A stretch of 64,000 nucleotides of DNA, from the NCBI GenBank assembly GCA_964511075.1, contig CAZEDM010000008.1, forward strand, positions 34,470 to 98,469, in the 5' to 3' direction. This document shows, in pieces, positions 1 to 64,000 of the stretch. Position 1 is the first letter of the stretch. Each line of letters begins with the position of its first letter. Under the pieces are notes generated by a model. The model was not told the DNA's origin, ran no database searches, and was given only the letters and a program-made list of their open reading frames with translations. The position numbers were made by a program, and so were the translations under genes. The stretch is from an uncultured Ignavibacteria bacterium. Lineage in GTDB: Bacteria > Zixibacteria > MSB-5A5 > RBG-16-43-9.

Positions 1-1220
1 GTCCCCTGAATTATCTTTCCGTTCTCGTCCATTCCTGAAATTGAGTATTCTTTTTCAAGTGGCACCCGCCTGTCAATGAAACTCTTGTAGATATTGTCAT
101 CAATGTAAAAATTGATTATTTGTTTCAAGCATCTATTAATGAATTCTATACGCCTTTCTCCTGAAAGAAGAAGACTGAATAATAGCTGTGTCTTATCGTA
201 TATTTTAAAAAACTCTCCTTTCAAATGTTCCGTGCCCCCAGCTCCTAGAGCTTTTACTACTGCTTTATTCAACTTATCCTCATAATCTTTCTCGCCTTCC
301 ATTCCTTGTAACTCGTCAATTATCAATCTGTACTGAATCTTGTCTTTGTCGATAATATTAAAATCTTCTTCAACTACACTTTTCTCTTCATTCCTCATCC
401 ATTCAAGACTGTTGTTTCTCGCTCGATCTAATTGTGTAATCAAATTCTGGTTAAGTCCGTCCATCATCACAGGGTTGCCTTCATATCCATAAATATCATT
501 GATGAATTCTAAAACGGTCCAAGTTCCAAAAATACTTGGCTTAGAAGAAATCAAATCCAATGGCCAACCTTTGCTCTTACACTTTCTATGATTCTCTAGT
601 AGCATTTCCATGCCCTTATTCAATATCAGGTTCAGATTCCCTCTCATTCTTTGGAGATCAAATTTCCCCTTCGATTGACTGTAATTCAGTAAAGTCTCTA
701 AGAAGTTTTTAGCCATCAAACACGATGAGAAAATAAAGGAAGCTGCATCAAGGTTAGGTATTTGCCAGTATCGAGATGATCCCCTTTTCCCCGTAGCCTT
801 TTCGAAGCGACCGTATGGCTCTCCTCTAATAGAAAGAACTGGTGTTACCTCTTCTGATAGCGAATTATCCACGACAAAGTTGATATCATCCAACATGCAG
901 TCAGCCAGACCAAAAATGTTTTCTAAGAACATGTCAATGGACATCTCCTGAATATCCAGACAAGGGATAAAGAAGCTTTCCAATGCCTCACAGGTTGTTA
1001 CCACGAAACGACTTTCTTTCTTGAATGTCTGTAAGGAGAAATCAAAAAATTTTAAATTCTCATTAGGCTCATCCACAAATCCCCTGTTTACAACTAGTTC
1101 GTTAAGGCGTGTATCAGATTTTCTCTCTCCAAACTTATTATCTGTCCTTGTTTCGCCTAGATTAATCAGAGCCTCTTTTATTACAGTGAGTACTTCAGAA
1201 GAACTAATATTGCTTGGCAT
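1..1220 (-). CDS. Hypothetical protein, C-terminally truncated by the window edge. Start codon lies 5 nt after the speE stop, so it is the third gene of the speH-speE operon
   Basis: ATG at 1220 (minus strand). Open frame runs to position 1 without a stop (own translation MPSNISSSEVLTVIKEAL...). No motif I recognise. Operon position behind spermidine synthase. Confidence 0.4.
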   Translation of the reverse strand, partial: MPSNISSSEVLTVIKEALINLGETRTDNKFGERKSDTRLNELVVNRGFVDEPNENLKFFDFSLQTFKKESRFVVTTCEALESFFIPCLDIQEMSIDMFLENIFGLADCMLDDINFVVDNSLSEEVTPVLSIRGEPYGRFEKATGKRGSSRYWQIPNLDAASFIFSSCLMAKNFLETLLNYSQSKGKFDLQRMRGNLNLILNKGMEMLLENHRKCKSKGWPLDLISSKPSIFGTWTVLEFINDIYGYEGNPVMMDGLNQNLITQLDRARNNSLEWMRNEEKSVVEEDFNIIDKDKIQYRLIIDELQGMEGEKDYEDKLNKAVVKALGAGGTEHLKGEFFKIYDKTQLLFSLLLSGERRIEFINRCLKQIINFYIDDNIYKSFIDRRVPLEKEYSISGMDENGKIIQG

Positions 1221-1224
1221 TCTA

Positions 1225-2064
1225 TTAACCCCCATTTAATAAGTTTTTTACATAATTAGGTAGTGAAAAACTACTTTTATGTACCTTTTCGTTATAGTAA
1301 ACTAAGTCCTTTCCCAATTTCTCGTATCTCTGTTTCTGAAAATCCTTAATCGGGTCATATTTCTTTGAACAGAATGCGAAGGAATGAAAACCATTGGAAT
1401 AGGTTGGAATATACCCAACAAACAACTTCACGATTGGGAAGATTTGTTCCAATCTCTTAAAGATAGAACCAGTTGTGTCTGGAGTGTAAAAAGGAGAACC
1501 AATTTGAACCACCATTAATCCATCTGATCTTAAAGCCCTGAAACAGTCTGAATAGAATCTGTTCTCATACAGGTGCTTGGCAATAGTTGAAGGGTCTGTT
1601 GAATCAATTATAATTACATCATAATTGTTTTTTACGTGCCTGATGAATTCCTCTCCAGGTTCAATATTTATATTAACTCGATCACTGCAGAGTTCTGCAC
1701 TCAATTCTGGAAAGTGTAATTTAGACAATTCAATCACTTTCTCATCTATTTCTACTAGATCAATGGATGAAATCTTATGCTTGAAAAGCTCTCTGATTGC
1801 TCCTCCATCTCCTCCACCTACCACCAATATATCCCTGGGACTCTTATGCGAGAACATAGAAACATGGACTATCATTTCATGATAAAACCGTTCGTCTTTT
1901 TCGCTCAGCATTATAATCCCGTCTAATACAAACATCTTGCCAAATTCATATGTATCCAAAATGTCTATCTTTTGGTACTTACTTTTTCCACTGTATAAGA
2001 CGGACTTGACTTTGATATCTAATTTTACATTATCAGTATGTTTATCTTGAAACCACCCCACCAT
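1225..2064 (-). CDS. speE: Spermidine synthase (aminopropyltransferase)
   Basis: Glycine-rich VVGGGDGG motif followed by acidic IRE. Overall spermidine-synthase-like layout (DxxxxD ... IIIDSTDP). 279 aa. Confidence 0.85.
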   Translation of the reverse strand: MVGWFQDKHTDNVKLDIKVKSVLYSGKSKYQKIDILDTYEFGKMFVLDGIIMLSEKDERFYHEMIVHVSMFSHKSPRDILVVGGGDGGAIRELFKHKISSIDLVEIDEKVIELSKLHFPELSAELCSDRVNINIEPGEEFIRHVKNNYDVIIIDSTDPSTIAKHLYENRFYSDCFRALRSDGLMVVQIGSPFYTPDTTGSIFKRLEQIFPIVKLFVGYIPTYSNGFHSFAFCSKKYDPIKDFQKQRYEKLGKDLVYYNEKVHKSSFSLPNYVKNLLNGG

Positions 2065-2184
2065 TATGATTCTTCTCCCTTATGATGACTTTCGGATATG
2101 TATATAATTATTACCTTTTAATTAATTCTCTTGCACTACTAAAACATACCCAAGATGCACGCTATTCCGGTCTAGCAAAGAATA

Positions 2185-2568
2185 TTAATGCGGTTTGTGT
2201 GGTAATGACCCAGCTGGGGCATCGAACAAGCCCCTTCGCATTTCAAAATGAGAACTCCTTTTAGATTTTAGTTTTTCCAACAGCAAGTGATGACCTTCCC
2301 ATGGATCAATTTTTCTTCCACAAACCTCAAAATCTACAGCAGCATATCTGTACTCAGGCCAGGTGTGAATAGCTAAATGAGATTCAGCTATTGTGACTGT
2401 TCCACTGATTCCATGAGGATTAAATACATGAAAAGAATAATTGATAACTCTTGCGCCCATTATTTCTGCCGCTTCCAGCATAATTTTTTGTATATACTCT
2501 TTATCCTTTAAAATTTTTGGGTCACAATCAAAATAATCTACACCCACTAATCTCACTAAAGATTCCAT
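2185..2568 (-). CDS. speH: S-adenosylmethionine decarboxylase proenzyme (pyruvoyl-dependent, small bacterial/archaeal type)
   Basis: AESHLAIHTWPE self-cleavage/pyruvoyl motif. 127 aa. Directly upstream of speE. Confidence 0.8.
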   Translation of the reverse strand: MESLVRLVGVDYFDCDPKILKDKEYIQKIMLEAAEIMGARVINYSFHVFNPHGISGTVTIAESHLAIHTWPEYRYAAVDFEVCGRKIDPWEGHHLLLEKLKSKRSSHFEMRRGLFDAPAGSLPHKPH

Positions 2569-3041
2569 TTATTTTTCCTAATTTTAGAAAATTCTCAATC
2601 TATTAGGTTATAGTGAGGATTATTTTGTTCACACACTTTAGGTTAAGCAAATTATTCCCCACTCATTGCTGCGCCCACATTTTTTATACTAACTTATATT
2701 ACATTCTTTTTTTGTCAAGAGTTTTTTTGGCCTTTCCGAAACTTTTTGAGCTTCGCAACTGGATGTTCATAAAAAATACTCCCTACATTTGACACACCAT
2801 TGTGCCAGAGTATTAGAAGAATTGGAATTTGAAACAAAATTGAAGTAAATTAAGATTATAAAAATAAATACACCTCTGTATTTTAAATGATAACATTCTC
2901 AGTTTCTCCCTTCAGTAAAGAGCCTCCCGTTTCCCCTAAGTTCCTATCACAATTAAAGATAATTTTTTCAAAGTTCCTCATAAGATTGGTATTCCAGTTG
3001 CAGTTCAAAGCTGAAAGAAGAACGAGTTACTCAAGGAGGTT

Positions 3042-4448
3042 ATGATGAAGGTTCTTTTGATTTACCCGGATACAAGCCCAGAGAGTGTGATTCCCCAAAA
3101 ACTTATTAATATTGAGCCTCTGGGATTGGAGTACCTGGCTGGGGCGATTCCGGAACATGAGGTTGAGATCTTGGATATGAAGATAGAAAATCATTGGAAG
3201 AAAAAAATTGAAGATTTTCAACCAGACATAGTAGGTATCACCGGCACGGTTATACATACCTCCCGGATGTTTGAGGTTTTGAAAAAAGTAAAAGAGCGCA
3301 ATCAAAGGACCTTGACTATAGTGGGCGGAGTTGGTGCCACTTTAAAGCCGGATGATTTTAACCAACCTTGTGTGGATGTCATTGTCCTGGGGCACAGGGT
3401 ATCCTCATTTAAGGAAATTGTGCAGAATTATGAGCATAAAAAATCTTTTGAGAAGATCGAGGGAATAGCCTTGCCTGATGGAGATAGGCTGTATCTCACT
3501 CCAGTTAAAAATCAAATAACCAGCCTGGACCATCTCCCTTTGCCCAGAAGGGATTTGACTGAAAAGTATCGTAATAGATATTTCCATTTGGTATGGAAAC
3601 CGACTGCTTTGATAATCACCTCAGCCGGATGCCCTTATCAGTGTAATTTCTGCCCTTGTCCGGTGCTCACCCAGAGAAGATTCTTGAAAAGGCCTCCGGA
3701 GTCAGTCATAGAGGAACTTTTACAGATCAAAGAGGAATATATCTACGCCGGAGATGACAACTTCTTCTTCGATTACCAGCACGCACTGAGAATCTATCAG
3801 CTGATAAAGGAATCCGGAATAAAAAAACAGTATTATATCTTGAGCCGGGTAGATGAGATAAACCGCCATCCAGACATTGTGGAGAAATGGGCTGAGATCG
3901 GCTTGAAAAAGGTTTTCTTGGGATTAGAATCTTTCAAAAACGAGGAGCTTCAATCTCTGAATAAGAGATGCACTGTGGAGAAAAATAACCGGGCTATAGA
4001 TATCTTACACCAGAACGAAGTCGATCCTCTGGGCGCATTTGTGATTCAGCCCTATTACAGGAAGGCGGATTTCGATGCGTTGTTAGATTATATGGATAAG
4101 ATGAAAATCTACTATCACGAGTTCACCATTTTAACCCCCTTTCCCGGAACTGAATTCTATGAGGATATAAAAGACAAAATGATATTCACGGATACCCGTC
4201 TGTTCGACTTAGCCCATAGTGTTCTGCCAACTGAGCTTCCCTCAGAGGAGTTCTATAAGTTATACAGTCGCCTCTATCGTAAAGCATTTTCTCTCATCAG
4301 GGCTTTAAGGATTAAGCCCACGGTCTCTCCTTTTGCCAACTTTGGCTTCTTAAGGCTTCTGCCCGGACTTTTTTCTCTGTTCTATTCCGGAACAAAAGCT
4401 TACAGGTCACTGAATAGACTTAATAATTCTTGTCCTGACAGTTTATGA
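3042..4448 (+). CDS. B12-binding domain-containing radical SAM protein
   Basis: N-terminal cobalamin-binding-like Rossmann segment (KVLLIYPD...). Radical SAM cluster motif CPYQCNFC (CxxxCxxC). 468 aa. Confidence 0.75.
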   Translation: MMKVLLIYPDTSPESVIPQKLINIEPLGLEYLAGAIPEHEVEILDMKIENHWKKKIEDFQPDIVGITGTVIHTSRMFEVLKKVKERNQRTLTIVGGVGATLKPDDFNQPCVDVIVLGHRVSSFKEIVQNYEHKKSFEKIEGIALPDGDRLYLTPVKNQITSLDHLPLPRRDLTEKYRNRYFHLVWKPTALIITSAGCPYQCNFCPCPVLTQRRFLKRPPESVIEELLQIKEEYIYAGDDNFFFDYQHALRIYQLIKESGIKKQYYILSRVDEINRHPDIVEKWAEIGLKKVFLGLESFKNEELQSLNKRCTVEKNNRAIDILHQNEVDPLGAFVIQPYYRKADFDALLDYMDKMKIYYHEFTILTPFPGTEFYEDIKDKMIFTDTRLFDLAHSVLPTELPSEEFYKLYSRLYRKAFSLIRALRIKPTVSPFANFGFLRLLPGLFSLFYSGTKAYRSLNRLNNSCPDSL

Positions 4449-4566
4449 CTAATTCGCTCCTCTTTGATCCTCAACAGCTAAATGGCTTAAAAGATATAGA
4501 CATCAGAACTCAGTGCAAAACCTAATATAGCTTGTCTGTGAGGGGAGTATTTATTAATTCAAGAAT

Positions 4567-4690
4567 ATGCTTGACTTAAGATAAATTCCTGAATGGGCTT
4601 ACCTTTGATTTTATAATATAGTCAGTTGCGAAACTCGTCCAGTGCGGGGTATTTTAAGTTATTGTGGTTTAATAACTTAAGCTTAGGTTA
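4567..4690 (+). repeat. Copy 1 of a ~120-nt conserved non-coding element (begins ATGCTTGAC...). Second copy at 8942-9060
   Basis: About 80% identity over ~80 nt with the second copy by manual alignment, weaker similarity for another ~45 nt. No ORF covers it. Sits in a 750-bp gene-free region. Confidence 0.4.
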
Positions 4691-5193
4691 AGCGTCCTCC
4701 TGTTCTTTTATATAGATACTTTTGAGAAGAAGAATTAGTGCGGTTGTATATAATAAAGCCATATACAGACCCTCTCACTCAATTCAATAATAAACAAAAA
4801 GGGGTGCAGAGGAGGGCACCTGCCATATCCTGAAACCGACTTGAATCCTATAGGACTTCTTACAATAACATTCCTCCTTAAAAATCATTAGGGTCTTCTG
4901 TTAAATGGTCCCTTATCGGGATTTGTCTTGACTTCCTTGGGTCAAGGGTTATTTTGTTATCGAATTAATCTTTAAGACATCGACAGACAGTTAGTCATGG
5001 CTGGAGGCTATACAATTCAATAGATTTAAACAAATTAAGCTGTGTACCCCAGTTTCGAGAAGGTTAGTCTGCAAAGCAACTTAGGGAAGAGGTGCTTGAT
5101 GTGAAATTAAACGGGAAAACATCTATGCTTACTTGAGCTGGCTGAAAATGTTTGCCGGGAAGTAAAAAATAGAAAAGAAGAGGGTATATATTT

Positions 5194-7653
5194 ATGGATA
5201 GAAGTGTTATAACTGCTGAGGAAGCAAAAAAAGCAAGCTTAAAGGAATTATTACAAAAGCTCTCAGCAAACACAAAAGGACTTTCTTCTTCAGAAGCAAG
5301 GGATCGGCTTAAGCTGTACGGTCCTAATGAGATCCCTGAGAAAAAAGTCAATCCCATACTTAAACTATTAAGATACTTCTGGGGTCCTATTCCCTGGATG
5401 ATCGAGGTTGCCGCCATCCTCTCGGTGCTGGTACGCCATTGGCCCGATTTTTTCATCATCCTAGCTTTGCTTTTTGTGAACGCTGTCGTGGGCTTCTGGG
5501 AGGAATTCAAGGCGGGCAACACGATTGCCGCGCTAAAGGCAAAGTTGGCCTTGAAAGCTCGGGTTAAACGGGATGATGCCTGGGGCACAATCCCTGCACG
5601 TGAATTAGTTCCGGGAGATATAATCAGGCTGCGAATCGGTGATATTGTGCCAGCCGACGCCAGATTGCTGGATGGCGATCCGGTTCAGGTGGACCAATCG
5701 GCTCTTACCGGCGAGTCACTGCCGGTGACGCACAAGACGGGTGATGTCGTCTATTCCGGTTCCATAATCAGGCAGGGGGAAATCGATTCGCTTATCTATG
5801 CTATCGGGACAGACACCTATTTCGGCAAAACCGCTCACCTTGTGGAAGAAGCTCACACCGTAAGCCATTTTCAGCGTGCCGTTTTGAAGATCGGAGACTA
5901 TCTTATCGTTGTAGCTCTGATCCTGGTGATCTTGATCCTGTCAGTGGCTCTTTTTCGTGGTGATAATATGCTCACGACCCTTGAATTTGCGTTGATCTTG
6001 ACGGTGGCCGCCATACCCGTAGCCATGCCAACGGTGTTATCGGTCACCATGGCAGTAGGTGCCCGGCTGCTGGCTAAGAGACAGGCAATCGTAAGTCGGT
6101 TAGCCAGTATCGAGGAGATGGCAGGTATAGACGTATTGTGTTCTGATAAGACCGGCACTTTAACTCAAAATAAACTGTCCTTGGGAGATCCTGCGGGGGT
6201 TGTCGGTGTAAGTCGCGATCAGATAATCCTCAGTGCAGCGTTGGCATCACGGGCAGAGGATCAAGACCCTATCGATTTAGCCGTGCTCAGTGGCCTTAAA
6301 GACGACCAGCAGCAGGCCGGATACCAGATCCTTCATTTCATGCCATTTGACCCGGTTCACAAGCGCACGGAGGCCACGGTGAAGGGACCGGGCGGGGAGA
6401 CCTTTAAAGTGACCAAAGGTGCACCGCAGGTGGTCTTGGAGCTGGCGGCCAATGCGGCACAGGTTCGATCTCAGGTCGAGAAAGCGGTAGGAGAATTTGC
6501 AGTACGCGGTTTCCGCTCTCTGGGCGTGGCCCGCACGGACCAGCATAGCCAATGGCAGTTTTTAGGTGTGATTCCATTATACGACCCACCTAGGGAAGAT
6601 TCAAAAACCACCATCAAAACCGCAGGAGAGATGGGTGTAAAAGTCAAGATGGTCACCGGGGATCAGGTGGCCATAGCGAAAGAGACAGCCCGGCAGTTGG
6701 ACCTGGGTACAGATATCCTGGATGCAGCGCTCTTTGCAGATACCAAGCATCACGAGACCGGTCAGCTCGCCAACGCCATCGAGCAGTCTGACGGCTTTGC
6801 TCAGGTCTTCCCCGAGCATAAATATCACATTGTGGATGTGCTTCAGCAACGAGGCCATATCGTTGGTATGACTGGCGATGGTGTCAACGATGCCCCAGCG
6901 CTAAAGGAGGCTGATGCCGGTATTGCAGTTTCCGGAGCAACCGATGCTGCGCGCAGCGCGGCGGATATCGTCCTTTTGACTCCGGGCCTCTCAGTGATAA
7001 TTGATGCCATCAAGGAAAGCCGCAAGATCTTTCAACGAATGGGCAGCTATGCAACCTATCGTATTGCAGAGACCATCCGGGTGTTGTTGTTCATGACCCT
7101 TTCCATCTTAGTTTTTAACTTCTATCCGGTGACCGCTGTGATGATCGTCTTGTTGGCACTGCTTAATGACGGTGCCATCTTGTCCATCGCTTATGATCAT
7201 GTTCGTTATTCCAATAAACCTGAGGTATGGAAAATGACTGAGGTGTTAAGCATAGCCACGGTTCTTGGCATAATGGGAGTATTTGCCTCCTTTGGTTTAT
7301 TTTACCTGGGCGAAAGAGTTTTCCACCTCAACCGAGAAGTCATACAGTCTCTGATGTACCTTAAACTCTCGGTAGCAGGTCACCTGACCATCTTTATCAC
7401 ACGGACCCGAGGATCTTTTTGGTCCTTCCGCCCTGCGCCGATCCTGATAGGAGCAGTCAGCGGAACACAACTGGTAGCGACCTTAATTGCCACCTTCGGT
7501 CTATTTATGGCCCCCATCGGTTGGAAATGGGCACTGTTTGTCTGGGGCTATGCCCTGGCATGGTTTCTGGTGAATGACAGGGTCAAACTGGCAGCATACC
7601 GGATTTTCGATCATCGTCAGCCGGGCTTGCTGACAAAGACGGACAAAAGATGA
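5194..7653 (+). CDS. P-type cation-transporting ATPase, P3A (plasma-membrane H+-ATPase-like) type
   Basis: Phosphorylation motif CSDKTGTLT, hinge motif TGDGVNDAPAL, plus KGAP and MVTGD motifs. N-terminus resembles fungal/plant/archaeal H+-ATPases. 819 aa. Confidence 0.85.
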   Translation: MDRSVITAEEAKKASLKELLQKLSANTKGLSSSEARDRLKLYGPNEIPEKKVNPILKLLRYFWGPIPWMIEVAAILSVLVRHWPDFFIILALLFVNAVVGFWEEFKAGNTIAALKAKLALKARVKRDDAWGTIPARELVPGDIIRLRIGDIVPADARLLDGDPVQVDQSALTGESLPVTHKTGDVVYSGSIIRQGEIDSLIYAIGTDTYFGKTAHLVEEAHTVSHFQRAVLKIGDYLIVVALILVILILSVALFRGDNMLTTLEFALILTVAAIPVAMPTVLSVTMAVGARLLAKRQAIVSRLASIEEMAGIDVLCSDKTGTLTQNKLSLGDPAGVVGVSRDQIILSAALASRAEDQDPIDLAVLSGLKDDQQQAGYQILHFMPFDPVHKRTEATVKGPGGETFKVTKGAPQVVLELAANAAQVRSQVEKAVGEFAVRGFRSLGVARTDQHSQWQFLGVIPLYDPPREDSKTTIKTAGEMGVKVKMVTGDQVAIAKETARQLDLGTDILDAALFADTKHHETGQLANAIEQSDGFAQVFPEHKYHIVDVLQQRGHIVGMTGDGVNDAPALKEADAGIAVSGATDAARSAADIVLLTPGLSVIIDAIKESRKIFQRMGSYATYRIAETIRVLLFMTLSILVFNFYPVTAVMIVLLALLNDGAILSIAYDHVRYSNKPEVWKMTEVLSIATVLGIMGVFASFGLFYLGERVFHLNREVIQSLMYLKLSVAGHLTIFITRTRGSFWSFRPAPILIGAVSGTQLVATLIATFGLFMAPIGWKWALFVWGYALAWFLVNDRVKLAAYRIFDHRQPGLLTKTDKR

Positions 7654-7818
7654 GCCGGCGATTTCAATACTGCTTTGAGCTGTTGTCTTGGGAGATGAAT
7701 TTAGCTGTTCACCTGGAACGGCTATACAGGCCATACCCACAGCAATAAAACCTAATTTTTTAATGCTGGGGCAAAGCTAATACCCAAAGCGACAAAATGA
7801 AGCGTAAAAGGAGTAAAA

Positions 7819-8376
7819 ATGTCGGGAAACTTGAATCGTAAAAACAAAGATAAAACAAGCCGAAGCACAAACATCCCCCAGACTGCCATCAGATCCTTGA
7901 TTGCCGACCTGAGAAGTAATGACGGAATGCTACGCCAGCGATCACGCCAGTCCCTGGTAGCTATTGGGAAACCGGCCGTCGCCTACCTGGTAAAACTGAT
8001 GAGAGACGTAAATGATCAGGTTCGGTGGGAAGCGACGAAAGCGTTGGGTGACATTGGCGATCCGGAAACTGCACCTGCTCTGACAGAGGTTCTGGAGGAC
8101 GAGGAGTTCGATGTCCGCTGGCTGGCAGCTGAGGGCCTGATCGCTCTGGGACGTAAAGGATTAGCCCCATTGCTCAAGGCATTGACGGAACGTCCGCAAT
8201 CGGTCTGGTTGCGAGAGGGGGCACATCACGTTCTTCACAATTTGGCAAAGGCGGGTCCTGATAAAAGGGTGGCATCTTTGCTGCAGGCTCTCGAAAGCGT
8301 CGAGCCCGAAATCGATATCCCCCCGGCAGCACACAAGCTTCTAAGCGCCCTGGGAAAAAAAGAGAGGAAAAACTAA
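7819..8376 (+). CDS. HEAT / PBS-lyase-like repeat protein
   Basis: Repeated LGDIGDPETAPAL...D.VRW.AAEAL-type HEAT-like repeats. Confidence 0.6.
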   Translation: MSGNLNRKNKDKTSRSTNIPQTAIRSLIADLRSNDGMLRQRSRQSLVAIGKPAVAYLVKLMRDVNDQVRWEATKALGDIGDPETAPALTEVLEDEEFDVRWLAAEGLIALGRKGLAPLLKALTERPQSVWLREGAHHVLHNLAKAGPDKRVASLLQALESVEPEIDIPPAAHKLLSALGKKERKN

Positions 8377-8941
8377 TGACTTTAGAGAATACTCTTTTGA
8401 CCTGATCGCCAGCAGCTCCAATTCTCTGCTCTGTTAAAGAAACAATATTCTGAAAGAACAGTAAATACACTTCTGAAATTTAGTAGAACAGAATCTACTA
8501 AGAGAGAGTTCCTAAAAGAAATAAAGATGTAAAAAGCGTAAACAGAAGCTGCACCTGTTGCATTATTTGCCCCCCCCGGTGGGCTAAGCAGGTGAGAGAA
8601 AATAGAAAGAACGCAATATCGAGTAAATGATCCACGAATTAAATATTTAATGGAAAAATCAAAAAGCCTGCTTGGTAGGGGTTTAATATTAAGTTAGAAG
8701 CAAAAAGAATCAAAGATTAATCTGTCCCGTATTTCGCTCCAGTTTAAAGTTAGTATATCAGGCTGGACTGAGGGTTAAGAATCTTGAAGAATCATTGTTG
8801 AACTATTCGGACTGCTGCACTCCGCTCACCAGAAAACAGTCAGTAAAACAGGCGAAAGCAAGGAACCACAGTGACGTAGCGCTATATTTTGGTGATCCGG
8901 TCTCGTTGATCGGAGAAGATGGGCATCTGTCATTTCAAAAA

Positions 8942-9060
8942 AATGCTTGACCTAAGGTAAATTTCTGAATAAGCTTACCTTTGATGTTATGATAAAGCCA
9001 GTTGAGAAACTCGCCCAGTGCCAGCTCATAACCTATTGGATGGTAATGACTTAAGGACAA
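8942..9060 (+). repeat. Copy 2 of the ~120-nt conserved non-coding element
   Basis: Aligns with 4567-4690 in the same orientation. A shorter shared box (TAGCTTGTCT.TG...CAAGAAT) lies upstream of copy 1 (4527-4566) but downstream of copy 2 (9131-9160). Confidence 0.4.
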
Positions 9061-9415
9061 GCTGGGCAGTCCCTTGTCTTTCCTTCAGACAATTCTCAAA
9101 CAACGAATTACATAGAAAGGAGTCGGGTGTAAGATTTACAATAGCTTGTCTTTGCCAATCCAAGAATCAAAATAAAGGAGTATAGGCGGAGGCTACACCC
9201 CGGAAGTAAACTGCTATTCATCTTTTGGATCCATCATATACTCCATAATAGTTCCTTTTGTGAGTACTAAATATTTGGGGGGGGGTAAGGAAGGGTACAT
9301 TCCACTTGTTTAGCTTGACATTTGCTATGGCAGGACTAACTTTAAAAGTGGTACAATAATTGGGGGCAGGCCAAAGTTGGAAGCATTGTGCTTAAACTAA
9401 GAAGAATATCTTAGA

Positions 9416-9548
9416 TTCGCGAAATATAGCTAAAAAGTTACGAATATATCGCAAATATTCGCGATATATTAACAAGTAATAACTTAGTGAATTATGTTGA
9501 GATGATAGGTTTTATATAAATAGATTCGCAAAGACTCGCGAATCCGGA
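9416..9548. promoter_or_regulatory. Cluster of TCGCGA-containing palindromes. Includes two 7-bp inverted repeats with 8-bp spacers (ATATCGC-N8-GCGATAT and GATTCGC-N8-GCGAATC) and a TTCGCGAA palindrome
   Basis: Read directly from sequence. Located 185-315 bp upstream of the 9733 gene in a gene-free region. Confidence 0.3.
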
Positions 9549-9732
9549 TTGAGTTATATATTTAAATAATTTCTACCCCCTCCTAATTCCAAGTAACACA
9601 AAGTGTTAGACTCGAAAAGATATATATTGGATTTTGGCATACTTCTTGTTGTTATAGTTACTTAAGTATGTAGAGAACGAGAAACTTTTACCTGCCGATA
9701 TATGAACTGTTAGAAATCTAACTCGTAAAAAC

Positions 9733-11394
9733 TTGAAAGGAGTGGTTATGCATTCAAACAAAAGACAATTTAAAATTCAGCACTCCTGGCATTGGATGGT
9801 TGGTTTTTTAGCATTTCTCTGGGTTTTACTAAGAAGCGGTACAAACCCCAAGCGGTTAACCTATCCTTGCCAGAGGGCAGCCATGCCCTTTGCTGCAAAT
9901 TGGTTTCTGGCAGTGATTGCATTTTTTGTGGGGAGTATATTTTTACGAAGATTTGTCAAGTTTTCCGGGGTACTGATTCTGATAGGGGGGGTTATCTGGT
10001 TCACAGGTGCCTTGCCCGAACTTACCAGATCCCAGCTAAATTGCCCAGGGACCCTTCCAGTATGGGAAGTTCCTGATCCCGTGTCAACCGTTTTCGTGAT
10101 GGATTCCCTTCCCCCGACAACTGGTTCTCTTGCTGCGGGTGATGCAACTGTTCCCGACGAGTACCTTTCAGATCCTGCTATGGATTCCATACTTGCCATG
10201 ATGGAGACAAAAGACATTTTTCTTCACAAAACCGCATCCCAGCCGTCCGGCATAGTGGGGACTGAGGATATCGTGATCATCAAGGGGAATTTTCAATGGA
10301 CCAGCAGGAACACCACCAGCACCGACCGCATAAAAGGATTGATCTGGCAGATATTAAATCACCCGGATGGGTTTTCCGGCGAGATTCTGATATGCGACAA
10401 TACGCAGGATATTGGCACGGGAATCAACCAGGCGGACAATAATTCCGAGGATACAGCTCAGTCCCTTCCGGATGTGGTGAGTACCTTTTATGCTAAAGGA
10501 TATCCGGTATATTATCTGGACTGGGCCTATCTCTGGAGTGTAGTGGCATCAGAATATTCTACTGGTGATTATGATGACGGGTATGTCTATGATACGCTGA
10601 CAAAGATATCCTACCCCAAGTTTCGATCCCCATCGGAGGATTACTATATTTCTCTGCGCTACGGGATCTGGGATTCGCTTTCGGCTGAGTATGATTCCTC
10701 CCGTCTCTGCATAATTGATTTCCCCGTGTTAAAATCTCACATGATGGCTGGTGCTACAATCGCTGTTAAAAACTGGATAGGAGTGCTTACTACAGCATAT
10801 GCTAATCAGCGCTATGGGAGCTGGGATAATATGCATTACTTTTATTTCTGGGGTGATTATGCCCTAGTCGCACGGCTGATCGCCGTAACCTACCCCAAAC
10901 TCTCAATAGTTGATGCGACCTGGACTTCAACCTATAATGCGAATGATCTTGACTGGCTGGCAAATACGAATATGCTGGTAGCTTCCACCGACCCTGTTGC
11001 GGCTTCCTGGTATGCAGCAAAATTCATACTCACACCTGTTGCTCGTTTTCGTCATTATACCAATCCAGAAACTGGTTATTATAGTACGACTCTGAATAGA
11101 TGGACAGCCTACCTGAGCGATTCAGCAGGAGTATCCTGCACAAAAGATTCTGCTGAAATCTCTGTTTATGACCGGAGAGTTATGGGCCCCTTATACACTT
11201 GCGGTGATACTGACGGAGATGAAGAGTTAAATGTTTCAGACGTGATATATTTAATCAACTACCTGTTCAAGGGAGGTTCTCCTCCTGATCCAGCCCAGAC
11301 TGGTGATGTAAATTGCGATGGTGAAACAACAGTGTCTGATGCGATCTTTTTAATCAATTATCTTTTCAAAGGCGGGGGGGAACCATGTAGCTAA
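9733..11394 (+). CDS. Membrane-anchored protein with a C-terminal duplicated dockerin-like (type I, Ca-binding) module
   Basis: N-terminal hydrophobic helices. C-terminus has GDTDGDEELNVSDVIYLINYLFKGGSPP and GDVNCDGETTVSDAIFLINYLFKGGGEPCS, matching D-x-[DN]-x-D-G-x5-D dockerin repeats. Central domain unassigned. Confidence 0.6.
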   Translation: MKGVVMHSNKRQFKIQHSWHWMVGFLAFLWVLLRSGTNPKRLTYPCQRAAMPFAANWFLAVIAFFVGSIFLRRFVKFSGVLILIGGVIWFTGALPELTRSQLNCPGTLPVWEVPDPVSTVFVMDSLPPTTGSLAAGDATVPDEYLSDPAMDSILAMMETKDIFLHKTASQPSGIVGTEDIVIIKGNFQWTSRNTTSTDRIKGLIWQILNHPDGFSGEILICDNTQDIGTGINQADNNSEDTAQSLPDVVSTFYAKGYPVYYLDWAYLWSVVASEYSTGDYDDGYVYDTLTKISYPKFRSPSEDYYISLRYGIWDSLSAEYDSSRLCIIDFPVLKSHMMAGATIAVKNWIGVLTTAYANQRYGSWDNMHYFYFWGDYALVARLIAVTYPKLSIVDATWTSTYNANDLDWLANTNMLVASTDPVAASWYAAKFILTPVARFRHYTNPETGYYSTTLNRWTAYLSDSAGVSCTKDSAEISVYDRRVMGPLYTCGDTDGDEELNVSDVIYLINYLFKGGSPPDPAQTGDVNCDGETTVSDAIFLINYLFKGGGEPCS

Positions 11395-11446
11395 TGTGAG
11401 AGATCAACAAACTGGGATGAGAGAAGAGATAGCAGAAGTTTCAGGA

Positions 11447-11983
11447 TTATGATTGCTCTTTGTTCCTTTTTAATAGTGCTTGGCAGGTGGAACAGAAGTT
11501 TTTCGTTTTAAAGTCAATTTCCTCAGCATAGCTTGTAGGGTACATCACACAATTCGGGGTCCGGCAGTGTATCAGGCCAAAAGTATGACCCAGCTCGTGC
11601 ACTGCCTCCTTTTCCAGCCGTTCTTTTAGTCTCTGAGGATTTTTGGGCAGTCCATATAGCTCGTCTCTTAAACGGTAAGTGGAAACCACGGCAGTTTTCC
11701 CGTTCAGCTGAGCTTCTCCGAAAACAAAAGTCAAGACGGGGATATACAGATCCACCTGCGTCACAGCCAGGATTTTGCAGTTGCCTTCTGGAGCCTGGGT
11801 TAGAAGCTGGGATAATATCCAGGTGGAGTTATATTGATTGCGGACAGGATCTCTGCCCTGCTCCAAAAGGAAAGAGCTATCCGAAATGGCAACCGGAAGG
11901 ATAAAGATTTCCTTCAATACCAAGGAAATATTATCCAGGAGGTCCTTGTCCGAGAATTGAAGTGGAAGTATGTATAGTCGCAC
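11447..11983 (-). CDS. amzA: Archaemetzincin-family zinc metallopeptidase
   Basis: HELGHTFGLIHC...C...CSTC, i.e. HExxHxxGxxH followed by a Cys4 zinc ribbon, the archaemetzincin signature. 178 aa. Confidence 0.7.
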   Translation of the reverse strand: MRLYILPLQFSDKDLLDNISLVLKEIFILPVAISDSSFLLEQGRDPVRNQYNSTWILSQLLTQAPEGNCKILAVTQVDLYIPVLTFVFGEAQLNGKTAVVSTYRLRDELYGLPKNPQRLKERLEKEAVHELGHTFGLIHCRTPNCVMYPTSYAEEIDFKTKNFCSTCQALLKRNKEQS

Positions 11984-11985
11984 AT

Positions 11986-13338
11986 CTATTTCCGCAAGCC
12001 GTATTTTTCGATCTTATTGTAAAGCGTAGCTCTGTCGATCTTCAGAACCTCAGCTGTCCGAGTTATGTTCCATCCCATCTCCTCCAGCAGGCACTTTATG
12101 TGTATCTTCTCGACTGCCTCCAGGCTCCTGTCCTCCGGAACGTATTTCGGACACGGTAAGATGGGGAGGTCATCCACAGAGATGCAGGATTCCTTAGCTA
12201 CAACTATTGCTCTCTCCACGGCATTTTTTAACTCCCTTACGTTTCCCGGCCAGTCATAGGTTGTGAGCTTATCCAGGGCTTCTTTGGAAAAGCTATTTAC
12301 CGGTTTGTTCAAACTGGTCGCTATCTTTTTTAGAAAGAAATTGCACAGAAGCGGGATGTCGGAACGTCTTTCCCTTAAAGGTGGAATAGAGATGGAGAAT
12401 ACGTTTAGCCTGTAATAGAGATCTTCTCTGAACGCTCCCTGCTTTACCGCCAGCTCCAGGTCCCGGTTGGTAGCGCAGATCAATCGAAAGTCGACCTTGA
12501 TGATCTCGTCTCCCCCTACCCGGGCGAACTGCTTGGTCTCAATTACCCGCAGTAGGTCTGTCTGAGATTTGGGGTCGATATTTCCGACCTCGTCCAGAAA
12601 GATGGTTCCTCCATTGGCCATCTCGAATTTTCCCTTGCGCCGATATAATGCCCCGGTGAAAGCTCCCTTCTCGTGACCGAAGAACTCGCTTTCCGTAAGT
12701 CCCTCGGTTAGGCCTCCGCAATTTACCGTGATGATAGGGAAAAATCTCCTGGAGCTTTTGGAATGAATGGCCCGGGCGATAAGCTCCTTGCCGGTTCCGC
12801 TTTCACCTTTAATCATCACACTTGTGTCGGTATTAGCTACAGTGTCAATCATATCAAAGACCTTCAGCATAGCAGAGCTCTCCCCGATGATCTGATCCAC
12901 CTCATAGAGCTCCTGGATCTGTTCTTTAAGCTGGATGTTCTCCGTAAGCAGGCGTTTTTGTTTTATAACGTTGTTTACCAGATGAGAGAGGTAATCAGGA
13001 TCTATTGGCTTGGTGATATAGTCGTATGCTCCTTCCTTGAGAGATTTTACAGCGGTATCAACCGTGGCAAAGGCCGTGATCATGATGATAGTTGCGTTGG
13101 CGTCGATATCTTTGATCCTCTGCTGTAGTTCAATTCCGTCCATACCAGGGAGTTTTATGTCCAGGAATACGATATCCCAGAGACCCGGCTTTATCTTCTT
13201 CAGAGCCTCGGTGGCATCTGCGGCAGAGTCTGCCAGGTAACCGTCTTCCTTAAACCACTCAGTTAAAGAATCCCTCACACTGAATTCATCATCCACAATC
13301 AAAATGCTTACCGAATCTTTATCCTTTTTGAGATTCAT
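11986..13338 (-). CDS. Sigma-54-dependent two-component response regulator (NtrC/Fis family)
   Basis: Receiver domain (ILIVDDE...D). AAA+ sigma-54 interaction motifs GESGTGKE, GAFTGA-like (GAFTGA) and ESEFFGHEKGAFTGA. C-terminal helix-turn-helix. Confidence 0.85.
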   Translation of the reverse strand: MNLKKDKDSVSILIVDDEFSVRDSLTEWFKEDGYLADSAADATEALKKIKPGLWDIVFLDIKLPGMDGIELQQRIKDIDANATIIMITAFATVDTAVKSLKEGAYDYITKPIDPDYLSHLVNNVIKQKRLLTENIQLKEQIQELYEVDQIIGESSAMLKVFDMIDTVANTDTSVMIKGESGTGKELIARAIHSKSSRRFFPIITVNCGGLTEGLTESEFFGHEKGAFTGALYRRKGKFEMANGGTIFLDEVGNIDPKSQTDLLRVIETKQFARVGGDEIIKVDFRLICATNRDLELAVKQGAFREDLYYRLNVFSISIPPLRERRSDIPLLCNFFLKKIATSLNKPVNSFSKEALDKLTTYDWPGNVRELKNAVERAIVVAKESCISVDDLPILPCPKYVPEDRSLEAVEKIHIKCLLEEMGWNITRTAEVLKIDRATLYNKIEKYGLRK

Positions 13339-13375
13339 TGCTTACCTCCAATCATACATCATTCTGTGATTTTAC

Positions 13376-14932
13376 TTAAATTTTAAAGTAGGATCCTCTT
13401 GGCTTCTTTCCTCCACAATGTGCCGGAAGCTGTATGGAGAAAGTGGAACCTTCGCCCACTACTGAATGGGCGTCGATTTTTCCGTTGTGCCTTTCAAGAA
13501 TTCCATAACATACAGACAAACCCAACCCCAGTCCCTTGCCCTCTTTCTTGGTGGTATAGAAGGGCTCAAAGATGTGTGGCAAGTCTGCAGGGGAGATACC
13601 CGGACCCGTATCCTTAAAGTCGATCCTTACATTTTTCCTCTCGGTATCGCAGGAAGTTCTCACAGTTATGCTGCCTCCTTTAGTCATAGCGCCTACCGCA
13701 TTGTCCAGTATAGCCAGGAAGGCTTGCTGGATCTGTTCCCTGTCGCAGATCACTTCTATTTTTCCTTTCTGGTAAGCTTTGATCAGTTCTATCTTATGTA
13801 GTTTCAAATGATGCTCCATTAATTGACTACAGCGGTCCAGGATCTGGTGCAAATCTACTGGAGCAAATTCTCCTATCTGTTTTTTGGAGAAAAGCAGAAG
13901 GTCCTTCACTATATTTCCACATCTATGTGTCTCATCCGCTATCAAAGACATCTTCGTCTGGATGTATGAGAGCTGTTCTGAGGGCAGGTTCAGGGAGGAG
14001 AGTCTCTTCTGGATAAGTCTGGCATAGGTTAGTACTCCTTCCAGAGGATTGTTTAGTTCATGCGCTACGCTGGCGGAGAGTTTTCCCAGGGAAGCCATCT
14101 TCTCGACCTGAATCAAGTGCGACTGCATGCGGTCCAGTTCCTCACGTGCTTTCTTCAGCTCACTGGTCATGCGGTTGAAAGAATTGGACAGTTCCCCGAT
14201 CTCATCTTTCCGCTGAAGGGGAATAGTGTAATCCAGGTTCCCCTGCGCAATCGCCCTTGTCCCCTCGGTTAATTTATGGACCGGGGCGCGAATAAGTGTG
14301 AAAACCAGGAATCCGGTTACGGAAAGAACGCTGAGCACCAGAATCACAGATGCCAATATCGTCTGTCGGCGACTGTGGGAGATATCGGCGTCCACATCAT
14401 TCAAAGACATCTGTACATCCAATACCCCCAGAATGAATTTTTTATCCGGAGACAAATGACAGCCAGAGCCGTAACAGGCGGTTTCGTTTTCAATGGGGTT
14501 GATCAACGCCAAGACCCTATGTCCGTCAGGAGACTTTATGATCCGATGGCGTTGTTCCCTGGCAAGAGCTTTAAGTGGTTCGGGAAAGCGGTGGCATACC
14601 TGGCAGGCCTCAGATTTAATATTGACTTTGTTCATTCTTTCTTCCGGACGGGTGGAGAAGATAATCTCGCCCTTTTTGTTATAAATCCTGATGACCTCAA
14701 AACCTGGCATCTGGCTGAAGTTTTTAAAGATCAGATGGATATCCTCTTTACGATTTATAAGCATACTGTAATGAGTGGATTCCTTTATCAGATCAGTGGT
14801 TCTAAGTGCAGCTAATTGCACCTGATCCAGCAGGTCGTTGGCCTCGCTTTTGACGTTTATGTAGGTAAAAGCAGCCAGCCCCAGGAACATAACCAGAAAC
14901 AGGGCGATGAAAAACTTTAATCCTAAAGGCAT
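13376..14932 (-). CDS. Sensor histidine kinase (HAMP-HisKA-HATPase) with haem c motifs in the periplasmic sensor domain
   Basis: Two transmembrane segments flank a ~170-aa periplasmic domain containing CQVCH (CxxCH) and CYGSGCH (CX4CH). H-box SVAHELNNPL. G-boxes at the C-terminus. Confidence 0.8.
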   Translation of the reverse strand: MPLGLKFFIALFLVMFLGLAAFTYINVKSEANDLLDQVQLAALRTTDLIKESTHYSMLINRKEDIHLIFKNFSQMPGFEVIRIYNKKGEIIFSTRPEERMNKVNIKSEACQVCHRFPEPLKALAREQRHRIIKSPDGHRVLALINPIENETACYGSGCHLSPDKKFILGVLDVQMSLNDVDADISHSRRQTILASVILVLSVLSVTGFLVFTLIRAPVHKLTEGTRAIAQGNLDYTIPLQRKDEIGELSNSFNRMTSELKKAREELDRMQSHLIQVEKMASLGKLSASVAHELNNPLEGVLTYARLIQKRLSSLNLPSEQLSYIQTKMSLIADETHRCGNIVKDLLLFSKKQIGEFAPVDLHQILDRCSQLMEHHLKLHKIELIKAYQKGKIEVICDREQIQQAFLAILDNAVGAMTKGGSITVRTSCDTERKNVRIDFKDTGPGISPADLPHIFEPFYTTKKEGKGLGLGLSVCYGILERHNGKIDAHSVVGEGSTFSIQLPAHCGGKKPRGSYFKI

Positions 14933-15385
14933 ACTCCTCTCTTTGCTACCATACTCTTAGTCCGAATAACCTTTTTCCACTGAGGATAATATATATCTCT
15001 CCTGGCGGAATGAAAAGGGATTTTTATCTTCCAAATCAGAGAATGAGATTGAAACAGAGCAACCGTTAGGTGGATTATGATTGAGTTACCTTATAATAAA
15101 TCCCCCTCAAAGAGGTATGGCAAGAAAATTTTTTCAGCAGGAGGCATTTCTTCATCCCGGCATCTGTTGAGCCAGGGAATCTATCCAGGCTTAAGTCCTC
15201 TTCTGTCTCTGGCTTCCGGAAAACAGTGCGTAGGCTACCCTTTATTGGATAACTCTTAATCAGGAGGTGCTCCCCATCTATTATTTCGTTTTTGCCCTAT
15301 TTAAAAAGCTTGCTTAATTCTTTTAAAAAATAGATATTAAGCCAAGAATAAGTGACTATCCGCTTATTTTTAAAATATCAAATTT

Positions 15386-16897
15386 ATGTCAAAACTCCTT
15401 TTGATTTTCCTCCTTATATTTCTTTTTAGCATACCTCTCTTTGCCCAATCCGTTGACACTGCCTGGGTGAGAAGATATACCGGTTTAATAAATGGAGACG
15501 ATAGAGCAACTGATTTAGTCCTGGATAGTGTGGGGAACATCTACCTGACCGGATACTGTGAGCAAAATGTGAGTGGAAATATCAATACCGGTTTTGTTAC
15601 TATAAAGTACTATCCGGATGGGAATACTGCCTGGATAAGAAGCTATGCCGGGGAGGATAACTCAGACGATTATGCTGAGGCTTTAGCCCTCGATGATTAC
15701 GGCAATGTGTACGTGACTGGTGCGGGCGATGTAAATTCAGATGCCGGATCCTACAGTGGCTACCTCACAATAAAATATTTACCTAACGGAGATACTGCCT
15801 GGGTGAGATACTTCAGGGAAGAGGTAACGGAAAAAAACCTGGGTGCTTATGCTATAGCTGTGGATAATTGCGGAAACGTCTACGTGACAGGAACAGGTGC
15901 CACTATAGGATACGACACCGACGGAGACTGCCTATGGATTGACTCTTCCGACTTTGTTGGCCAGGACATAGCCATAGATGATTCCGCTTACGTCTATGTT
16001 GCCGGTTACAGTAAAGGGGATGGAACATATTATGATTATGTCACGGTGAAATATTCTCCTGAGGGGGATACTGTCTGGACGAGAAGATATAATGGGCCGG
16101 GAAATGGCGATGACCGAGCCTGTGCAGTAGCTGTTGACGATTCAGGTAAAGTGTACGTGACCGGTTCAAGCTTAAGTCTGGGAACATCCTATGATTATGC
16201 CACCGTCAAATATCACTCCAACGGGGATATCTGCTGGGTTAGGAGGTATAATGGGCCGGCTGATGAGTGGGAACAAGCATCTGCCTTGGCGGTAGACGAC
16301 TCAGGCAACGTATATGTAACCGGGTTCAGTCAGGGGACAGGGACATCTCACGATTATGCTACAATTAAATACCACTCCAGTGGAGATACAGCCTGGCTGA
16401 GAAGATATAATGGGGCTGCAAACTCCTCTGACCGGGCCTGGGATATTGCTATTGATGATCTGGGTAATTCCTATGTGACAGGCTATAGTTCAGACACGGA
16501 AAGCTCAGACGATTATGCTACCGTTAAATACAGTCCTAAAGGAGAACGACTCTGGGTAGAGAGATACAACGGGCCGGCTAATTCCTTTGATCGCCCCTCT
16601 GCTATAGCTGTGGATAAGCTCAAAAATGTATATGTGGCTGGTTGGAGTAATGGAGGCGAGACCTCTAAGGATTATACCACTATAAAGTATATTCAGTTTT
16701 TGCGGGGAGATACTGACAGTAACGGGTATCTATCCTTCTCGGATATAGTCTATCTGATAAATTATCTTTTCAAATTCGGCTCCCTTCCGTATCCCTATCA
16801 GTCAGGAGACACAAATTGTGACGGTAAGGTCAGCCTTTCTGATGCGGTGTATCTGAAGGCATATCTTTTAAAAATGGGGGCACCGCCCTGTAGATGA
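15386..16897 (+). CDS. Secreted SBBP beta-propeller repeat protein with C-terminal dockerin-like module
   Basis: Signal peptide. About 8 repeats of the pattern Y.T.KY...G...W.RRYNG....D.A.A.AVD.SGNVYVTG. C-terminus GDTDSNGYLSFSDIVYLINYLFKFG / GDTNCDGKVSLSDAVYLKAYLLKMGAPPCR. Confidence 0.7.
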   Translation: MSKLLLIFLLIFLFSIPLFAQSVDTAWVRRYTGLINGDDRATDLVLDSVGNIYLTGYCEQNVSGNINTGFVTIKYYPDGNTAWIRSYAGEDNSDDYAEALALDDYGNVYVTGAGDVNSDAGSYSGYLTIKYLPNGDTAWVRYFREEVTEKNLGAYAIAVDNCGNVYVTGTGATIGYDTDGDCLWIDSSDFVGQDIAIDDSAYVYVAGYSKGDGTYYDYVTVKYSPEGDTVWTRRYNGPGNGDDRACAVAVDDSGKVYVTGSSLSLGTSYDYATVKYHSNGDICWVRRYNGPADEWEQASALAVDDSGNVYVTGFSQGTGTSHDYATIKYHSSGDTAWLRRYNGAANSSDRAWDIAIDDLGNSYVTGYSSDTESSDDYATVKYSPKGERLWVERYNGPANSFDRPSAIAVDKLKNVYVAGWSNGGETSKDYTTIKYIQFLRGDTDSNGYLSFSDIVYLINYLFKFGSLPYPYQSGDTNCDGKVSLSDAVYLKAYLLKMGAPPCR

Positions 16898-17124
16898 GAA
16901 ACTTAGATTAATCTACTCTTTTGTCTCTGGGCTTCAGAGAAAAATCCTTAAAATAGTGCTTGACAGGCTTAATAACACTCTTAAATTGAATTTATAGGAA
17001 GAGATAGGAAAGCAATATCATCACAATTGAGAAAATGGGAAATTTTACGGAGTTTCCTCATCCCTGCTATAAACAATTTAATTTCTAAACAGATCACATT
17101 TACCTCTGAAGAAAGGAGGAAAAA

Positions 17125-18666
17125 ATGGATTCAAAAAATTTATCTTTTGGAAGAGGTATGGGCTTGCTCTCCATTTTATTTGCGCTCGTAGGTTTTATCT
17201 ATGCCCCGCTTATAATCGCAGATGAGGATCCAAAAGATGCTGAAAGATCTTCTCAGGAGGAGCAAACTCTTATAGCTCCCGCTGACACCGTTATCTGTGG
17301 TGATGTAAATGGAGTTGGAGTTCCACCCTACGGGAACCTGACCCTGGCAGACGCCGTTTATCTGTGGAGCTTTCTTTTCAGAGACGGGCCCTCCCCAGTG
17401 CCGGACACATGCGTGGGCGATGCAAATGGTGATGGTACTGTTAGTGTTACTGACTGGATGGTTCCAATCAAATATCTGTACAAGGATACAGATCCTCCTG
17501 TAGATTACTGCTGTGATTCTGCCACACAGAGACAGCTTCCAGCCATTCAGGCACCTGGGAATACGGCAGTGTATGCAGATACTTTATATAATTTCATGAG
17601 GGTAGAGAATACCGTTGCCAGACCAGGCGCCCAGGGACACGTGATCAACGTCTATGGTTCGTGGAATGCAGAGCTGGGAGCATACGGTATGGTGTTGCTT
17701 TTCGATACCAGCAAGATCGATATAGTTGAGGTTTCCCCTACGGGGACAGCAGGCGAAGAGGGTATGCTTATTTCCAATTATCTGGGAAATTACTCACCTT
17801 TGAAAGCTGCTCTCCATCTGGATAATTACATCCCTGCTGACTCGGGCATCTTATTCAAAATCGTGGTTAATGTAAAAGAGACTGCTCCTCTGGGCGAGAC
17901 AGACCTGATTTTAGTTAACCAGCCTGGAACACCGCCTTGGATGTGTGATTATGCTTTGTCTGACGGGATTAATGATATATTTCCAGAATTGATGTCTGGA
18001 ACATTGAGCATAGAGGTGATCTGCGGTGACATTAATGGAGATGGTCTGGTGTCGGCCTCAGATGTGGTATATCTGCTCAATTATCTCTTCAAGGGAGGTT
18101 CTCCGCCGCTCTGCGCACCTGGACCTTATCTTGCCTGTGGAGACGTTAATTCCGATGGCCAGGTATCGATGAGTGATGTTGTCTATCTGATCAGCTATCT
18201 TTTCAAAGGGGGACCTCAGCCAGATTGCTCCTCTCCCATTGGCACTCTTATTCATCACTCTGATTGCAAAGGATTCGCCCTGAGAAGCTCTGTGGACAGT
18301 ATTTCACCAGATCAGGGCTGTATGGAATATTATTATGATGGGGAGGGTATTCTTGAGCTCAGACATATCAATGCAGGATTTAACTGCTGTCCAGATGATA
18401 TAATAGCGGATATCAGGTTGGAGGGCAATGTCATCTACATAGAGGAAAGAGAGTCTCTGAGTAACCCGTGTCATTGCCTTTGTCTTTTTGATTTAGACCT
18501 CCGGGTCATTAACCTGGAGCCCGGAGAGTATGTGATAAGTGTAATAGAACCTTATGTAGCTGAGGATGAGGCGAAATTAGAATTTCCGGTTAGTCTTTCT
18601 TTTTCACCTGTAGAGGGGGTATACTGTGTTGGAAGAAGCAATTACCCCTGGGGCGTCTGGGAATAA
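17125..18666 (+). CDS. Secreted dockerin-cohesin-dockerin protein (mini-scaffoldin-like) with C-terminal Cys-rich domain
   Basis: Signal peptide. N-terminal dockerin-like pair (CGDVNGVG... / GDANGDGTVSVTD...). Central segment ...TVARPGAQGHVINVYGSW...LLFDTSKIDIVEVSPTGT...SGILFKIVVNVKETAPLGETDL matches the cohesin profile. Second dockerin pair (GDINGDGLVSASDVVYLLNYLFKGGSPP / GDVNSDGQVSMSDVVYLISYLFKGGPQP). Confidence 0.55.
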   Translation: MDSKNLSFGRGMGLLSILFALVGFIYAPLIIADEDPKDAERSSQEEQTLIAPADTVICGDVNGVGVPPYGNLTLADAVYLWSFLFRDGPSPVPDTCVGDANGDGTVSVTDWMVPIKYLYKDTDPPVDYCCDSATQRQLPAIQAPGNTAVYADTLYNFMRVENTVARPGAQGHVINVYGSWNAELGAYGMVLLFDTSKIDIVEVSPTGTAGEEGMLISNYLGNYSPLKAALHLDNYIPADSGILFKIVVNVKETAPLGETDLILVNQPGTPPWMCDYALSDGINDIFPELMSGTLSIEVICGDINGDGLVSASDVVYLLNYLFKGGSPPLCAPGPYLACGDVNSDGQVSMSDVVYLISYLFKGGPQPDCSSPIGTLIHHSDCKGFALRSSVDSISPDQGCMEYYYDGEGILELRHINAGFNCCPDDIIADIRLEGNVIYIEERESLSNPCHCLCLFDLDLRVINLEPGEYVISVIEPYVAEDEAKLEFPVSLSFSPVEGVYCVGRSNYPWGVWE

Positions 18667-18712
18667 CTGGATAGGACTACGATGGCAGAAAAAGACATTA
18701 TATAATTAATTT

Positions 18713-19156
18713 TCAGCTTTTGGTTGCCTGACTCGTTTTCAGCACATCCTGAATTCTTTGATCGATATCTTTTTTGGTGAAAGGTTTCTTCATATAAGCC
18801 TTTGCTCCAGTCTTAAGCATCTCTTCAACTTCCTGTGTCCCTACATGGCCGGTAACTCCAATTATCTTAGCGCTTTGATCTAACTCGAGCAATTCCTTGG
18901 TTAACTCTATACCATTCATCTCCGGCATGGAGATATCCGCGAATACGATATCGAACTTTTCCTTTTGATAGATCTCCAGTGCTTTTTTAGCTTCAAAGGT
19001 AACGGAGACGCTGTGGCCATCAAACTCCATCAGCTTTCCCAGGACCTCAGCCACTACTTCCTCATCATCTACCACTAATATTTTTAAAGGCTTTTCTTTC
19101 ATCGCCCCCACCTGAAAGAGTAGAGATGCATCGCAACGCGTCTCCACAAATTTCAT
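18713..19156 (-). CDS. Single-domain response regulator (CheY-like receiver)
   Basis: ILVVDDE...D...K receiver motifs. 147 aa. Confidence 0.8.
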   Translation of the reverse strand: MKFVETRCDASLLFQVGAMKEKPLKILVVDDEEVVAEVLGKLMEFDGHSVSVTFEAKKALEIYQKEKFDIVFADISMPEMNGIELTKELLELDQSAKIIGVTGHVGTQEVEEMLKTGAKAYMKKPFTKKDIDQRIQDVLKTSQATKS

Positions 19157-21852
19157 TTGCTAAGACTATTATTGTTTATCTGAGAACTCCTTATAAGTCT
19201 GGATATTGTCGAACACAGAAGTTCATTTTTAAAGGGTTTGACCAGAACCTCATCTGCCCCAGCCTCTCTGGCTTTATTCTCTTTTTCTTTCAATATATGT
19301 CCTGTTATCGCTATTACCTTCGTATCCTTATTCTCGTCCTTGATCGTCTTTATCAGCTCTATCCCATCCATATCCGGCATGGCTATGTCTGATAATACTA
19401 AATCAAACCTGTCTTTCCTTATATGTTCTAATCCTTCTTTAGCTTTCAGAAAAGCTCTTACCTTATGTCCTCTGGACTCCAGGAACTTCTTCAGACCAAA
19501 GGATATGGCTTTCTCATCATCCACCAGTAATATCTTCAATTTCCCCTCGCTCTCCCCGGAGGATTCCATCTCAGTATGCCGAATAGATCCGCAGGGTAGA
19601 TTTTTGGAGACCGGAATTGATAGGGTGAACCTGGTCCCTTTACCTACCTCTGATGCTACCTCAATCTTCCCTTTATATCCGTCTATTATCCCATAGGAGA
19701 GGAAAAGGCCCAGGCCGGTTCCGGGGATATCGCCTTTGCCCAGAGCTCCCTTGGTGGTAACGAAAGGCTCAAAGATTTTCCCTTTTATCTTTTCTGGGAT
19801 GCCGCAACCCGTGTCCTGGAAGATGATTTGAATATTCTCTCCAACTGGCTCAGCCTGTATGATTAATTTACCTCCTTTTTCTCTCATCGCATCCCGGGCA
19901 TTGGTAACCATATTTAAGAAGACCTCAGACAGCTGACCCGCATCACAGCATATCTTGGGCAAGGGCTTGAAATTCTCCACTATATGGATATTAAGCTTCT
20001 CCAGCTCTCGTCGGGTGATGGCTAAAACGCTTTTCAAGGGTTCGGTTACATCTATTAGCTCCTTCTTTGCTTCCTGGTTGCGTGAGAAAGCCAGAAGGTT
20101 TCGGGTTATGCTGGAGGCACGATAAGAGTTATCCGCGATAACCTTAAAACATTTCTTAATCTGCTCGAGCTCATCAGTAATTAATCCTAATTCTGCATTA
20201 GCCAGCATGCCGGCTAAGATATTATTGAACTCATGTGCAATGCCATAAGCTAAGGTTCCCACCGCGGCTAATTTCTCGGTCCGGATTAATTGCTGCTGGA
20301 GCTGTTTTCTTTCAGTTATGTCTCGAATAATACCAAAAGTAGCAGTTAGTACCCCATCCTTGTCAAACCAGGGTGCGGCAGTTAAAAGAAGATAGCGTCT
20401 TTCTCCTTTGGCAGTGATGATCTCTATCTCATAAGAGCCTTTTTCTCCTGTATGACGTCTTTTTGTCTGTTCTCGTATAAATTCAAACTGTTCTGAAGAA
20501 GTGAAATCTTTAAAATTTCTTCCGACTAGTCCCCCTTCTGGAACTCCGAAGATTTTCTCGGCGGAGGGGTTAGCAAAGATGAAATTCTCCTCCAGGTCGG
20601 CAGTAGCAATGCCCTCACCCTGATTTTCAATCAGGAGCCGGTATTTTTTCTCGCTTTCCCGTAGAGCTTCCTCAGCTCTCCTGAGATTGGAGATATCAAT
20701 AAAGCTCTCTATCAGATAACCTTTGCCTTTACGGGTTATGGGAACCACACTTTTCAGTATAGGTATTTCATCCTTGTTGATATTGAGCAATACCCGTTCC
20801 GAGCTGTCCACTTCCTGCCAGAGGTCGGTTATGGGGCACTTTCCCACCTCCGCAGGACAGACGAAGTTGTGACAGATACGACCGACGAGTTCCTCTTTGG
20901 ATTCACCAATCATCTCCACAGCATAGGAATTTGCATCAACGATCGTATGTGTTTCCGGATCTATGGCTATGATACCGGCATGGATTGAATCCAATAAGAT
21001 CTTTAGATATTCTTCATTTTCCCTTAATTCCTCTTCTGCTTTCCTTCGCTCTGAGATATCTGTGAAGAAGCCAACACTACATTCTTTGCCGTTCATGCTA
21101 ACTTTTGCGGAGCTGACATCCACATATATTATATTTCCATCTTTTCTTAAACAGGGTAGATTCTCACATAAGGTCTTCTCTCCTCTTGCCTGGGCTTCAA
21201 ATTCAGAGATAACATACTCCAACTTTTCCCTGGGGTGAATGTCAGCCACGCTCATTCGTTTTAATTCATCTTCAGTGTACCCTAAAATTCTACATATTGC
21301 CGGATTGGCATACTTAAACTCTTTGGTCTGGATGTCAGCCACAAGTATCCCCTCAGCTGTCCCCTCAAATAACGCCCGGTATCTCTGCTCAGATTCTCTT
21401 AATGTCTCCTCTGCTTTCTTTCGCTCGGTGATGTCCCAAAAAATGCCCAATACGCCAATAGTGTTCCCCTTTTCATCTTTGATAGGCGTTTTGACGGTAT
21501 GAACAAATACTGCCTGACCCTCCTGAAGATATTCCTCTTCTAAATCCTCTGTCTTACCGGTTTGCATAATCCTTTTGTCGTCTGCTCTGTATTTCTCAGC
21601 CAATCCCTTGGGAAAAAAATCATAATCTGTCTTACCGGTAATCTCATTGGGCAGTATTTTTAAATCCCGAGCGTAGTTCTCATTGCAGGATACATAAATT
21701 AAATTCTTATCTTTGAAAAATATCTTCTGCGGAAGATTTTCAAGTAATGTTCTATACTTGCTCTCGCTTGTTCGTAGCGCCTCCTCTACCTTTTTGCGCT
21801 CTGTGATGTCCGTTTCCCCCCCTGCGAGATTTTCCCTGTTCTTCTTGCTCAT
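19153..21852 (-). CDS. Hybrid sensor histidine kinase with multiple PAS domains and a C-terminal receiver
   Basis: At least four PAS-like repeats (TERK..EE.LR.SE..YR.L.E), HisKA H-box AHEFNNIL, HATPase G-boxes, C-terminal ILLVDDE receiver. Overlaps the downstream receiver gene by 4 nt. Confidence 0.85.
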   Translation of the reverse strand: MSKKNRENLAGGETDITERKKVEEALRTSESKYRTLLENLPQKIFFKDKNLIYVSCNENYARDLKILPNEITGKTDYDFFPKGLAEKYRADDKRIMQTGKTEDLEEEYLQEGQAVFVHTVKTPIKDEKGNTIGVLGIFWDITERKKAEETLRESEQRYRALFEGTAEGILVADIQTKEFKYANPAICRILGYTEDELKRMSVADIHPREKLEYVISEFEAQARGEKTLCENLPCLRKDGNIIYVDVSSAKVSMNGKECSVGFFTDISERRKAEEELRENEEYLKILLDSIHAGIIAIDPETHTIVDANSYAVEMIGESKEELVGRICHNFVCPAEVGKCPITDLWQEVDSSERVLLNINKDEIPILKSVVPITRKGKGYLIESFIDISNLRRAEEALRESEKKYRLLIENQGEGIATADLEENFIFANPSAEKIFGVPEGGLVGRNFKDFTSSEQFEFIREQTKRRHTGEKGSYEIEIITAKGERRYLLLTAAPWFDKDGVLTATFGIIRDITERKQLQQQLIRTEKLAAVGTLAYGIAHEFNNILAGMLANAELGLITDELEQIKKCFKVIADNSYRASSITRNLLAFSRNQEAKKELIDVTEPLKSVLAITRRELEKLNIHIVENFKPLPKICCDAGQLSEVFLNMVTNARDAMREKGGKLIIQAEPVGENIQIIFQDTGCGIPEKIKGKIFEPFVTTKGALGKGDIPGTGLGLFLSYGIIDGYKGKIEVASEVGKGTRFTLSIPVSKNLPCGSIRHTEMESSGESEGKLKILLVDDEKAISFGLKKFLESRGHKVRAFLKAKEGLEHIRKDRFDLVLSDIAMPDMDGIELIKTIKDENKDTKVIAITGHILKEKENKAREAGADEVLVKPFKNELLCSTISRLIRSSQINNNSLSK

Positions 21853-22347
21853 CAGGCTATGCTCCCCTTATCTTTCTCTCTTTAGCGTTCCTAATTTTTT
21901 TCTAATCTCTCAAATTCGAGCCATTTAAGATAATTCTCAAATATCATCTGACAGATAGAAGAGTTTTTTCCTCTGTAGAAGAAAATATGCGAAAAGAGGC
22001 TCCAACATATATCTCTTCTCAGTTTATTATACCTCAGGCTATACCCTTATCAGGTTTTTCGAAAGGGTATAACCACTATACCTGAAAAGACTTAATAGGA
22101 TCTACTGTGTAAGACTTCGATTGATAAGATTGACAAATTGCCCCCCGTTTTTTAAGATAAATAAGATCACGGCATTCTTCTTTATTTATCGGAATTATGA
22201 AGAATAAGATTAGCTAACTCCGTTTGTGAAAAGAACATCCGGAATGAACTGCAGAGAGCATTTTGAAAAAGCAGGAACGGCTTTCAAACCCGTGCCTACA
22301 GATTTCAACCTAACCCTGACCCACTCCTAAGGGGAGAGGGGATGACA

Positions 22348-23595
22348 TTACAATCCGTATTTCTCTATAATCTCTTTCTTCTTCTTTCCCAGGATATCGT
22401 ATTTCCCGCCAATCCTGGTAAAGGCTTCGATGGCTCTATCTAAGTGCTCTTTCTCGTGGTCGGCGGAGAGCTGGACCCTGATTCTTGCCTCACCTCTGGG
22501 AACAACCGGGAAGAAGAATCCAATCACATAGATGCCCTCATAATATAAGTCCTTAGCGAAATCAGATGCCAGCTTTGCATTGTAAAGCATTATGGGAACA
22601 ATTGGATGAGTACCCTCCTTGATGTCAAAGCCAGCCTCGGTCATCTTTTTTCTGAAATAGAGGGTATTGTTCTCCAACTTATCCCTTCTCTCGGTGGTTT
22701 TGGAGATGAGGTCTAAGACCTTGCTGGCAGCAGAGACGATCACCGGAGGGACTGTATTGGAGAAAAGATAAGGTCTGGCTCTCTGACGCAGTAAATCCAC
22801 TATTTCCTTTCTACCGCTGACACCGCCGCCTGAAGCACCTCCCAAGGCTTTGCCCAGGGTGGTGGTGATTATGTCAATTCTACCTACTACCCCGCAATGC
22901 TCGTGTGTCCCCCTGCCGGTCTTTCCCATAAAGCCGGTGGAATGAGAATCGTCCACCAAGACCATAGCGTCATATTTATCCGCCAGCTCGCAGATCTGAT
23001 CCAGTTTAGCGATATCCCCATCCATAGAGAAAACACCATCAGTTATAATCATCCTGAAACGGTTATCCTGGGTATCTTTTAGCTTTTCCTCCAGGTGCTC
23101 CATATTGGAGTGCTTATAAATATATTGTTGTGCCTTGCAAAGCCTCATCCCGTCCACAATTGAGGCGTGGACCAATTTATCTGCAATCATAGCATCTTCT
23201 CTGTCCAGGAGCACATCAAAAACCCCGGCATTGGCATCCATACAGGAGGGGAAAAGGATGGTATCCTCTGTGCCCAAGAACTCGCTTAATTTTCTTTCCA
23301 GCTCACGGTGAACATCCTGGGTTCCGCAGATAAACCTGACTGAGGACATACCATAACCCCTGTCATCCAAGCCCTGATGTGCTGCCCTGATCACATCCGG
23401 ATGGCTGGAAAGTCCCAGATAGTTATTGGCACAGAAATTAATTACCTCTTTTTCCGGAGCTCCTTCCGGAAACTCCACCTTGATATCCGCCCCCTGAGGA
23501 GAATGAATATACCTTTCCTCTTTGCTCAGACCCGCTTCTTTAATCCCCTTTAGCTCGTTTTGATAGAAATCTTTTGACTTACTACTATATGCCAT
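22348..23595 (-). CDS. PLP-dependent alpha-oxoamine synthase (glycine C-acetyltransferase / 8-amino-7-oxononanoate synthase / serine palmitoyltransferase family)
   Basis: Family layout with PLP-lysine motif TLGKALGG and DDSHSTGF. 415 aa. Confidence 0.8.
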
Positions 23596-23727
23596 AAAAC
23601 CTCCTGCAGAATTCTTGATAAAATCATCTTTTAAAAAGCTTATCGGAGTACAAATCTTTAGAGTTGCCAGAATTATTTTGTGGGGATTAGAGGCAAAGCT
23701 AAAGCTTTACACTCCATACTTTCCTCT

Positions 23728-23979
23728 TTATATCTTCACAAACTCCTTGAGTAGAATAACGATTTTATTTACCGTATCAAAAGTTTCCGGCGTTGCCTTG
23801 GCATCCGGTATCTGGATTTTGTATTTTTTCTCCAGAAAAGTTTTCAAAGAAACCATAGAGAAAGAATCCACTATGCCGGAGGAGATCAAAGGGGTGTCCT
23901 CCTTGACCTCCATATCGCTATCCTCTTCCAGAAACTCTTTTTTTACATAATCGATGATGATTTTTTTTGCATCTTCCAT
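23728..23979 (-). CDS. Acyl carrier protein-like
   Basis: 83 aa, acidic, phosphopantetheine attachment motif GIVDSFSMV (DS*F). Confidence 0.65.
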   Translation of the reverse strand: MEDAKKIIIDYVKKEFLEEDSDMEVKEDTPLISSGIVDSFSMVSLKTFLEKKYKIQIPDAKATPETFDTVNKIVILLKEFVKI

Positions 23980-24002
23980 CTGTTACTCCTTTCTGCCTGT
24001 GT

Positions 24003-24120
24003 ATTATCGTAGTGCGATCCTGCTTGTCCCGCAGTAAGCGGGATTAGGGTCGCTTCAGGCGAGGCTGAAAGTCTTCGCCAGGATCCTGTGGACAAGACCT
24101 TGACGGCCTCGCACTACAGG
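24003..24120 (-). other. Highly structured 118-nt intercistronic element between the ligase and ACP genes
   Basis: 9-bp terminal inverted repeat GTAGTGCGA...TCGCACTAC encloses internal hairpins (CCCGCagtaaGCGGG; GGCGAGgctgaaagtcTTCGCC). 60% GC in a lower-GC context. Seen in sequence only. Confidence 0.3.
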
Positions 24121-25878
24121 TCAATCGTTTTCCAAGGTTGATAAATCCCCAACCGGCTCGCCTCTTTCCTGTGCCCGAAGCAGGCGCCGCATGATCTTTC
24201 CGCTTCTGGTTTTGGGCAGAGATTCAACAAACTCTATCTCCTGGGGCATTGCCAAAGGGGACAGTCTCTTACGGATGAAGTTCATAATATCCAATTCCAG
24301 GTCATCCGATTTTTCAAAGCCCGGTTTTAAAGCTACAAAGGCCTTGACCACCTCCATATTTATTGGATCTGGTTTCCCAATAGCGGCTGATTCTGCTACT
24401 GCCTGATGCTCTAAAAGGGCAGATTCCACCTCAAAGGGGCTGACCAGGTGTCCGGCAGTATTAATGACATCATCATCCCTTCCCACAAACCAGAAATACC
24501 CATCCTTGTCGATGCTGGACCTGTCTCCAGTCAGATACCAGCCGTTTTTAAATTTACTCTCATAGGTAAGGGGGTTATTCCAGTAAGCCCTGAACATAGA
24601 GGGCCAGCCCGGTTTAAGGGCAATCAAACCCACAGAGCCAATTTTATTGATAGGATTGTAGCTGGAGTCAAGCACAGTTGCCACAATTCCGGGAAAAGGT
24701 TTGCCCATGGAGCCGGGACGAACCTCCATCCCAGGGTAATTCGAGATGACAATAGCACCGGTCTCGGTCTGCCAGTAAGTATCATGGAAAGGAAGTCCGT
24801 AAACCTTCTTGGACCATATGACTGCTTCCGCATTCAATGGTTCCCCTACGCTGCATAGATGTCTTAAAGAGGACAGGTCAAACCTCTTCACAATCTCCTC
24901 TCCTCCCTTCATCAGAAGCCTTATGGCGGTAGGAGCGGAATACCAAACTGTTATCTTATGCCTCTGGATTAAACCATACCATTTCTCCGGCTGGAACCCG
25001 CTATCCAGGACCACCTGGGTGATACCCAGGCTCCACGGTCCAATAATTCCATAGGAGGTGCCGGTAACCCAGCCCGGGTCTGCAGTACACCAGTAGATAT
25101 CATCAGCTCCTAAATCCAGGCACCATTTCGTAGTTAAAGATTGCGCCAGTATAGAGTAGTGGACATGCAGAGCTCCTTTGGGTTTTCCAGTCGTGCCTGA
25201 GGTATAATGCAGAACCGAGGGTGTCTCAAAAGTGGTGGGGAAGATGTCAAACTCCTCCACCCTGTGAGCTTTTCTGACTGAATATGCTATCTCCTTTTCC
25301 TGAGGTTTGAAATTTTCATCATCCGTGGCAATGATGATCTTCTTGAGCTCAGGCAGCTGGTTTTTTATCCTCCTTATCCTTTTAATAAGTTTTGGAATGG
25401 TAACTATTGCAGAGGCTTTGCCATCTTCCAGACGGGTTAAAAGGGAATCCTCCCCAAAGGCTGAGAATAGTGGTGCTACTATTCCGCCCATCTTCAAGGT
25501 TCCCAGAAAAGAGAAATATAGGTCCGGCACCCGGTCCATAAAAACGAAGACCCTTTCTCCTTCTCTGATTCCTAAATCCCTTAGAAGCCGGGCGTAATTA
25601 TTAGAGTAGACCCTCAGATCATCAAAGGTGAATCTCTGTACCTCTCTGGTATACCCCTCCCAGATCATGGCAGGCTTTTTTCCATTTCCCTGCTGGCAGA
25701 TTCTGTCTGAACAGTAATAACCGATATTAAAGGGTAAGTCCTCTTTATAGCCTAATTCCTTCAGGGCAAATGGCCACTCAAAGTTTTTATATCTTTGATC
25801 ATAAGAACCTATGTTGCTCATTAGAATGACTCCTTCTTTCCTGAATAGTGTGCTTAAAAAACGTGGAAAAGATAACAT
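24121..25878 (-). CDS. AMP-dependent synthetase/ligase (acyl-CoA or acyl-ACP synthetase)
   Basis: AMP-binding motif YTSGTTGKPKG, plus GEP...TGD and SGKIMRR motifs. 585 aa. Confidence 0.8.
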   Translation of the reverse strand: MLSFPRFLSTLFRKEGVILMSNIGSYDQRYKNFEWPFALKELGYKEDLPFNIGYYCSDRICQQGNGKKPAMIWEGYTREVQRFTFDDLRVYSNNYARLLRDLGIREGERVFVFMDRVPDLYFSFLGTLKMGGIVAPLFSAFGEDSLLTRLEDGKASAIVTIPKLIKRIRRIKNQLPELKKIIIATDDENFKPQEKEIAYSVRKAHRVEEFDIFPTTFETPSVLHYTSGTTGKPKGALHVHYSILAQSLTTKWCLDLGADDIYWCTADPGWVTGTSYGIIGPWSLGITQVVLDSGFQPEKWYGLIQRHKITVWYSAPTAIRLLMKGGEEIVKRFDLSSLRHLCSVGEPLNAEAVIWSKKVYGLPFHDTYWQTETGAIVISNYPGMEVRPGSMGKPFPGIVATVLDSSYNPINKIGSVGLIALKPGWPSMFRAYWNNPLTYESKFKNGWYLTGDRSSIDKDGYFWFVGRDDDVINTAGHLVSPFEVESALLEHQAVAESAAIGKPDPINMEVVKAFVALKPGFEKSDDLELDIMNFIRKRLSPLAMPQEIEFVESLPKTRSGKIMRRLLRAQERGEPVGDLSTLEND

Positions 25879-25992
25879 CTTAAGAGGATTTTAGCAAGTC
25901 AAAAAACGGGTAGAATGCGGTTATCTTAGATTATCTACCATTCACTATGAACCATAAACCAAAAAAATCCCCCAGGGGAAGAAAAGCTTTTC

Positions 25993-26050
25993 TGAGGATG
26001 TACGAGATTGAACTACCACCCGCCTGCTCAAAAGGCAGATACTCGTATTG
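25993..26050 (-). pseudogene. Degenerate tRNA-Lys-like remnant (anticodon arm and 3' part only)
   Basis: TCTGCC-TTTTGAG-CAGGC matches the anticodon arm of the intact tRNA-Lys at 47934-48005. No D-arm or 5' acceptor. Part of the direct repeat 25690-26050. Confidence 0.35.
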
Positions 26051-26365
26051 TTAGACTATGCTTTTGCAGATTACAGGTTAAGACACAAAAAACTTGAATT
26101 TCAAAAAAAGGAGCTCCTTTTTTCTCCTATTAGGTTCACTTCGGCGTAGAAGACTTTACAGCCCCTCGTCCTATAGATCTTTTTCTAAGATAAACTTTTA
26201 GTGTCGTTTACCAAAAGATTATTTCATCCTCATTTATTCTGGGTGGCTCGATTCAAATCATGCCTCTTTTGAGAAATAAAGATAAAGTTGTGCTGCTCTT
26301 TGGATAGGATCAAACAGGGAGGTGCCCGGTTCCTCTTTACTTTCTCTGCTTCTCGTAAAGTAAAT

Positions 26366-27202
26366 TCACCAACCCTGTTTACTTGTCACCATCAGTTCAT
26401 TTGCCAACCTGAAGCATACTTTGTCAGGCAAGACTTGACGGAGATATTTTATGTTAACTCCCCCATCCGGAAGGGTATGGCCTATTTGGTTAACCTCTAC
26501 ACCTCTATGCCTGAGGAAGAAATTCAGATGTTGAGCCTCTTCCAGCAAGTATCTTCTGGCACTGACTCCAGTGAAGAACTTCTCAAGTTCAGTGCGGCTT
26601 TCTGTCCGCTCTATTGTTGCTAACCAGCCCTTCCCATATGGGTCCTCTTGTACCAGCTCCGGATGTTGAGCCAGTCCGGAATTTATTTGAACCAGATGTC
26701 CAGAGAGAGGGGTAGCTAAGAAAACCATTCCGGCAGAAGAGAGTATCTTTCCAAATACCTGATCCTGGGTAAGATCATTCTCCAGCTCGGAGAATTGCAA
26801 CTTAGCGGGTAGCGGAAGGACATATGCCAAAAGTTCGTCAACTCCTATTCTCCATTTCCGCCCTTCCAACGGTTGAGCCCATAGGTGAGAGGGGTGTAAA
26901 TAGACTCCTTCTCTCATCTCAACGGGCGTGAAGGTGAAAAATAGGAGGGGAGGATTTTTCCCACTTCCAGGGACGGGGCATTCTTCAGATTCTCTTAGAG
27001 ACTGAGATCTGTGCTGTTCGGCTTTTGATCGTATCTTTCTCGAACCGACATGAGAGCGCATGGCTTTGTCTAACTCACAGTGTTCACAGTCATAGTTAAT
27101 CGGACATAATTTATAGGAGATCACTCCTGCGGTCATCCAGATACAACGACCGTCCTGGTGGACAGGCTGGGCATCTTGTTTTTTTGATATATTCTTTTTC
27201 AT
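26366..27202 (-). CDS. Glycine-cleavage H-protein-like (lipoyl-domain fold) protein with N-terminal Cys4 extension; lipoyl-lysine position not conserved
   Basis: C-terminus PLSGHLVQINSGLAQHPELVQEDPYGKGWLATIE aligns with GcvH PVSGEVVEVNEAL..PELVN.DPYGEGWL. N-terminus carries C-x13-C-x5-C-x2-C. Last gene of the cytochrome/FeS/NrfD operon. Confidence 0.5.
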   Translation of the reverse strand: MKKNISKKQDAQPVHQDGRCIWMTAGVISYKLCPINYDCEHCELDKAMRSHVGSRKIRSKAEQHRSQSLRESEECPVPGSGKNPPLLFFTFTPVEMREGVYLHPSHLWAQPLEGRKWRIGVDELLAYVLPLPAKLQFSELENDLTQDQVFGKILSSAGMVFLATPLSGHLVQINSGLAQHPELVQEDPYGKGWLATIERTESRTELEKFFTGVSARRYLLEEAQHLNFFLRHRGVEVNQIGHTLPDGGVNIKYLRQVLPDKVCFRLANELMVTSKQGW

Positions 27203-27215
27203 AAAGATCGTTTTA

Positions 27216-28463
27216 TCAAAAGTTTTCCTCTGTACCTATCTCGCTATATTGTGGATATTCTCGGTGAACAGGCATACGGTTCACTATCCACCTGTAGGTT
27301 AAAATCTCAATGGTGATTATAGCCAGAACGATCAGTAATTCCTTCCAGTATATGAATACACGGTGCGGAAGTTTCCAGTTAAGGGCAATTAAGGAGACAT
27401 TGAAGCGGTTGACCGCCACTCCCAGTATGGTGAGAATGGCTGTAAACTGGGTCAGGACTACATTTCTCTTCTTCACCGCCAAGGCGAAAAGGAAACAAGG
27501 CAGAAGCACAAAGATAAAAATCTCCACCAGAAACCAGTGACCCCAAGAGGTATTCAGGAGGTTCCAGTGGTTACTGTGAGCCACGCCGATCCACTTCAGG
27601 CAGAAGTAGGCTAAGAGAACAAATGAAGCTGCTTTGCCTAAACCCAGGGTGAGGTTATCATAATTGGCGGCCTGGAGTGGATTTATCTGACTTTTGAGCG
27701 TTTTTTTGGATACCATAGCTACCACGATGATCATGGATAGTCCGGCGAAGATACTTGAAACGAAGAAAAACAGGGGGAGGAATTGTGAATACCAAAGCGG
27801 GTGAAGTTTTCCGGGGACTAAAAGAAACAGGGCGCCCAGAGCAGATTGGTGCAAGGTCGAGAGGATCACGCCGAAAATGGTGGCTCCCACGGTTATCTTC
27901 AAAGCCCACCTGCGAAATCTGTTTGCCCCAAGCCATTCGAAGATAGCAGGGCAGAACTCAACCAGCTGGGTTGAAAGATAGAGTGCCACATGCCAACCCA
28001 CCAGAAATAGAACTGAGCTTGTTCCATAGGAAACAACCATAGGATAGGGAAGCCTCCAGGGACGTCCTAAATCGAAGAGCAGAAATACTACGGCGAAGAA
28101 ATAACCCAGAAATCCGGTAAGTATAGCTGGTCGTACCAGGGGATGATAATCTTCAAGCCCGAAGATATAAACGGCTGCTGCCATGATGAAGCCGGTAGAG
28201 GCTAAGGGAACGCCGGTAAAAAGTCCCCAGTTAAGAAAAAGACTCCAGGGCTGGTCCTGTGAGGCATGGGTCACAGCCGCCAGGCCCTGGGTGAAGCGCA
28301 TGACCATAAAGGGTAGCCCTGCCAAAATAATTATTCCAGCAACAATATTGAAAGGCTTTAAAAGGTTTCTCAGGTAGTCTTTAACTGAAAGCCCCAGAAA
28401 AATCCTCTCCCTGATCCAGTTCTGGAAAACACTGGTTTTCTCAGCGTATTCGTACTCGGTCAT
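27216..28463 (-). CDS. NrfD/PsrC-family integral membrane quinone-interacting subunit
   Basis: About 10 transmembrane helices; NrfD-like motifs. Start overlaps the upstream FeS gene by 4 nt. Confidence 0.8.
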   Translation of the reverse strand: MTEYEYAEKTSVFQNWIRERIFLGLSVKDYLRNLLKPFNIVAGIIILAGLPFMVMRFTQGLAAVTHASQDQPWSLFLNWGLFTGVPLASTGFIMAAAVYIFGLEDYHPLVRPAILTGFLGYFFAVVFLLFDLGRPWRLPYPMVVSYGTSSVLFLVGWHVALYLSTQLVEFCPAIFEWLGANRFRRWALKITVGATIFGVILSTLHQSALGALFLLVPGKLHPLWYSQFLPLFFFVSSIFAGLSMIIVVAMVSKKTLKSQINPLQAANYDNLTLGLGKAASFVLLAYFCLKWIGVAHSNHWNLLNTSWGHWFLVEIFIFVLLPCFLFALAVKKRNVVLTQFTAILTILGVAVNRFNVSLIALNWKLPHRVFIYWKELLIVLAIITIEILTYRWIVNRMPVHREYPQYSEIGTEENF

Positions 28464-29389
28464 GCCTGCTCCTCCTTCCTCTCAGGGGTCCACTCCCCCT
28501 CCTTGAGCATTTGTTCCCGGTGTTTGGTGAACATGTAAAACCCGCCCAACAGGACAGGCCAGATTACCAATACAGCAGGGACCATGGTGAGAAATCCTCT
28601 GGTTAACTCTGGATAGGGCCTGGTGCCCACATCCATGGGAAACCCCAGCTTCTCAAAGGGAATTTCGGATATATATAGCCAGCTGGTTCCCCCAACTTCA
28701 CGCTCACCATAGATATGGTCAATGTATTTTTCGGGTTTGCTCCTTATCTTCTCTCTGGCTAATTTGATCAGCTCGCTCCTCCTGCCGAAGGTCAGAGCCT
28801 GAGTCGGGCAGATCTTCACACAGGCTGGACTTTCACCCTTTTTGATTATCCTCTCATAGCATAAGGTGCATTTTCTAATCCGAGGGGTGAATGGTTTATT
28901 GTATTCATAGGTTGGAATATAAAAGGGACAGGCGGTCATGCAGTAACGGCAGCCTATGCAGATATCCTTATTGTAAACCACCGCTCCCTCCGGAGTTTTC
29001 TTCAAGGCTGCTACTAAGCAGGCGGAGGCGCAAGCTGGTTCGTCACAGTGATTGCACTGTTTCTTAACATAGAAGGGCTTCTCCTCATCCCTCGGATTCG
29101 AATAGCGGTTGACCACGGTATAGCTTTCCTGGTCAGTTCTTCTCTTTTCCTCAAACACCGATTTGTCGTCAAATGTTTTTATAGGTTTATTGGGAAGTTT
29201 ATTCTGGTCCTTGCAAGCCCATTCACACTTTCGGCATCCGGTGCATAGAGGTATGTCGTGAAGCACGCCAAAGCGATCCGGGTAACCAGGAAGATTTTCC
29301 TGAGCCATGGCTTTTTTGTAACTTCCAATTAGGCTCGTGGATCCTATCGTTCCCAGAGTTTTCAGGAAACCCCTTCGATTGAGTGACAT
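28460..29389 (-). CDS. Tat-exported 4x[4Fe-4S] ferredoxin-like subunit (NrfC/PsrB/HmcB-like) with C-terminal transmembrane helix
   Basis: Twin-arginine signal NRRGFLKTLG. Four Cys clusters (CTGCRKCEWAC, CNHCDEPACASAC, CIGCRYCMTACP, CTLC...CVKICP). Confidence 0.85.
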   Translation of the reverse strand: MSLNRRGFLKTLGTIGSTSLIGSYKKAMAQENLPGYPDRFGVLHDIPLCTGCRKCEWACKDQNKLPNKPIKTFDDKSVFEEKRRTDQESYTVVNRYSNPRDEEKPFYVKKQCNHCDEPACASACLVAALKKTPEGAVVYNKDICIGCRYCMTACPFYIPTYEYNKPFTPRIRKCTLCYERIIKKGESPACVKICPTQALTFGRRSELIKLAREKIRSKPEKYIDHIYGEREVGGTSWLYISEIPFEKLGFPMDVGTRPYPELTRGFLTMVPAVLVIWPVLLGGFYMFTKHREQMLKEGEWTPERKEEQA

Positions 29390-29391
29390 GG

Positions 29392-30543
29392 TTATAATCT
29401 CCTTTCTTTGAGGGTTCCGGGGCTACTTTCAGGGTAGGCTCGGCCGTCATCGTGGCAATTTCCACAGGAGGGTTTATCCTCGAACCTTCTTTCCACATGG
29501 CACTCTGCGCAGTCCAGCTCCTGGTGGATTTCGTCCAGGACCAATCCGGTTACAGTATGATCAAAGTTCTCGGTGTTCCAATTGCTATGGCAGGAAACGC
29601 ACGCCGGTTTAAGTTTGGTTAACTTGCGCCCGGCGGGATGACAGGAGCGGCAGCTGAGAGCCTGGTGAAATCTATTCAATGGCCATCCGGTTCGAGCATG
29701 GTCAAAACCTTTCCTCTCACTCTGAGCATGACAGATGGAGCAGGTTTTCATGGTGTGACAGGTGATGCAAGGTTTGTGGTGCTCTTTGGAGGTTTTCATT
29801 GCCGGTTCAGGTTCTTCCCCTACCTCATGACAGCGAGTGCAGCTCTGCTCACTATGACAATTCACGCATTTAAGCTCAAACAGCTCCACATGATCTTTGT
29901 GATGGAAGGTTACCACCGGGCCATTGGCGTAGTTTGTATGATAGACTTTTTTGTCCGGCACGGTTATAGTTGGATGCTTTGTCCCGATAATATCGGTGGT
30001 GTCGATCTTTTGCATAGACATCTCTCCAGGTGTTTTTTTTGCATGACAGATATCGCAGGCAGTGCTGTGGCTCCATTCCCTGTGACAGTTCATACATTGA
30101 CGATGATAAGCTCCCTTGAGCCCGGGCTGACGCAGATCCTCCGGATTTAAAGGGCCACCGTGGCACTCCCTGCAGGGAGGTATGTGACCGGGAGGAGCAT
30201 AGTGGTGGCAGACTGCACATCCTTGACCCATCTCCGCCATTTCAGCATGCAGCTTATGGGCGAATATCACCGGCTTAAACAAATCCTCAAGCTGATTTAA
30301 GATAACCACCTCTGGCCCTTCTTCAGGAGTATGGGGACTCATTTTCTCGGGAAAGCGAGGACAGGACCGGAGACAAGGGTCATTTTTAGTAGGAGTAAAA
30401 CAGATATGGCAGTCACTGCAGGTTGCGTCTGCCGGGAACTCATGAGCAGGTTCGTTTTTCTCTCCCATACTGCTTGTAGAAACCAGGAGAATAAAAATAC
30501 CCGTAGCCAAGATGCTACTCATAACCATTTTGCTGAACACCAC
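29392..30543 (-). CDS. Periplasmic multihaem cytochrome c with 13 CxxCH motifs
   Basis: Signal peptide. 13 CxxCH motifs counted in 383 aa. First gene of a tightly coupled three-gene module. Confidence 0.85.
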   Translation of the reverse strand: MVFSKMVMSSILATGIFILLVSTSSMGEKNEPAHEFPADATCSDCHICFTPTKNDPCLRSCPRFPEKMSPHTPEEGPEVVILNQLEDLFKPVIFAHKLHAEMAEMGQGCAVCHHYAPPGHIPPCRECHGGPLNPEDLRQPGLKGAYHRQCMNCHREWSHSTACDICHAKKTPGEMSMQKIDTTDIIGTKHPTITVPDKKVYHTNYANGPVVTFHHKDHVELFELKCVNCHSEQSCTRCHEVGEEPEPAMKTSKEHHKPCITCHTMKTCSICHAQSERKGFDHARTGWPLNRFHQALSCRSCHPAGRKLTKLKPACVSCHSNWNTENFDHTVTGLVLDEIHQELDCAECHVERRFEDKPSCGNCHDDGRAYPESSPGTLKERRL

Positions 30544-30574
30544 ATCTCCTTTTTAGTTTTTATTTTACGTGTAT

Positions 30575-31246
30575 TTATTTTATATTAAAAAACTCTCTGG
30601 CTACCTTATTCCATTGTTGTATGGTTAATTCATCCCCTAAATCAGGTTTGATCTCGCCTCCCTCCTGTAACACTGGAAATTCAGCCGGGACTAATACTGA
30701 TATTAAATGCTCTTTGGCAGCCTGATTCCAACGTTTAAGCAGTTCACCAGAAAGAAGATTTCTCAGTTCTCGAGAGAGATTAATCGGTTCAATTTTTAAA
30801 ATCCAGTTCTTTTCCGGGTCCTCACGATTCAGAAGGATTGGCTCCTCAGCCAGTTTTTTATTGACCTCCACAACCCTTCCACTAATAGGGGAGGCCTGAA
30901 CCAATTCCCTATTGTCTCTTTTTATCTTCCAGGCGCTGCTTCCCTGGTATATTCTGTCCCCACGCTTAGGCAGTTCTATCTCTTTAACCGATCCGAAAAC
31001 CGAAGAGGTGAACTTATCCATGCCAATATTCACCAGGTTAGGCTGGATCACCTCTGCCCAGGTATGGTTTGGATGTGTGAACACTCCCCTGATCATCCTG
31101 GAAGCTTCAGTCATAAATTGTCTCACCGGGCGGTAGACAGGGGTATTTAACAATCTCCAGAAAAGAATGATTATAAACATGAAGGCGATAGCTATCAGGT
31201 ACTCATTAGCTTTGGTAGCAAGTAAGAATTCTTGAAGAGTTTGCAT
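30575..31246 (-). CDS. Membrane-anchored GcvH-like (lipoyl-domain fold) protein, paralog A
   Basis: N-terminal transmembrane helix. HTWAEV...IGMDKFTSSVFGSV...PISGRVVEVNKKL...NWILKIE aligns with GcvH (HEWV...VGITD.AQ...PVSG.VV.VN..L...GWL.K). No Lys at the lipoylation position. Confidence 0.5.
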   Translation of the reverse strand: MQTLQEFLLATKANEYLIAIAFMFIIILFWRLLNTPVYRPVRQFMTEASRMIRGVFTHPNHTWAEVIQPNLVNIGMDKFTSSVFGSVKEIELPKRGDRIYQGSSAWKIKRDNRELVQASPISGRVVEVNKKLAEEPILLNREDPEKNWILKIEPINLSRELRNLLSGELLKRWNQAAKEHLISVLVPAEFPVLQEGGEIKPDLGDELTIQQWNKVAREFFNIK

Positions 31247-31312
31247 ATAAAGCTCCTTTGATGAGGTATCTTCTTAAAAAAACCTGTTTACCTTTATCCT
31301 TATATCTATGGC

Positions 31313-31972
31313 TTAATCCGTTGAGTCAAAAAACTCCCGGTTGACCTTCTCCCACTGTTCGGAGGTTAATTCGTTCCCCAGGTCAGATTTAATTTCCCCG
31401 CCCTCCTGCAGGACAGGAAATTCTGCCGTGGTCAAAGTAGCTACGAGCTGATCCTTAACCGCCTGATTCCAGCGCTTCAGGATGGTTCCGTGTAGCAGGT
31501 TCTGGAGCTCTCCTTTCATTCTATCCGGTCTGATTTTTAATATCCAATTCCTTTCAGTATCCTTCTGGGTTAAAAGCTTAGGATTATCCGCCAGCTCCTG
31601 GTTTAAAGCCACCACCGTGCCGCTAATGGGTGAAGTCTGAGTCAACTCTCGGTTTCCCCTTCTTAATAACCAGGCTTTTTCTCCCTGATGAATCCGGCTT
31701 CCCACAGGAGGAAGAGATAACGCCTCGACTGAGCCGAAAACTGATGTGGTGAAATCGTCCACTCCCACTGTAATTAAACTGGGATCGAGAACCCTGACCC
31801 AAGCATGACCTGGGTGCACGAAAATTCCCTCTAAGGCGGAGGGGAGCTTCAACTTGGTGGTCAAGGGGGTTTTCTCTTCTGCTGGGGCAACGGCCTTTCT
31901 TTGACGCCAGATACCAATTCCTATGGCTAAAGCCACGAAAAGTAAAATAAGGATTACCGACATTTCAATCAC
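31313..31972 (-). CDS. Membrane-anchored GcvH-like protein, paralog B (tandem duplicate of 30575-31246)
   Basis: About 45% identical to paralog A by eye. HAWVRV...VGVDDFTTSVFGSV...PISGTVVALNQEL...NWILKIR. Confidence 0.5.
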   Translation of the reverse strand: MIEMSVILILLFVALAIGIGIWRQRKAVAPAEEKTPLTTKLKLPSALEGIFVHPGHAWVRVLDPSLITVGVDDFTTSVFGSVEALSLPPVGSRIHQGEKAWLLRRGNRELTQTSPISGTVVALNQELADNPKLLTQKDTERNWILKIRPDRMKGELQNLLHGTILKRWNQAVKDQLVATLTTAEFPVLQEGGEIKSDLGNELTSEQWEKVNREFFDSTD

Positions 31973-31998
31973 CTCGCTTTTTCCTAATAGTTAACCTC

Positions 31999-32094
31999 TC
32001 ATCGTGTTTCGGTAACTTCAATCTTTTTTCTTCCACGCAACAAACCTATCCCCATTGCTAACACAGTGAAAAGCAAACCTAATAATATTGACAT
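31999..32094 (-). CDS. 31-aa single-transmembrane micro-ORF resembling the membrane anchors of the GcvH-like paralogs (possible remnant of a third copy)
   Basis: Own translation MSILLGLLFTVLAMGIGLLRGRKKIEVTETR; compare MSVILILLFVALAIGIGIWRQRK of the 31313 gene. Not in the supplied ORF track (below its length cut-off). Confidence 0.25.
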   Translation of the reverse strand: MSILLGLLFTVLAMGIGLLRGRKKIEVTETR

Positions 32095-32687
32095 TTTTGC
32101 TCACCTGACCTTTCTATTAGAAAGGAACACTTGTCTGTACTCATTGTAAATAAGGGCAAATAGAGTGCCGCAAAACCTACCATCTAAGATGGTATCTGCT
32201 AAGTCCCAGAATCATATGAGATTATCGTACAATGTATATAAGGAAAGTTAGAATTATTCAAAATTTTTAGCGCAAGCACGTTGAAAATTTCTACAGAGTA
32301 TTTGAGGTTGAATGTTGGATTATTAGTAATTACAGTGCTGTCAATATCTTAGTAATTGTAGAGAAATTCAACATCAAGTGGCGTTTATTTCCACATTTTT
32401 CTTTTATTTAACTATAGTATCAAAAAATTACTCATCCTTAGTCAGAGATCAAGGCATTAAAAAAATTGTTGCTGAGGTCAAACACGGTTTTCTTACAAAT
32501 TGATAAATTAGATCTATGTGATATTAATTGATTCTCTAAGTGGAAGAAAAGAAAAGAATTACGAGGAGGAGAATTTCGAATTGACTTCTCAATTTTCATT
32601 ATTTTTTTTCTTATTTTTTTAAAAAAAAGCTTGACATTATGATATCCGTCATATAAAATAAGATGAATGAGATATGGTTAATCAATT

Positions 32688-32705
32688 TTGTGAAAAAAAT
32701 CACAA
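32688..32705. promoter_or_regulatory. Candidate Rex operator TTGTGAAAAAAATCACAA
   Basis: TGTGA-N6-TCACA matches the Rex operator consensus (TTGTGAA-N4-TTCACAA) with one half-site mismatch. 82 bp upstream of the 32787 start. A possible -35/-10 pair (TTGACA ... TATAAA/ATAAAA, spacing ambiguous at 15-16 nt) lies at 32630-32660. Confidence 0.5.
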
Positions 32706-32786
32706 TCTCATATAAGGAGGTGGTAATCAACAAAATCAGATTTCTGTAGAGAACAAAATACGCCTGAACCCTAAGGAGGAAAGAAT

Positions 32787-35438
32787 ATGAGTAATAGAAA
32801 AAGGATTTTGATTGTTACCTGCTTTTTGATTTTTATGGGCTTTCAATTATCTTCAGCCGCATCTCCCGTGGCTAAAATAAGGCTTTTGGCTTATTCAGAA
32901 AGAGACCTTGCCCTTGATACCACTTTGACAAGAACTTCGACCGGGTTGCCTAATGTAGGTGTTGGGAGTATGGTTTATTTTACTGCTAATCCTGAGGAGC
33001 CCGGTGCTTATACTTATACCTGGACTCTTAGCACCCCTCTTGGTTCCTCCACCACCCTGAGCGATGATGCTATACAGAATCCTACTATGGTTCCGGATTT
33101 GGAGGGAACTTATATAGTTACTCTGGTGATAGCAGATACCTCTGGAACAAGCGATCCTGATACGATGTATATCAGTGCCGGAACCTGGGTGGGCACAGGG
33201 CAAATAGGCGGGATGACCCCGCATTGGCCCCAGTGTGGCTTCTTCTGCCATAATGATAAGATCGCCGAATGGGAGGAAACCGGACACGCTGTTATCTTTC
33301 AGCAAGGTTTAGACGGGATAGCCAGTAGCCACTATGGTTCAAGTTGTATCAGCTGTCACACGGTTGGATATGATACAGACCCGGCCGCAGATAATTTCGG
33401 CTTTGATGATGTGGCAACATTATTAGGCTGGACCTTCCCGGATACTCTATTTCCTGGTCAGTTTGATTCCCTGGTAATCAATTATCCGGATTTAGCTAAC
33501 TTGGGAAATATCCAGTGTGAGAACTGTCATGGTCCGGGTAGCAGGCACGGCGGAGAGGACAGATGGAACAGGATTGCGGTTAGCTATGGATCCGGGGTCT
33601 GTGCCTATTGTCATGACTCAGGCACTCATCATATAAAACCTTATCAGTGGGATTATTCCAGGCATCCATTTGCAGTAGGGGAACATGATCACATGAACCG
33701 AACTTCCTGCTCCAGATGTCATACTGCTCAGGGTTATATAGACGAGACCATAAACGGAGGTTCCTCCGGTGCACCTTATAAGTACGCGGAGGGTGTAACC
33801 TGTAGCGCCTGCCATGACCCTCACAGCGATGCCAATGAGTATCAGCTCAGGAGAGCAGAGGTTTACGGTGTTTGTTACGACTGTCATACGCTAAGAGTCA
33901 GCAGTCACGGGATCCATCATTCGCACCAATCCGATATGTTAGAAGGAAACAGCGGATACGAGTACCCAGGAGAGCTGTATCCGGTTGGGAGTCATACTTA
34001 CACAACCGAGAAATGCGTGGGATGTCATATGGCAACATCTCCTGCGGATAGCCTGGTCACCAAGGTGGGCGAGCATACCTTTGCGGTCTTCTCAGACAAC
34101 GGGACTCCGGACGACTCTACTGATGACATCCTGAATGATGAGGGGTGCAAGGGATGTCATGGCAGTGTAAGCCTGGTTTTCCTCAGGAAAAGTCAGGAGA
34201 AATTTGTGAATCTACTTGATTCGCTGGCAGCTTTACTTCCCAAGGATGGAAGTGGTGAGGTCATTAGCCATACGGAAGATGATCTTCTGACCCTGACTGA
34301 AATAGGAGGAGCTTACAACTACTATTTTGTGCTGGATGACGGAAGTTATGGCACACACAACCCCAGATATGCGGAAAAACTCTTATGGGATTCCATTAAG
34401 AGGTTAGTAGCTCAGATGCATGCCGGGGACATAGTGGAGATATCGGATGTGCCTAATGATCAGGGCAAACAGGTGAGGATCCTCTGGAATATGTTTGCCG
34501 GCGAGGACGATGTCGATCATCCGGTCACTCAATATGGGATCTGGCGAAGAGATGAGTCCTCTACCGCAAAAGCTTTGACTGGGAAGGTGAATACCTTCAA
34601 GGAGTTGCTCTCCTACTATCCTAACATAGAAGCCGGAGCTACCTTCTCGGTGGCAGGGACGATCTGGACTTTCTTGGGCTCAATCCCGGCCTCCCATCAT
34701 GAGCGTTATGGTTATGTAGCTCCTACTCTTTTTGACTCCACCATTGTTTCCGGAATGCAGTGGTCAGTTTTCTACGTATCCGGTCATACGGCTGACCCTG
34801 GCATCTTCTACGAGTCCTACCCGGATAGCGGATATTCAGTGGACAACCTGGTTCCCGCTCCTCCCACCGGCCTGGCAGCTATTATTCAGGGGCGGAATGT
34901 CCAGTTGAGCTGGGATGACTCTTCGGATCCTGATTTTGACTACTTTGCCGTCTATAGAAGCACTACCCCGGGATTTACCCCCTCTCCGGCTAACCGTATA
35001 GGCTATAGTTCCAATCCCGAGTATGTGGACTCCAATTTAGTTAATGGAACTCATTATTATAAATTAACCGCCACCGATTTCTCTGGAAACGAAGGAGGTC
35101 CATCGCTTGAGCTTCCGATTAACATCACCTCAGTCAGGGAGGAAGAGGGAGCTGTGCCCAAGGTGTTTGCCCTGTTCCAGAACTATCCCAATCCCTTCAA
35201 CCCGTATACTCAGATCAAATTCTCCGTGGCTAATAGAACTAAGGTGGGACTCTCGGTTTACAATATCCTGGGACAGAGGGTGAAAACTCTACTGGATGAA
35301 GAGATGGAAGCAGGGAATTATGTGGCTACTTGGGACGGAAAGGATGAGAAAGGATATGATGTCTCCAGCGGAATCTATTTCTACAAACTGAATACCAAGG
35401 AGTTCACCCAGACCAAAAAGATGCTTCTGGTCAGATAG
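32787..35438 (+). CDS. Secreted multihaem cytochrome c (8 CxxCH + 1 CX3CH) with fibronectin-III domain and T9SS-type C-terminal sorting domain
   Basis: Signal peptide. Haem motifs include CGFFCH. FN3-like PAPPTGL...LSWDDSSD...YRS. C-terminus FALFQNYPNPFNP.T.I.F......VGLSVYNILGQRV..L.........WDGKDEKG..VSSGIYFYKL......TKKMLLV is the Por/T9SS CTD pattern. Confidence 0.85.
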   Translation: MSNRKRILIVTCFLIFMGFQLSSAASPVAKIRLLAYSERDLALDTTLTRTSTGLPNVGVGSMVYFTANPEEPGAYTYTWTLSTPLGSSTTLSDDAIQNPTMVPDLEGTYIVTLVIADTSGTSDPDTMYISAGTWVGTGQIGGMTPHWPQCGFFCHNDKIAEWEETGHAVIFQQGLDGIASSHYGSSCISCHTVGYDTDPAADNFGFDDVATLLGWTFPDTLFPGQFDSLVINYPDLANLGNIQCENCHGPGSRHGGEDRWNRIAVSYGSGVCAYCHDSGTHHIKPYQWDYSRHPFAVGEHDHMNRTSCSRCHTAQGYIDETINGGSSGAPYKYAEGVTCSACHDPHSDANEYQLRRAEVYGVCYDCHTLRVSSHGIHHSHQSDMLEGNSGYEYPGELYPVGSHTYTTEKCVGCHMATSPADSLVTKVGEHTFAVFSDNGTPDDSTDDILNDEGCKGCHGSVSLVFLRKSQEKFVNLLDSLAALLPKDGSGEVISHTEDDLLTLTEIGGAYNYYFVLDDGSYGTHNPRYAEKLLWDSIKRLVAQMHAGDIVEISDVPNDQGKQVRILWNMFAGEDDVDHPVTQYGIWRRDESSTAKALTGKVNTFKELLSYYPNIEAGATFSVAGTIWTFLGSIPASHHERYGYVAPTLFDSTIVSGMQWSVFYVSGHTADPGIFYESYPDSGYSVDNLVPAPPTGLAAIIQGRNVQLSWDDSSDPDFDYFAVYRSTTPGFTPSPANRIGYSSNPEYVDSNLVNGTHYYKLTATDFSGNEGGPSLELPINITSVREEEGAVPKVFALFQNYPNPFNPYTQIKFSVANRTKVGLSVYNILGQRVKTLLDEEMEAGNYVATWDGKDEKGYDVSSGIYFYKLNTKEFTQTKKMLLVR

Positions 35439-35460
35439 AAAAAGTGGTTTAGCTATCAAG

Positions 35461-35497
35461 AAAACCGACCCTGGCCTTCACATGGGTCGGTTTTCTT
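35461..35497 (+). terminator. Rho-independent terminator after the T9SS cytochrome gene
   Basis: AAAACCGACCC-loop-GGGTCGGTTTTCTTAT. Confidence 0.5.
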
Positions 35498-35849
35498 ATA
35501 GCTTAGAGATCGTGATTAAAAGAGTGAAGAATCTGCAAAGGAGTCCTTCATAAGAAGAAAATCCAGGTATTTCAGCAAAGGGAAGTATTTATCCTTCTCA
35601 TATTTTCAGGAGATGTTGACGAGTTGACATACGTGGGGAATAATTTTTGTTTTTCCAGTAAACAGTTCCAAGATGCTTTTGCATTGGAGACTTCGGGATC
35701 TGAATGAATTTGAGGAATCAATTTGTTACAATCTTTGAAAATATAAGGAGAGTTTTTTCTTGACATCTTTGGTCTTGTTTACCATTCTATTGTAGGTTTT
35801 TAGATTAAGCATTTTTGAAAAGAGTGATTTCTGAAAAAGGGAAAGCCGA

Positions 35850-37163
35850 GTGAAGAAAAAGATATTTTTCCTGGGAACAGCAACCCTGATTATCTTAGGA
35901 TTATTCGGATGCACTAAAAATAAATTTAAACCTACCAGTTCACAGCCTATAGATATCCCCTACTATAATTCAGCTAATGATTCCTGTTTTGTCTGCCATA
36001 ACGACCCATCTTTAAAAAAGACCATCGGAGCAGAGACGGTCCCGCTTTATGTTGACCGTGAGAGATTCGCCCGCTCCATTCACCGGGCTAATCGATGTCT
36101 GGATTGCCATACGGACATAGTTTTCTATAAAGGGCATTCCGAGGCGGTGAAGACCTATGGGGGCTGGGCAAATTTCAGCGCCGAGGATACCAGCCAGACC
36201 AGAAATTATCACACCAGCGCCTCCATCTCCTGTGGTAACTGTCATACAGATCAATCAGGTTTCTTCTCAAGTCAGCATTATCTGATCGAGGATATTAAGC
36301 AGTCTCGCCAGGAGACTCACGATGGTATGGAGATAGGCAAGGATTATGATGAGGCCAAGTGTGGTAAATGCCATCTTACCTGTGCCACCTGTCATTTTAA
36401 AGGTGAGAGAGTTCAACAGAATTTTGGAGAGATAACTGATTATTGGAGTCAATTATTAACAGGCAATCAGGTTCCAGGAGCAGATGAGATGACCGACTGG
36501 TCGATCGACTGGACCACCAACATTGAATCGCACGATTTTGCTAAAGCTGAGGATCTAGAAGGTTCGAATGATTTGTGCCGGGTATGTCACACAGGTTATT
36601 ATACCCAGTACGGGGTCCGTGGATTCCCGAACTCAGATACGCTGGTTCACGATATGATAACCAGCCAGGGGGTGGTGAAATATCCTCAATATGAGGAGTG
36701 GAGCTTTCTAAAAGGTGATATTAGTGTAATGACAGGGGTTTCTTATTTAGATTCGATATATGCACGAATGGGAAATTCAGACCATTACTCTCGGAAATGC
36801 ATCGACTGTCATGATAAAATTCATTCCTTAACGCCCATCACTTGCTTGAAGTGTCATGCTGATAAGGTAATTCCGAAGGGCAGAGAGCATTCTGATGTGG
36901 GTTGTGAGGCTTGTCACGATGCTACGATGAAGCCGTTCAGAGTAAACTATTCAGTATTCCCCCGGGCTGACACCGTGAGAGCAGCAGCAATTAAAGATAA
37001 TAAAGTCATAGATTGGCGCTCCCATATGATTGTTGATCCGAGGAATACGTTAGGAGTTCCTGATTTCTGTATCTATAAATGCCATAATCCGGTGGGGCAA
37101 GGTACGGTTGGTGCTCCCAAGAACTTTGAGATAATGGAAATTCATGATCAAGATGATAAATGA
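35850..37163 (+). CDS. Multihaem cytochrome c lipoprotein (9 CxxCH + 1 CX3CH)
   Basis: GTG start. Lipobox LFGC. Motifs CFVCH, CLDCH, CGNCH, CGKCH, CATCH, CRVCH, CIDCH, CLKCH, CEACH, CIYKCH. Confidence 0.85.
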   Translation: MKKKIFFLGTATLIILGLFGCTKNKFKPTSSQPIDIPYYNSANDSCFVCHNDPSLKKTIGAETVPLYVDRERFARSIHRANRCLDCHTDIVFYKGHSEAVKTYGGWANFSAEDTSQTRNYHTSASISCGNCHTDQSGFFSSQHYLIEDIKQSRQETHDGMEIGKDYDEAKCGKCHLTCATCHFKGERVQQNFGEITDYWSQLLTGNQVPGADEMTDWSIDWTTNIESHDFAKAEDLEGSNDLCRVCHTGYYTQYGVRGFPNSDTLVHDMITSQGVVKYPQYEEWSFLKGDISVMTGVSYLDSIYARMGNSDHYSRKCIDCHDKIHSLTPITCLKCHADKVIPKGREHSDVGCEACHDATMKPFRVNYSVFPRADTVRAAAIKDNKVIDWRSHMIVDPRNTLGVPDFCIYKCHNPVGQGTVGAPKNFEIMEIHDQDDK

Positions 37164-37169
37164 GGAGAG

Positions 37170-38394
37170 AATGAAGCGAAAGGTCATTTTAGTTCTAAGT
37201 TTATTGAGCCTCTTTATTTTCAAGAATGGTCAGGCTGTTGAGCTTAAAGCCAACATCTCCACCTGCTTTAACTCCTATCAGACTCAGGACCTTTATACTG
37301 AGGAGAAGACCTCTTACCTCAGAGCTTATCAGAGTTTCAGGTTTGATTTAACAGAATTGGGAACAAAAGACCTGTCCTTTCACACTTATTTTCGCTCCAC
37401 TACAGATCTTCTCCATGAGAATTCCACTGATCCCTCCACAAAAATTTATAACGCCTATCTCAACTGGAAAAATATCAAGAAGGTATTAGATTTAAGATTA
37501 GGCAGGCAGTTTCTGTATGCGGGAGTGGGGAATGCGACTATGGACGGTTTGAGATTGGATCTCAAACCCAAGCAAAAGCTTCAGCTGACCGCATATGCGG
37601 GGTTTCAACTTCCCCGGTATAAATGGACCAAAATAGATACCTGGGAGAAAAGCCATATTTTCGGCGGCGAGATATCAACCACATATCTGAAAAATACCAG
37701 ATTGGCTGTAAGCTATGTTCAGAAAGAAAGAGAGAAGGCTTTGGAGGAGCATTTGATCGGGATCAATGCCGCTCACCTTTATAAAAAACTTGATTTCTAC
37801 AGCCAGTTTTATTATAACCTGGTTTACAAGAAAGTTCAGAACTTAACCTTGAGAGGAGCCTGCTCAAGGCTTTGGGATAAACTCTACCTCTCACTGGAAT
37901 ATCAATTCCGCAGACCCAGCATATACTCCAACTCTATCTTCAGCGTTTTCAAACAGGAGAGTTATTCCATTTTCAGGTTCTCAGGCTCCTATCAGCTATT
38001 GAGAGATCTCAGATTCTCTTCGGAGTATGATCTGACCCTCTACGAGTCGGATAACTCCGCTCGCACAAGACTGGGGATAGAATATGCCTTTATAGGTCTG
38101 GGAGTTAATTTCAGAAGAGGATACGGCGGGGAGAACAATGGGGTTTATGGGAAACTGGTGTATTCCCTTAAGAGGAATTTAATCTTGTCAGCCTGTGCTG
38201 ATTACGGCAAGTACAAGCTGGATGAGGAACAGGAAAGCACAGACGAGTCGTTCATACTTTCCTCGAGACTGGAATGGGAGCCCTTGAGAAACTTCAGGTT
38301 TGCACTGGAGCTTCAGGATTTAAGGAATAAAGTCAAAAGCTACGACTTCAGATTCCAGGGAAGGGCAAGCTATAGATTCGGGCTTTCATTTTAA
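37170..38394 (+). CDS. Putative outer-membrane beta-barrel protein (porin-like component of a porin-cytochrome conduit)
   Basis: Signal peptide (MKRKVILVLSLLSLFIFKNGQA). Alternating amphipathic beta-strand pattern. C-terminal ...YRFGLSF ends in Phe. GAGGAG ribosome-binding site 4 nt before the ATG at 37170 (the longest ORF would start at 37144). Confidence 0.55.
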
Positions 38395-38440
38395 GATTCG
38401 GGGAAGGGATTTGTAGAACAGGACATAAAAAGGAAATGGG

Positions 38441-39493
38441 ATGAGATTTTCAGGCAGAGTTTTCATAGGAACACTTCTGACCATGGTGTTCAGCTGGATA
38501 ATGTTCTCAGCGCTTTTCGCCAGCTTGGAGATACCCAAAAGCGACATCATATTTTCGCATAAGAAACACTCAGACCAGCCCTGCACCAACTGCCACCCTC
38601 AGATAGAGGAGAGTGATAAAGCCGGCGATAAAAACCTTCCCTCTATGGATATCTGCACCGAATGCCATGATGGCGAGATGTTGCCGGGCGAATGTTCGGT
38701 CTGCCATAGAGATAAGGAGAACCCCCAGGCACTGGTCAACCCCCAGAGGGATTTTATCTTCTCTCACCAGAAACATCTGCAGAGGAAAACAGAGTGTTCT
38801 TTCTGTCATGGTGACGTGAGCAATAAGGATAAGCTGGATTCCGGGAATATGCCGGATATGGGGAAATGCTACCAATGTCATGAGGGGTTCAAAGCACCAA
38901 ATAACTGCGAGCTCTGTCATACGGAGATGAATTTGAGAAAATATCACCCGGATGACTGGCAACACGCCCACCAATTTCAGGCGGAAATTAAAAAGGAGAA
39001 GTGCATCCAGTGTCACCAGAAGGAGGACCTCTGTCAGAAATGTCATCAGGGAGATAACCTGCTTCAAACCACTCATCCGCTGAACTATTATTATACTCAC
39101 GGACTGGATGCCAAATCCAAAGAAAAGGATTGTCTGTCCTGTCATCTCACCAAGGAGTTCTGCGATAACTGTCATTCCCAAGAAGGTGGAAAACCTTTGA
39201 ACCATTCTATCCCGGGCTGGGGTTTTTCTGGAAAACATGGAGAGTTTGCCAGAAAAGATATGGAATCATGCGCTTCCTGTCACGATACGGCTGACCCTAT
39301 CTGCACCTGGTGTCACCAGGATAAGAATCCCGGCAGAGGGAATGACCATAATATCCACCCTGCGGGTTTTGCCTCCAGTTTGGATAAAGGACCCTGGCAT
39401 GAGGACGAGGGGTATTTCTGCTACGAGTGTCATACTAAAGGACTTAAAGCAGGAGAAGGGTTCTGCGGATATTGCCATGGAGACGGAGATTAA
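38441..39493 (+). CDS. Multihaem cytochrome c with 14 CxxCH motifs
   Basis: N-terminal signal/anchor. 14 CxxCH in 350 aa, many preceded by distal-His FSH.KH segments (c3/c7-like repeats). Confidence 0.85.
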   Translation: MRFSGRVFIGTLLTMVFSWIMFSALFASLEIPKSDIIFSHKKHSDQPCTNCHPQIEESDKAGDKNLPSMDICTECHDGEMLPGECSVCHRDKENPQALVNPQRDFIFSHQKHLQRKTECSFCHGDVSNKDKLDSGNMPDMGKCYQCHEGFKAPNNCELCHTEMNLRKYHPDDWQHAHQFQAEIKKEKCIQCHQKEDLCQKCHQGDNLLQTTHPLNYYYTHGLDAKSKEKDCLSCHLTKEFCDNCHSQEGGKPLNHSIPGWGFSGKHGEFARKDMESCASCHDTADPICTWCHQDKNPGRGNDHNIHPAGFASSLDKGPWHEDEGYFCYECHTKGLKAGEGFCGYCHGDGD

Positions 39494-39601
39494 CCCAGAA
39501 GTTTTTTCACTTGACATAATCTCTTATTTTAGATATAATCAGAACTAAAATTGTCTTTTTTGTGAAGAAAATAACAAGTATCACAAAAGAGAGATTGATT
39601 G

Positions 39602-40054
39602 ATGGCTGAAGAAGGCGAAAAGAAAATCTCCAGGCGGTCTTTTCTGGACCGTCTTATAGTCGGCTCTATGTTCGTATCTGCCTTAGCAGTGCTTGGCTCA
39701 GTTTTGACCTATATTTACCCGCCGAAGAAAGAGGGTGGGGCAGAAAGAGCAGAGAGGGTTGAGGTTGCCTCTTTAGCTGATCTACCTGTTGGCAAAGCCA
39801 AGCCGGTGGTATATCAGAACAAAAATGTCATGGTGATGCACGTGCAGGCTGGGCTTTTTGCCGTGAGTATGAAATGCACTCACCTGGGGTGTATGGTGGA
39901 ATGGGAGGAAGGTCCTCAGACCTTGAAATGTCCCTGCCATGCCGCCTTTTTCGACTATCAGGGAAAGGTGATCTCTGGCCCTGCACCCAAGCCCCTCCCC
40001 GCCTATAAGGTAGAGGTGGCAAATGATATCATATACGTTACCGGATTAGCCTAA
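39602..40054 (+). CDS. petA: Rieske [2Fe-2S] subunit of a cytochrome bc-type complex
   Basis: Tat-like SRRSFLDRL plus transmembrane helix. Rieske boxes CTHLGC and CPCH. Confidence 0.85.
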   Translation: MAEEGEKKISRRSFLDRLIVGSMFVSALAVLGSVLTYIYPPKKEGGAERAERVEVASLADLPVGKAKPVVYQNKNVMVMHVQAGLFAVSMKCTHLGCMVEWEEGPQTLKCPCHAAFFDYQGKVISGPAPKPLPAYKVEVANDIIYVTGLA

Positions 40055-40056
40055 GG

Positions 40057-40800
40057 ATGGATGAGAAGGGAAAAAAGATAGGTCCGAAACTCAAACGCTG
40101 GACTGAGGAGAGATTCAACCTCAGGCAGTTGGTGGGTGTTCTTTTAAATATATTCCCGGTGATCTATGGGGAATTAGATCAGAGATTAGACGTAAAAGAG
40201 GGGTTGCAAAAACTACTCAAGAAGCCGGTACCCAAGGGGTTAAGCTTTCTGCATTGTTTCGGGGGAATGACCTTTCTTCTGTTTGTGATTCAGGTCTTTA
40301 CCGGTATACTTTTAGCCATATATTATAAACCTTCAGCTGCAGATGCCTACACCAGCGTCAAATACATCACCGATACAGTGCCCCTGGGCTGGCTGATAAG
40401 GCAGATCCATGCCTGGGGTGCGAATCTGATGGTAATCACCATGTTCGTACATATGCTGAGGGTGTATTTTCATGGTGCCTTTAAAAATCCCAGGGAGCTG
40501 AACTGGATGGTGGGGACGGTTTTGTTTATACTCACCTTAGCTTTTGGATTTACCGGCTATCTTCTTCCCTGGGATCAGAGGTCCTACTGGGGTACAACCA
40601 TAGGGACTGAGGTAGCAGGCGGTGTTCCCTTTATCGGTAAATATCTTCTGATTATCCTGAGAGGCAGCCTCAACGTGACCGGTGATACTTTAACCCGGTT
40701 TTATTCTGTGCATGTCCTTATACTTCCCTGGGTGACAGCTCTTTTTCTGGCGCTTCATTTCGCCATGGTGAAAAGGCAGGGGGTTGCCAAACCTCTGTAA
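40057..40800 (+). CDS. petB: Cytochrome b6-like subunit (N-terminal half of split cytochrome b)
   Basis: Four-helix cytochrome b N-terminal pattern with conserved His pairs (RQIHAWGANLMV...FVHMLRVYFHGAF; GYLLPWDQ.S.W). Confidence 0.8.
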   Translation: MDEKGKKIGPKLKRWTEERFNLRQLVGVLLNIFPVIYGELDQRLDVKEGLQKLLKKPVPKGLSFLHCFGGMTFLLFVIQVFTGILLAIYYKPSAADAYTSVKYITDTVPLGWLIRQIHAWGANLMVITMFVHMLRVYFHGAFKNPRELNWMVGTVLFILTLAFGFTGYLLPWDQRSYWGTTIGTEVAGGVPFIGKYLLIILRGSLNVTGDTLTRFYSVHVLILPWVTALFLALHFAMVKRQGVAKPL

Positions 40801-40837
40801 AAATAGTGAGAAGTTAAAGGGAATACGAAGGGATAAG

Positions 40838-41326
40838 ATGGAAGCAGAGAAAGAGAAGAAAAACAATGAGGGGATGGAAGAGGGAAAGCCTTTTTATCCT
40901 AATCATTTCCTGAAGGAAGTTATCGTAGCTTTCCTTCTTTTTGGGGTTCTCCTAAGCTTAGCTGTTTTTTTCCCCTTTCCTTTTCATGAGAAAGCTAATC
41001 CCTTTCAAACCCCTGAGGGGATCAAGCCGGAATGGTATTTTCTGGCTGGGTATCAGATGTTGAAATATGTGCCTAAGGTGGTGGGGATTGTGGGGATAGG
41101 AATTGTGATGGTTATTCTTTTTATAGTTCCCTTCCTTGAAAGAAGTCCAGAACGTCATCCTTCGAAAAGGAGATTTGCCCGAGCGATTGGTGTGGTGGTG
41201 ATAATTTTCGCTGTCCTCTTTTCACTCTTGGGCTATCTATCTGAATCGACTCAGACTGTTTTGGGAAAGAAATATCATTTCGATCTAAAAGGGGTTCCCT
41301 ATAAAGTTGAGGAGCCAAAAAAATAG
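40838..41326 (+). CDS. petD: Subunit IV-like protein (C-terminal half of split cytochrome b)
   Basis: PEWYFLAGYQMLKYVPK matches the cytochrome b C-terminal/subunit IV PEWY motif. Three transmembrane helices. Start placed at the ATG after the petB stop. Confidence 0.7.
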   Translation: MEAEKEKKNNEGMEEGKPFYPNHFLKEVIVAFLLFGVLLSLAVFFPFPFHEKANPFQTPEGIKPEWYFLAGYQMLKYVPKVVGIVGIGIVMVILFIVPFLERSPERHPSKRRFARAIGVVVIIFAVLFSLLGYLSESTQTVLGKKYHFDLKGVPYKVEEPKK

Positions 41327-42583
41327 ATGAGAAGGGACATTTTTAGAAAAATCAGCCTGCTGGTAATAACCGTTTTTTTCTTCTATAGGCCTGTCCTTCC
41401 CCAGGACATTGAATCGTATTCCTGTATGGTCTGTCACGGTGAAAAGAAGGTGGAATATCTGAAGAGCATCCATTGGGAGAAGGAGATGTGGTGCGCTGAT
41501 TGTCATGGTGGAGACCCTTCCAGCCTGGATCCAGAGGTTTCCATGTCAGCTAGGGCCGGGTTCAAGGGAAGGTTTACCAAAAAAGAGGTGGTTTACCTGT
41601 GCGGAAATTGTCACGCGGACAAAAAAAGGATGAGACAATACGGGATATCCACTGATCAGTTAGATTATTACCGTACGAGTGAGCATGGAATAGCTCTTCT
41701 TAAAAAGAACGATCCGAGTGTGGCTGGATGCGTGGACTGCCATGGTAGCCACAGCATTACCTCCGTGAAAGACCCGGAGAACAAGGTTTTCCCCACTAAT
41801 CTTCCCCAGACTTGCGCCATGTGCCATTCGGACAAAAAACTCATGGAGAAATATGGTCTGCCTTACAATACCTTAGAGGAATATGTCTCAAGCGTTCACG
41901 GTAAGGCGCTTTTGGAGAAAAACGACAGGTCAGCTCCTACCTGTGCAGGTTGTCACAGTAGCCATGGTGCAGCTCCTCCTGGTGTTACAGAGATAGAGAA
42001 TGTGTGCGGGAAATGCCATATCAATTCAGAGACGAATTTCGCCAAGAGCCCACATCTGGAGGCTATGAGGAAGATGAATCTGTCACAGTGCGCCTCCTGC
42101 CACCAGCATCACTCTATTAAATATCCAGATATATCCATGTTCGATCAGGTATGTTCAAATTGCCACGAGCCCGGATCAGGCGCCTATAAGAGAGGACAGC
42201 AGATAAAAGCTCTGATCCTGGAGGCACAGGACCAGATACAGAAGGCAAAGGAGTTAATCCAGAAGGGCAAATCCAGGGGACTGGATGTCTCTCAGTTCGA
42301 GCCTGAATTGGAACAAGCCAATACCGCCATGTTGCAGGTTCTGCCAGTAACTCACAGTCTGGTCCTCTCTAAGGTCGAGGAGATAACCAGCAGCGCCAGA
42401 ACCTTAGCCGGAGAGATATCCGCTTCCGTTCACAACTATCTGGAATCATTACGCCTGAGAAAGGTGGGGTTAGGGATTGTCTGGCTTTTTATCTTTTTCG
42501 TGGTGGTGATATTGTATATAAAGGTGAAGAGGGCAGATAGTGAATTCGAATTAGCTCAGCAAAAAAATAAAGGAAAAGACTGA
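41327..42583 (+). CDS. Membrane-anchored 9-haem cytochrome c, the likely c-type subunit of the bc complex
   Basis: Nine CxxCH. C-terminal transmembrane helix LGIVWLFIFFVVVILYI. Start abuts the petD stop. Confidence 0.8.
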   Translation: MRRDIFRKISLLVITVFFFYRPVLPQDIESYSCMVCHGEKKVEYLKSIHWEKEMWCADCHGGDPSSLDPEVSMSARAGFKGRFTKKEVVYLCGNCHADKKRMRQYGISTDQLDYYRTSEHGIALLKKNDPSVAGCVDCHGSHSITSVKDPENKVFPTNLPQTCAMCHSDKKLMEKYGLPYNTLEEYVSSVHGKALLEKNDRSAPTCAGCHSSHGAAPPGVTEIENVCGKCHINSETNFAKSPHLEAMRKMNLSQCASCHQHHSIKYPDISMFDQVCSNCHEPGSGAYKRGQQIKALILEAQDQIQKAKELIQKGKSRGLDVSQFEPELEQANTAMLQVLPVTHSLVLSKVEEITSSARTLAGEISASVHNYLESLRLRKVGLGIVWLFIFFVVVILYIKVKRADSEFELAQQKNKGKD

Positions 42584-42608
42584 GTTCTCAACAGAGGTGT
42601 CCATTTAG

Positions 42609-42647
42609 TAAAACCGATGCCTTTTCACCGAGGTGTCGGTTTTATTC
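42609..42647 (+). terminator. Possible rho-independent terminator (stem with two G.U pairs, then a T-run)
   Basis: AAACCGATGCC-loop-GGTGTCGGTTTTATT. Confidence 0.35.
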
Positions 42648-42670
42648 CGTTAGTTTAGAAGGGTGCGGAG

Positions 42671-44677
42671 ATGAGACTGGATTTTTTCAAGCAGGAAAAA
42701 TTTAAGAAGAGAATGATCAGGGCGGGCAAAGTTCTTCTGGCTCTTTTAGTCTTTGGGGTTATTTTAACCTTCATAGGCGTGGAATACAGCGCCAAGCCGG
42801 AGTTCTGCATCACCTGTCATTATATGCAGCCCTATTATGACGGCTGGAAAACCTCCACCCATAACATGGTCTCCTGCGTGGACTGTCACTACCCACCGGG
42901 AATAGAAAGCGAGCTGAGAGGTAAGTTCGAGGCCTTAGTCTCAGTGGCTAAATATGTTACCGGCACCTACGGAAAAAGCAGACCCTGGGTGGAGATAAGT
43001 GACCAGAGCTGCCTGAGGTCTGACTGTCATGAGAAAAGACTGCTTCAGGGCAAGGTGAGCTTTGGGAATATCCTTTTCGACCATACTCCACATCTGTTTG
43101 AAATGAAAAGGGGGATGAAGCTGCGCTGTACCAGCTGTCACTCTCAGATAGTCCAGAGAGTCCATATGACAGTCACCAATAACACCTGTTTCCTCTGTCA
43201 TTTTAAGGAAGTTGAAGGAGAGATGCCCCTGGGCGGATGTCCCTCCTGTCATGGTGCTCCAACCTCGATAGTGGAATATCAGGGGATAAAATTTGATCAT
43301 AAAGAGGCGGTGAAGCTCGGAATAGACTGCATGAAATGTCATTTTGATGTGGTGCAGGGACAGGGGAACGTCTCCAAAGAGAGATGTTTTAACTGCCATA
43401 CTGAGCCTGACCGTCTGGAGAAATACCAGGACGTTTTGCTGATGCATATGTATCATGTGACCAACCATAAGGTAGACTGTTTGAGATGTCACGAGGAGAT
43501 CAAGCATCAGATGATCTCTATGGCGAAGTCCATAGAGGTGGATTGCAACTCCTGTCATCCAGCTCATCATGTGGCTCAGAAGGAGCTTTTCATAGGGACA
43601 GGCGGAAAAGGAGCAGAGCAGATTCCTGACCCCATGTTCCTTGTGCGGGTGAGCTGTACAGGCTGTCATATCTCTCACCAGGGAGATGAACTTAAAGGAA
43701 AGACTGCCTTTGCCTCACCGGCTGCCTGTATCTCATGCCACGGGTCGAATTACGGGCAGATCCTGGAGGAGTGGAAGATGGTAATGAGCAAATCGCTTTC
43801 CCAGATATCTCCGATTTTAAGCCAGGCGGAATCCGAACTGAAGACAACTGCAACCAAGGGGGAGGCTTTTCTAAAAGGCAAGGCACTGATAAGCGAAGCC
43901 AAATCCAATATAGATCTGGTGAGGGAGGGTAAGGGGGTACACAACATAAAATACTCCATCCATCTTTTGGAAGTTGCTCATCAGAAGCTCAAACAGGGAT
44001 TGAAGGCACTCGGTTCTAAATATCAGGTCCCCGCATTGGCCTTGCCTTCGCTAACTCCCAAGACCGAGTGCTATACCTGTCATTTAGGGGTAGAGACCAA
44101 GACCGTTTCAGCCTTCGGGTTGACCTTTCCCCATCAGGCACATTTAGTTAAAGCCAATATACCCTGCGGAAGCTGTCATTCCAATGAAAGAGTACATGGA
44201 GAGCTGATTCTGAAGAAGGAGAGTTGTACCAGCTGTCATCACATCAAAAGAGGAGACTGCCAGGGCTGTCATCCGGTTCAGGAGGAATTTCGCCAGGGAT
44301 TTGAGGTTTTGGATTATGACTCAATCCCCGCCCCTATGGCGGATTTAAGTTGCAAGGACTGTCATTCCGAGATTGAATTTCAGCAGACATCAAGGGTAGT
44401 CAGAGATGCCTGTGTCAACTGTCATGATAAAGATTATATCCAGATTCTGGAGGAACAGCAGCAGGAGATAAAAGAGCGTATACAGGAAGCAAGGGATTTT
44501 GTGTCCCGCTTTGAGGGAAAAGGGAAGCTCAGCTCTGAGCAGCAGGAGAAAATAGATTATATTCAGGAAAGAATAGACCTGATGGAAAAGGACAAAAGCC
44601 TTGGCGGCCATAATTATAACTTAAACCAGAGAATGCTTGAGGATATCAAAGGGGTGATGGAGGAGTTAGGAGGTTAG
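42671..44677 (+). CDS. NapC/NirT/NrfH-like membrane quinol dehydrogenase fused to a large multihaem domain (17 CxxCH + 1 CX4CH) with C-terminal coiled coil
   Basis: N-terminal transmembrane helix then CITCH...CVDCH...CLRSDCH...CTSCH (NapC-like tetrahaem layout), followed by 14 further CxxCH. 668 aa. Confidence 0.8.
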   Translation: MRLDFFKQEKFKKRMIRAGKVLLALLVFGVILTFIGVEYSAKPEFCITCHYMQPYYDGWKTSTHNMVSCVDCHYPPGIESELRGKFEALVSVAKYVTGTYGKSRPWVEISDQSCLRSDCHEKRLLQGKVSFGNILFDHTPHLFEMKRGMKLRCTSCHSQIVQRVHMTVTNNTCFLCHFKEVEGEMPLGGCPSCHGAPTSIVEYQGIKFDHKEAVKLGIDCMKCHFDVVQGQGNVSKERCFNCHTEPDRLEKYQDVLLMHMYHVTNHKVDCLRCHEEIKHQMISMAKSIEVDCNSCHPAHHVAQKELFIGTGGKGAEQIPDPMFLVRVSCTGCHISHQGDELKGKTAFASPAACISCHGSNYGQILEEWKMVMSKSLSQISPILSQAESELKTTATKGEAFLKGKALISEAKSNIDLVREGKGVHNIKYSIHLLEVAHQKLKQGLKALGSKYQVPALALPSLTPKTECYTCHLGVETKTVSAFGLTFPHQAHLVKANIPCGSCHSNERVHGELILKKESCTSCHHIKRGDCQGCHPVQEEFRQGFEVLDYDSIPAPMADLSCKDCHSEIEFQQTSRVVRDACVNCHDKDYIQILEEQQQEIKERIQEARDFVSRFEGKGKLSSEQQEKIDYIQERIDLMEKDKSLGGHNYNLNQRMLEDIKGVMEELGG

Positions 44678-44904
44678 AATTTATTTACCTTTTGTCAGCA
44701 TAAGATTAGGAAGATTTACATGTTGCGTTGAATAGTGATGTTGATAGTCAAAAAAAATGAACCCTTGCGATACAGGTCAGATTGAGATCCCATTCTATTC
44801 AGGAAGTAACGAGATATTGGAGGGCGATGGTAGTTTTACTCATCTTAAGTGGATTTTTACGTATACTCTAAGTTGGATAAGAAAACAGAGGAGAGAAAAG
44901 AAAA

Positions 44905-45270
44905 ATGAAGTTAAAATATGTTGTAGGCCTAGGGGTGATCTTGGTATTCATAATTTTTGGTGCCTTATCTTTCAGGAAGAACCTTACCCCTTATGTGGGG
45001 TTCAAGGAAGCCAAGAGCTTAAACACCTCTGTGCAGATAATAGGTGTGGTGATACCGGAGGAGACCAGTTATGACCTTGAAAATCATAAGCTCTACTTCA
45101 GCTTGAAAGACCCTCAAGGCGAAAAGATGCGAGTTATTTATCCGGGGGTTAAACCGGCTAATTTCGAGCAGGCTACTAATATCGTGGCTATTGGCAGATA
45201 TCAGGAAGGGGAATTTTTAGCTGATCAGGTTCTGGTCAAATGCCCCTCCAAATATCAGGGAGAAGATTAA
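44905..45270 (+). CDS. ccmE: Cytochrome c maturation haem chaperone CcmE, Cys-variant (CxxxY instead of HxxxY)
   Basis: N-terminal anchor. OB-fold core (VQIIGVV...YFSLKD..GEKMRVIYPGVKPANFEQATNIVAIGRY). C-terminal KCPSKY. Confidence 0.75.
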   Translation: MKLKYVVGLGVILVFIIFGALSFRKNLTPYVGFKEAKSLNTSVQIIGVVIPEETSYDLENHKLYFSLKDPQGEKMRVIYPGVKPANFEQATNIVAIGRYQEGEFLADQVLVKCPSKYQGED

Positions 45271-47451
45271 ATGGTTTTAGGAGACTTATTTTTATGGCTG
45301 TGTTTTGTAGGGGCAGTTTTTTCTGCCCTTCTTTTTCTTTTGAGCGCCAAAGGGGATAGGAGGATATTCTCCTGGGGTAAAAAAGCTTATTACCTGACTT
45401 TCCTTTTTTCCTCCTTTGCCACTTTTCTCCTTTTTTATCTTTTTTTAACTCATGATTTTCAAACCTCCTATGTATTCAGTTACAGCTCAACCGATCTGCC
45501 ATTCTTTTACCTTATTTCCTCTTTCTGGGCGGGGCAGGAGGGGACCTTCCTCTTATGGCTTTTCATCGGACTTCTTTTGGGCCTTTTCCTGATTAACAGA
45601 AAGGGAGACGAGCTGCAAAGTCATCTTTTGTTTTTCTTCCTTACAGCTCAGATATTCCTGCTGGTTTTGCTTTTAAAGAAAAGCCCTTTTGAGCTTTTGC
45701 CAGAAACGCCCCTGGAGGGCCGGGGCCTTAACCCCCTTTTGAAAGACCCCTGGATGGTATCACACCCTCCTTTGATCTTCATCGGCTATGCCGCGCTGGC
45801 TATTCCCTTTGCCTATGCCTTGGCAGCCTTGATCAAGGATAAATATGATAGCTGGATAAAATTCTCCCTGCCCTGGGTTGGATTTTCAGCGCTGAGCTTG
45901 GGTGCTGGGATTTTCGTGGGAGGATTCTGGGCTTATAAGGTCTTAGGATGGGGAGGGTACTGGGGGTGGGACCCGGTGGAGAATGCCTCGTTGATTCCCT
46001 GGCTCACCACCATAGCTTTATTTCATGGAATTATTCTGGAGAGAAATAAAAAAAGTCTAAAAAAGACCAATCTTTTCCTTGCCCTGATCTCATTTCTCTT
46101 GGTTATCTATGGCACCTTTCTTACCCGCAGTGGGATCTTAGCTGATTTCTCTGTTCATTCCTTTGCTGATCTGGGGATTAATCAGTATCTTATTTTCTTT
46201 ATGCTTTTGTTTACTGCCTTCTCCTTGGGTCTTTTGGCTTTTCGCTCTTCAAAGCTAAAGGGTGCGGAAACTGGCAAATCCATTCTATCTCAGGACTTCG
46301 TCATCCTTCTGGGAATGATCTTTATATCCTTATCCGCGGTCTTGATCCTGGTTGGAACCTCCGCTCCTATCATAACCGGGATCTTGGGCCAAGCCTCAAA
46401 TGTCTCTGCGCCCTATTATGTCCGAACACATCTACCCCTTGCCATTGTTTTGGGATTACTCTTAAGCCTTACGCCATTTTTATCCTGGAAGGAGATAAAA
46501 GTCAAAGTGTTAGCAAGGAATATAGCTCTTCCCCTGGGGATTGCCGTGATCTTCTCACTCATAGCCTGGATATCGGGAGTAAGAAAATTATCCTATTTTC
46601 TCTTCCTCTTTTTTTCAAGCTTCCTTGTGATTTCGAATTTAATGATTTTTTACAAAAGGTTAAAAGGAAATCTCCTCAACACCTCAGGTTATTTAACCCA
46701 TATAGGGGTAGGCTTAATGTTCATAGGTATCCTCACCTCTTCCGCATATTCCGAATCTGAGAAACTGAACCTACCAGAAGATGAGCCCAAGGCAGCATTC
46801 GGTTATCAGCTTACATTTAGGGGCGAGGAGAATCCATCTCCCAAAGAGGGGAATTCTCTTTTAGTAGAAGTGAAAAAGGGAACAGATGACTTCATTGCCA
46901 AACCCAGGCTTTACTGGAGCGAATATAGTCAGGCGATGATGAGAAAACCAGCCATCAAAAGAAAGCTGACCGAAGATATCTATTTTGCGCCGCTGGAATA
47001 CAGCCAAAGGGAGCTTATCTTCTCTGAGCCCTTTAGCTTATCCAAGGGAGAGGAAAAGGAGATCGAGGGGTATAAGATTAAATTCCTAAGTTTTGATATG
47101 ACGCCACACCAGCAGGGTGGAGAGTTCAGGGTCGGGGCTGTGCTGGAGGTCAAGCACCAGGGCCAGAAATCAACTGCCACGCCAGCCATTGTTTTCAAAG
47201 AACAGAATCAGATGGCCCAGATAGAAGCTCAATTGCCAGACGACAAGCTGATCTTTTTGGAAAAGGTGATGGCTGATCAGAAGATGGTAGTTCTCAGTAT
47301 CGCCCTGAGGAAAAAAGAGAGTGGAGAGATTCTGGTATTGGAGGTCAGCAGAAAGCCTTTAATTAACCTTCTATGGCTGGGCATGATCGTGGTTATGGCA
47401 GGACTTTTTTTAACTACCTGGAGGGAGAAGCAAAGAAGCCCAAAACCATAG
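45271..47451 (+). CDS. ccmF: Cytochrome c-type biogenesis protein CcmF (System I haem lyase component)
   Basis: WWD domain WGGYWGWDPVENASLIPW. Polytopic membrane protein. 726 aa. Confidence 0.85.
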   Translation: MVLGDLFLWLCFVGAVFSALLFLLSAKGDRRIFSWGKKAYYLTFLFSSFATFLLFYLFLTHDFQTSYVFSYSSTDLPFFYLISSFWAGQEGTFLLWLFIGLLLGLFLINRKGDELQSHLLFFFLTAQIFLLVLLLKKSPFELLPETPLEGRGLNPLLKDPWMVSHPPLIFIGYAALAIPFAYALAALIKDKYDSWIKFSLPWVGFSALSLGAGIFVGGFWAYKVLGWGGYWGWDPVENASLIPWLTTIALFHGIILERNKKSLKKTNLFLALISFLLVIYGTFLTRSGILADFSVHSFADLGINQYLIFFMLLFTAFSLGLLAFRSSKLKGAETGKSILSQDFVILLGMIFISLSAVLILVGTSAPIITGILGQASNVSAPYYVRTHLPLAIVLGLLLSLTPFLSWKEIKVKVLARNIALPLGIAVIFSLIAWISGVRKLSYFLFLFFSSFLVISNLMIFYKRLKGNLLNTSGYLTHIGVGLMFIGILTSSAYSESEKLNLPEDEPKAAFGYQLTFRGEENPSPKEGNSLLVEVKKGTDDFIAKPRLYWSEYSQAMMRKPAIKRKLTEDIYFAPLEYSQRELIFSEPFSLSKGEEKEIEGYKIKFLSFDMTPHQQGGEFRVGAVLEVKHQGQKSTATPAIVFKEQNQMAQIEAQLPDDKLIFLEKVMADQKMVVLSIALRKKESGEILVLEVSRKPLINLLWLGMIVVMAGLFLTTWREKQRSPKP

Positions 47452-47627
47452 TCCATATATGAGAAAAGACCAGGTTAGATAAAAATCTCCGGATTTTTTA
47501 AGTTGTATCTGACTCTCCGGAATTAGTTCCTGCATAAAAATATATCAATTTGCGTCATCTGGACTGTTTCAGCTGGTTCACGTTCACGATGTAAAGTCGA
47601 AGCCGATTTTTTTAATTTCCCTACTGG

Positions 47628-47815
47628 CAGATTCTGTCTAGGCAGTCACAACCGATATTTAAAGGGGAGCCTTGCAGGTAGCCTAATTCCTCCAGGACAA
47701 ATGGCTACTCAAAGTTTTTATATCTTTCCTCATAGGAAATATGTTGCTCATTGGAATAACTCCTTGTTTCCTGAATTAGGTGCTTTAAAAACGGGGAAGA
47801 GGTAATATACTAAGA
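47628..47815 (-). pseudogene. Degenerate 5' fragment of an AMP-ligase gene, paralogous to the start of 24121-25878
   Basis: About 80% nucleotide identity to 25700-25880. In-frame TAG where the intact gene has TGG (E-W-P becomes E-stop-P), and TAA upstream of the internal Met. No continuing ORF. Confidence 0.5.
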
Positions 47816-47896
47816 AAGTTTATACAAGCCCAAAAAACGGCAGAATATGGTTTTTAGATTATCTACCATCCGCTATGAACCAGAGACCATTAGTCA

Positions 47897-47932
47897 AAAA
47901 AATCCTCTCACAAAGAGTGAGAGGATTTTTTT
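47897..47932. terminator. Bidirectional rho-independent terminator (A7-stem-T7) immediately 3' of tRNA-Lys
   Basis: AAAAAAATCCTCTCACaaagaGTGAGAGGATTTTTTT. Confidence 0.55.
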
Positions 47933-47933
47933 C

Positions 47934-48005
47934 TGAGGGTGGATGGGATCGAACCATCGGCCACCTGCTTAAAAGGCAGATGCTCTACCACTGAGCTACA
48001 CCCCC
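47934..48005 (-). tRNA. tRNA-Lys (anticodon TTT)
   Basis: Manually folded. Acceptor GGGGGTG/CACCCTC, D-arm GCTC-AGTGGTA-GAGC, anticodon arm TCTGC-CTTTTAA-GCAGG (positions 34-36 = TTT), T-arm GATGG-TTCGATC-CCATC, discriminator A. No encoded CCA. Confidence 0.85.
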
Positions 48006-48152
48006 AAATTTCCTTTAAAAGAGCTATACGCTGAAAATTGTCGAATCAAAGAGTTTTAGCTCTCCAAGACAACTAAAATATAGTTTGAAACTCTTTTGTC
48101 AAGTGGAAAGGTAACAGAGCAAAGGCGAGGAGACCTCGCCCCTACGGAAGAC

Positions 48153-49223
48153 CTATCTTTTCAAACCGCAGAGCATATGATATTTCCCTATTTGCTCCAG
48201 ACTTATCAGCCCTTTGAGAATTCCACCCTGCATCACCGGAAGAACAGAGATTTTTTCGGAACTCATCTTTTTAAAAACTTCAGAGAGAGGGGTGTCTTCC
48301 GAGGTGCTCAGAAAATCCTGAGGCATTATCTCCCTAACCCTGGTATCCTTGGAATGATTATGTAAGGCGGAAAAGATTTTTTCCCGTGACAGAATTCCCA
48401 GGACCTTATTCCCCTCTATAATGGGGAAGTCCTGCTGAAGCCCATGGCAGATTTTTTCCAGTACCATGCCCAAGGTCACGTCTGGAGTGATAGCCTCCAC
48501 GTCCGTAAGCATTGCCGCCTTAACCGGCACATCCGTTATCACCACTTTCAACTCAGTAGCCTTCTTCTCCCCTTCAGCGCCTAAATATATAAAGATGGCG
48601 ATAAGAGCTAACCAGGGATTGAAGAACAAGCCGAAGAAGAAAAGGAAAATGGCAAAGATCTCCCCGATTCCCACAGCGATCCTGGTGGCTTTTAAAAGGT
48701 CCATCCTCAGCCCTAAGAATCCTCTCAAGACCCTTCCTCCATCCATAGGGAAGGCAGGGAGCAGATTGAAAAGGGCTAAGATGAGATTTATAAAAAAGAG
48801 GTTAAGGAGTAGATTGCCTTGGAATATTGAGATCTTCAAATTTCTTATTCCAGGCGTAAAGAAGACAAATGCCAGATAGAAGATCAGAGCCAGGAGGATG
48901 CTGGTTACAGGACCAGCCAAGGCAACAAAGATCTCCTCATCTGGCTTTTGAGGAAGCTCCTCCATCTCAGAGACCCCGCCTATGGGAAGGAGAACGATAT
49001 CCTTTACCTTGACCCCGTATTTTCGCGCTAACAGACTATGGGACAGCTCATGGATAACCACGCACAGAAATATCAGTATCACACTCAGAATCCCGAAAAC
49101 TCCGGAACGAGCACCTTCCAGCCTGCTTCCATAAAAGCCGATGAAGATTAAAAGTAAAAAGAAGGTTATGTGAACCCTTATAGGGATTCCAAAAACCTTT
49201 CCGATTTGAAATGACCATTTCAT
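48153..49223 (-). CDS. Site-2 protease family (M50) zinc metalloprotease with C-terminal CBS pair
   Basis: HELSHSL (HExxH) in a transmembrane region; further transmembrane helices; two CBS-like segments at the C-terminus. Confidence 0.75.
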   Translation of the reverse strand: MKWSFQIGKVFGIPIRVHITFFLLLIFIGFYGSRLEGARSGVFGILSVILIFLCVVIHELSHSLLARKYGVKVKDIVLLPIGGVSEMEELPQKPDEEIFVALAGPVTSILLALIFYLAFVFFTPGIRNLKISIFQGNLLLNLFFINLILALFNLLPAFPMDGGRVLRGFLGLRMDLLKATRIAVGIGEIFAIFLFFFGLFFNPWLALIAIFIYLGAEGEKKATELKVVITDVPVKAAMLTDVEAITPDVTLGMVLEKICHGLQQDFPIIEGNKVLGILSREKIFSALHNHSKDTRVREIMPQDFLSTSEDTPLSEVFKKMSSEKISVLPVMQGGILKGLISLEQIGKYHMLCGLKR

Positions 49224-49493
49224 AAAACTCCTCCATTTTTTGAATCAAAAAAGCCGATTTAACTCATCCTAATTAGAATAAATTAATCTCTATTGTCAAG
49301 GTTTATCATTTTTTAATCCTGTTGCTGGACGGTAAAGCAGGTAGTCATCAGTGTCAAATAAACTGGAGGCCTGTTCCCTCTGTTTTTTTGGAGGATATAT
49401 TTTCGGATATTTAGCTTGATTTATTGTCTTTTAAAAGTTTAAATAGGACTAACATAGTATTAAAAAAGTAAACTTCAAAACCAGGAGGTTAAA

Positions 49494-50072
49494 ATGGTGT
49501 ATGTAGCTATGAATTATGACGCCCTTTTAGAGATGGAAGGTTTCAGCGATACCTTGCTGAAGAACCATTTCACTTTATATCAGGGGTATGTGAACAATAC
49601 CAATAAGGTTCACGAGATGTTAGTCGAGCTACACAAAACGGGAAAGACCTCTGGTCCGGATTATGCGGAGCTGAAAAGGAGATTCGGCTGGGAGTTCAAT
49701 GGTATGCGTCTGCACGAGCTATATTTTGAGAACTTAGGTGGCAACGGGAAGCTAAATCAATCCGGGAAATTGGCAAAGAGAATGGCTGAGGATTTCGGAA
49801 GCTACGAGCACTGGGAATCGGATTTCAAAGCCACAGCTATAATGAGGGGAATAGGCTGGGTGATTCTGTATCAGGATAATCTCACCGGAAGACTTTTCAA
49901 CCAGTGGATTAACGAGCATGATGTTGGCCATATGGCTGGATGCACCCCGATTTTAGTCTTGGACGTTTTCGAGCACGCCTATATGACGGATTACGGGCTG
50001 AAGAAAGCTGATTATATTACGGCCTTTTTCAAGAATATAAAATGGGAAAAAGCTGAGTCCCGGCTGAAATAG
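49494..50072 (+). CDS. Fe/Mn superoxide dismutase-family protein
   Basis: C-terminal DVFEHAYMTDY (D/H metal ligands) and W.FNGMRLHELYF. N-terminal His-box partly divergent. 192 aa. Confidence 0.55.
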   Translation: MVYVAMNYDALLEMEGFSDTLLKNHFTLYQGYVNNTNKVHEMLVELHKTGKTSGPDYAELKRRFGWEFNGMRLHELYFENLGGNGKLNQSGKLAKRMAEDFGSYEHWESDFKATAIMRGIGWVILYQDNLTGRLFNQWINEHDVGHMAGCTPILVLDVFEHAYMTDYGLKKADYITAFFKNIKWEKAESRLK

Positions 50073-50089
50073 AGTTTGGAGTTTGTTCG

Positions 50090-50300
50090 TTTGTTAGGTT
50101 GGTGTAGGGGCGGGTTTCAAACCCGCCCCTACAGTTTTATAGCGAAGGTCAAAAGACCTTCATTTCATTTTTATCAATGGAACTCTGAAGAGTTCCACTA
50201 ACTTTTAGCTCCTCCGTCAAGGAGGGAGCAATTTTGTAAGGGAGTCCCTTGTGGACTCCCGAAAAGAGGGAGGGGACAAGCTCCTCCCCTACATTTCTAA
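50090..50300. repeat. Array of about six different GC-rich perfect hairpins in a convergent intergenic region
   Basis: GTAGGGGCGGGTTtcaAACCCGCCCCTAC; GAAGGTCaaaaGACCTTC; GGAACTCTgaAGAGTTCC; CTCCTCCgtcaaGGAGGGAG; GGGAGTCCcttgtGGACTCCC; GGGAGGGGacaagctCCTCCCCT (imperfect). Confidence 0.35.
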
Positions 50301-50301
50301 C

Positions 50302-51732
50302 TCATTTTATAGCTACCTTTTTCGACACCTGAGCCATATTTATTATAGGCAGTGCTGGCGCATCTTTTCCGAAAAGGGAATTTATAAGACCTTGAGGTGC
50401 TGAGCGATAGTTTAGAATGGCAATGACATTTAATGATTTAGATTCAGGAGTCAGAAAAGCATACCTTTCTATCACATTTCCCTTGGGCGGTATTCTATGG
50501 TCAGAGATTACATAAGTTCCCTTGGCTACATTCAAAGTCGGATTTCCTTTAGAATCGCCCAAGACCGTATTGAAGATCCTGGTTTCTTTATCCAGATCTC
50601 CTTTTTCATCTACTGTCCCGGAAGTGAAGACCGTATTCCCCTTATCATCCAAAACCCTAATCTCCAGCCAGAGCTCTCTTACTTCAGTCAAACCAGTAGG
50701 GAGATAATGTCCGCATCCTGTGTTGGTAACCATAATTTTGATTGTGCCAATACCATTAGCAGCGAATGTATCGGGTGCAAGGATTTCCAAGGATGCAGCA
50801 TTATTCAATCTCTCCTTGGCCAAGGTAAAATGAAGAGTATCTCCCAGGAGAAGAGGGATAACTCCATTTGCTCCCACATTGTAGTGGGTGTAGAAATGTT
50901 CTCTTTCCGGACCCATAAGGCAGGGCTTTCCGGGATTGTCCGGCCTTTCTGTTGCTCCGGTGGCAGGGATCCCTGGTCTTTGCCTCATATGGCAATCCTG
51001 ACAATGCACCGTAGTGTTAGGGTCCAGGGTATTATAGGGGCCTCCTCTCCATTCAGAATAGGTTTTCTCAATAGGCAGATCGTTTCGGGCATGGGTGACG
51101 TCATGACACATCCCGCAAAATTCGGAGGTGGTGTGAAGCTCGGAATACCCGGTTTTATGGAAGGGGGATTCCGAATCCTTATAAGGTCCCCATTTTGTTC
51201 CTGGATTATCCTCACCCTCTCCAGGCTCCAAAATAAAAGGGGCATTGCCTATTCCGGCGGAAGCTTTTACCGAATGGCAGAAATCACAGAAAACGCCTTT
51301 TGAACCTAACTCGCTTACCCTGGAATAATCGCCTTCGGTTGTGGGTAGCTCACCAGTCAAATGAGCTACCGGAGCATGACAGCGCACACAGGTCAGAGCC
51401 TCATCTTTTTCCATTTCATTTTCTGCTTGATTTAAGAACAGTTTGGAGACCTTTTGAAAGACCGGGTCCTTTAAAGCAAATGCATGCATACCTCCTTTCC
51501 ACTGCTGGTAAAGCTCATTATGACACCCAGAACATACCACAGGGTCTATGAACTGGTTTTGCTGGAAGTCTCCGGGTAAGGAGATCTTTCCATCCAGATC
51601 CATATTAGCTGGTCTTCTGGCAGTGGATTTGGGCCAGGTGGGCGAGTAATCATTGGTATCTGCAAAAACCATAATAGATAAGACAGCAAGTATCGATATG
51701 AACATAAGACCGAGTATAACTTTCTTTCTCAT
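50302..51732 (-). CDS. Secreted pentahaem c-type cytochrome with C-terminal beta-rich domain
   Basis: Signal peptide. Motifs CSGCH, CVRCH, CDFCH, CGMCH, CQDCH. 476 aa. Confidence 0.75.
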   Translation of the reverse strand: MRKKVILGLMFISILAVLSIMVFADTNDYSPTWPKSTARRPANMDLDGKISLPGDFQQNQFIDPVVCSGCHNELYQQWKGGMHAFALKDPVFQKVSKLFLNQAENEMEKDEALTCVRCHAPVAHLTGELPTTEGDYSRVSELGSKGVFCDFCHSVKASAGIGNAPFILEPGEGEDNPGTKWGPYKDSESPFHKTGYSELHTTSEFCGMCHDVTHARNDLPIEKTYSEWRGGPYNTLDPNTTVHCQDCHMRQRPGIPATGATERPDNPGKPCLMGPEREHFYTHYNVGANGVIPLLLGDTLHFTLAKERLNNAASLEILAPDTFAANGIGTIKIMVTNTGCGHYLPTGLTEVRELWLEIRVLDDKGNTVFTSGTVDEKGDLDKETRIFNTVLGDSKGNPTLNVAKGTYVISDHRIPPKGNVIERYAFLTPESKSLNVIAILNYRSAPQGLINSLFGKDAPALPIINMAQVSKKVAIK

Positions 51733-51850
51733 ACTTCCTCCTTATCAAAGCCGCAAGATTTTTCTTGATTTCCATTCAAAATAAGTTAAAATATAAAAAC
51801 TGCAAGAAAAATCCGCCTTTAAAAGCGGATCTTTACAAAGGAGGTAATTA

Positions 51851-52645
51851 GTGAATATAGTTGTCTGTATAAAACAGGTCCCGGACACGGAGACCAAAAT
51901 AGAATTAAATTTTGATTCAAGCGGGATTGAAACTGAGGGGGTCAAATGGGTGATGAACCCCTATGATGAGTACGCGGTGGAGGAGGGGTTGAAAATCAAG
52001 GAGAAATACGGTGGTAAGGTAACTATTGTGTGCCTGGGTCCAGAAAGGTCAGTTGAAGCCATAAGGACTGCCCTGGCTATGGGGGCGGACGATGCAGTCC
52101 TGTTAAACGATCCAGCCTTTGAAGGATCGGATAGTTATGTCACTTCCCTGATTCTGTCCAAGGCTTTGAGCCAGATGGAATATGATCTTGTCCTCACCGG
52201 GAAGCAGGCAGTCGATTTAGACTGCTCTCAAGTCTACGCAGGATTAGCCGAGTTTTTGAATCTGCCCTATGTCTCTGTGATAGTTGGGTTAGAGCTTTTT
52301 CCTGACCAGAAGAAAGCCATAACCAAAAGGGAGACCGAGGGTGGAGAAAAAGAATTGATTGAGCTAAACCTTCCGGCGATCCTTGCCTGTCAGAAAGACC
52401 TGAATGTTCCCAGGTATGCCTCGCTTCCCGGGATTATGAAGGCTAAGAAAAAGGAGATAAAGAAGCTCGGCCTGGCTGACCTGTGTTTGAATCCGGAGCA
52501 CGTAGGGAAGGCTGGCTCCAGATTGAAAACCGGAAAATACTTTTTACCGCCACAGAGAAAGGCAGGGGTAAAAATAGAGGGTGAGATTCCAGAAGCTACT
52601 GCCAAGCTGGTTAAACTATTGAGGGAAGAAGCCAAGATAATCTAA
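51851..52645 (+). CDS. etfB: Electron transfer flavoprotein beta subunit
   Basis: GTG start. MNIVVCIKQVPDTE... N-terminus and overall FixA/EtfB layout. Confidence 0.85.
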   Translation: MNIVVCIKQVPDTETKIELNFDSSGIETEGVKWVMNPYDEYAVEEGLKIKEKYGGKVTIVCLGPERSVEAIRTALAMGADDAVLLNDPAFEGSDSYVTSLILSKALSQMEYDLVLTGKQAVDLDCSQVYAGLAEFLNLPYVSVIVGLELFPDQKKAITKRETEGGEKELIELNLPAILACQKDLNVPRYASLPGIMKAKKKEIKKLGLADLCLNPEHVGKAGSRLKTGKYFLPPQRKAGVKIEGEIPEATAKLVKLLREEAKII

Positions 52646-52656
52646 AGGAGAGAAAG

Positions 52657-53655
52657 ATGCCAGGAATTTGGATTATAGCTGAACATAAAGAAGGTAAATT
52701 CAAAAAGATAACTTTTGAGCTTCTAAGTTTAGGGAAGAAACTTAAGGAGAAAAATGGAGAGGAGCTCTGTGCTCTTCTTTTGGGCACAGATATCGAGAAC
52801 TTAGCTGACCAGTTAGGACCTTATGGGGCAGATAAGGTTTTTCTTTTAGAGGATGAGGTTTTAAGAAATTACACCAACGAGAGTTACGCAAAAGCGATTA
52901 CCGATTTATCCAAAGCCCAGAATCCTTCTATCCTTTTGGGAGGTGCAACCGCCCAGGGAAAGGATTTGCTTCCCCGGGTTGCTGCCGGCCTGGGAACCGG
53001 TTTGGCATCTGACTGTGTAAATGTAGACATAGAAGGAAACGGATTGTTAAAGATAACCCGGCCGATCTATGCTGGTAAGGTTTTGATAGAGGTAACCATA
53101 CCCGATTCCAAACCTCAGATGGCTTCACTCAGGCCCAACGTGTTGGAGGTTCTGCCAAAAGATGATTCAAAGAAAGCGGAGATTATAAAATCCAGGCCCG
53201 AGTTGAAAAAGGAGGATTTAAAATCGGCTCTCAAGGAGATATTAAAAGGGGAGGCCAAAAAAATCGATATCACCGAAGCGAATATAATCGTCTCCGGTGG
53301 CAGGGGGATGAAAGACAAGGAGCATTTCAAAATCTTGGAGGAATTAGCAGATGCCTTTGGTGAGGGAACAGCAGTTGGCGCCTCCAGGGCGGCAGTCGAT
53401 TCGGGTTTTGCAGCGCATGATATACAGGTAGGACAAACCGGAAAGGTGGTAAACCCCACTCTGTATATCGCCTGCGGAATTTCCGGCTCCATTCAGCATT
53501 TAGCCGGAATGGCAACTTCAAAATATATCGTGGCAATAAACAAAGACCCGGAGGCACCTATCTTCCAGAAAGCAGATTACGGGATAGTGGGGGACCTGTT
53601 CGAGGTTGTCCCGCTTTTAACCCAGGAAGTTAAAAAGCTCAAAGCCGAAGGGTGA
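52657..53655 (+). CDS. etfA: Electron transfer flavoprotein alpha subunit
   Basis: FAD-binding C-terminal block (IACGISGSIQHLAGM, VAINKDPEAPIF). Confidence 0.85.
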   Translation: MPGIWIIAEHKEGKFKKITFELLSLGKKLKEKNGEELCALLLGTDIENLADQLGPYGADKVFLLEDEVLRNYTNESYAKAITDLSKAQNPSILLGGATAQGKDLLPRVAAGLGTGLASDCVNVDIEGNGLLKITRPIYAGKVLIEVTIPDSKPQMASLRPNVLEVLPKDDSKKAEIIKSRPELKKEDLKSALKEILKGEAKKIDITEANIIVSGGRGMKDKEHFKILEELADAFGEGTAVGASRAAVDSGFAAHDIQVGQTGKVVNPTLYIACGISGSIQHLAGMATSKYIVAINKDPEAPIFQKADYGIVGDLFEVVPLLTQEVKKLKAEG

Positions 53656-53656
53656 T

Positions 53657-55663
53657 ATGGAGATAACCAGAGAGATATTCTGGAACGTTCAGGGAGTGAG
53701 GCTCATCGTTTATCTTTTAGCCTTGATCCCTGTTTTTCTTTTGATCTATGGATTGTGGAAAAAAATAAAGCTCTGGAAAATCGGGAGAGAAGAGAATCGG
53801 TATGGTCAGCTCTGGAAAAGGATAGGTTCAAAACTCTATTATGCAGCACTGCAGGTCAGGAATTTAGAAAAGATATTTCCAGGTATAATGCATCTTTTTA
53901 TCTTCTGGGGATTCGTAATTCTATTCGTCGGCACGGTAATAATCTTCCTGCAGGAGGATATCACTTTACCGATTTTCAGTTTTACTTTCCTTCACGGTAA
54001 TTTCTATCTCTGGTATTCACTTATATTGGATCTATTCGGGTTTTTAGCTATAGTTGGGGTTCTTTTAGCTTTATGCAGAAGGTTTTTTGTGCGTCCAGAT
54101 AGCCTGGATAACAGATCCGAGGATTTCCTTTCTTTATACTGGCTCCTCTTGGTTCTGATCACCGGATTCTCCAACGAAGGTTTGAGGATTGCTGCGACCA
54201 ACCCCGGGTTCGAAAAATGGTCTTTTGCCGGGTGGCAGATAGCTTCATTAGTGAAGTCTTTAAATTTTAACGCCGGCTCAATCCAAATCCTGCACCGAAT
54301 AAGCTGGTGGACTCATCTGTTTCTTGCTTTCGGATTTATTGGATATATTGCCTACTCCAAGCTCCTGCATATAATTTCCTCCCCCCTGAATATCTTCTTC
54401 CGCTCCTTTGAGCCGATTGGATTAATCAAGCCCATCCCGGATTTAGAAAATCAGGAGACCTTTGGAGTTTCCAAATTAGAGGAGTTCACCTGGAAAGACC
54501 TTCTGGATACGGATGCCTGCACTAAATGCGGAAGGTGTCAGGACAACTGTCCTGCATCTCTTTCCTCCAAGCCGCTTTCTCCCAAGAAAGTTATCTTGGA
54601 TTTAAAAACTCACCTCCAGGAGAAAGGTAATTTACTACTACAGAGAAAAGAGCCAAATCCAGATAAAAACCTCGTAGGCGAGGTTATCCTGGAAGACGAG
54701 CTCTGGGCATGCACCACCTGTGGTGCCTGTATGAGAGCCTGCCCGGTTTTAATCGAGCATATACCCAAGATCGTGGAGATGAGAAGGAATCTGGTTCTGA
54801 TGCAGAGCAGATTTCCCCAGGAGGTTTCCTTGTTTTTCAAGAATCTGGAAAACAACTACAACCCCTGGACCATAGGCTTTGCCACCCGTGCGGATTGGGC
54901 TAAGGATTTGAAGGTGAAACTACTTTCCCAGGATAAGGATATAGAATACCTGTATTTTGTGGGGTGTGCAGGCTCTTTTGACGACAGGGTGAAAAAGGTC
55001 TCCAGGGCAGTAGTCAACATACTGAACCAGGCAGGGATAAATTTCGGCATCCTGGGAACTGAGGAATATTGCTGCGGTGATTCTGCACGCAGGATAGGGA
55101 ATGAGTATTTAGCCCAGATTTTGGTCCAGCAGAATATAGAGATTTTTCAAAAATATAATATCAGGAAGGTAATAGTCTCCTGTCCACACGGTTATAATAC
55201 TTTAAAGAACGAATATCCATTATTCGGATATAAATTAGAGGTGACTCACCATTCCGAGCTTATCCTTGATCTGATTAGAGAAGGAAAGCTGAATTTAAAT
55301 AAGAAATTCGACTATAAAGTTACCTATCATGATTCCTGCTATCTGGGAAGATATAACCTGATGTACGAGCCTCCCAGACAGGTTCTGAAATCACTCTTCC
55401 CCAACCTTAAGGAGATGGAGCTTGTCAGGGACAGGGGTCTCTGCTGTGGTGCCGGGGGCGGGAGGATGTGGATGGAGGAAAAATTAGGCACAAGGATCAA
55501 CCAGATGAGACTGAAACAGGCTCAAGAAACCGGTGCCCAAATAGTTGCTACTGCCTGTCCCTATTGTCTTACTATGCTGGAGGATGGTATAAAGGAGCTG
55601 GAGATAAAGGATATGCAGGCTCAGGATCTGGCTGAGCTGGTGGAGCAGTCCCTCCAAAGATAA
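53657..55663 (+). CDS. Membrane-bound FeS oxidoreductase with two CCG (cysteine-rich, HdrD/GlpC-like) domains; candidate ETF:quinone oxidoreductase
   Basis: N-terminal ~6 transmembrane helices. Two 4Fe-4S motifs (CTKCGRCQDNCP, CTTCGACMRACP). Two CCG-type motifs (CCGDSAR..., CCGAGGG...). Start abuts the etfA stop. Confidence 0.75.
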   Translation: MEITREIFWNVQGVRLIVYLLALIPVFLLIYGLWKKIKLWKIGREENRYGQLWKRIGSKLYYAALQVRNLEKIFPGIMHLFIFWGFVILFVGTVIIFLQEDITLPIFSFTFLHGNFYLWYSLILDLFGFLAIVGVLLALCRRFFVRPDSLDNRSEDFLSLYWLLLVLITGFSNEGLRIAATNPGFEKWSFAGWQIASLVKSLNFNAGSIQILHRISWWTHLFLAFGFIGYIAYSKLLHIISSPLNIFFRSFEPIGLIKPIPDLENQETFGVSKLEEFTWKDLLDTDACTKCGRCQDNCPASLSSKPLSPKKVILDLKTHLQEKGNLLLQRKEPNPDKNLVGEVILEDELWACTTCGACMRACPVLIEHIPKIVEMRRNLVLMQSRFPQEVSLFFKNLENNYNPWTIGFATRADWAKDLKVKLLSQDKDIEYLYFVGCAGSFDDRVKKVSRAVVNILNQAGINFGILGTEEYCCGDSARRIGNEYLAQILVQQNIEIFQKYNIRKVIVSCPHGYNTLKNEYPLFGYKLEVTHHSELILDLIREGKLNLNKKFDYKVTYHDSCYLGRYNLMYEPPRQVLKSLFPNLKEMELVRDRGLCCGAGGGRMWMEEKLGTRINQMRLKQAQETGAQIVATACPYCLTMLEDGIKELEIKDMQAQDLAELVEQSLQR

Positions 55664-55664
55664 G

Positions 55665-56429
55665 ATGATTCTAAAAGATAACCAATTTTACGATCTTCTA
55701 TCCTCAGATTTCGACCTAATGGTTTCCTGGGAGAAAAGGTTGAAAAATGAGGCTCCGTTCTTTAAAAAGTTATTTAAAGAGTACAGGGTTAAAAAAATCC
55801 TGGATCTTGCCTGCGGAACAGGTCATCATTCGATATTTTTTGCCAAATCCGGTTATGAGGTTACAGGAGTGGATAAAAGCAGGGAGATGATTCGAATAGC
55901 CAGGAAAAACTCTGAAAAAGTTTTGGGAGTTAAGTTCTTAAGGGCGGATTTCTTGGATGTTTACCCCAGAATAAAACAAAGATTTGATGCGGTGATCTGT
56001 CTGGGGAACTCGCTTCCTCATCTGTTGAGCAAAAAAGCTTTGAGAAAAACCCTCAACGATATCTACAGACTTCTAAATCCTAATGGGATTTTTATCTTTC
56101 AGAACAGGAACTACGACAAAATACTGCAAAAGAGAATAAGATTTATGCCTCCGAATATCACAGATGGAAATGGAGAAAAAATTGTGTTCTTCAGGGTTCT
56201 TGATTTTCTTAAGTCCAAGATAATCTTCAACTTAATTACTTTCAAGCATAGACAGGGCAAGTGGAGCGTTCAAACAAAAACGACCTTATTACGTCCAATT
56301 AAAAGAAAAGAAATTGCAGGACTTCTGAGAGAGGTGGGTTTTAAAGGGCTGAGGATCTTTGGAGATTATAAATTTTCGCATTTCAGAAGATTTACCTCAG
56401 AAGACCTTATAGTTTTTGCCAGAAAATAA
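55665..56429 (+). CDS. Class I SAM-dependent methyltransferase
   Basis: ILDLACGTGHHS (motif I) and acidic motif II/III blocks. Confidence 0.65.
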   Translation: MILKDNQFYDLLSSDFDLMVSWEKRLKNEAPFFKKLFKEYRVKKILDLACGTGHHSIFFAKSGYEVTGVDKSREMIRIARKNSEKVLGVKFLRADFLDVYPRIKQRFDAVICLGNSLPHLLSKKALRKTLNDIYRLLNPNGIFIFQNRNYDKILQKRIRFMPPNITDGNGEKIVFFRVLDFLKSKIIFNLITFKHRQGKWSVQTKTTLLRPIKRKEIAGLLREVGFKGLRIFGDYKFSHFRRFTSEDLIVFARK

Positions 56430-56450
56430 TCCGTATCAAGGGAGAAAGAA

Positions 56451-56672
56451 ATGACAGATGAAAATAAGATAACCAAAGAGATGTCGTTTGGAGAGGTCTT
56501 GAGAAAATATCCTCAGACTGTCAAGACCTTCTTCGGTTTCGGGATGCACTGTTTTGGCTGTGCCATAGCGGAGAATGAGACCATCGAGCAGGGGGCGTTA
56601 GCTCATGGAGTCTCGCCAGATGAGCTGGTGGAAGAGCTAAATAAAATTATCGTAGAGAAAGCAAAAGAGTAG
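56451..56672 (+). CDS. DUF1858-like small redox protein (hybrid-cluster-protein-associated redox disulfide domain)
   Basis: 73 aa. HCFGCA motif plus conserved framing (TI.E...KYP.T...F..GM.C.GC......T..E.....G....E..EELN). Confidence 0.5.
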   Translation: MTDENKITKEMSFGEVLRKYPQTVKTFFGFGMHCFGCAIAENETIEQGALAHGVSPDELVEELNKIIVEKAKE

Positions 56673-56674
56673 GG

Positions 56675-57589
56675 ATGAACAATAATCAGAAGTTAGTCGA
56701 GGATATCCTTAAGCTTAAAGATGAGCGAAAGGCTATAATTTTGGCTCACAACTACCAATCACCTGGGGTGCAGGATATCGCAGATTTCGTAGGCGATTCC
56801 CTGGGTTTGAGCCAGGAAGCGGCAAAAACAGAGGCTGAGGTTATTTCATTCTGCGGGGTTCACTTTATGGCAGAGACTGTGGCAATTCTTTGTCCTGACA
56901 AGACCGTTCTGATGCCGGATTTGAATGCCGGCTGTCCTATGGCAAATATGATAACCCTAAGACAGCTTCGGGAGCAGAAGAAAAAACATCCTCAGGCTGT
57001 TGTGGTCACCTATATAAATTCCAAAGCCGAGATAAAGGCAGAAAGCGATTACTGCTGTACCTCCTCCAATGCGGTTAAGGTCGTTAATGCAATACCGGAG
57101 GATAAGGAGATATTATTTGTCCCGGATAAATATTTAGGCAGTTACGTAGCCTCCCAGACCAAAAGAAATCTTATCCTGTGGGAGGGTTTCTGCCCGACCC
57201 ACAGGAGAATTTTAGCAGAGGATATACTTAAGAAGAAAGCCTTATATCCCAAGGCAGAGGTTCTGGTTCACCCCGAATGTATCCCTGAGGTAATCGCTAT
57301 GGCAGACAAGGTCCTGTCCACTACCGGGATCTGTAAATATGTCAAGGAATCCAAATCCGAAGAATTTATTATCGGAACTGAGATAGGGATTTTGCACCGG
57401 TTAAAGAAAGAAAGTCCTGAAAAGAAGTTCTATCCCGCCTCAGAGCTGGCTGACTGCCCCAATATGAAGCTCAATAGCTTAGAAAAGCTTTTGTGGTCTC
57501 TGGAGGATTTAGTATACAAAATAGAAGTCCCCAAGGAGATCGCCCGCAGGGCTAAAAGGTCGATTGATCGGATGTTAGAAATAGGTTAG
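56675..57589 (+). CDS. nadA: Quinolinate synthase A
   Basis: AHNYQ, VHFMAE and CPMA blocks with three-Cys cluster ligands. 304 aa. Confidence 0.85.
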   Translation: MNNNQKLVEDILKLKDERKAIILAHNYQSPGVQDIADFVGDSLGLSQEAAKTEAEVISFCGVHFMAETVAILCPDKTVLMPDLNAGCPMANMITLRQLREQKKKHPQAVVVTYINSKAEIKAESDYCCTSSNAVKVVNAIPEDKEILFVPDKYLGSYVASQTKRNLILWEGFCPTHRRILAEDILKKKALYPKAEVLVHPECIPEVIAMADKVLSTTGICKYVKESKSEEFIIGTEIGILHRLKKESPEKKFYPASELADCPNMKLNSLEKLLWSLEDLVYKIEVPKEIARRAKRSIDRMLEIG

Positions 57590-57640
57590 AGGAGTAGGGA
57601 CGACCCGACGGATCGCCCCTACCTTAATTACAATCCCATT

Positions 57641-58474
57641 ATGCCAGAACTGCCTGAAGTTGAGACGATCGTCAGGGGATTAAGAAAGAGCGTATTAGAC
57701 AAAAAGATAAAGGCAATAAAGGTAATCCCTTCCAGGGTTCTGCAGAACTCTCCTGCTTATCTCAAGCGAAATCTAAGCGGGCATAAAATTACAGGGGTAA
57801 ACAGAAGGGGGAAGAATATAATTATACACCTGTCTGGCGGAAATCTAATCCTCATTCATCTGGGGATGACCGGGAATCTGTTTTATCTAAAAAGATCAAT
57901 CCCCCTTGATAAACATAATTATCTGGAATTAAAATTTTCAGACAATACCATCCTGAGATTCAGAGATGTCAGAAAATTCGGCAAGTTCAAACTGACAAAG
58001 TCCTCTCCTCAAAAAAAGCTGGAGGATTTGAGGAGGCTTGGTCCTGAACCACTGGAGATTTCAAAAGATGCTTTTATTCAGCTCTTGCAAAAAAGAAAAG
58101 GCAAAATCAAGCCCACCCTCTTGAACCAGAAAGTGATTGCCGGAATCGGGAACATCTATGCGGATGAGGCTCTGTTTGAAGCTAAGATTCATCCAGAGGA
58201 AAAAACCTGTGATTTAAGTGCGGATAGATTAATAAAGCTGCACCGGGCGGTTAAGAGAATATTAAAAAAGGCCATAGAAGCCGGGGGCTCCTCAGTGGAC
58301 AACTATTTAGACCTTGAAGGGGAGAAGGGTTTTTTTCAATTACATCATAAAGTCTACGGAAAAGAGGACAGACCCTGTCCCAGATGCAAAACCAGGATCA
58401 AAAGAATAGTATTAAACCAGCGCTCCAGCCATTTTTGCCCAAAATGTCAGAAAAGTAGGGGTTCAAAAATTTGA
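57641..58474 (+). CDS. mutM: Formamidopyrimidine-DNA glycosylase
   Basis: N-terminal MPELPEVE. H2TH region. C-terminal zinc finger CPRC...CPKC. Confidence 0.85.
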   Translation: MPELPEVETIVRGLRKSVLDKKIKAIKVIPSRVLQNSPAYLKRNLSGHKITGVNRRGKNIIIHLSGGNLILIHLGMTGNLFYLKRSIPLDKHNYLELKFSDNTILRFRDVRKFGKFKLTKSSPQKKLEDLRRLGPEPLEISKDAFIQLLQKRKGKIKPTLLNQKVIAGIGNIYADEALFEAKIHPEEKTCDLSADRLIKLHRAVKRILKKAIEAGGSSVDNYLDLEGEKGFFQLHHKVYGKEDRPCPRCKTRIKRIVLNQRSSHFCPKCQKSRGSKI

Positions 58475-58582
58475 AGCCTTACAAATATTACATATTCAAC
58501 TATACAGGATAAGCAGGGAAGAAGCTTTTTGAGGAAAGCGACTGCGTCTTGATAGTGGGTTTTAGAATTTTTATCCAGATAT

Positions 58583-58615
58583 AAAAAAGGACAGCCACAA
58601 GGGCTGTCCTTGCAA
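58583..58615. terminator. Bidirectional terminator between convergent mutM and the dual-receiver gene
   Basis: AAAAAAGGACAGCCacaagGGCTGTCCTTG. Confidence 0.5.
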
Positions 58616-58662
58616 TTTCTGAAGGTCCGAAAACCTCCGCTACATAATCCTTCAAACTCTTT

Positions 58663-59430
58663 TTAGATCTCTTCTTTTTCCAGAAGGAGATTCCTCATCA
58701 GCTCGTCGATCTTCTCTATCCTGAAAGGCTTGGCTAAGTAACCGTCCGCGCCTTCGATTAAGGCTTTGTCCTCTGGATAGGCGTTTGAATAGGCGGTTAT
58801 CATTATCACCGGCGTCTTCAAATCGTTCTCCTTGATCTTCCTCATCAAGGTGATCCCATCCATATTGGGCATCTTTATGTCGGTGATCACCAGGTCGAAA
58901 TTGTCCTCCTGCAAAATCTGCCAGGCCTTTTCGCCGTCCTCCGCTGGTATGGGATGATAGTCTAAAGAGAAAAGGGTATCGATGAGCATATTTCTCAGGA
59001 CCTCATCATCGTCCACCACCAATATCCTTTTGAGGGAACTGTCATCTTTGGGCTCGGGTTTTTTATGCCCTAAAAGGCTTTCCATAGCCTCCTCTATCTT
59101 CCCGATCCTGAATGGCTTGGCTAAGAAACCATCTGCCCCTTTCTGCAAAGCCTGCTCCATGGTATAATTGAAATTATATCCGGTTATGAGAAGGACCGGA
59201 AGATTGGAATCCTTAGCTTTGATTGACTCCAGAAGGGAAAAGCCGTTCATCTTGGGCATCTTTATGTCGGTGATCACCAGGTCCATCTTCTGCTGATCCA
59301 GTAGGTTCAGAGCCTCCTCTCCATCCTTGGCACCAAAGGCGTTATAACCCAGAGCAGATAAGGTATCTATCATGAGCTGACGGGTCTTCTCGTCGTCATC
59401 CACGATCAATACTTTGGTACCCTGATTCAT
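58663..59430 (-). CDS. Response regulator with two tandem receiver domains and no output domain
   Basis: Two copies of the (V/I)LIVDDDE...D...K receiver pattern. 255 aa. Confidence 0.75.
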   Translation of the reverse strand: MNQGTKVLIVDDDEKTRQLMIDTLSALGYNAFGAKDGEEALNLLDQQKMDLVITDIKMPKMNGFSLLESIKAKDSNLPVLLITGYNFNYTMEQALQKGADGFLAKPFRIGKIEEAMESLLGHKKPEPKDDSSLKRILVVDDDEVLRNMLIDTLFSLDYHPIPAEDGEKAWQILQEDNFDLVITDIKMPNMDGITLMRKIKENDLKTPVIMITAYSNAYPEDKALIEGADGYLAKPFRIEKIDELMRNLLLEKEEI

Positions 59431-59528
59431 ATAGACCTCGACTTTAAGGTTTAGAACTTAGGTCTCCTTTAATTTTTATCGTAATTTTTGGGAATTACTT
59501 TAAGGAGAATAAAAGAAAAAAGAGGTAT

Positions 59529-60884
59529 TCAGGAGCGAATCAGATTCAAAATCTCCGATTTTCTTTGTTCCAAAAGCTCCCTGGTATTAGCCTCCAAATT
59601 CAGGCGGAGCAAGGGCTCGGTATTGGAAGGTCTGAGGTTAAACCACCAGTCAGGGAATTCCACCGTGAGCCCATCCAAATGGTCTATTTTGGCATCCTTA
59701 TAATGTGACTGGATCATTTTTAGCTTCTGGGGGATATCTTCCACCCTGGAGTTTATCTCCCCTGTCCTGAAATAGGGGTCGATTGAACCTACCAGCTGAG
59801 ACAGTGGCTTGTTTTCCTCTGAGAGAAGCTCCAGGCAGACCAGAAGCGCTATCAAACCTGAATCAGCATAGTAGTTCTTTCGAAAATAGAAATGACCGGA
59901 ATGTTCACCTCCAAAGACGGCATTATATTTTTTCATCAGGGGTTTTATCAGAGCATGCCCCACGGGCGTGCGGATACCCTTTCCTCCGTTCTGCCTGATT
60001 ATCTCGGGAACAATCCTGGAACAGGGTACATTATATAATATGGTTGCCCCCTTCTCCTTCTTTAACAGGTTCTTGGCCACAAGTGCTGTGATTATATCTC
60101 CACCTAAGGGAGAAGCTTTCTCATCCACCAGGAACATACGGTCTGCATCTCCATCAAAAGCCACACCCAAATCTGCTTTCTCTTCTAAAATTCTATCTTT
60201 TAAAGATGCGATGTTCTCGGGTATTATGGGATTAGGCAGATGATGAGGAAAAGTGCCATCCAGCTCAAAGAACATAGGGATAATCTCGCAGGGAAGATGA
60301 GAAAAAAGTTCTGGAAGAACTTTGCCCGCAATTCCGTTCCCGGCATCGATGACTATCTTAAAGGGCTTGATCTTCATATCTTTGAGGAAGGACAGAAGGT
60401 GCTGGATATAATCTTTTTGAATGTCTTTCTTTTGAATAACCCCTTTTCTCTTAGAAACCAAAAAATCCTTTTTTAAAATCAGGTCCCTGATCTGCTCTAT
60501 TCCCTCTTTGCCGCTCAAAGGAACTGCCTCCTTTCTGCACATCTTCATCCCGTTATACTCGGGTGGATTATGGGAAGCAGTGATCATAATGCCGGAATCG
60601 TATCCGAATTTACCAACCGCAAAATATAAAGCGTCAGAGGTACATAAGCCCATATCTATCACATCCGCGCCTGTTTCGGTTATCCCGCGGGCAAGATTTC
60701 CAAACAAAGCCTCTGAGGAGAGACGCATATCCCGGCCTATAGCTACATCCTTGGGTTTTAGATATTGCACAAAAGCCCTCCCCACAAGATAGGCAATCTC
60801 ATCATTTAGTTCTGTGGGGTATATCCCCCTGATATCATAAGCCTTGAATATTACAGGATTTACTTTCATCTCTCCTTCTCCCAT
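59529..60884 (-). CDS. Phosphoglucomutase/phosphomannomutase (alpha-D-phosphohexomutase superfamily)
   Basis: Active-site TASHNPPEYNG, metal loop DGDADR, sugar-binding GGEHSGH. Confidence 0.8.
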   Translation of the reverse strand: MGEGEMKVNPVIFKAYDIRGIYPTELNDEIAYLVGRAFVQYLKPKDVAIGRDMRLSSEALFGNLARGITETGADVIDMGLCTSDALYFAVGKFGYDSGIMITASHNPPEYNGMKMCRKEAVPLSGKEGIEQIRDLILKKDFLVSKRKGVIQKKDIQKDYIQHLLSFLKDMKIKPFKIVIDAGNGIAGKVLPELFSHLPCEIIPMFFELDGTFPHHLPNPIIPENIASLKDRILEEKADLGVAFDGDADRMFLVDEKASPLGGDIITALVAKNLLKKEKGATILYNVPCSRIVPEIIRQNGGKGIRTPVGHALIKPLMKKYNAVFGGEHSGHFYFRKNYYADSGLIALLVCLELLSEENKPLSQLVGSIDPYFRTGEINSRVEDIPQKLKMIQSHYKDAKIDHLDGLTVEFPDWWFNLRPSNTEPLLRLNLEANTRELLEQRKSEILNLIRS

Positions 60885-61035
60885 TTTATCCTACAACTCT
60901 TGTATTAACTATAAGACTAAAAGGTATTTTTGTCAAATCTTTCTTTAAGATTCTGACTCCTTAAATAAACCTCCTTTGGGATAAGCCCTGGTCGTTGATT
61001 TTCTGCTTGACAGGGGTTCAATTATATGATAAAAT

Positions 61036-61053
61036 ATGTGAAAGGATTCACAA
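61036..61053. promoter_or_regulatory. Rex operator ATGTGAAAGGATTCACAA overlapping the rex promoter (autoregulation site)
   Basis: TGTGA-N6-TCACA with full TTCACAA half-site. Preceded by TTGACA (61007-61012) and TATGATAAAAT (-10-like). 5 bp upstream of the rex ATG. Confidence 0.55.
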
Positions 61054-61057
61054 GAAA

Positions 61058-61684
61058 ATGCGCCGGATCTCAGAGTCTACAATACACAGGTTATCACTTT
61101 ATTACAGAACCCTGGCAGATCTCCGCAGGGAGCATCTTACCACTGTTTCCTCCAGAGAGCTTGCCAGAAGAAATAAATTTACCCCTGCCCAGGTAAGAAA
61201 AGACCTCTCCTTTTTTGGAAGTTTCGGCACCAGAGGCTTGGGTTATCCTGTGGAAGAGCTTAGAGATAAGATCGCATCTATCCTGGGCTTAAGCAAGACC
61301 TGGAACGTAGCTTTAGTAGGGGTAGGGAATGTGGGTTCGGCATTGGTCTCCTATAAGGAGTTCCAGAGACAGGGTTTTGTCATAAAAAAGATTTTCGATA
61401 ACGATCAGCGTAAAATAGGTAAGAATCACAAGGGGATCTTGGTCTTGGACGTGAGAGACCTGGCCAGAGAATTGAGAGAGGGTAGAATCGAGATGGCGAT
61501 CATCGCTGTTCCCGCCTCAGGGGCTCAAAAGGTAGTGGATGAGATAATAAATGCAGGAGTACGCACCATTCTGAATTTCGCCCCCACTCATCTTAAGGTA
61601 CCGGAAAATGTGGTCCTGCGCTCGGTTAATATGGCGATGGAGCTGGAGCACCTCTCTTTTGCCTTAACTAACCAGAAGTCTTAA
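61058..61684 (+). CDS. rex: Redox-sensing transcriptional repressor Rex
   Basis: N-terminal winged helix (RLSLYYR.L), Rossmann NAD(H) domain GVGNVGSAL. Start placed at the internal ATG 61058 because the operator/promoter lie inside the longest ORF (60995). Confidence 0.8.
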   Translation: MRRISESTIHRLSLYYRTLADLRREHLTTVSSRELARRNKFTPAQVRKDLSFFGSFGTRGLGYPVEELRDKIASILGLSKTWNVALVGVGNVGSALVSYKEFQRQGFVIKKIFDNDQRKIGKNHKGILVLDVRDLARELREGRIEMAIIAVPASGAQKVVDEIINAGVRTILNFAPTHLKVPENVVLRSVNMAMELEHLSFALTNQKS

Positions 61685-61689
61685 GAAGG

Positions 61690-62934
61690 CTACAGCTCTC
61701 TTATTCTTTTCACCAGAAGCCCCCCTAATCCGCCGAAGGCAATGAAAACCCCGCTTAGAAAAATTATCATCTTAATATGCAAAAGACCGCCTAAAACTCC
61801 AATCAACGCCAAGGAAATTGGTCTCAGGCCCCCGCTTATGGTTCCCAAGGTGCCAAAGACCCTGCCTTGCTTCTCATGGGGGATCTTAGTCTGGAAAACA
61901 GCCGGAACCAGTATGTTGGCGAAAGAGACCCCAAATCCACAACCGCCTAAAAGGAAGATAGAAGTCCAGAAAGATTCTGAGATGCCGAACAGGGCTAAAA
62001 AAACTCCAGCTACGATTATTCCCGTGGTTATAAAACCTCCCTTGCTTCTCACCCCTCCGATCATTCCCAGAAAAAGTGAACCCAATACCATTCCCACGGA
62101 TATGCTTGAGCCCAGAACTCCGAACCCCTCCGCACCCCTGTTCAATATATTTTTAACCACAAGGGGTATCAATACACCTACCGGAGCCACAAAGAAGTTG
62201 AGAAGAGAAAATAGGATCACCAGTCCCAATATTCCAGATTCGGTCCGGATAAAATTAAGTCCCTCCAGAAGATCATGGGTAAATTTTTTTCTTTCAGTTT
62301 GAATAGGGACCTGCTCCGTTTTTATTCTCACAAAGAATATGGCAACAACGGAGAGAAAAAAGCTTAGAGCATCCAAAAACATCACTGTTCCCGCTCCAAT
62401 AAGAGCAACCAGAATTCCACCTAAGGCAGGTCCCAGAACTCCACTTAGATTGTTACTCATCTGGGACAGGGAATTAGCCCGAACCAGCTTGCCTTTGTCC
62501 ACGATGCGAGGTATAAAGGAGTTTAGAGCCGGGTTGAAAAATATTGTCATAGATGAAAGCAGGGCCGCGATTATAAATATATGCCAGACCTGTAGATGAT
62601 TTAGGAAGTAAAGTATGCCGGGGATACAGATTATTATCCCTCTGCCGAGATCCATTAAGATTAGAAGCTTTCTCTTATCTACCCTGTCCACAAAGGTTCC
62701 GGCAAAAGGACCCAGGATAATAGTTGGGAGTGAGGAGCAGATGGCAACGGATGCCATGGCAGCAGTGGAGCCGGTCTTCTCCAGAACCCACCACATCAAA
62801 GCTATTATATAGAGATAATCGCCAAATAGGGAGATGCTCTGACCTATCCAGATCAGGAAGAAATTCTTATTTCTGAATATTGACACGGAGTTTTCATTTA
62901 GTGTCTCCGATATTTTACCTGCCAGGTTTTCCAT
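61690..62934 (-). CDS. MFS transporter
   Basis: 12 predicted transmembrane helices; 414 aa; MFS-like loop motifs. Confidence 0.75.
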   Translation of the reverse strand: MENLAGKISETLNENSVSIFRNKNFFLIWIGQSISLFGDYLYIIALMWWVLEKTGSTAAMASVAICSSLPTIILGPFAGTFVDRVDKRKLLILMDLGRGIIICIPGILYFLNHLQVWHIFIIAALLSSMTIFFNPALNSFIPRIVDKGKLVRANSLSQMSNNLSGVLGPALGGILVALIGAGTVMFLDALSFFLSVVAIFFVRIKTEQVPIQTERKKFTHDLLEGLNFIRTESGILGLVILFSLLNFFVAPVGVLIPLVVKNILNRGAEGFGVLGSSISVGMVLGSLFLGMIGGVRSKGGFITTGIIVAGVFLALFGISESFWTSIFLLGGCGFGVSFANILVPAVFQTKIPHEKQGRVFGTLGTISGGLRPISLALIGVLGGLLHIKMIIFLSGVFIAFGGLGGLLVKRIREL

Positions 62935-62941
62935 TTACAGC

Positions 62942-64000
62942 TCAGCCCCTTAGAATATTTTTGCCGGTTTCAGGATCGAAGAATAAGGCTCTATCCAAGT
63001 TGAAAGATAATCCCAAGAGACTTCCCAGGGAAAGATCTTCCCTGTATTTTTCCTTAACAGCTATTTTTTTATTCCCGATCTTAAGATAGAGAAAAATCTC
63101 ACCACCTGTGGGCTCTATCTGTTCCAGCTCCAGTTTAATCTCTGCGTCTTTCTGGGATATGGAGATCTCCTCCGGCCTTATCCCCAAGCAGAGCTCCTTT
63201 CCCGGATATTCATTTAAACCTTTCCGATGTCTCTCTGGCAGCAGTAGCTTATGATTTCCTTCAAGCATAAATTCAAAGGACGAATTTAATTTGCCCCTGA
63301 GAAGATTTATAGAGGGAGTTCCTATGAAAGAGGCCACAAATGTATTCGAGGGATGATTATACAGCTCGAAAGGAGTTCCGACCTGCTGAACTTCGCCATC
63401 CTTAAGGACCAGTATCCGCTGTCCCAAGGTCATAGCCTCCAACTGATCGTGGGTCACATAAAGGATAGAGGCCTCGAGGTTTCTATGCAGTTTTAAAAGC
63501 TCCCCTCGCATCTGAACCCTGAGCATGGCATCTAGGTTAGACAATGGCTCGTCAAAAAGGAAAATCCTTGGATTTCTTACTATTGCCCGACCCAAAGCCA
63601 CCCTCTGCCTTTCTCCACCGGAAAGTGCCTTAGGTTTTCTTTGAAGAAATGTTTTTATACCCAGGATATCAGCGGTCTCCGTGATCCTCTTTTTAATCTC
63701 CTCTTTTTGATATCCTCTTAACTTTAAGGGGAAAGCAAGGTTATCTGAGACCGAAAGATGGGGGTAAAGAGCATAATTCTGAAAGACCATAGCCACATCT
63801 CTCTGCTTGGGAGGTAAATCATTTACCTTGACACCATCCAAATATATCCCCCCGGAGGAAGCCTCCTCCAGTCCTGCAATCATCCGTAGGATAGTGCTTT
63901 TTCCGCATCCAGAAGGACCAACCAGAACGAAGAACTCACCCTCTTCCACCTCAAAGCTGATATCTTTTAAAACCTGGTTATTGTCGAAAAATTTACTTAC
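62942..64000 (-). CDS. ABC transporter ATP-binding protein (MalK/UgpC-like), N-terminus beyond window edge
   Basis: Walker A GPSGCGKST, signature LSGGERQRV, Walker B FLFDEPLS, transport-associated OB-fold C-terminal domain. The frame stays open upstream of the track start (…VSKFFDNNQVLKDISFEVEEGE…) to position 64000. Confidence 0.8.
   Translation of the reverse strand, partial: VSKFFDNNQVLKDISFEVEEGEFFVLVGPSGCGKSTILRMIAGLEEASSGGIYLDGVKVNDLPPKQRDVAMVFQNYALYPHLSVSDNLAFPLKLRGYQKEEIKKRITETADILGIKTFLQRKPKALSGGERQRVALGRAIVRNPRIFLFDEPLSNLDAMLRVQMRGELLKLHRNLEASILYVTHDQLEAMTLGQRILVLKDGEVQQVGTPFELYNHPSNTFVASFIGTPSINLLRGKLNSSFEFMLEGNHKLLLPERHRKGLNEYPGKELCLGIRPEEISISQKDAEIKLELEQIEPTGGEIFLYLKIGNKKIAVKEKYREDLSLGSLLGLSFNLDRALFFDPETGKNILRG

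Follow-up and report, generated by a model that had tools for sequence, protein, structure and literature searches.

The 64-kb stretch of DNA analyzed here (hereafter, the window; 44% GC) contains a gene that resembles those encoding the repressor Rex, and raises the question of whether the Rex of an uncultured Zixibacteria lineage controls its own gene through an operator in the promoter and, if so, which redox genes in the window fall under the same control. The Rex operator consensus, TTGTGAA-N4-TTCACAA, is established, and Rex has so far been studied in Gram-positive, Thermotogae, and Desulfovibrio groups. Members of the family act as homodimers that swap a C-terminal helix between subunits, and NADH, in competition with NAD+, relieves their binding to DNA. 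The DNA that we scanned comprised the 64 kb of this genome together with flanks of approximately 10 kb in relatives.

Based on Pfam, NCBIfam, and structure alignments, the gene at 61058-61684 (forward strand) is rex, encoding a redox-sensing transcriptional repressor of 208 aa. Specifically, the winged-helix DNA-binding N-terminus (PF06971, residues 4-51) scored 64.7 bits against a cut-off of 27, and the C-terminal Rossmann-fold CoA/NAD(H)-binding domain (PF02629) scored 81.6 bits. The protein also passed the NCBIfam Rex models NF003995 (266.1 versus a cut-off of 126), NF003993 (256.4 versus 217), and NF003992 (239.2 versus 226), two of which are equivalog models, with residues 2-207 corresponding to model positions 4-209. 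Full-length alignments to the solved Rex structures of T. aquaticus, T. maritima, and T. ethanolicus (E ~1e-45) extended to residue 205-207 of 208. The recognition-helix motif RKDLS was retained (AQVRKDLSFFG here, FQVRKDLSYFG in T. aquaticus Rex), as was the arginine of the N-terminal helix (HRL here, SRL in T. aquaticus Rex), both of which we take, from the Rex-DNA structure 3IKT, to contact DNA. Additionally, GxGxxG was present as GVGNVG at residue 88, and the structure alignment placed the ribose-binding aspartate in IFDND, matching FFDVD in T. aquaticus Rex. The nearest database relatives are annotated as Rex and come from candidate division Zixibacteria. Because the downstream neighbor, an MFS transporter gene (61690-62934), is convergent with rex, and the upstream neighbor, a phosphoglucomutase/phosphomannomutase gene (59529-60884), is divergent and has its own promoter, rex is monocistronic.

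Upstream of rex we identified a sigma-70-type promoter on the forward strand, TTGACA-17-TAAAAT (61007-61035), in which the -35 hexamer TTGACA (61007-61012) and the -10 hexamer TAAAAT (61030-61035) were recognized both by a promoter scan (11 of 12 positions, 17-nt spacer) and by their conservation. The candidate Rex operator ATGTGAAAGGATTCACAA, an 18-bp element at 61036-61053 with a single mismatch to the consensus, begins on the base directly after this -10 hexamer and spans the point where transcription is expected to start; 4 nt separate its end from the ATG at 61058. The rex leader predicted from this arrangement, at about 15 nt and without a Shine-Dalgarno sequence, is unusual for the genome, and counts against our best reading of the region.

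A scan of species-representative genomes recovered 45 Rex loci, 31 of them from Zixibacteria and 14 from other groups. A box with at most one mismatch was present upstream of rex in 29 of the 30 Zixibacteria loci whose sequence includes that region, and the rex upstream region of locus L012 held a box with two mismatches. The 31 Zixibacteria loci together spanned 436,456 bases and contained 29 sites with at most one mismatch, all 29 being the rex-promoter box beside the -10 hexamer; away from rex promoters there were none. The 14 non-Zixibacteria loci (L032-L045; Calditrichota-like, Planctomycetota, and others) had, in 200 kb, not one site with up to one mismatch; the 150 nt preceding rex contained no box, and the flanks no site with two mismatches or fewer. 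The autoregulatory arrangement is therefore lineage-specific. Across Zixibacteria, TTGACA was located 27-31 nt upstream of the rex box, and the box abutted or overlapped the -10 hexamer in all lineages; its distance to the start codon ranged from 4 to about 60 nt. In distant Zixibacteria, the box was usually a perfect TTGTGAA-N4-TTCACAA.

When the region upstream of rex was aligned for the eight closest genomes (Rex identity of 81-85%, plus the window), the invariant columns comprised a short T-run, CTTGACA, most of TAAAAT, ATGTGAAAG, TTCACAA, and the ATG. Within the -10 hexamer, five of the six positions were invariant, and there was one substitution, in L005. The spacer between the hexamers, the box's two central bases, the 4 nt separating box and ATG, and all sequence on the far side of the -35 hexamer were variable or unalignable. 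These patterns support the candidate operator as a conserved, non-random trait of Zixibacteria rex genes. Since it is the geometry of operator and promoter that is conserved, a repressor site acting at the DNA level would fit better than an RNA element. Moreover, because sites with at most one mismatch occurred only at rex promoters, and the conserved footprint was limited to the promoter, the half-sites, and the ATG, our best reading is that rex is negatively autoregulated by Rex, in the manner of the Streptomyces rex-hem operon. The original prediction had proposed a rex gene with its own operator, overlapping the -10/+1 region and 5 bp before the ATG. The domains, the NCBIfam cut-offs, and the box in 29 of 30 loci bear out the gene and its operator, and the placement holds, since the box directly follows the -10 hexamer and spans +1; the gap, at 4 nt, does not.

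Two sites with at most one mismatch were observed in the window, compared to 0.018 expected from base composition, and in 100 dinucleotide-preserving shuffles the mean was 0.03 such sites, with no shuffle containing two or more. A position weight matrix (PWM) trained on 20 distinct rex-promoter operators, all from other genomes, separated the two cleanly, scoring the rex site at 61036 at 23.8 bits and the site at 32688 at 19.9 bits; a third site, at 39560 and treated below, followed, and all remaining positions scored 3.1 bits or less. Chance is excluded as the origin of the two strong sites. Thus, the earlier claims of a second, promoter-proximal box at 32688 and of two matches unlikely to arise by chance were correct (0.02-0.03 expected), and matches of this quality do not abound at random locations, as the 436 kb around rex in Zixibacteria contained none outside rex promoters, while the description of a low-GC genome was overstated for a window of 44% GC. 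When three mismatches were allowed, the scan of the window was not significant (7 found versus 3.9 expected), and all four of the three-mismatch matches fell within long ORFs or coding regions, such that the argument rests on the two one-mismatch sites. With the clostridial half-site TTAACAA permitted, the window held three one-mismatch sites compared to 0.11 expected. Promoter-like sites with at least 11 of 12 matching positions numbered only six in the window, four of them on the forward strand, and three of these four precede the three best boxes (61036, 32688, and 39560), by 0, 28, and 20 nt, respectively. An Rfam scan of the whole window returned one tRNA only.

The site at 32688-32705, TTGTGAAAAAAATCACAA, has one mismatch to the consensus and is located downstream of a promoter, TTGACA-17-TAAAAT (32631-32659, forward strand; 11 of 12 positions in the promoter scan), with hexamers identical to those of the rex promoter. 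It lies 28 nt downstream of the -10 hexamer, at approximately +22 to +40, which is a roadblock position, and 81 nt before the ATG of a gene encoding a secreted multihaem cytochrome c of 883 aa (32787-35438, forward strand), a likely Rex target. Pfam domains in this protein were Paired_CXXCH_1, Cytochrome_C7/C554, and Por_Secre_tail, the last being a type IX secretion system (T9SS) C-terminal sorting domain, and it has eight CXXCH motifs and a signal-peptide-like N-terminus. A terminator-like hairpin at the 3' end of the gene (35471-35490), together with neighbors that differ among genomes, suggests that it behaves as a monocistronic unit. A 28-aa ORF (32663-32749) that overlaps the box was dismissed as spurious, its start lying 4 nt after the -10 hexamer and being unsupported.

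With respect to orthologs of this cytochrome, the L058 version (85% protein identity) is preceded by a box identical to that at 32688. In L056/57, L060, and L061, the box takes the form TAGTGAA-N4-TTCACAT and occupies a new position, 21-22 nt before the start codon, and another such box lies ahead of another cytochrome gene in these genomes. The orthologous loci L054/55 and L059 had no box. Thus, the box was retained or replaced in four of six distinct orthologous loci, and the fact that the closest locus keeps the box, and that a lineage further removed carries one at a new position instead, speaks for a regulatory link that is real and evolving. This was also the sole site with at most one mismatch in the window other than that of rex. 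We propose that Rex very probably represses the 8-haem cytochrome gene via the candidate roadblock operator at 32688-32705.

The third site, TTGTGAAGAAAATAACAA (39560-39577), has two mismatches to the consensus, or one if TTAACAA is allowed, and is best described as a candidate weak or hybrid operator. The promoter ahead of it (TTGACA-17-TATAAT, 39511-39539, forward strand), whose -10 hexamer ends 20 nt before the site, matched at all 12 positions of the scan and was kept in six orthologous loci; the Rieske gene follows the site after about 24 nt. This gene opens an operon for a bc-type complex (39602-42583, forward strand), which, based on Pfam (Rieske, Cytochrome_B, Cytochrom_B_C, and multihaem families) and haem-motif counts, encodes a Rieske protein, the N- and C-terminal subunits of cytochrome b, and a 9-haem cytochrome. 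TTGTGA and TAACAAG of the box were invariant in all six close orthologous loci, and the leader downstream diverged; counting against the site, the whole promoter-proximal stretch around it is conserved in this close clade. The PWM score of 8.3 bits was no better than the best chance match (mean maximum in simulated windows, 8.4), under a matrix that is too sharp for judging this site. The right half-site (aTAACAA) corresponds to the clostridial Rex variant half-site TTAACAA, which renders a hybrid operator plausible. Versions of the box with three mismatches were found in L048 and L062. In L063 and L064, from more distant Zixibacteria, the bc operon kept the promoter and had no box, which lowers confidence in the site. 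We therefore place the probability that 39560-39577 is a Rex operator somewhat short of even, and Rex possibly represses the Rieske/cytochrome b/multihaem operon through it.

Upstream of the other redox-related genes in the window, namely etfB/etfA, the NrfD-module operon, ccmE/F, SOD, nadA, and the cytochrome genes at 35850, 42671, and 51732, no site was found, the best matches having 4-7 mismatches. It had been suggested that further sites might precede the etfB, NrfD-module, and bc-complex operons; of these, the bc operon has the weak site just described, and the other two have nothing better than 4-6 mismatches. The original prediction had also counted two boxes, missing that at 39560 and thus one of three candidates, and had them bracket the redox genes, a description that carries no functional meaning, as each box heads its own transcription unit.

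Several other explanations bear on these elements. Were the true start of rex the TTG at 60995, the protein would have 229 aa, and what we describe as its promoter and operator would both be enclosed by the ORF as coding sequence. The frame is indeed open back to 60995, and annotations of 229 aa exist among the database relatives. However, the NCBIfam models and the solved Rex structures align from residue 2-4 of the 208-aa form, the public gene call for an identical Rex sequence is 208 aa with the 229-aa form absent from the collection, and L007 has an in-frame stop nine codons upstream of the rex ATG without an alternative start. Moreover, sequence upstream of the ATG was unconserved in the eight-genome alignment except for the promoter elements, so that conservation tracks the hexamers and not codons. 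A start at 60995 is hence exceedingly improbable, and the ATG at 61058, the internal start that had been predicted from the promoter and operator lying inside the longer ORF, is supported. The proximity of the box to that ATG, 4 nt downstream, and the 7-bp hairpin that its repeat could form would also accord with a 5' stem-loop influencing stability or translation of the rex mRNA in place of a DNA operator. Yet the expected transcription start, near 61042 as judged from the end of the -10 hexamer at 61035, falls inside the left arm, such that the transcript would be without that arm; both arms are invariant, not covarying, across 30 genomes; and the same sequence is found again at two other promoters, with the cytochrome leader folding no better than shuffled controls (z = -0.68). 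A role as an RNA structure is, on this evidence, extremely improbable.

A protein other than Rex could also be envisaged at these inverted repeats, since the core of CRP/FNR-family sites, TGTGA-N6-TCACA, is contained in the Rex box with identical spacing. The E. coli CRP site signature differs from Rex in its flanking bases. All 20 distinct rex-promoter sites have an A after TGTGA, a T before TCACA, and outer TT/AA, which is the Rex signature, and the box accompanies rex in 29 of 30 Zixibacteria loci and appears nowhere else in the 436 kb. Furthermore, the three boxes begin past the -10 hexamer, by 0 to 28 nt, in positions expected of a repressor, and not at -41.5 or -61.5, and we regard assignment to CRP/FNR regulators as very improbable. 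More credible, but still unlikely, is that only the rex-promoter box functions, with those at 32688 and 39560 being chance matches or elements unrelated to Rex, and hence no local regulon. The chance-level score of 39560 and its absence from distant bc operons would accord with this, as would the two cytochrome ortholog lineages that have no box. Against it, the 32688 site reached 19.9 bits under an independently trained matrix, lies 28 nt beyond a promoter match that ranks among the window's top six, is the kind of non-rex site of which the 436 kb around rex elsewhere held none, and was kept or replaced in most of its distinct orthologous loci.

The explanation that we favor, and consider highly probable as a whole, is that a monocistronic rex represses itself, with the cytochrome gene a very probable further target and the bc operon a possible one. 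Binding of Rex at these sites, its response to NADH, which way it regulates, and where transcription starts are all inferred by analogy to characterized Rex systems. At a low NADH/NAD+ ratio, a Rex dimer on the inverted repeat would block open-complex formation or promoter escape at the rex promoter, the block being at +1 for rex, and would act as a roadblock at approximately +14 to +40 for the cytochrome and bc promoters. As NADH rises, it would bind the Rossmann domain and the dimer would close and leave the DNA, allowing transcription to resume, such that proteins of the respiratory electron outlet would be induced when reducing equivalents accumulate. Negative autoregulation would then restore Rex levels.

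Among known systems, that of Streptomyces is informative for comparison. Rex there recognizes TTGTGAANNNNTTCACAA, and the genes under its repression are rex-hemACD, cydABCD, nuo, and atp. In S. avermitilis, Rex protects DNA within promoters or downstream of them, binding decreases with NADH, and the rex-hemAC1DB, cydA1B1CD, nuo, and atp genes are repressed; the cydA1 operator, ATGTGAACGCGTTCACAA, is located downstream of the transcription start and has an A for T at its first position, a feature in common with the Zixibacteria case (PMC5355995). S. coelicolor and S. avermitilis also share with the window the 18-bp consensus TTGTGAA-N4-TTCACAA, operators within or just downstream of the promoter, and, as predicted here, autoregulation of rex from its own promoter and targets in the respiratory chain. 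They differ in that rex heads a haem-synthesis operon in Streptomyces and is monocistronic here, and the S. avermitilis rex operator is between the -35 and -10 hexamers and includes the -35, whereas that in the window abuts the -10 and covers +1. Additionally, Streptomyces targets are cytochrome bd and NADH dehydrogenase, whereas the candidates in the window comprise multihaem cytochromes of the c type and a bc-type complex, and the host, unlike Streptomyces, is an uncultured Zixibacteria member of the FCB (Fibrobacterota-Chlorobiota-Bacteroidota) group.

The S. aureus consensus, TTGTGAAW4TTCACAA, belongs to a repressor whose binding is likewise lowered by NADH (PMC2883068). The Rex proteins of S. 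aureus and Bacillus subtilis have the same domain architecture as that studied here and an identical consensus, including the A/T-rich center, but their regulons are directed to fermentation and NAD+ regeneration (ldh, adhE, pfl), and no such genes with boxes were present in the window. In Desulfovibrio, the regulon includes sat, qmoABCD, qrcABCD, and others, among them a cytochrome c3:menaquinone oxidoreductase whose predicted sites are conserved (PMC4045070). This offers a parallel for Rex acting on energy-conservation genes in a Gram-negative anaerobe; the phylum and targets differ, and the regulatory effects in Desulfovibrio are mild and partly unconfirmed (PMC4045070). Finally, the clostridial motif is given as TTGTTAA-N4-TTAACAA (Ravcheev et al. 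2012, as quoted in PMC5367854), whereas all 20 distinct Zixibacteria rex-promoter operators use TTCACA(A/T), not TTAACAA.

Rex, its operator, and its autoregulation are already textbook matter, and our findings leave knowledge of how Rex works unchanged; what is new is the lineage and the likely targets. A literature search recovered no paper naming both Rex and Zixibacteria, and no Rex phrase appeared among the matches listed for the literature on multiheme proteins and extracellular electron transfer. The window offers a clean canonical operator, backed by conservation, and predicted Rex autoregulation in a lineage other than the Gram-positive, Thermotogae, and Desulfovibrio ones; its concrete candidate targets are an 8-haem cytochrome with T9SS sorting and, perhaps, a bc-type complex. 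We consider it an evenly balanced question whether Zixibacteria Rex ties the NADH/NAD+ ratio to the T9SS-exported multihaem cytochrome, and perhaps to the bc-type complex that feeds it. If so, an outlet for extracellular electron transfer would be controlled by redox poise in an uncultured phylum, with turnover of operators between lineages. The candidate targets could guide the reading of Zixibacteria metatranscriptomes and the annotation of genes for respiration and extracellular electron transfer.

The analysis also brought to notice start-codon errors in public gene calls that overrun promoters, for example that of the L062 Rieske protein, called at 182 aa. The 229-aa calls for Rex in relatives may reflect the same kind of error.

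The predicted link between the NADH-sensing repressor Rex and cytochrome genes was not confined to the multihaem cytochrome gene with a T9SS signal. Specifically, four loci of a sister Zixibacteria lineage (L056, 8140-8157; L057, 5685; L060, 8453; L061, 7302) carried a second box resembling a Rex site, TGGTGAAATTATTCACAT or TAGTGAAATTATTCACAT, ~12 nt 5′ of a gene for a 647-aa multihaem cytochrome that bears a fused cytochrome b561-like domain. The predicted link therefore extends to further cytochrome genes in this sister lineage.

Comparison of the 5′ leaders of the T9SS multihaem cytochrome gene exposed a Shine-Dalgarno-like element, GGAGGTG(R)T, that was almost unchanged across seven orthologous loci (window 32717-32727, and L054, L056, and L058-L061). 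It was placed 60-80 nt 5′ of the real Shine-Dalgarno sequence and ATG, was not followed by a start codon of its own, and might serve as a ribosome standby site or have a regulatory role. Folding of the T9SS cytochrome leader was no better than that of shuffled controls, and Rfam matches in the 64-kb window comprised one tRNA gene only (47934-48005, minus strand).

The predicted rex leader is only ~15 nt long in the window (61036-61060) and in the other rex loci of its clade (L001-L007), none of which has a conserved Shine-Dalgarno sequence there, whereas leaders in other Zixibacteria (L008-L030) range from 22 to ~60 nt or more, several of them bearing GGAGG-like motifs. These observations imply that the leader was lost specifically in the window's lineage and that rex is translated there without a Shine-Dalgarno sequence. 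Back-to-back with the rex promoter is a strong promoter match on the minus strand (60908-60936; TTGACA-17-TATAGT, 11/12) that drives a phosphoglucomutase/phosphomannomutase gene. Its -35 hexamer is ~100 bp from the Rex box, rendering co-regulation of this gene by Rex unlikely.

In the Rieske/cytochrome b operon of a relative (L062), the Rieske protein is annotated as 182 aa (10001-10549), with an N-terminal extension that spans the TTGACA/TATAAT promoter and the candidate Rex box. At 229 aa, the annotated forms of some database Rex homologues (P0003 and P0010) match the long rex ORF of the window in length and may carry the same start-codon error.

Downstream of the T9SS cytochrome gene, Pfam searches and haem-motif content delineated a three-gene cluster (35850-39493) encoding a 9-haem lipoprotein-like cytochrome, a 416-aa secreted protein without a Pfam match, and a 14-haem cytochrome, in a layout that resembles a porin-cytochrome extracellular electron-transfer module. 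This cluster has a promoter-like site of its own and no Rex box. Finally, a minus-strand operon (26366-31972) encodes an unusual mix: three proteins (219-278 aa) that resemble the lipoyl carrier H of the glycine-cleavage system accompany a 13-haem cytochrome c3, a 4Fe-4S protein, and an NrfD membrane subunit. The operon is directly preceded on the same strand by a hydrophobic 31-aa ORF (31999-32094).
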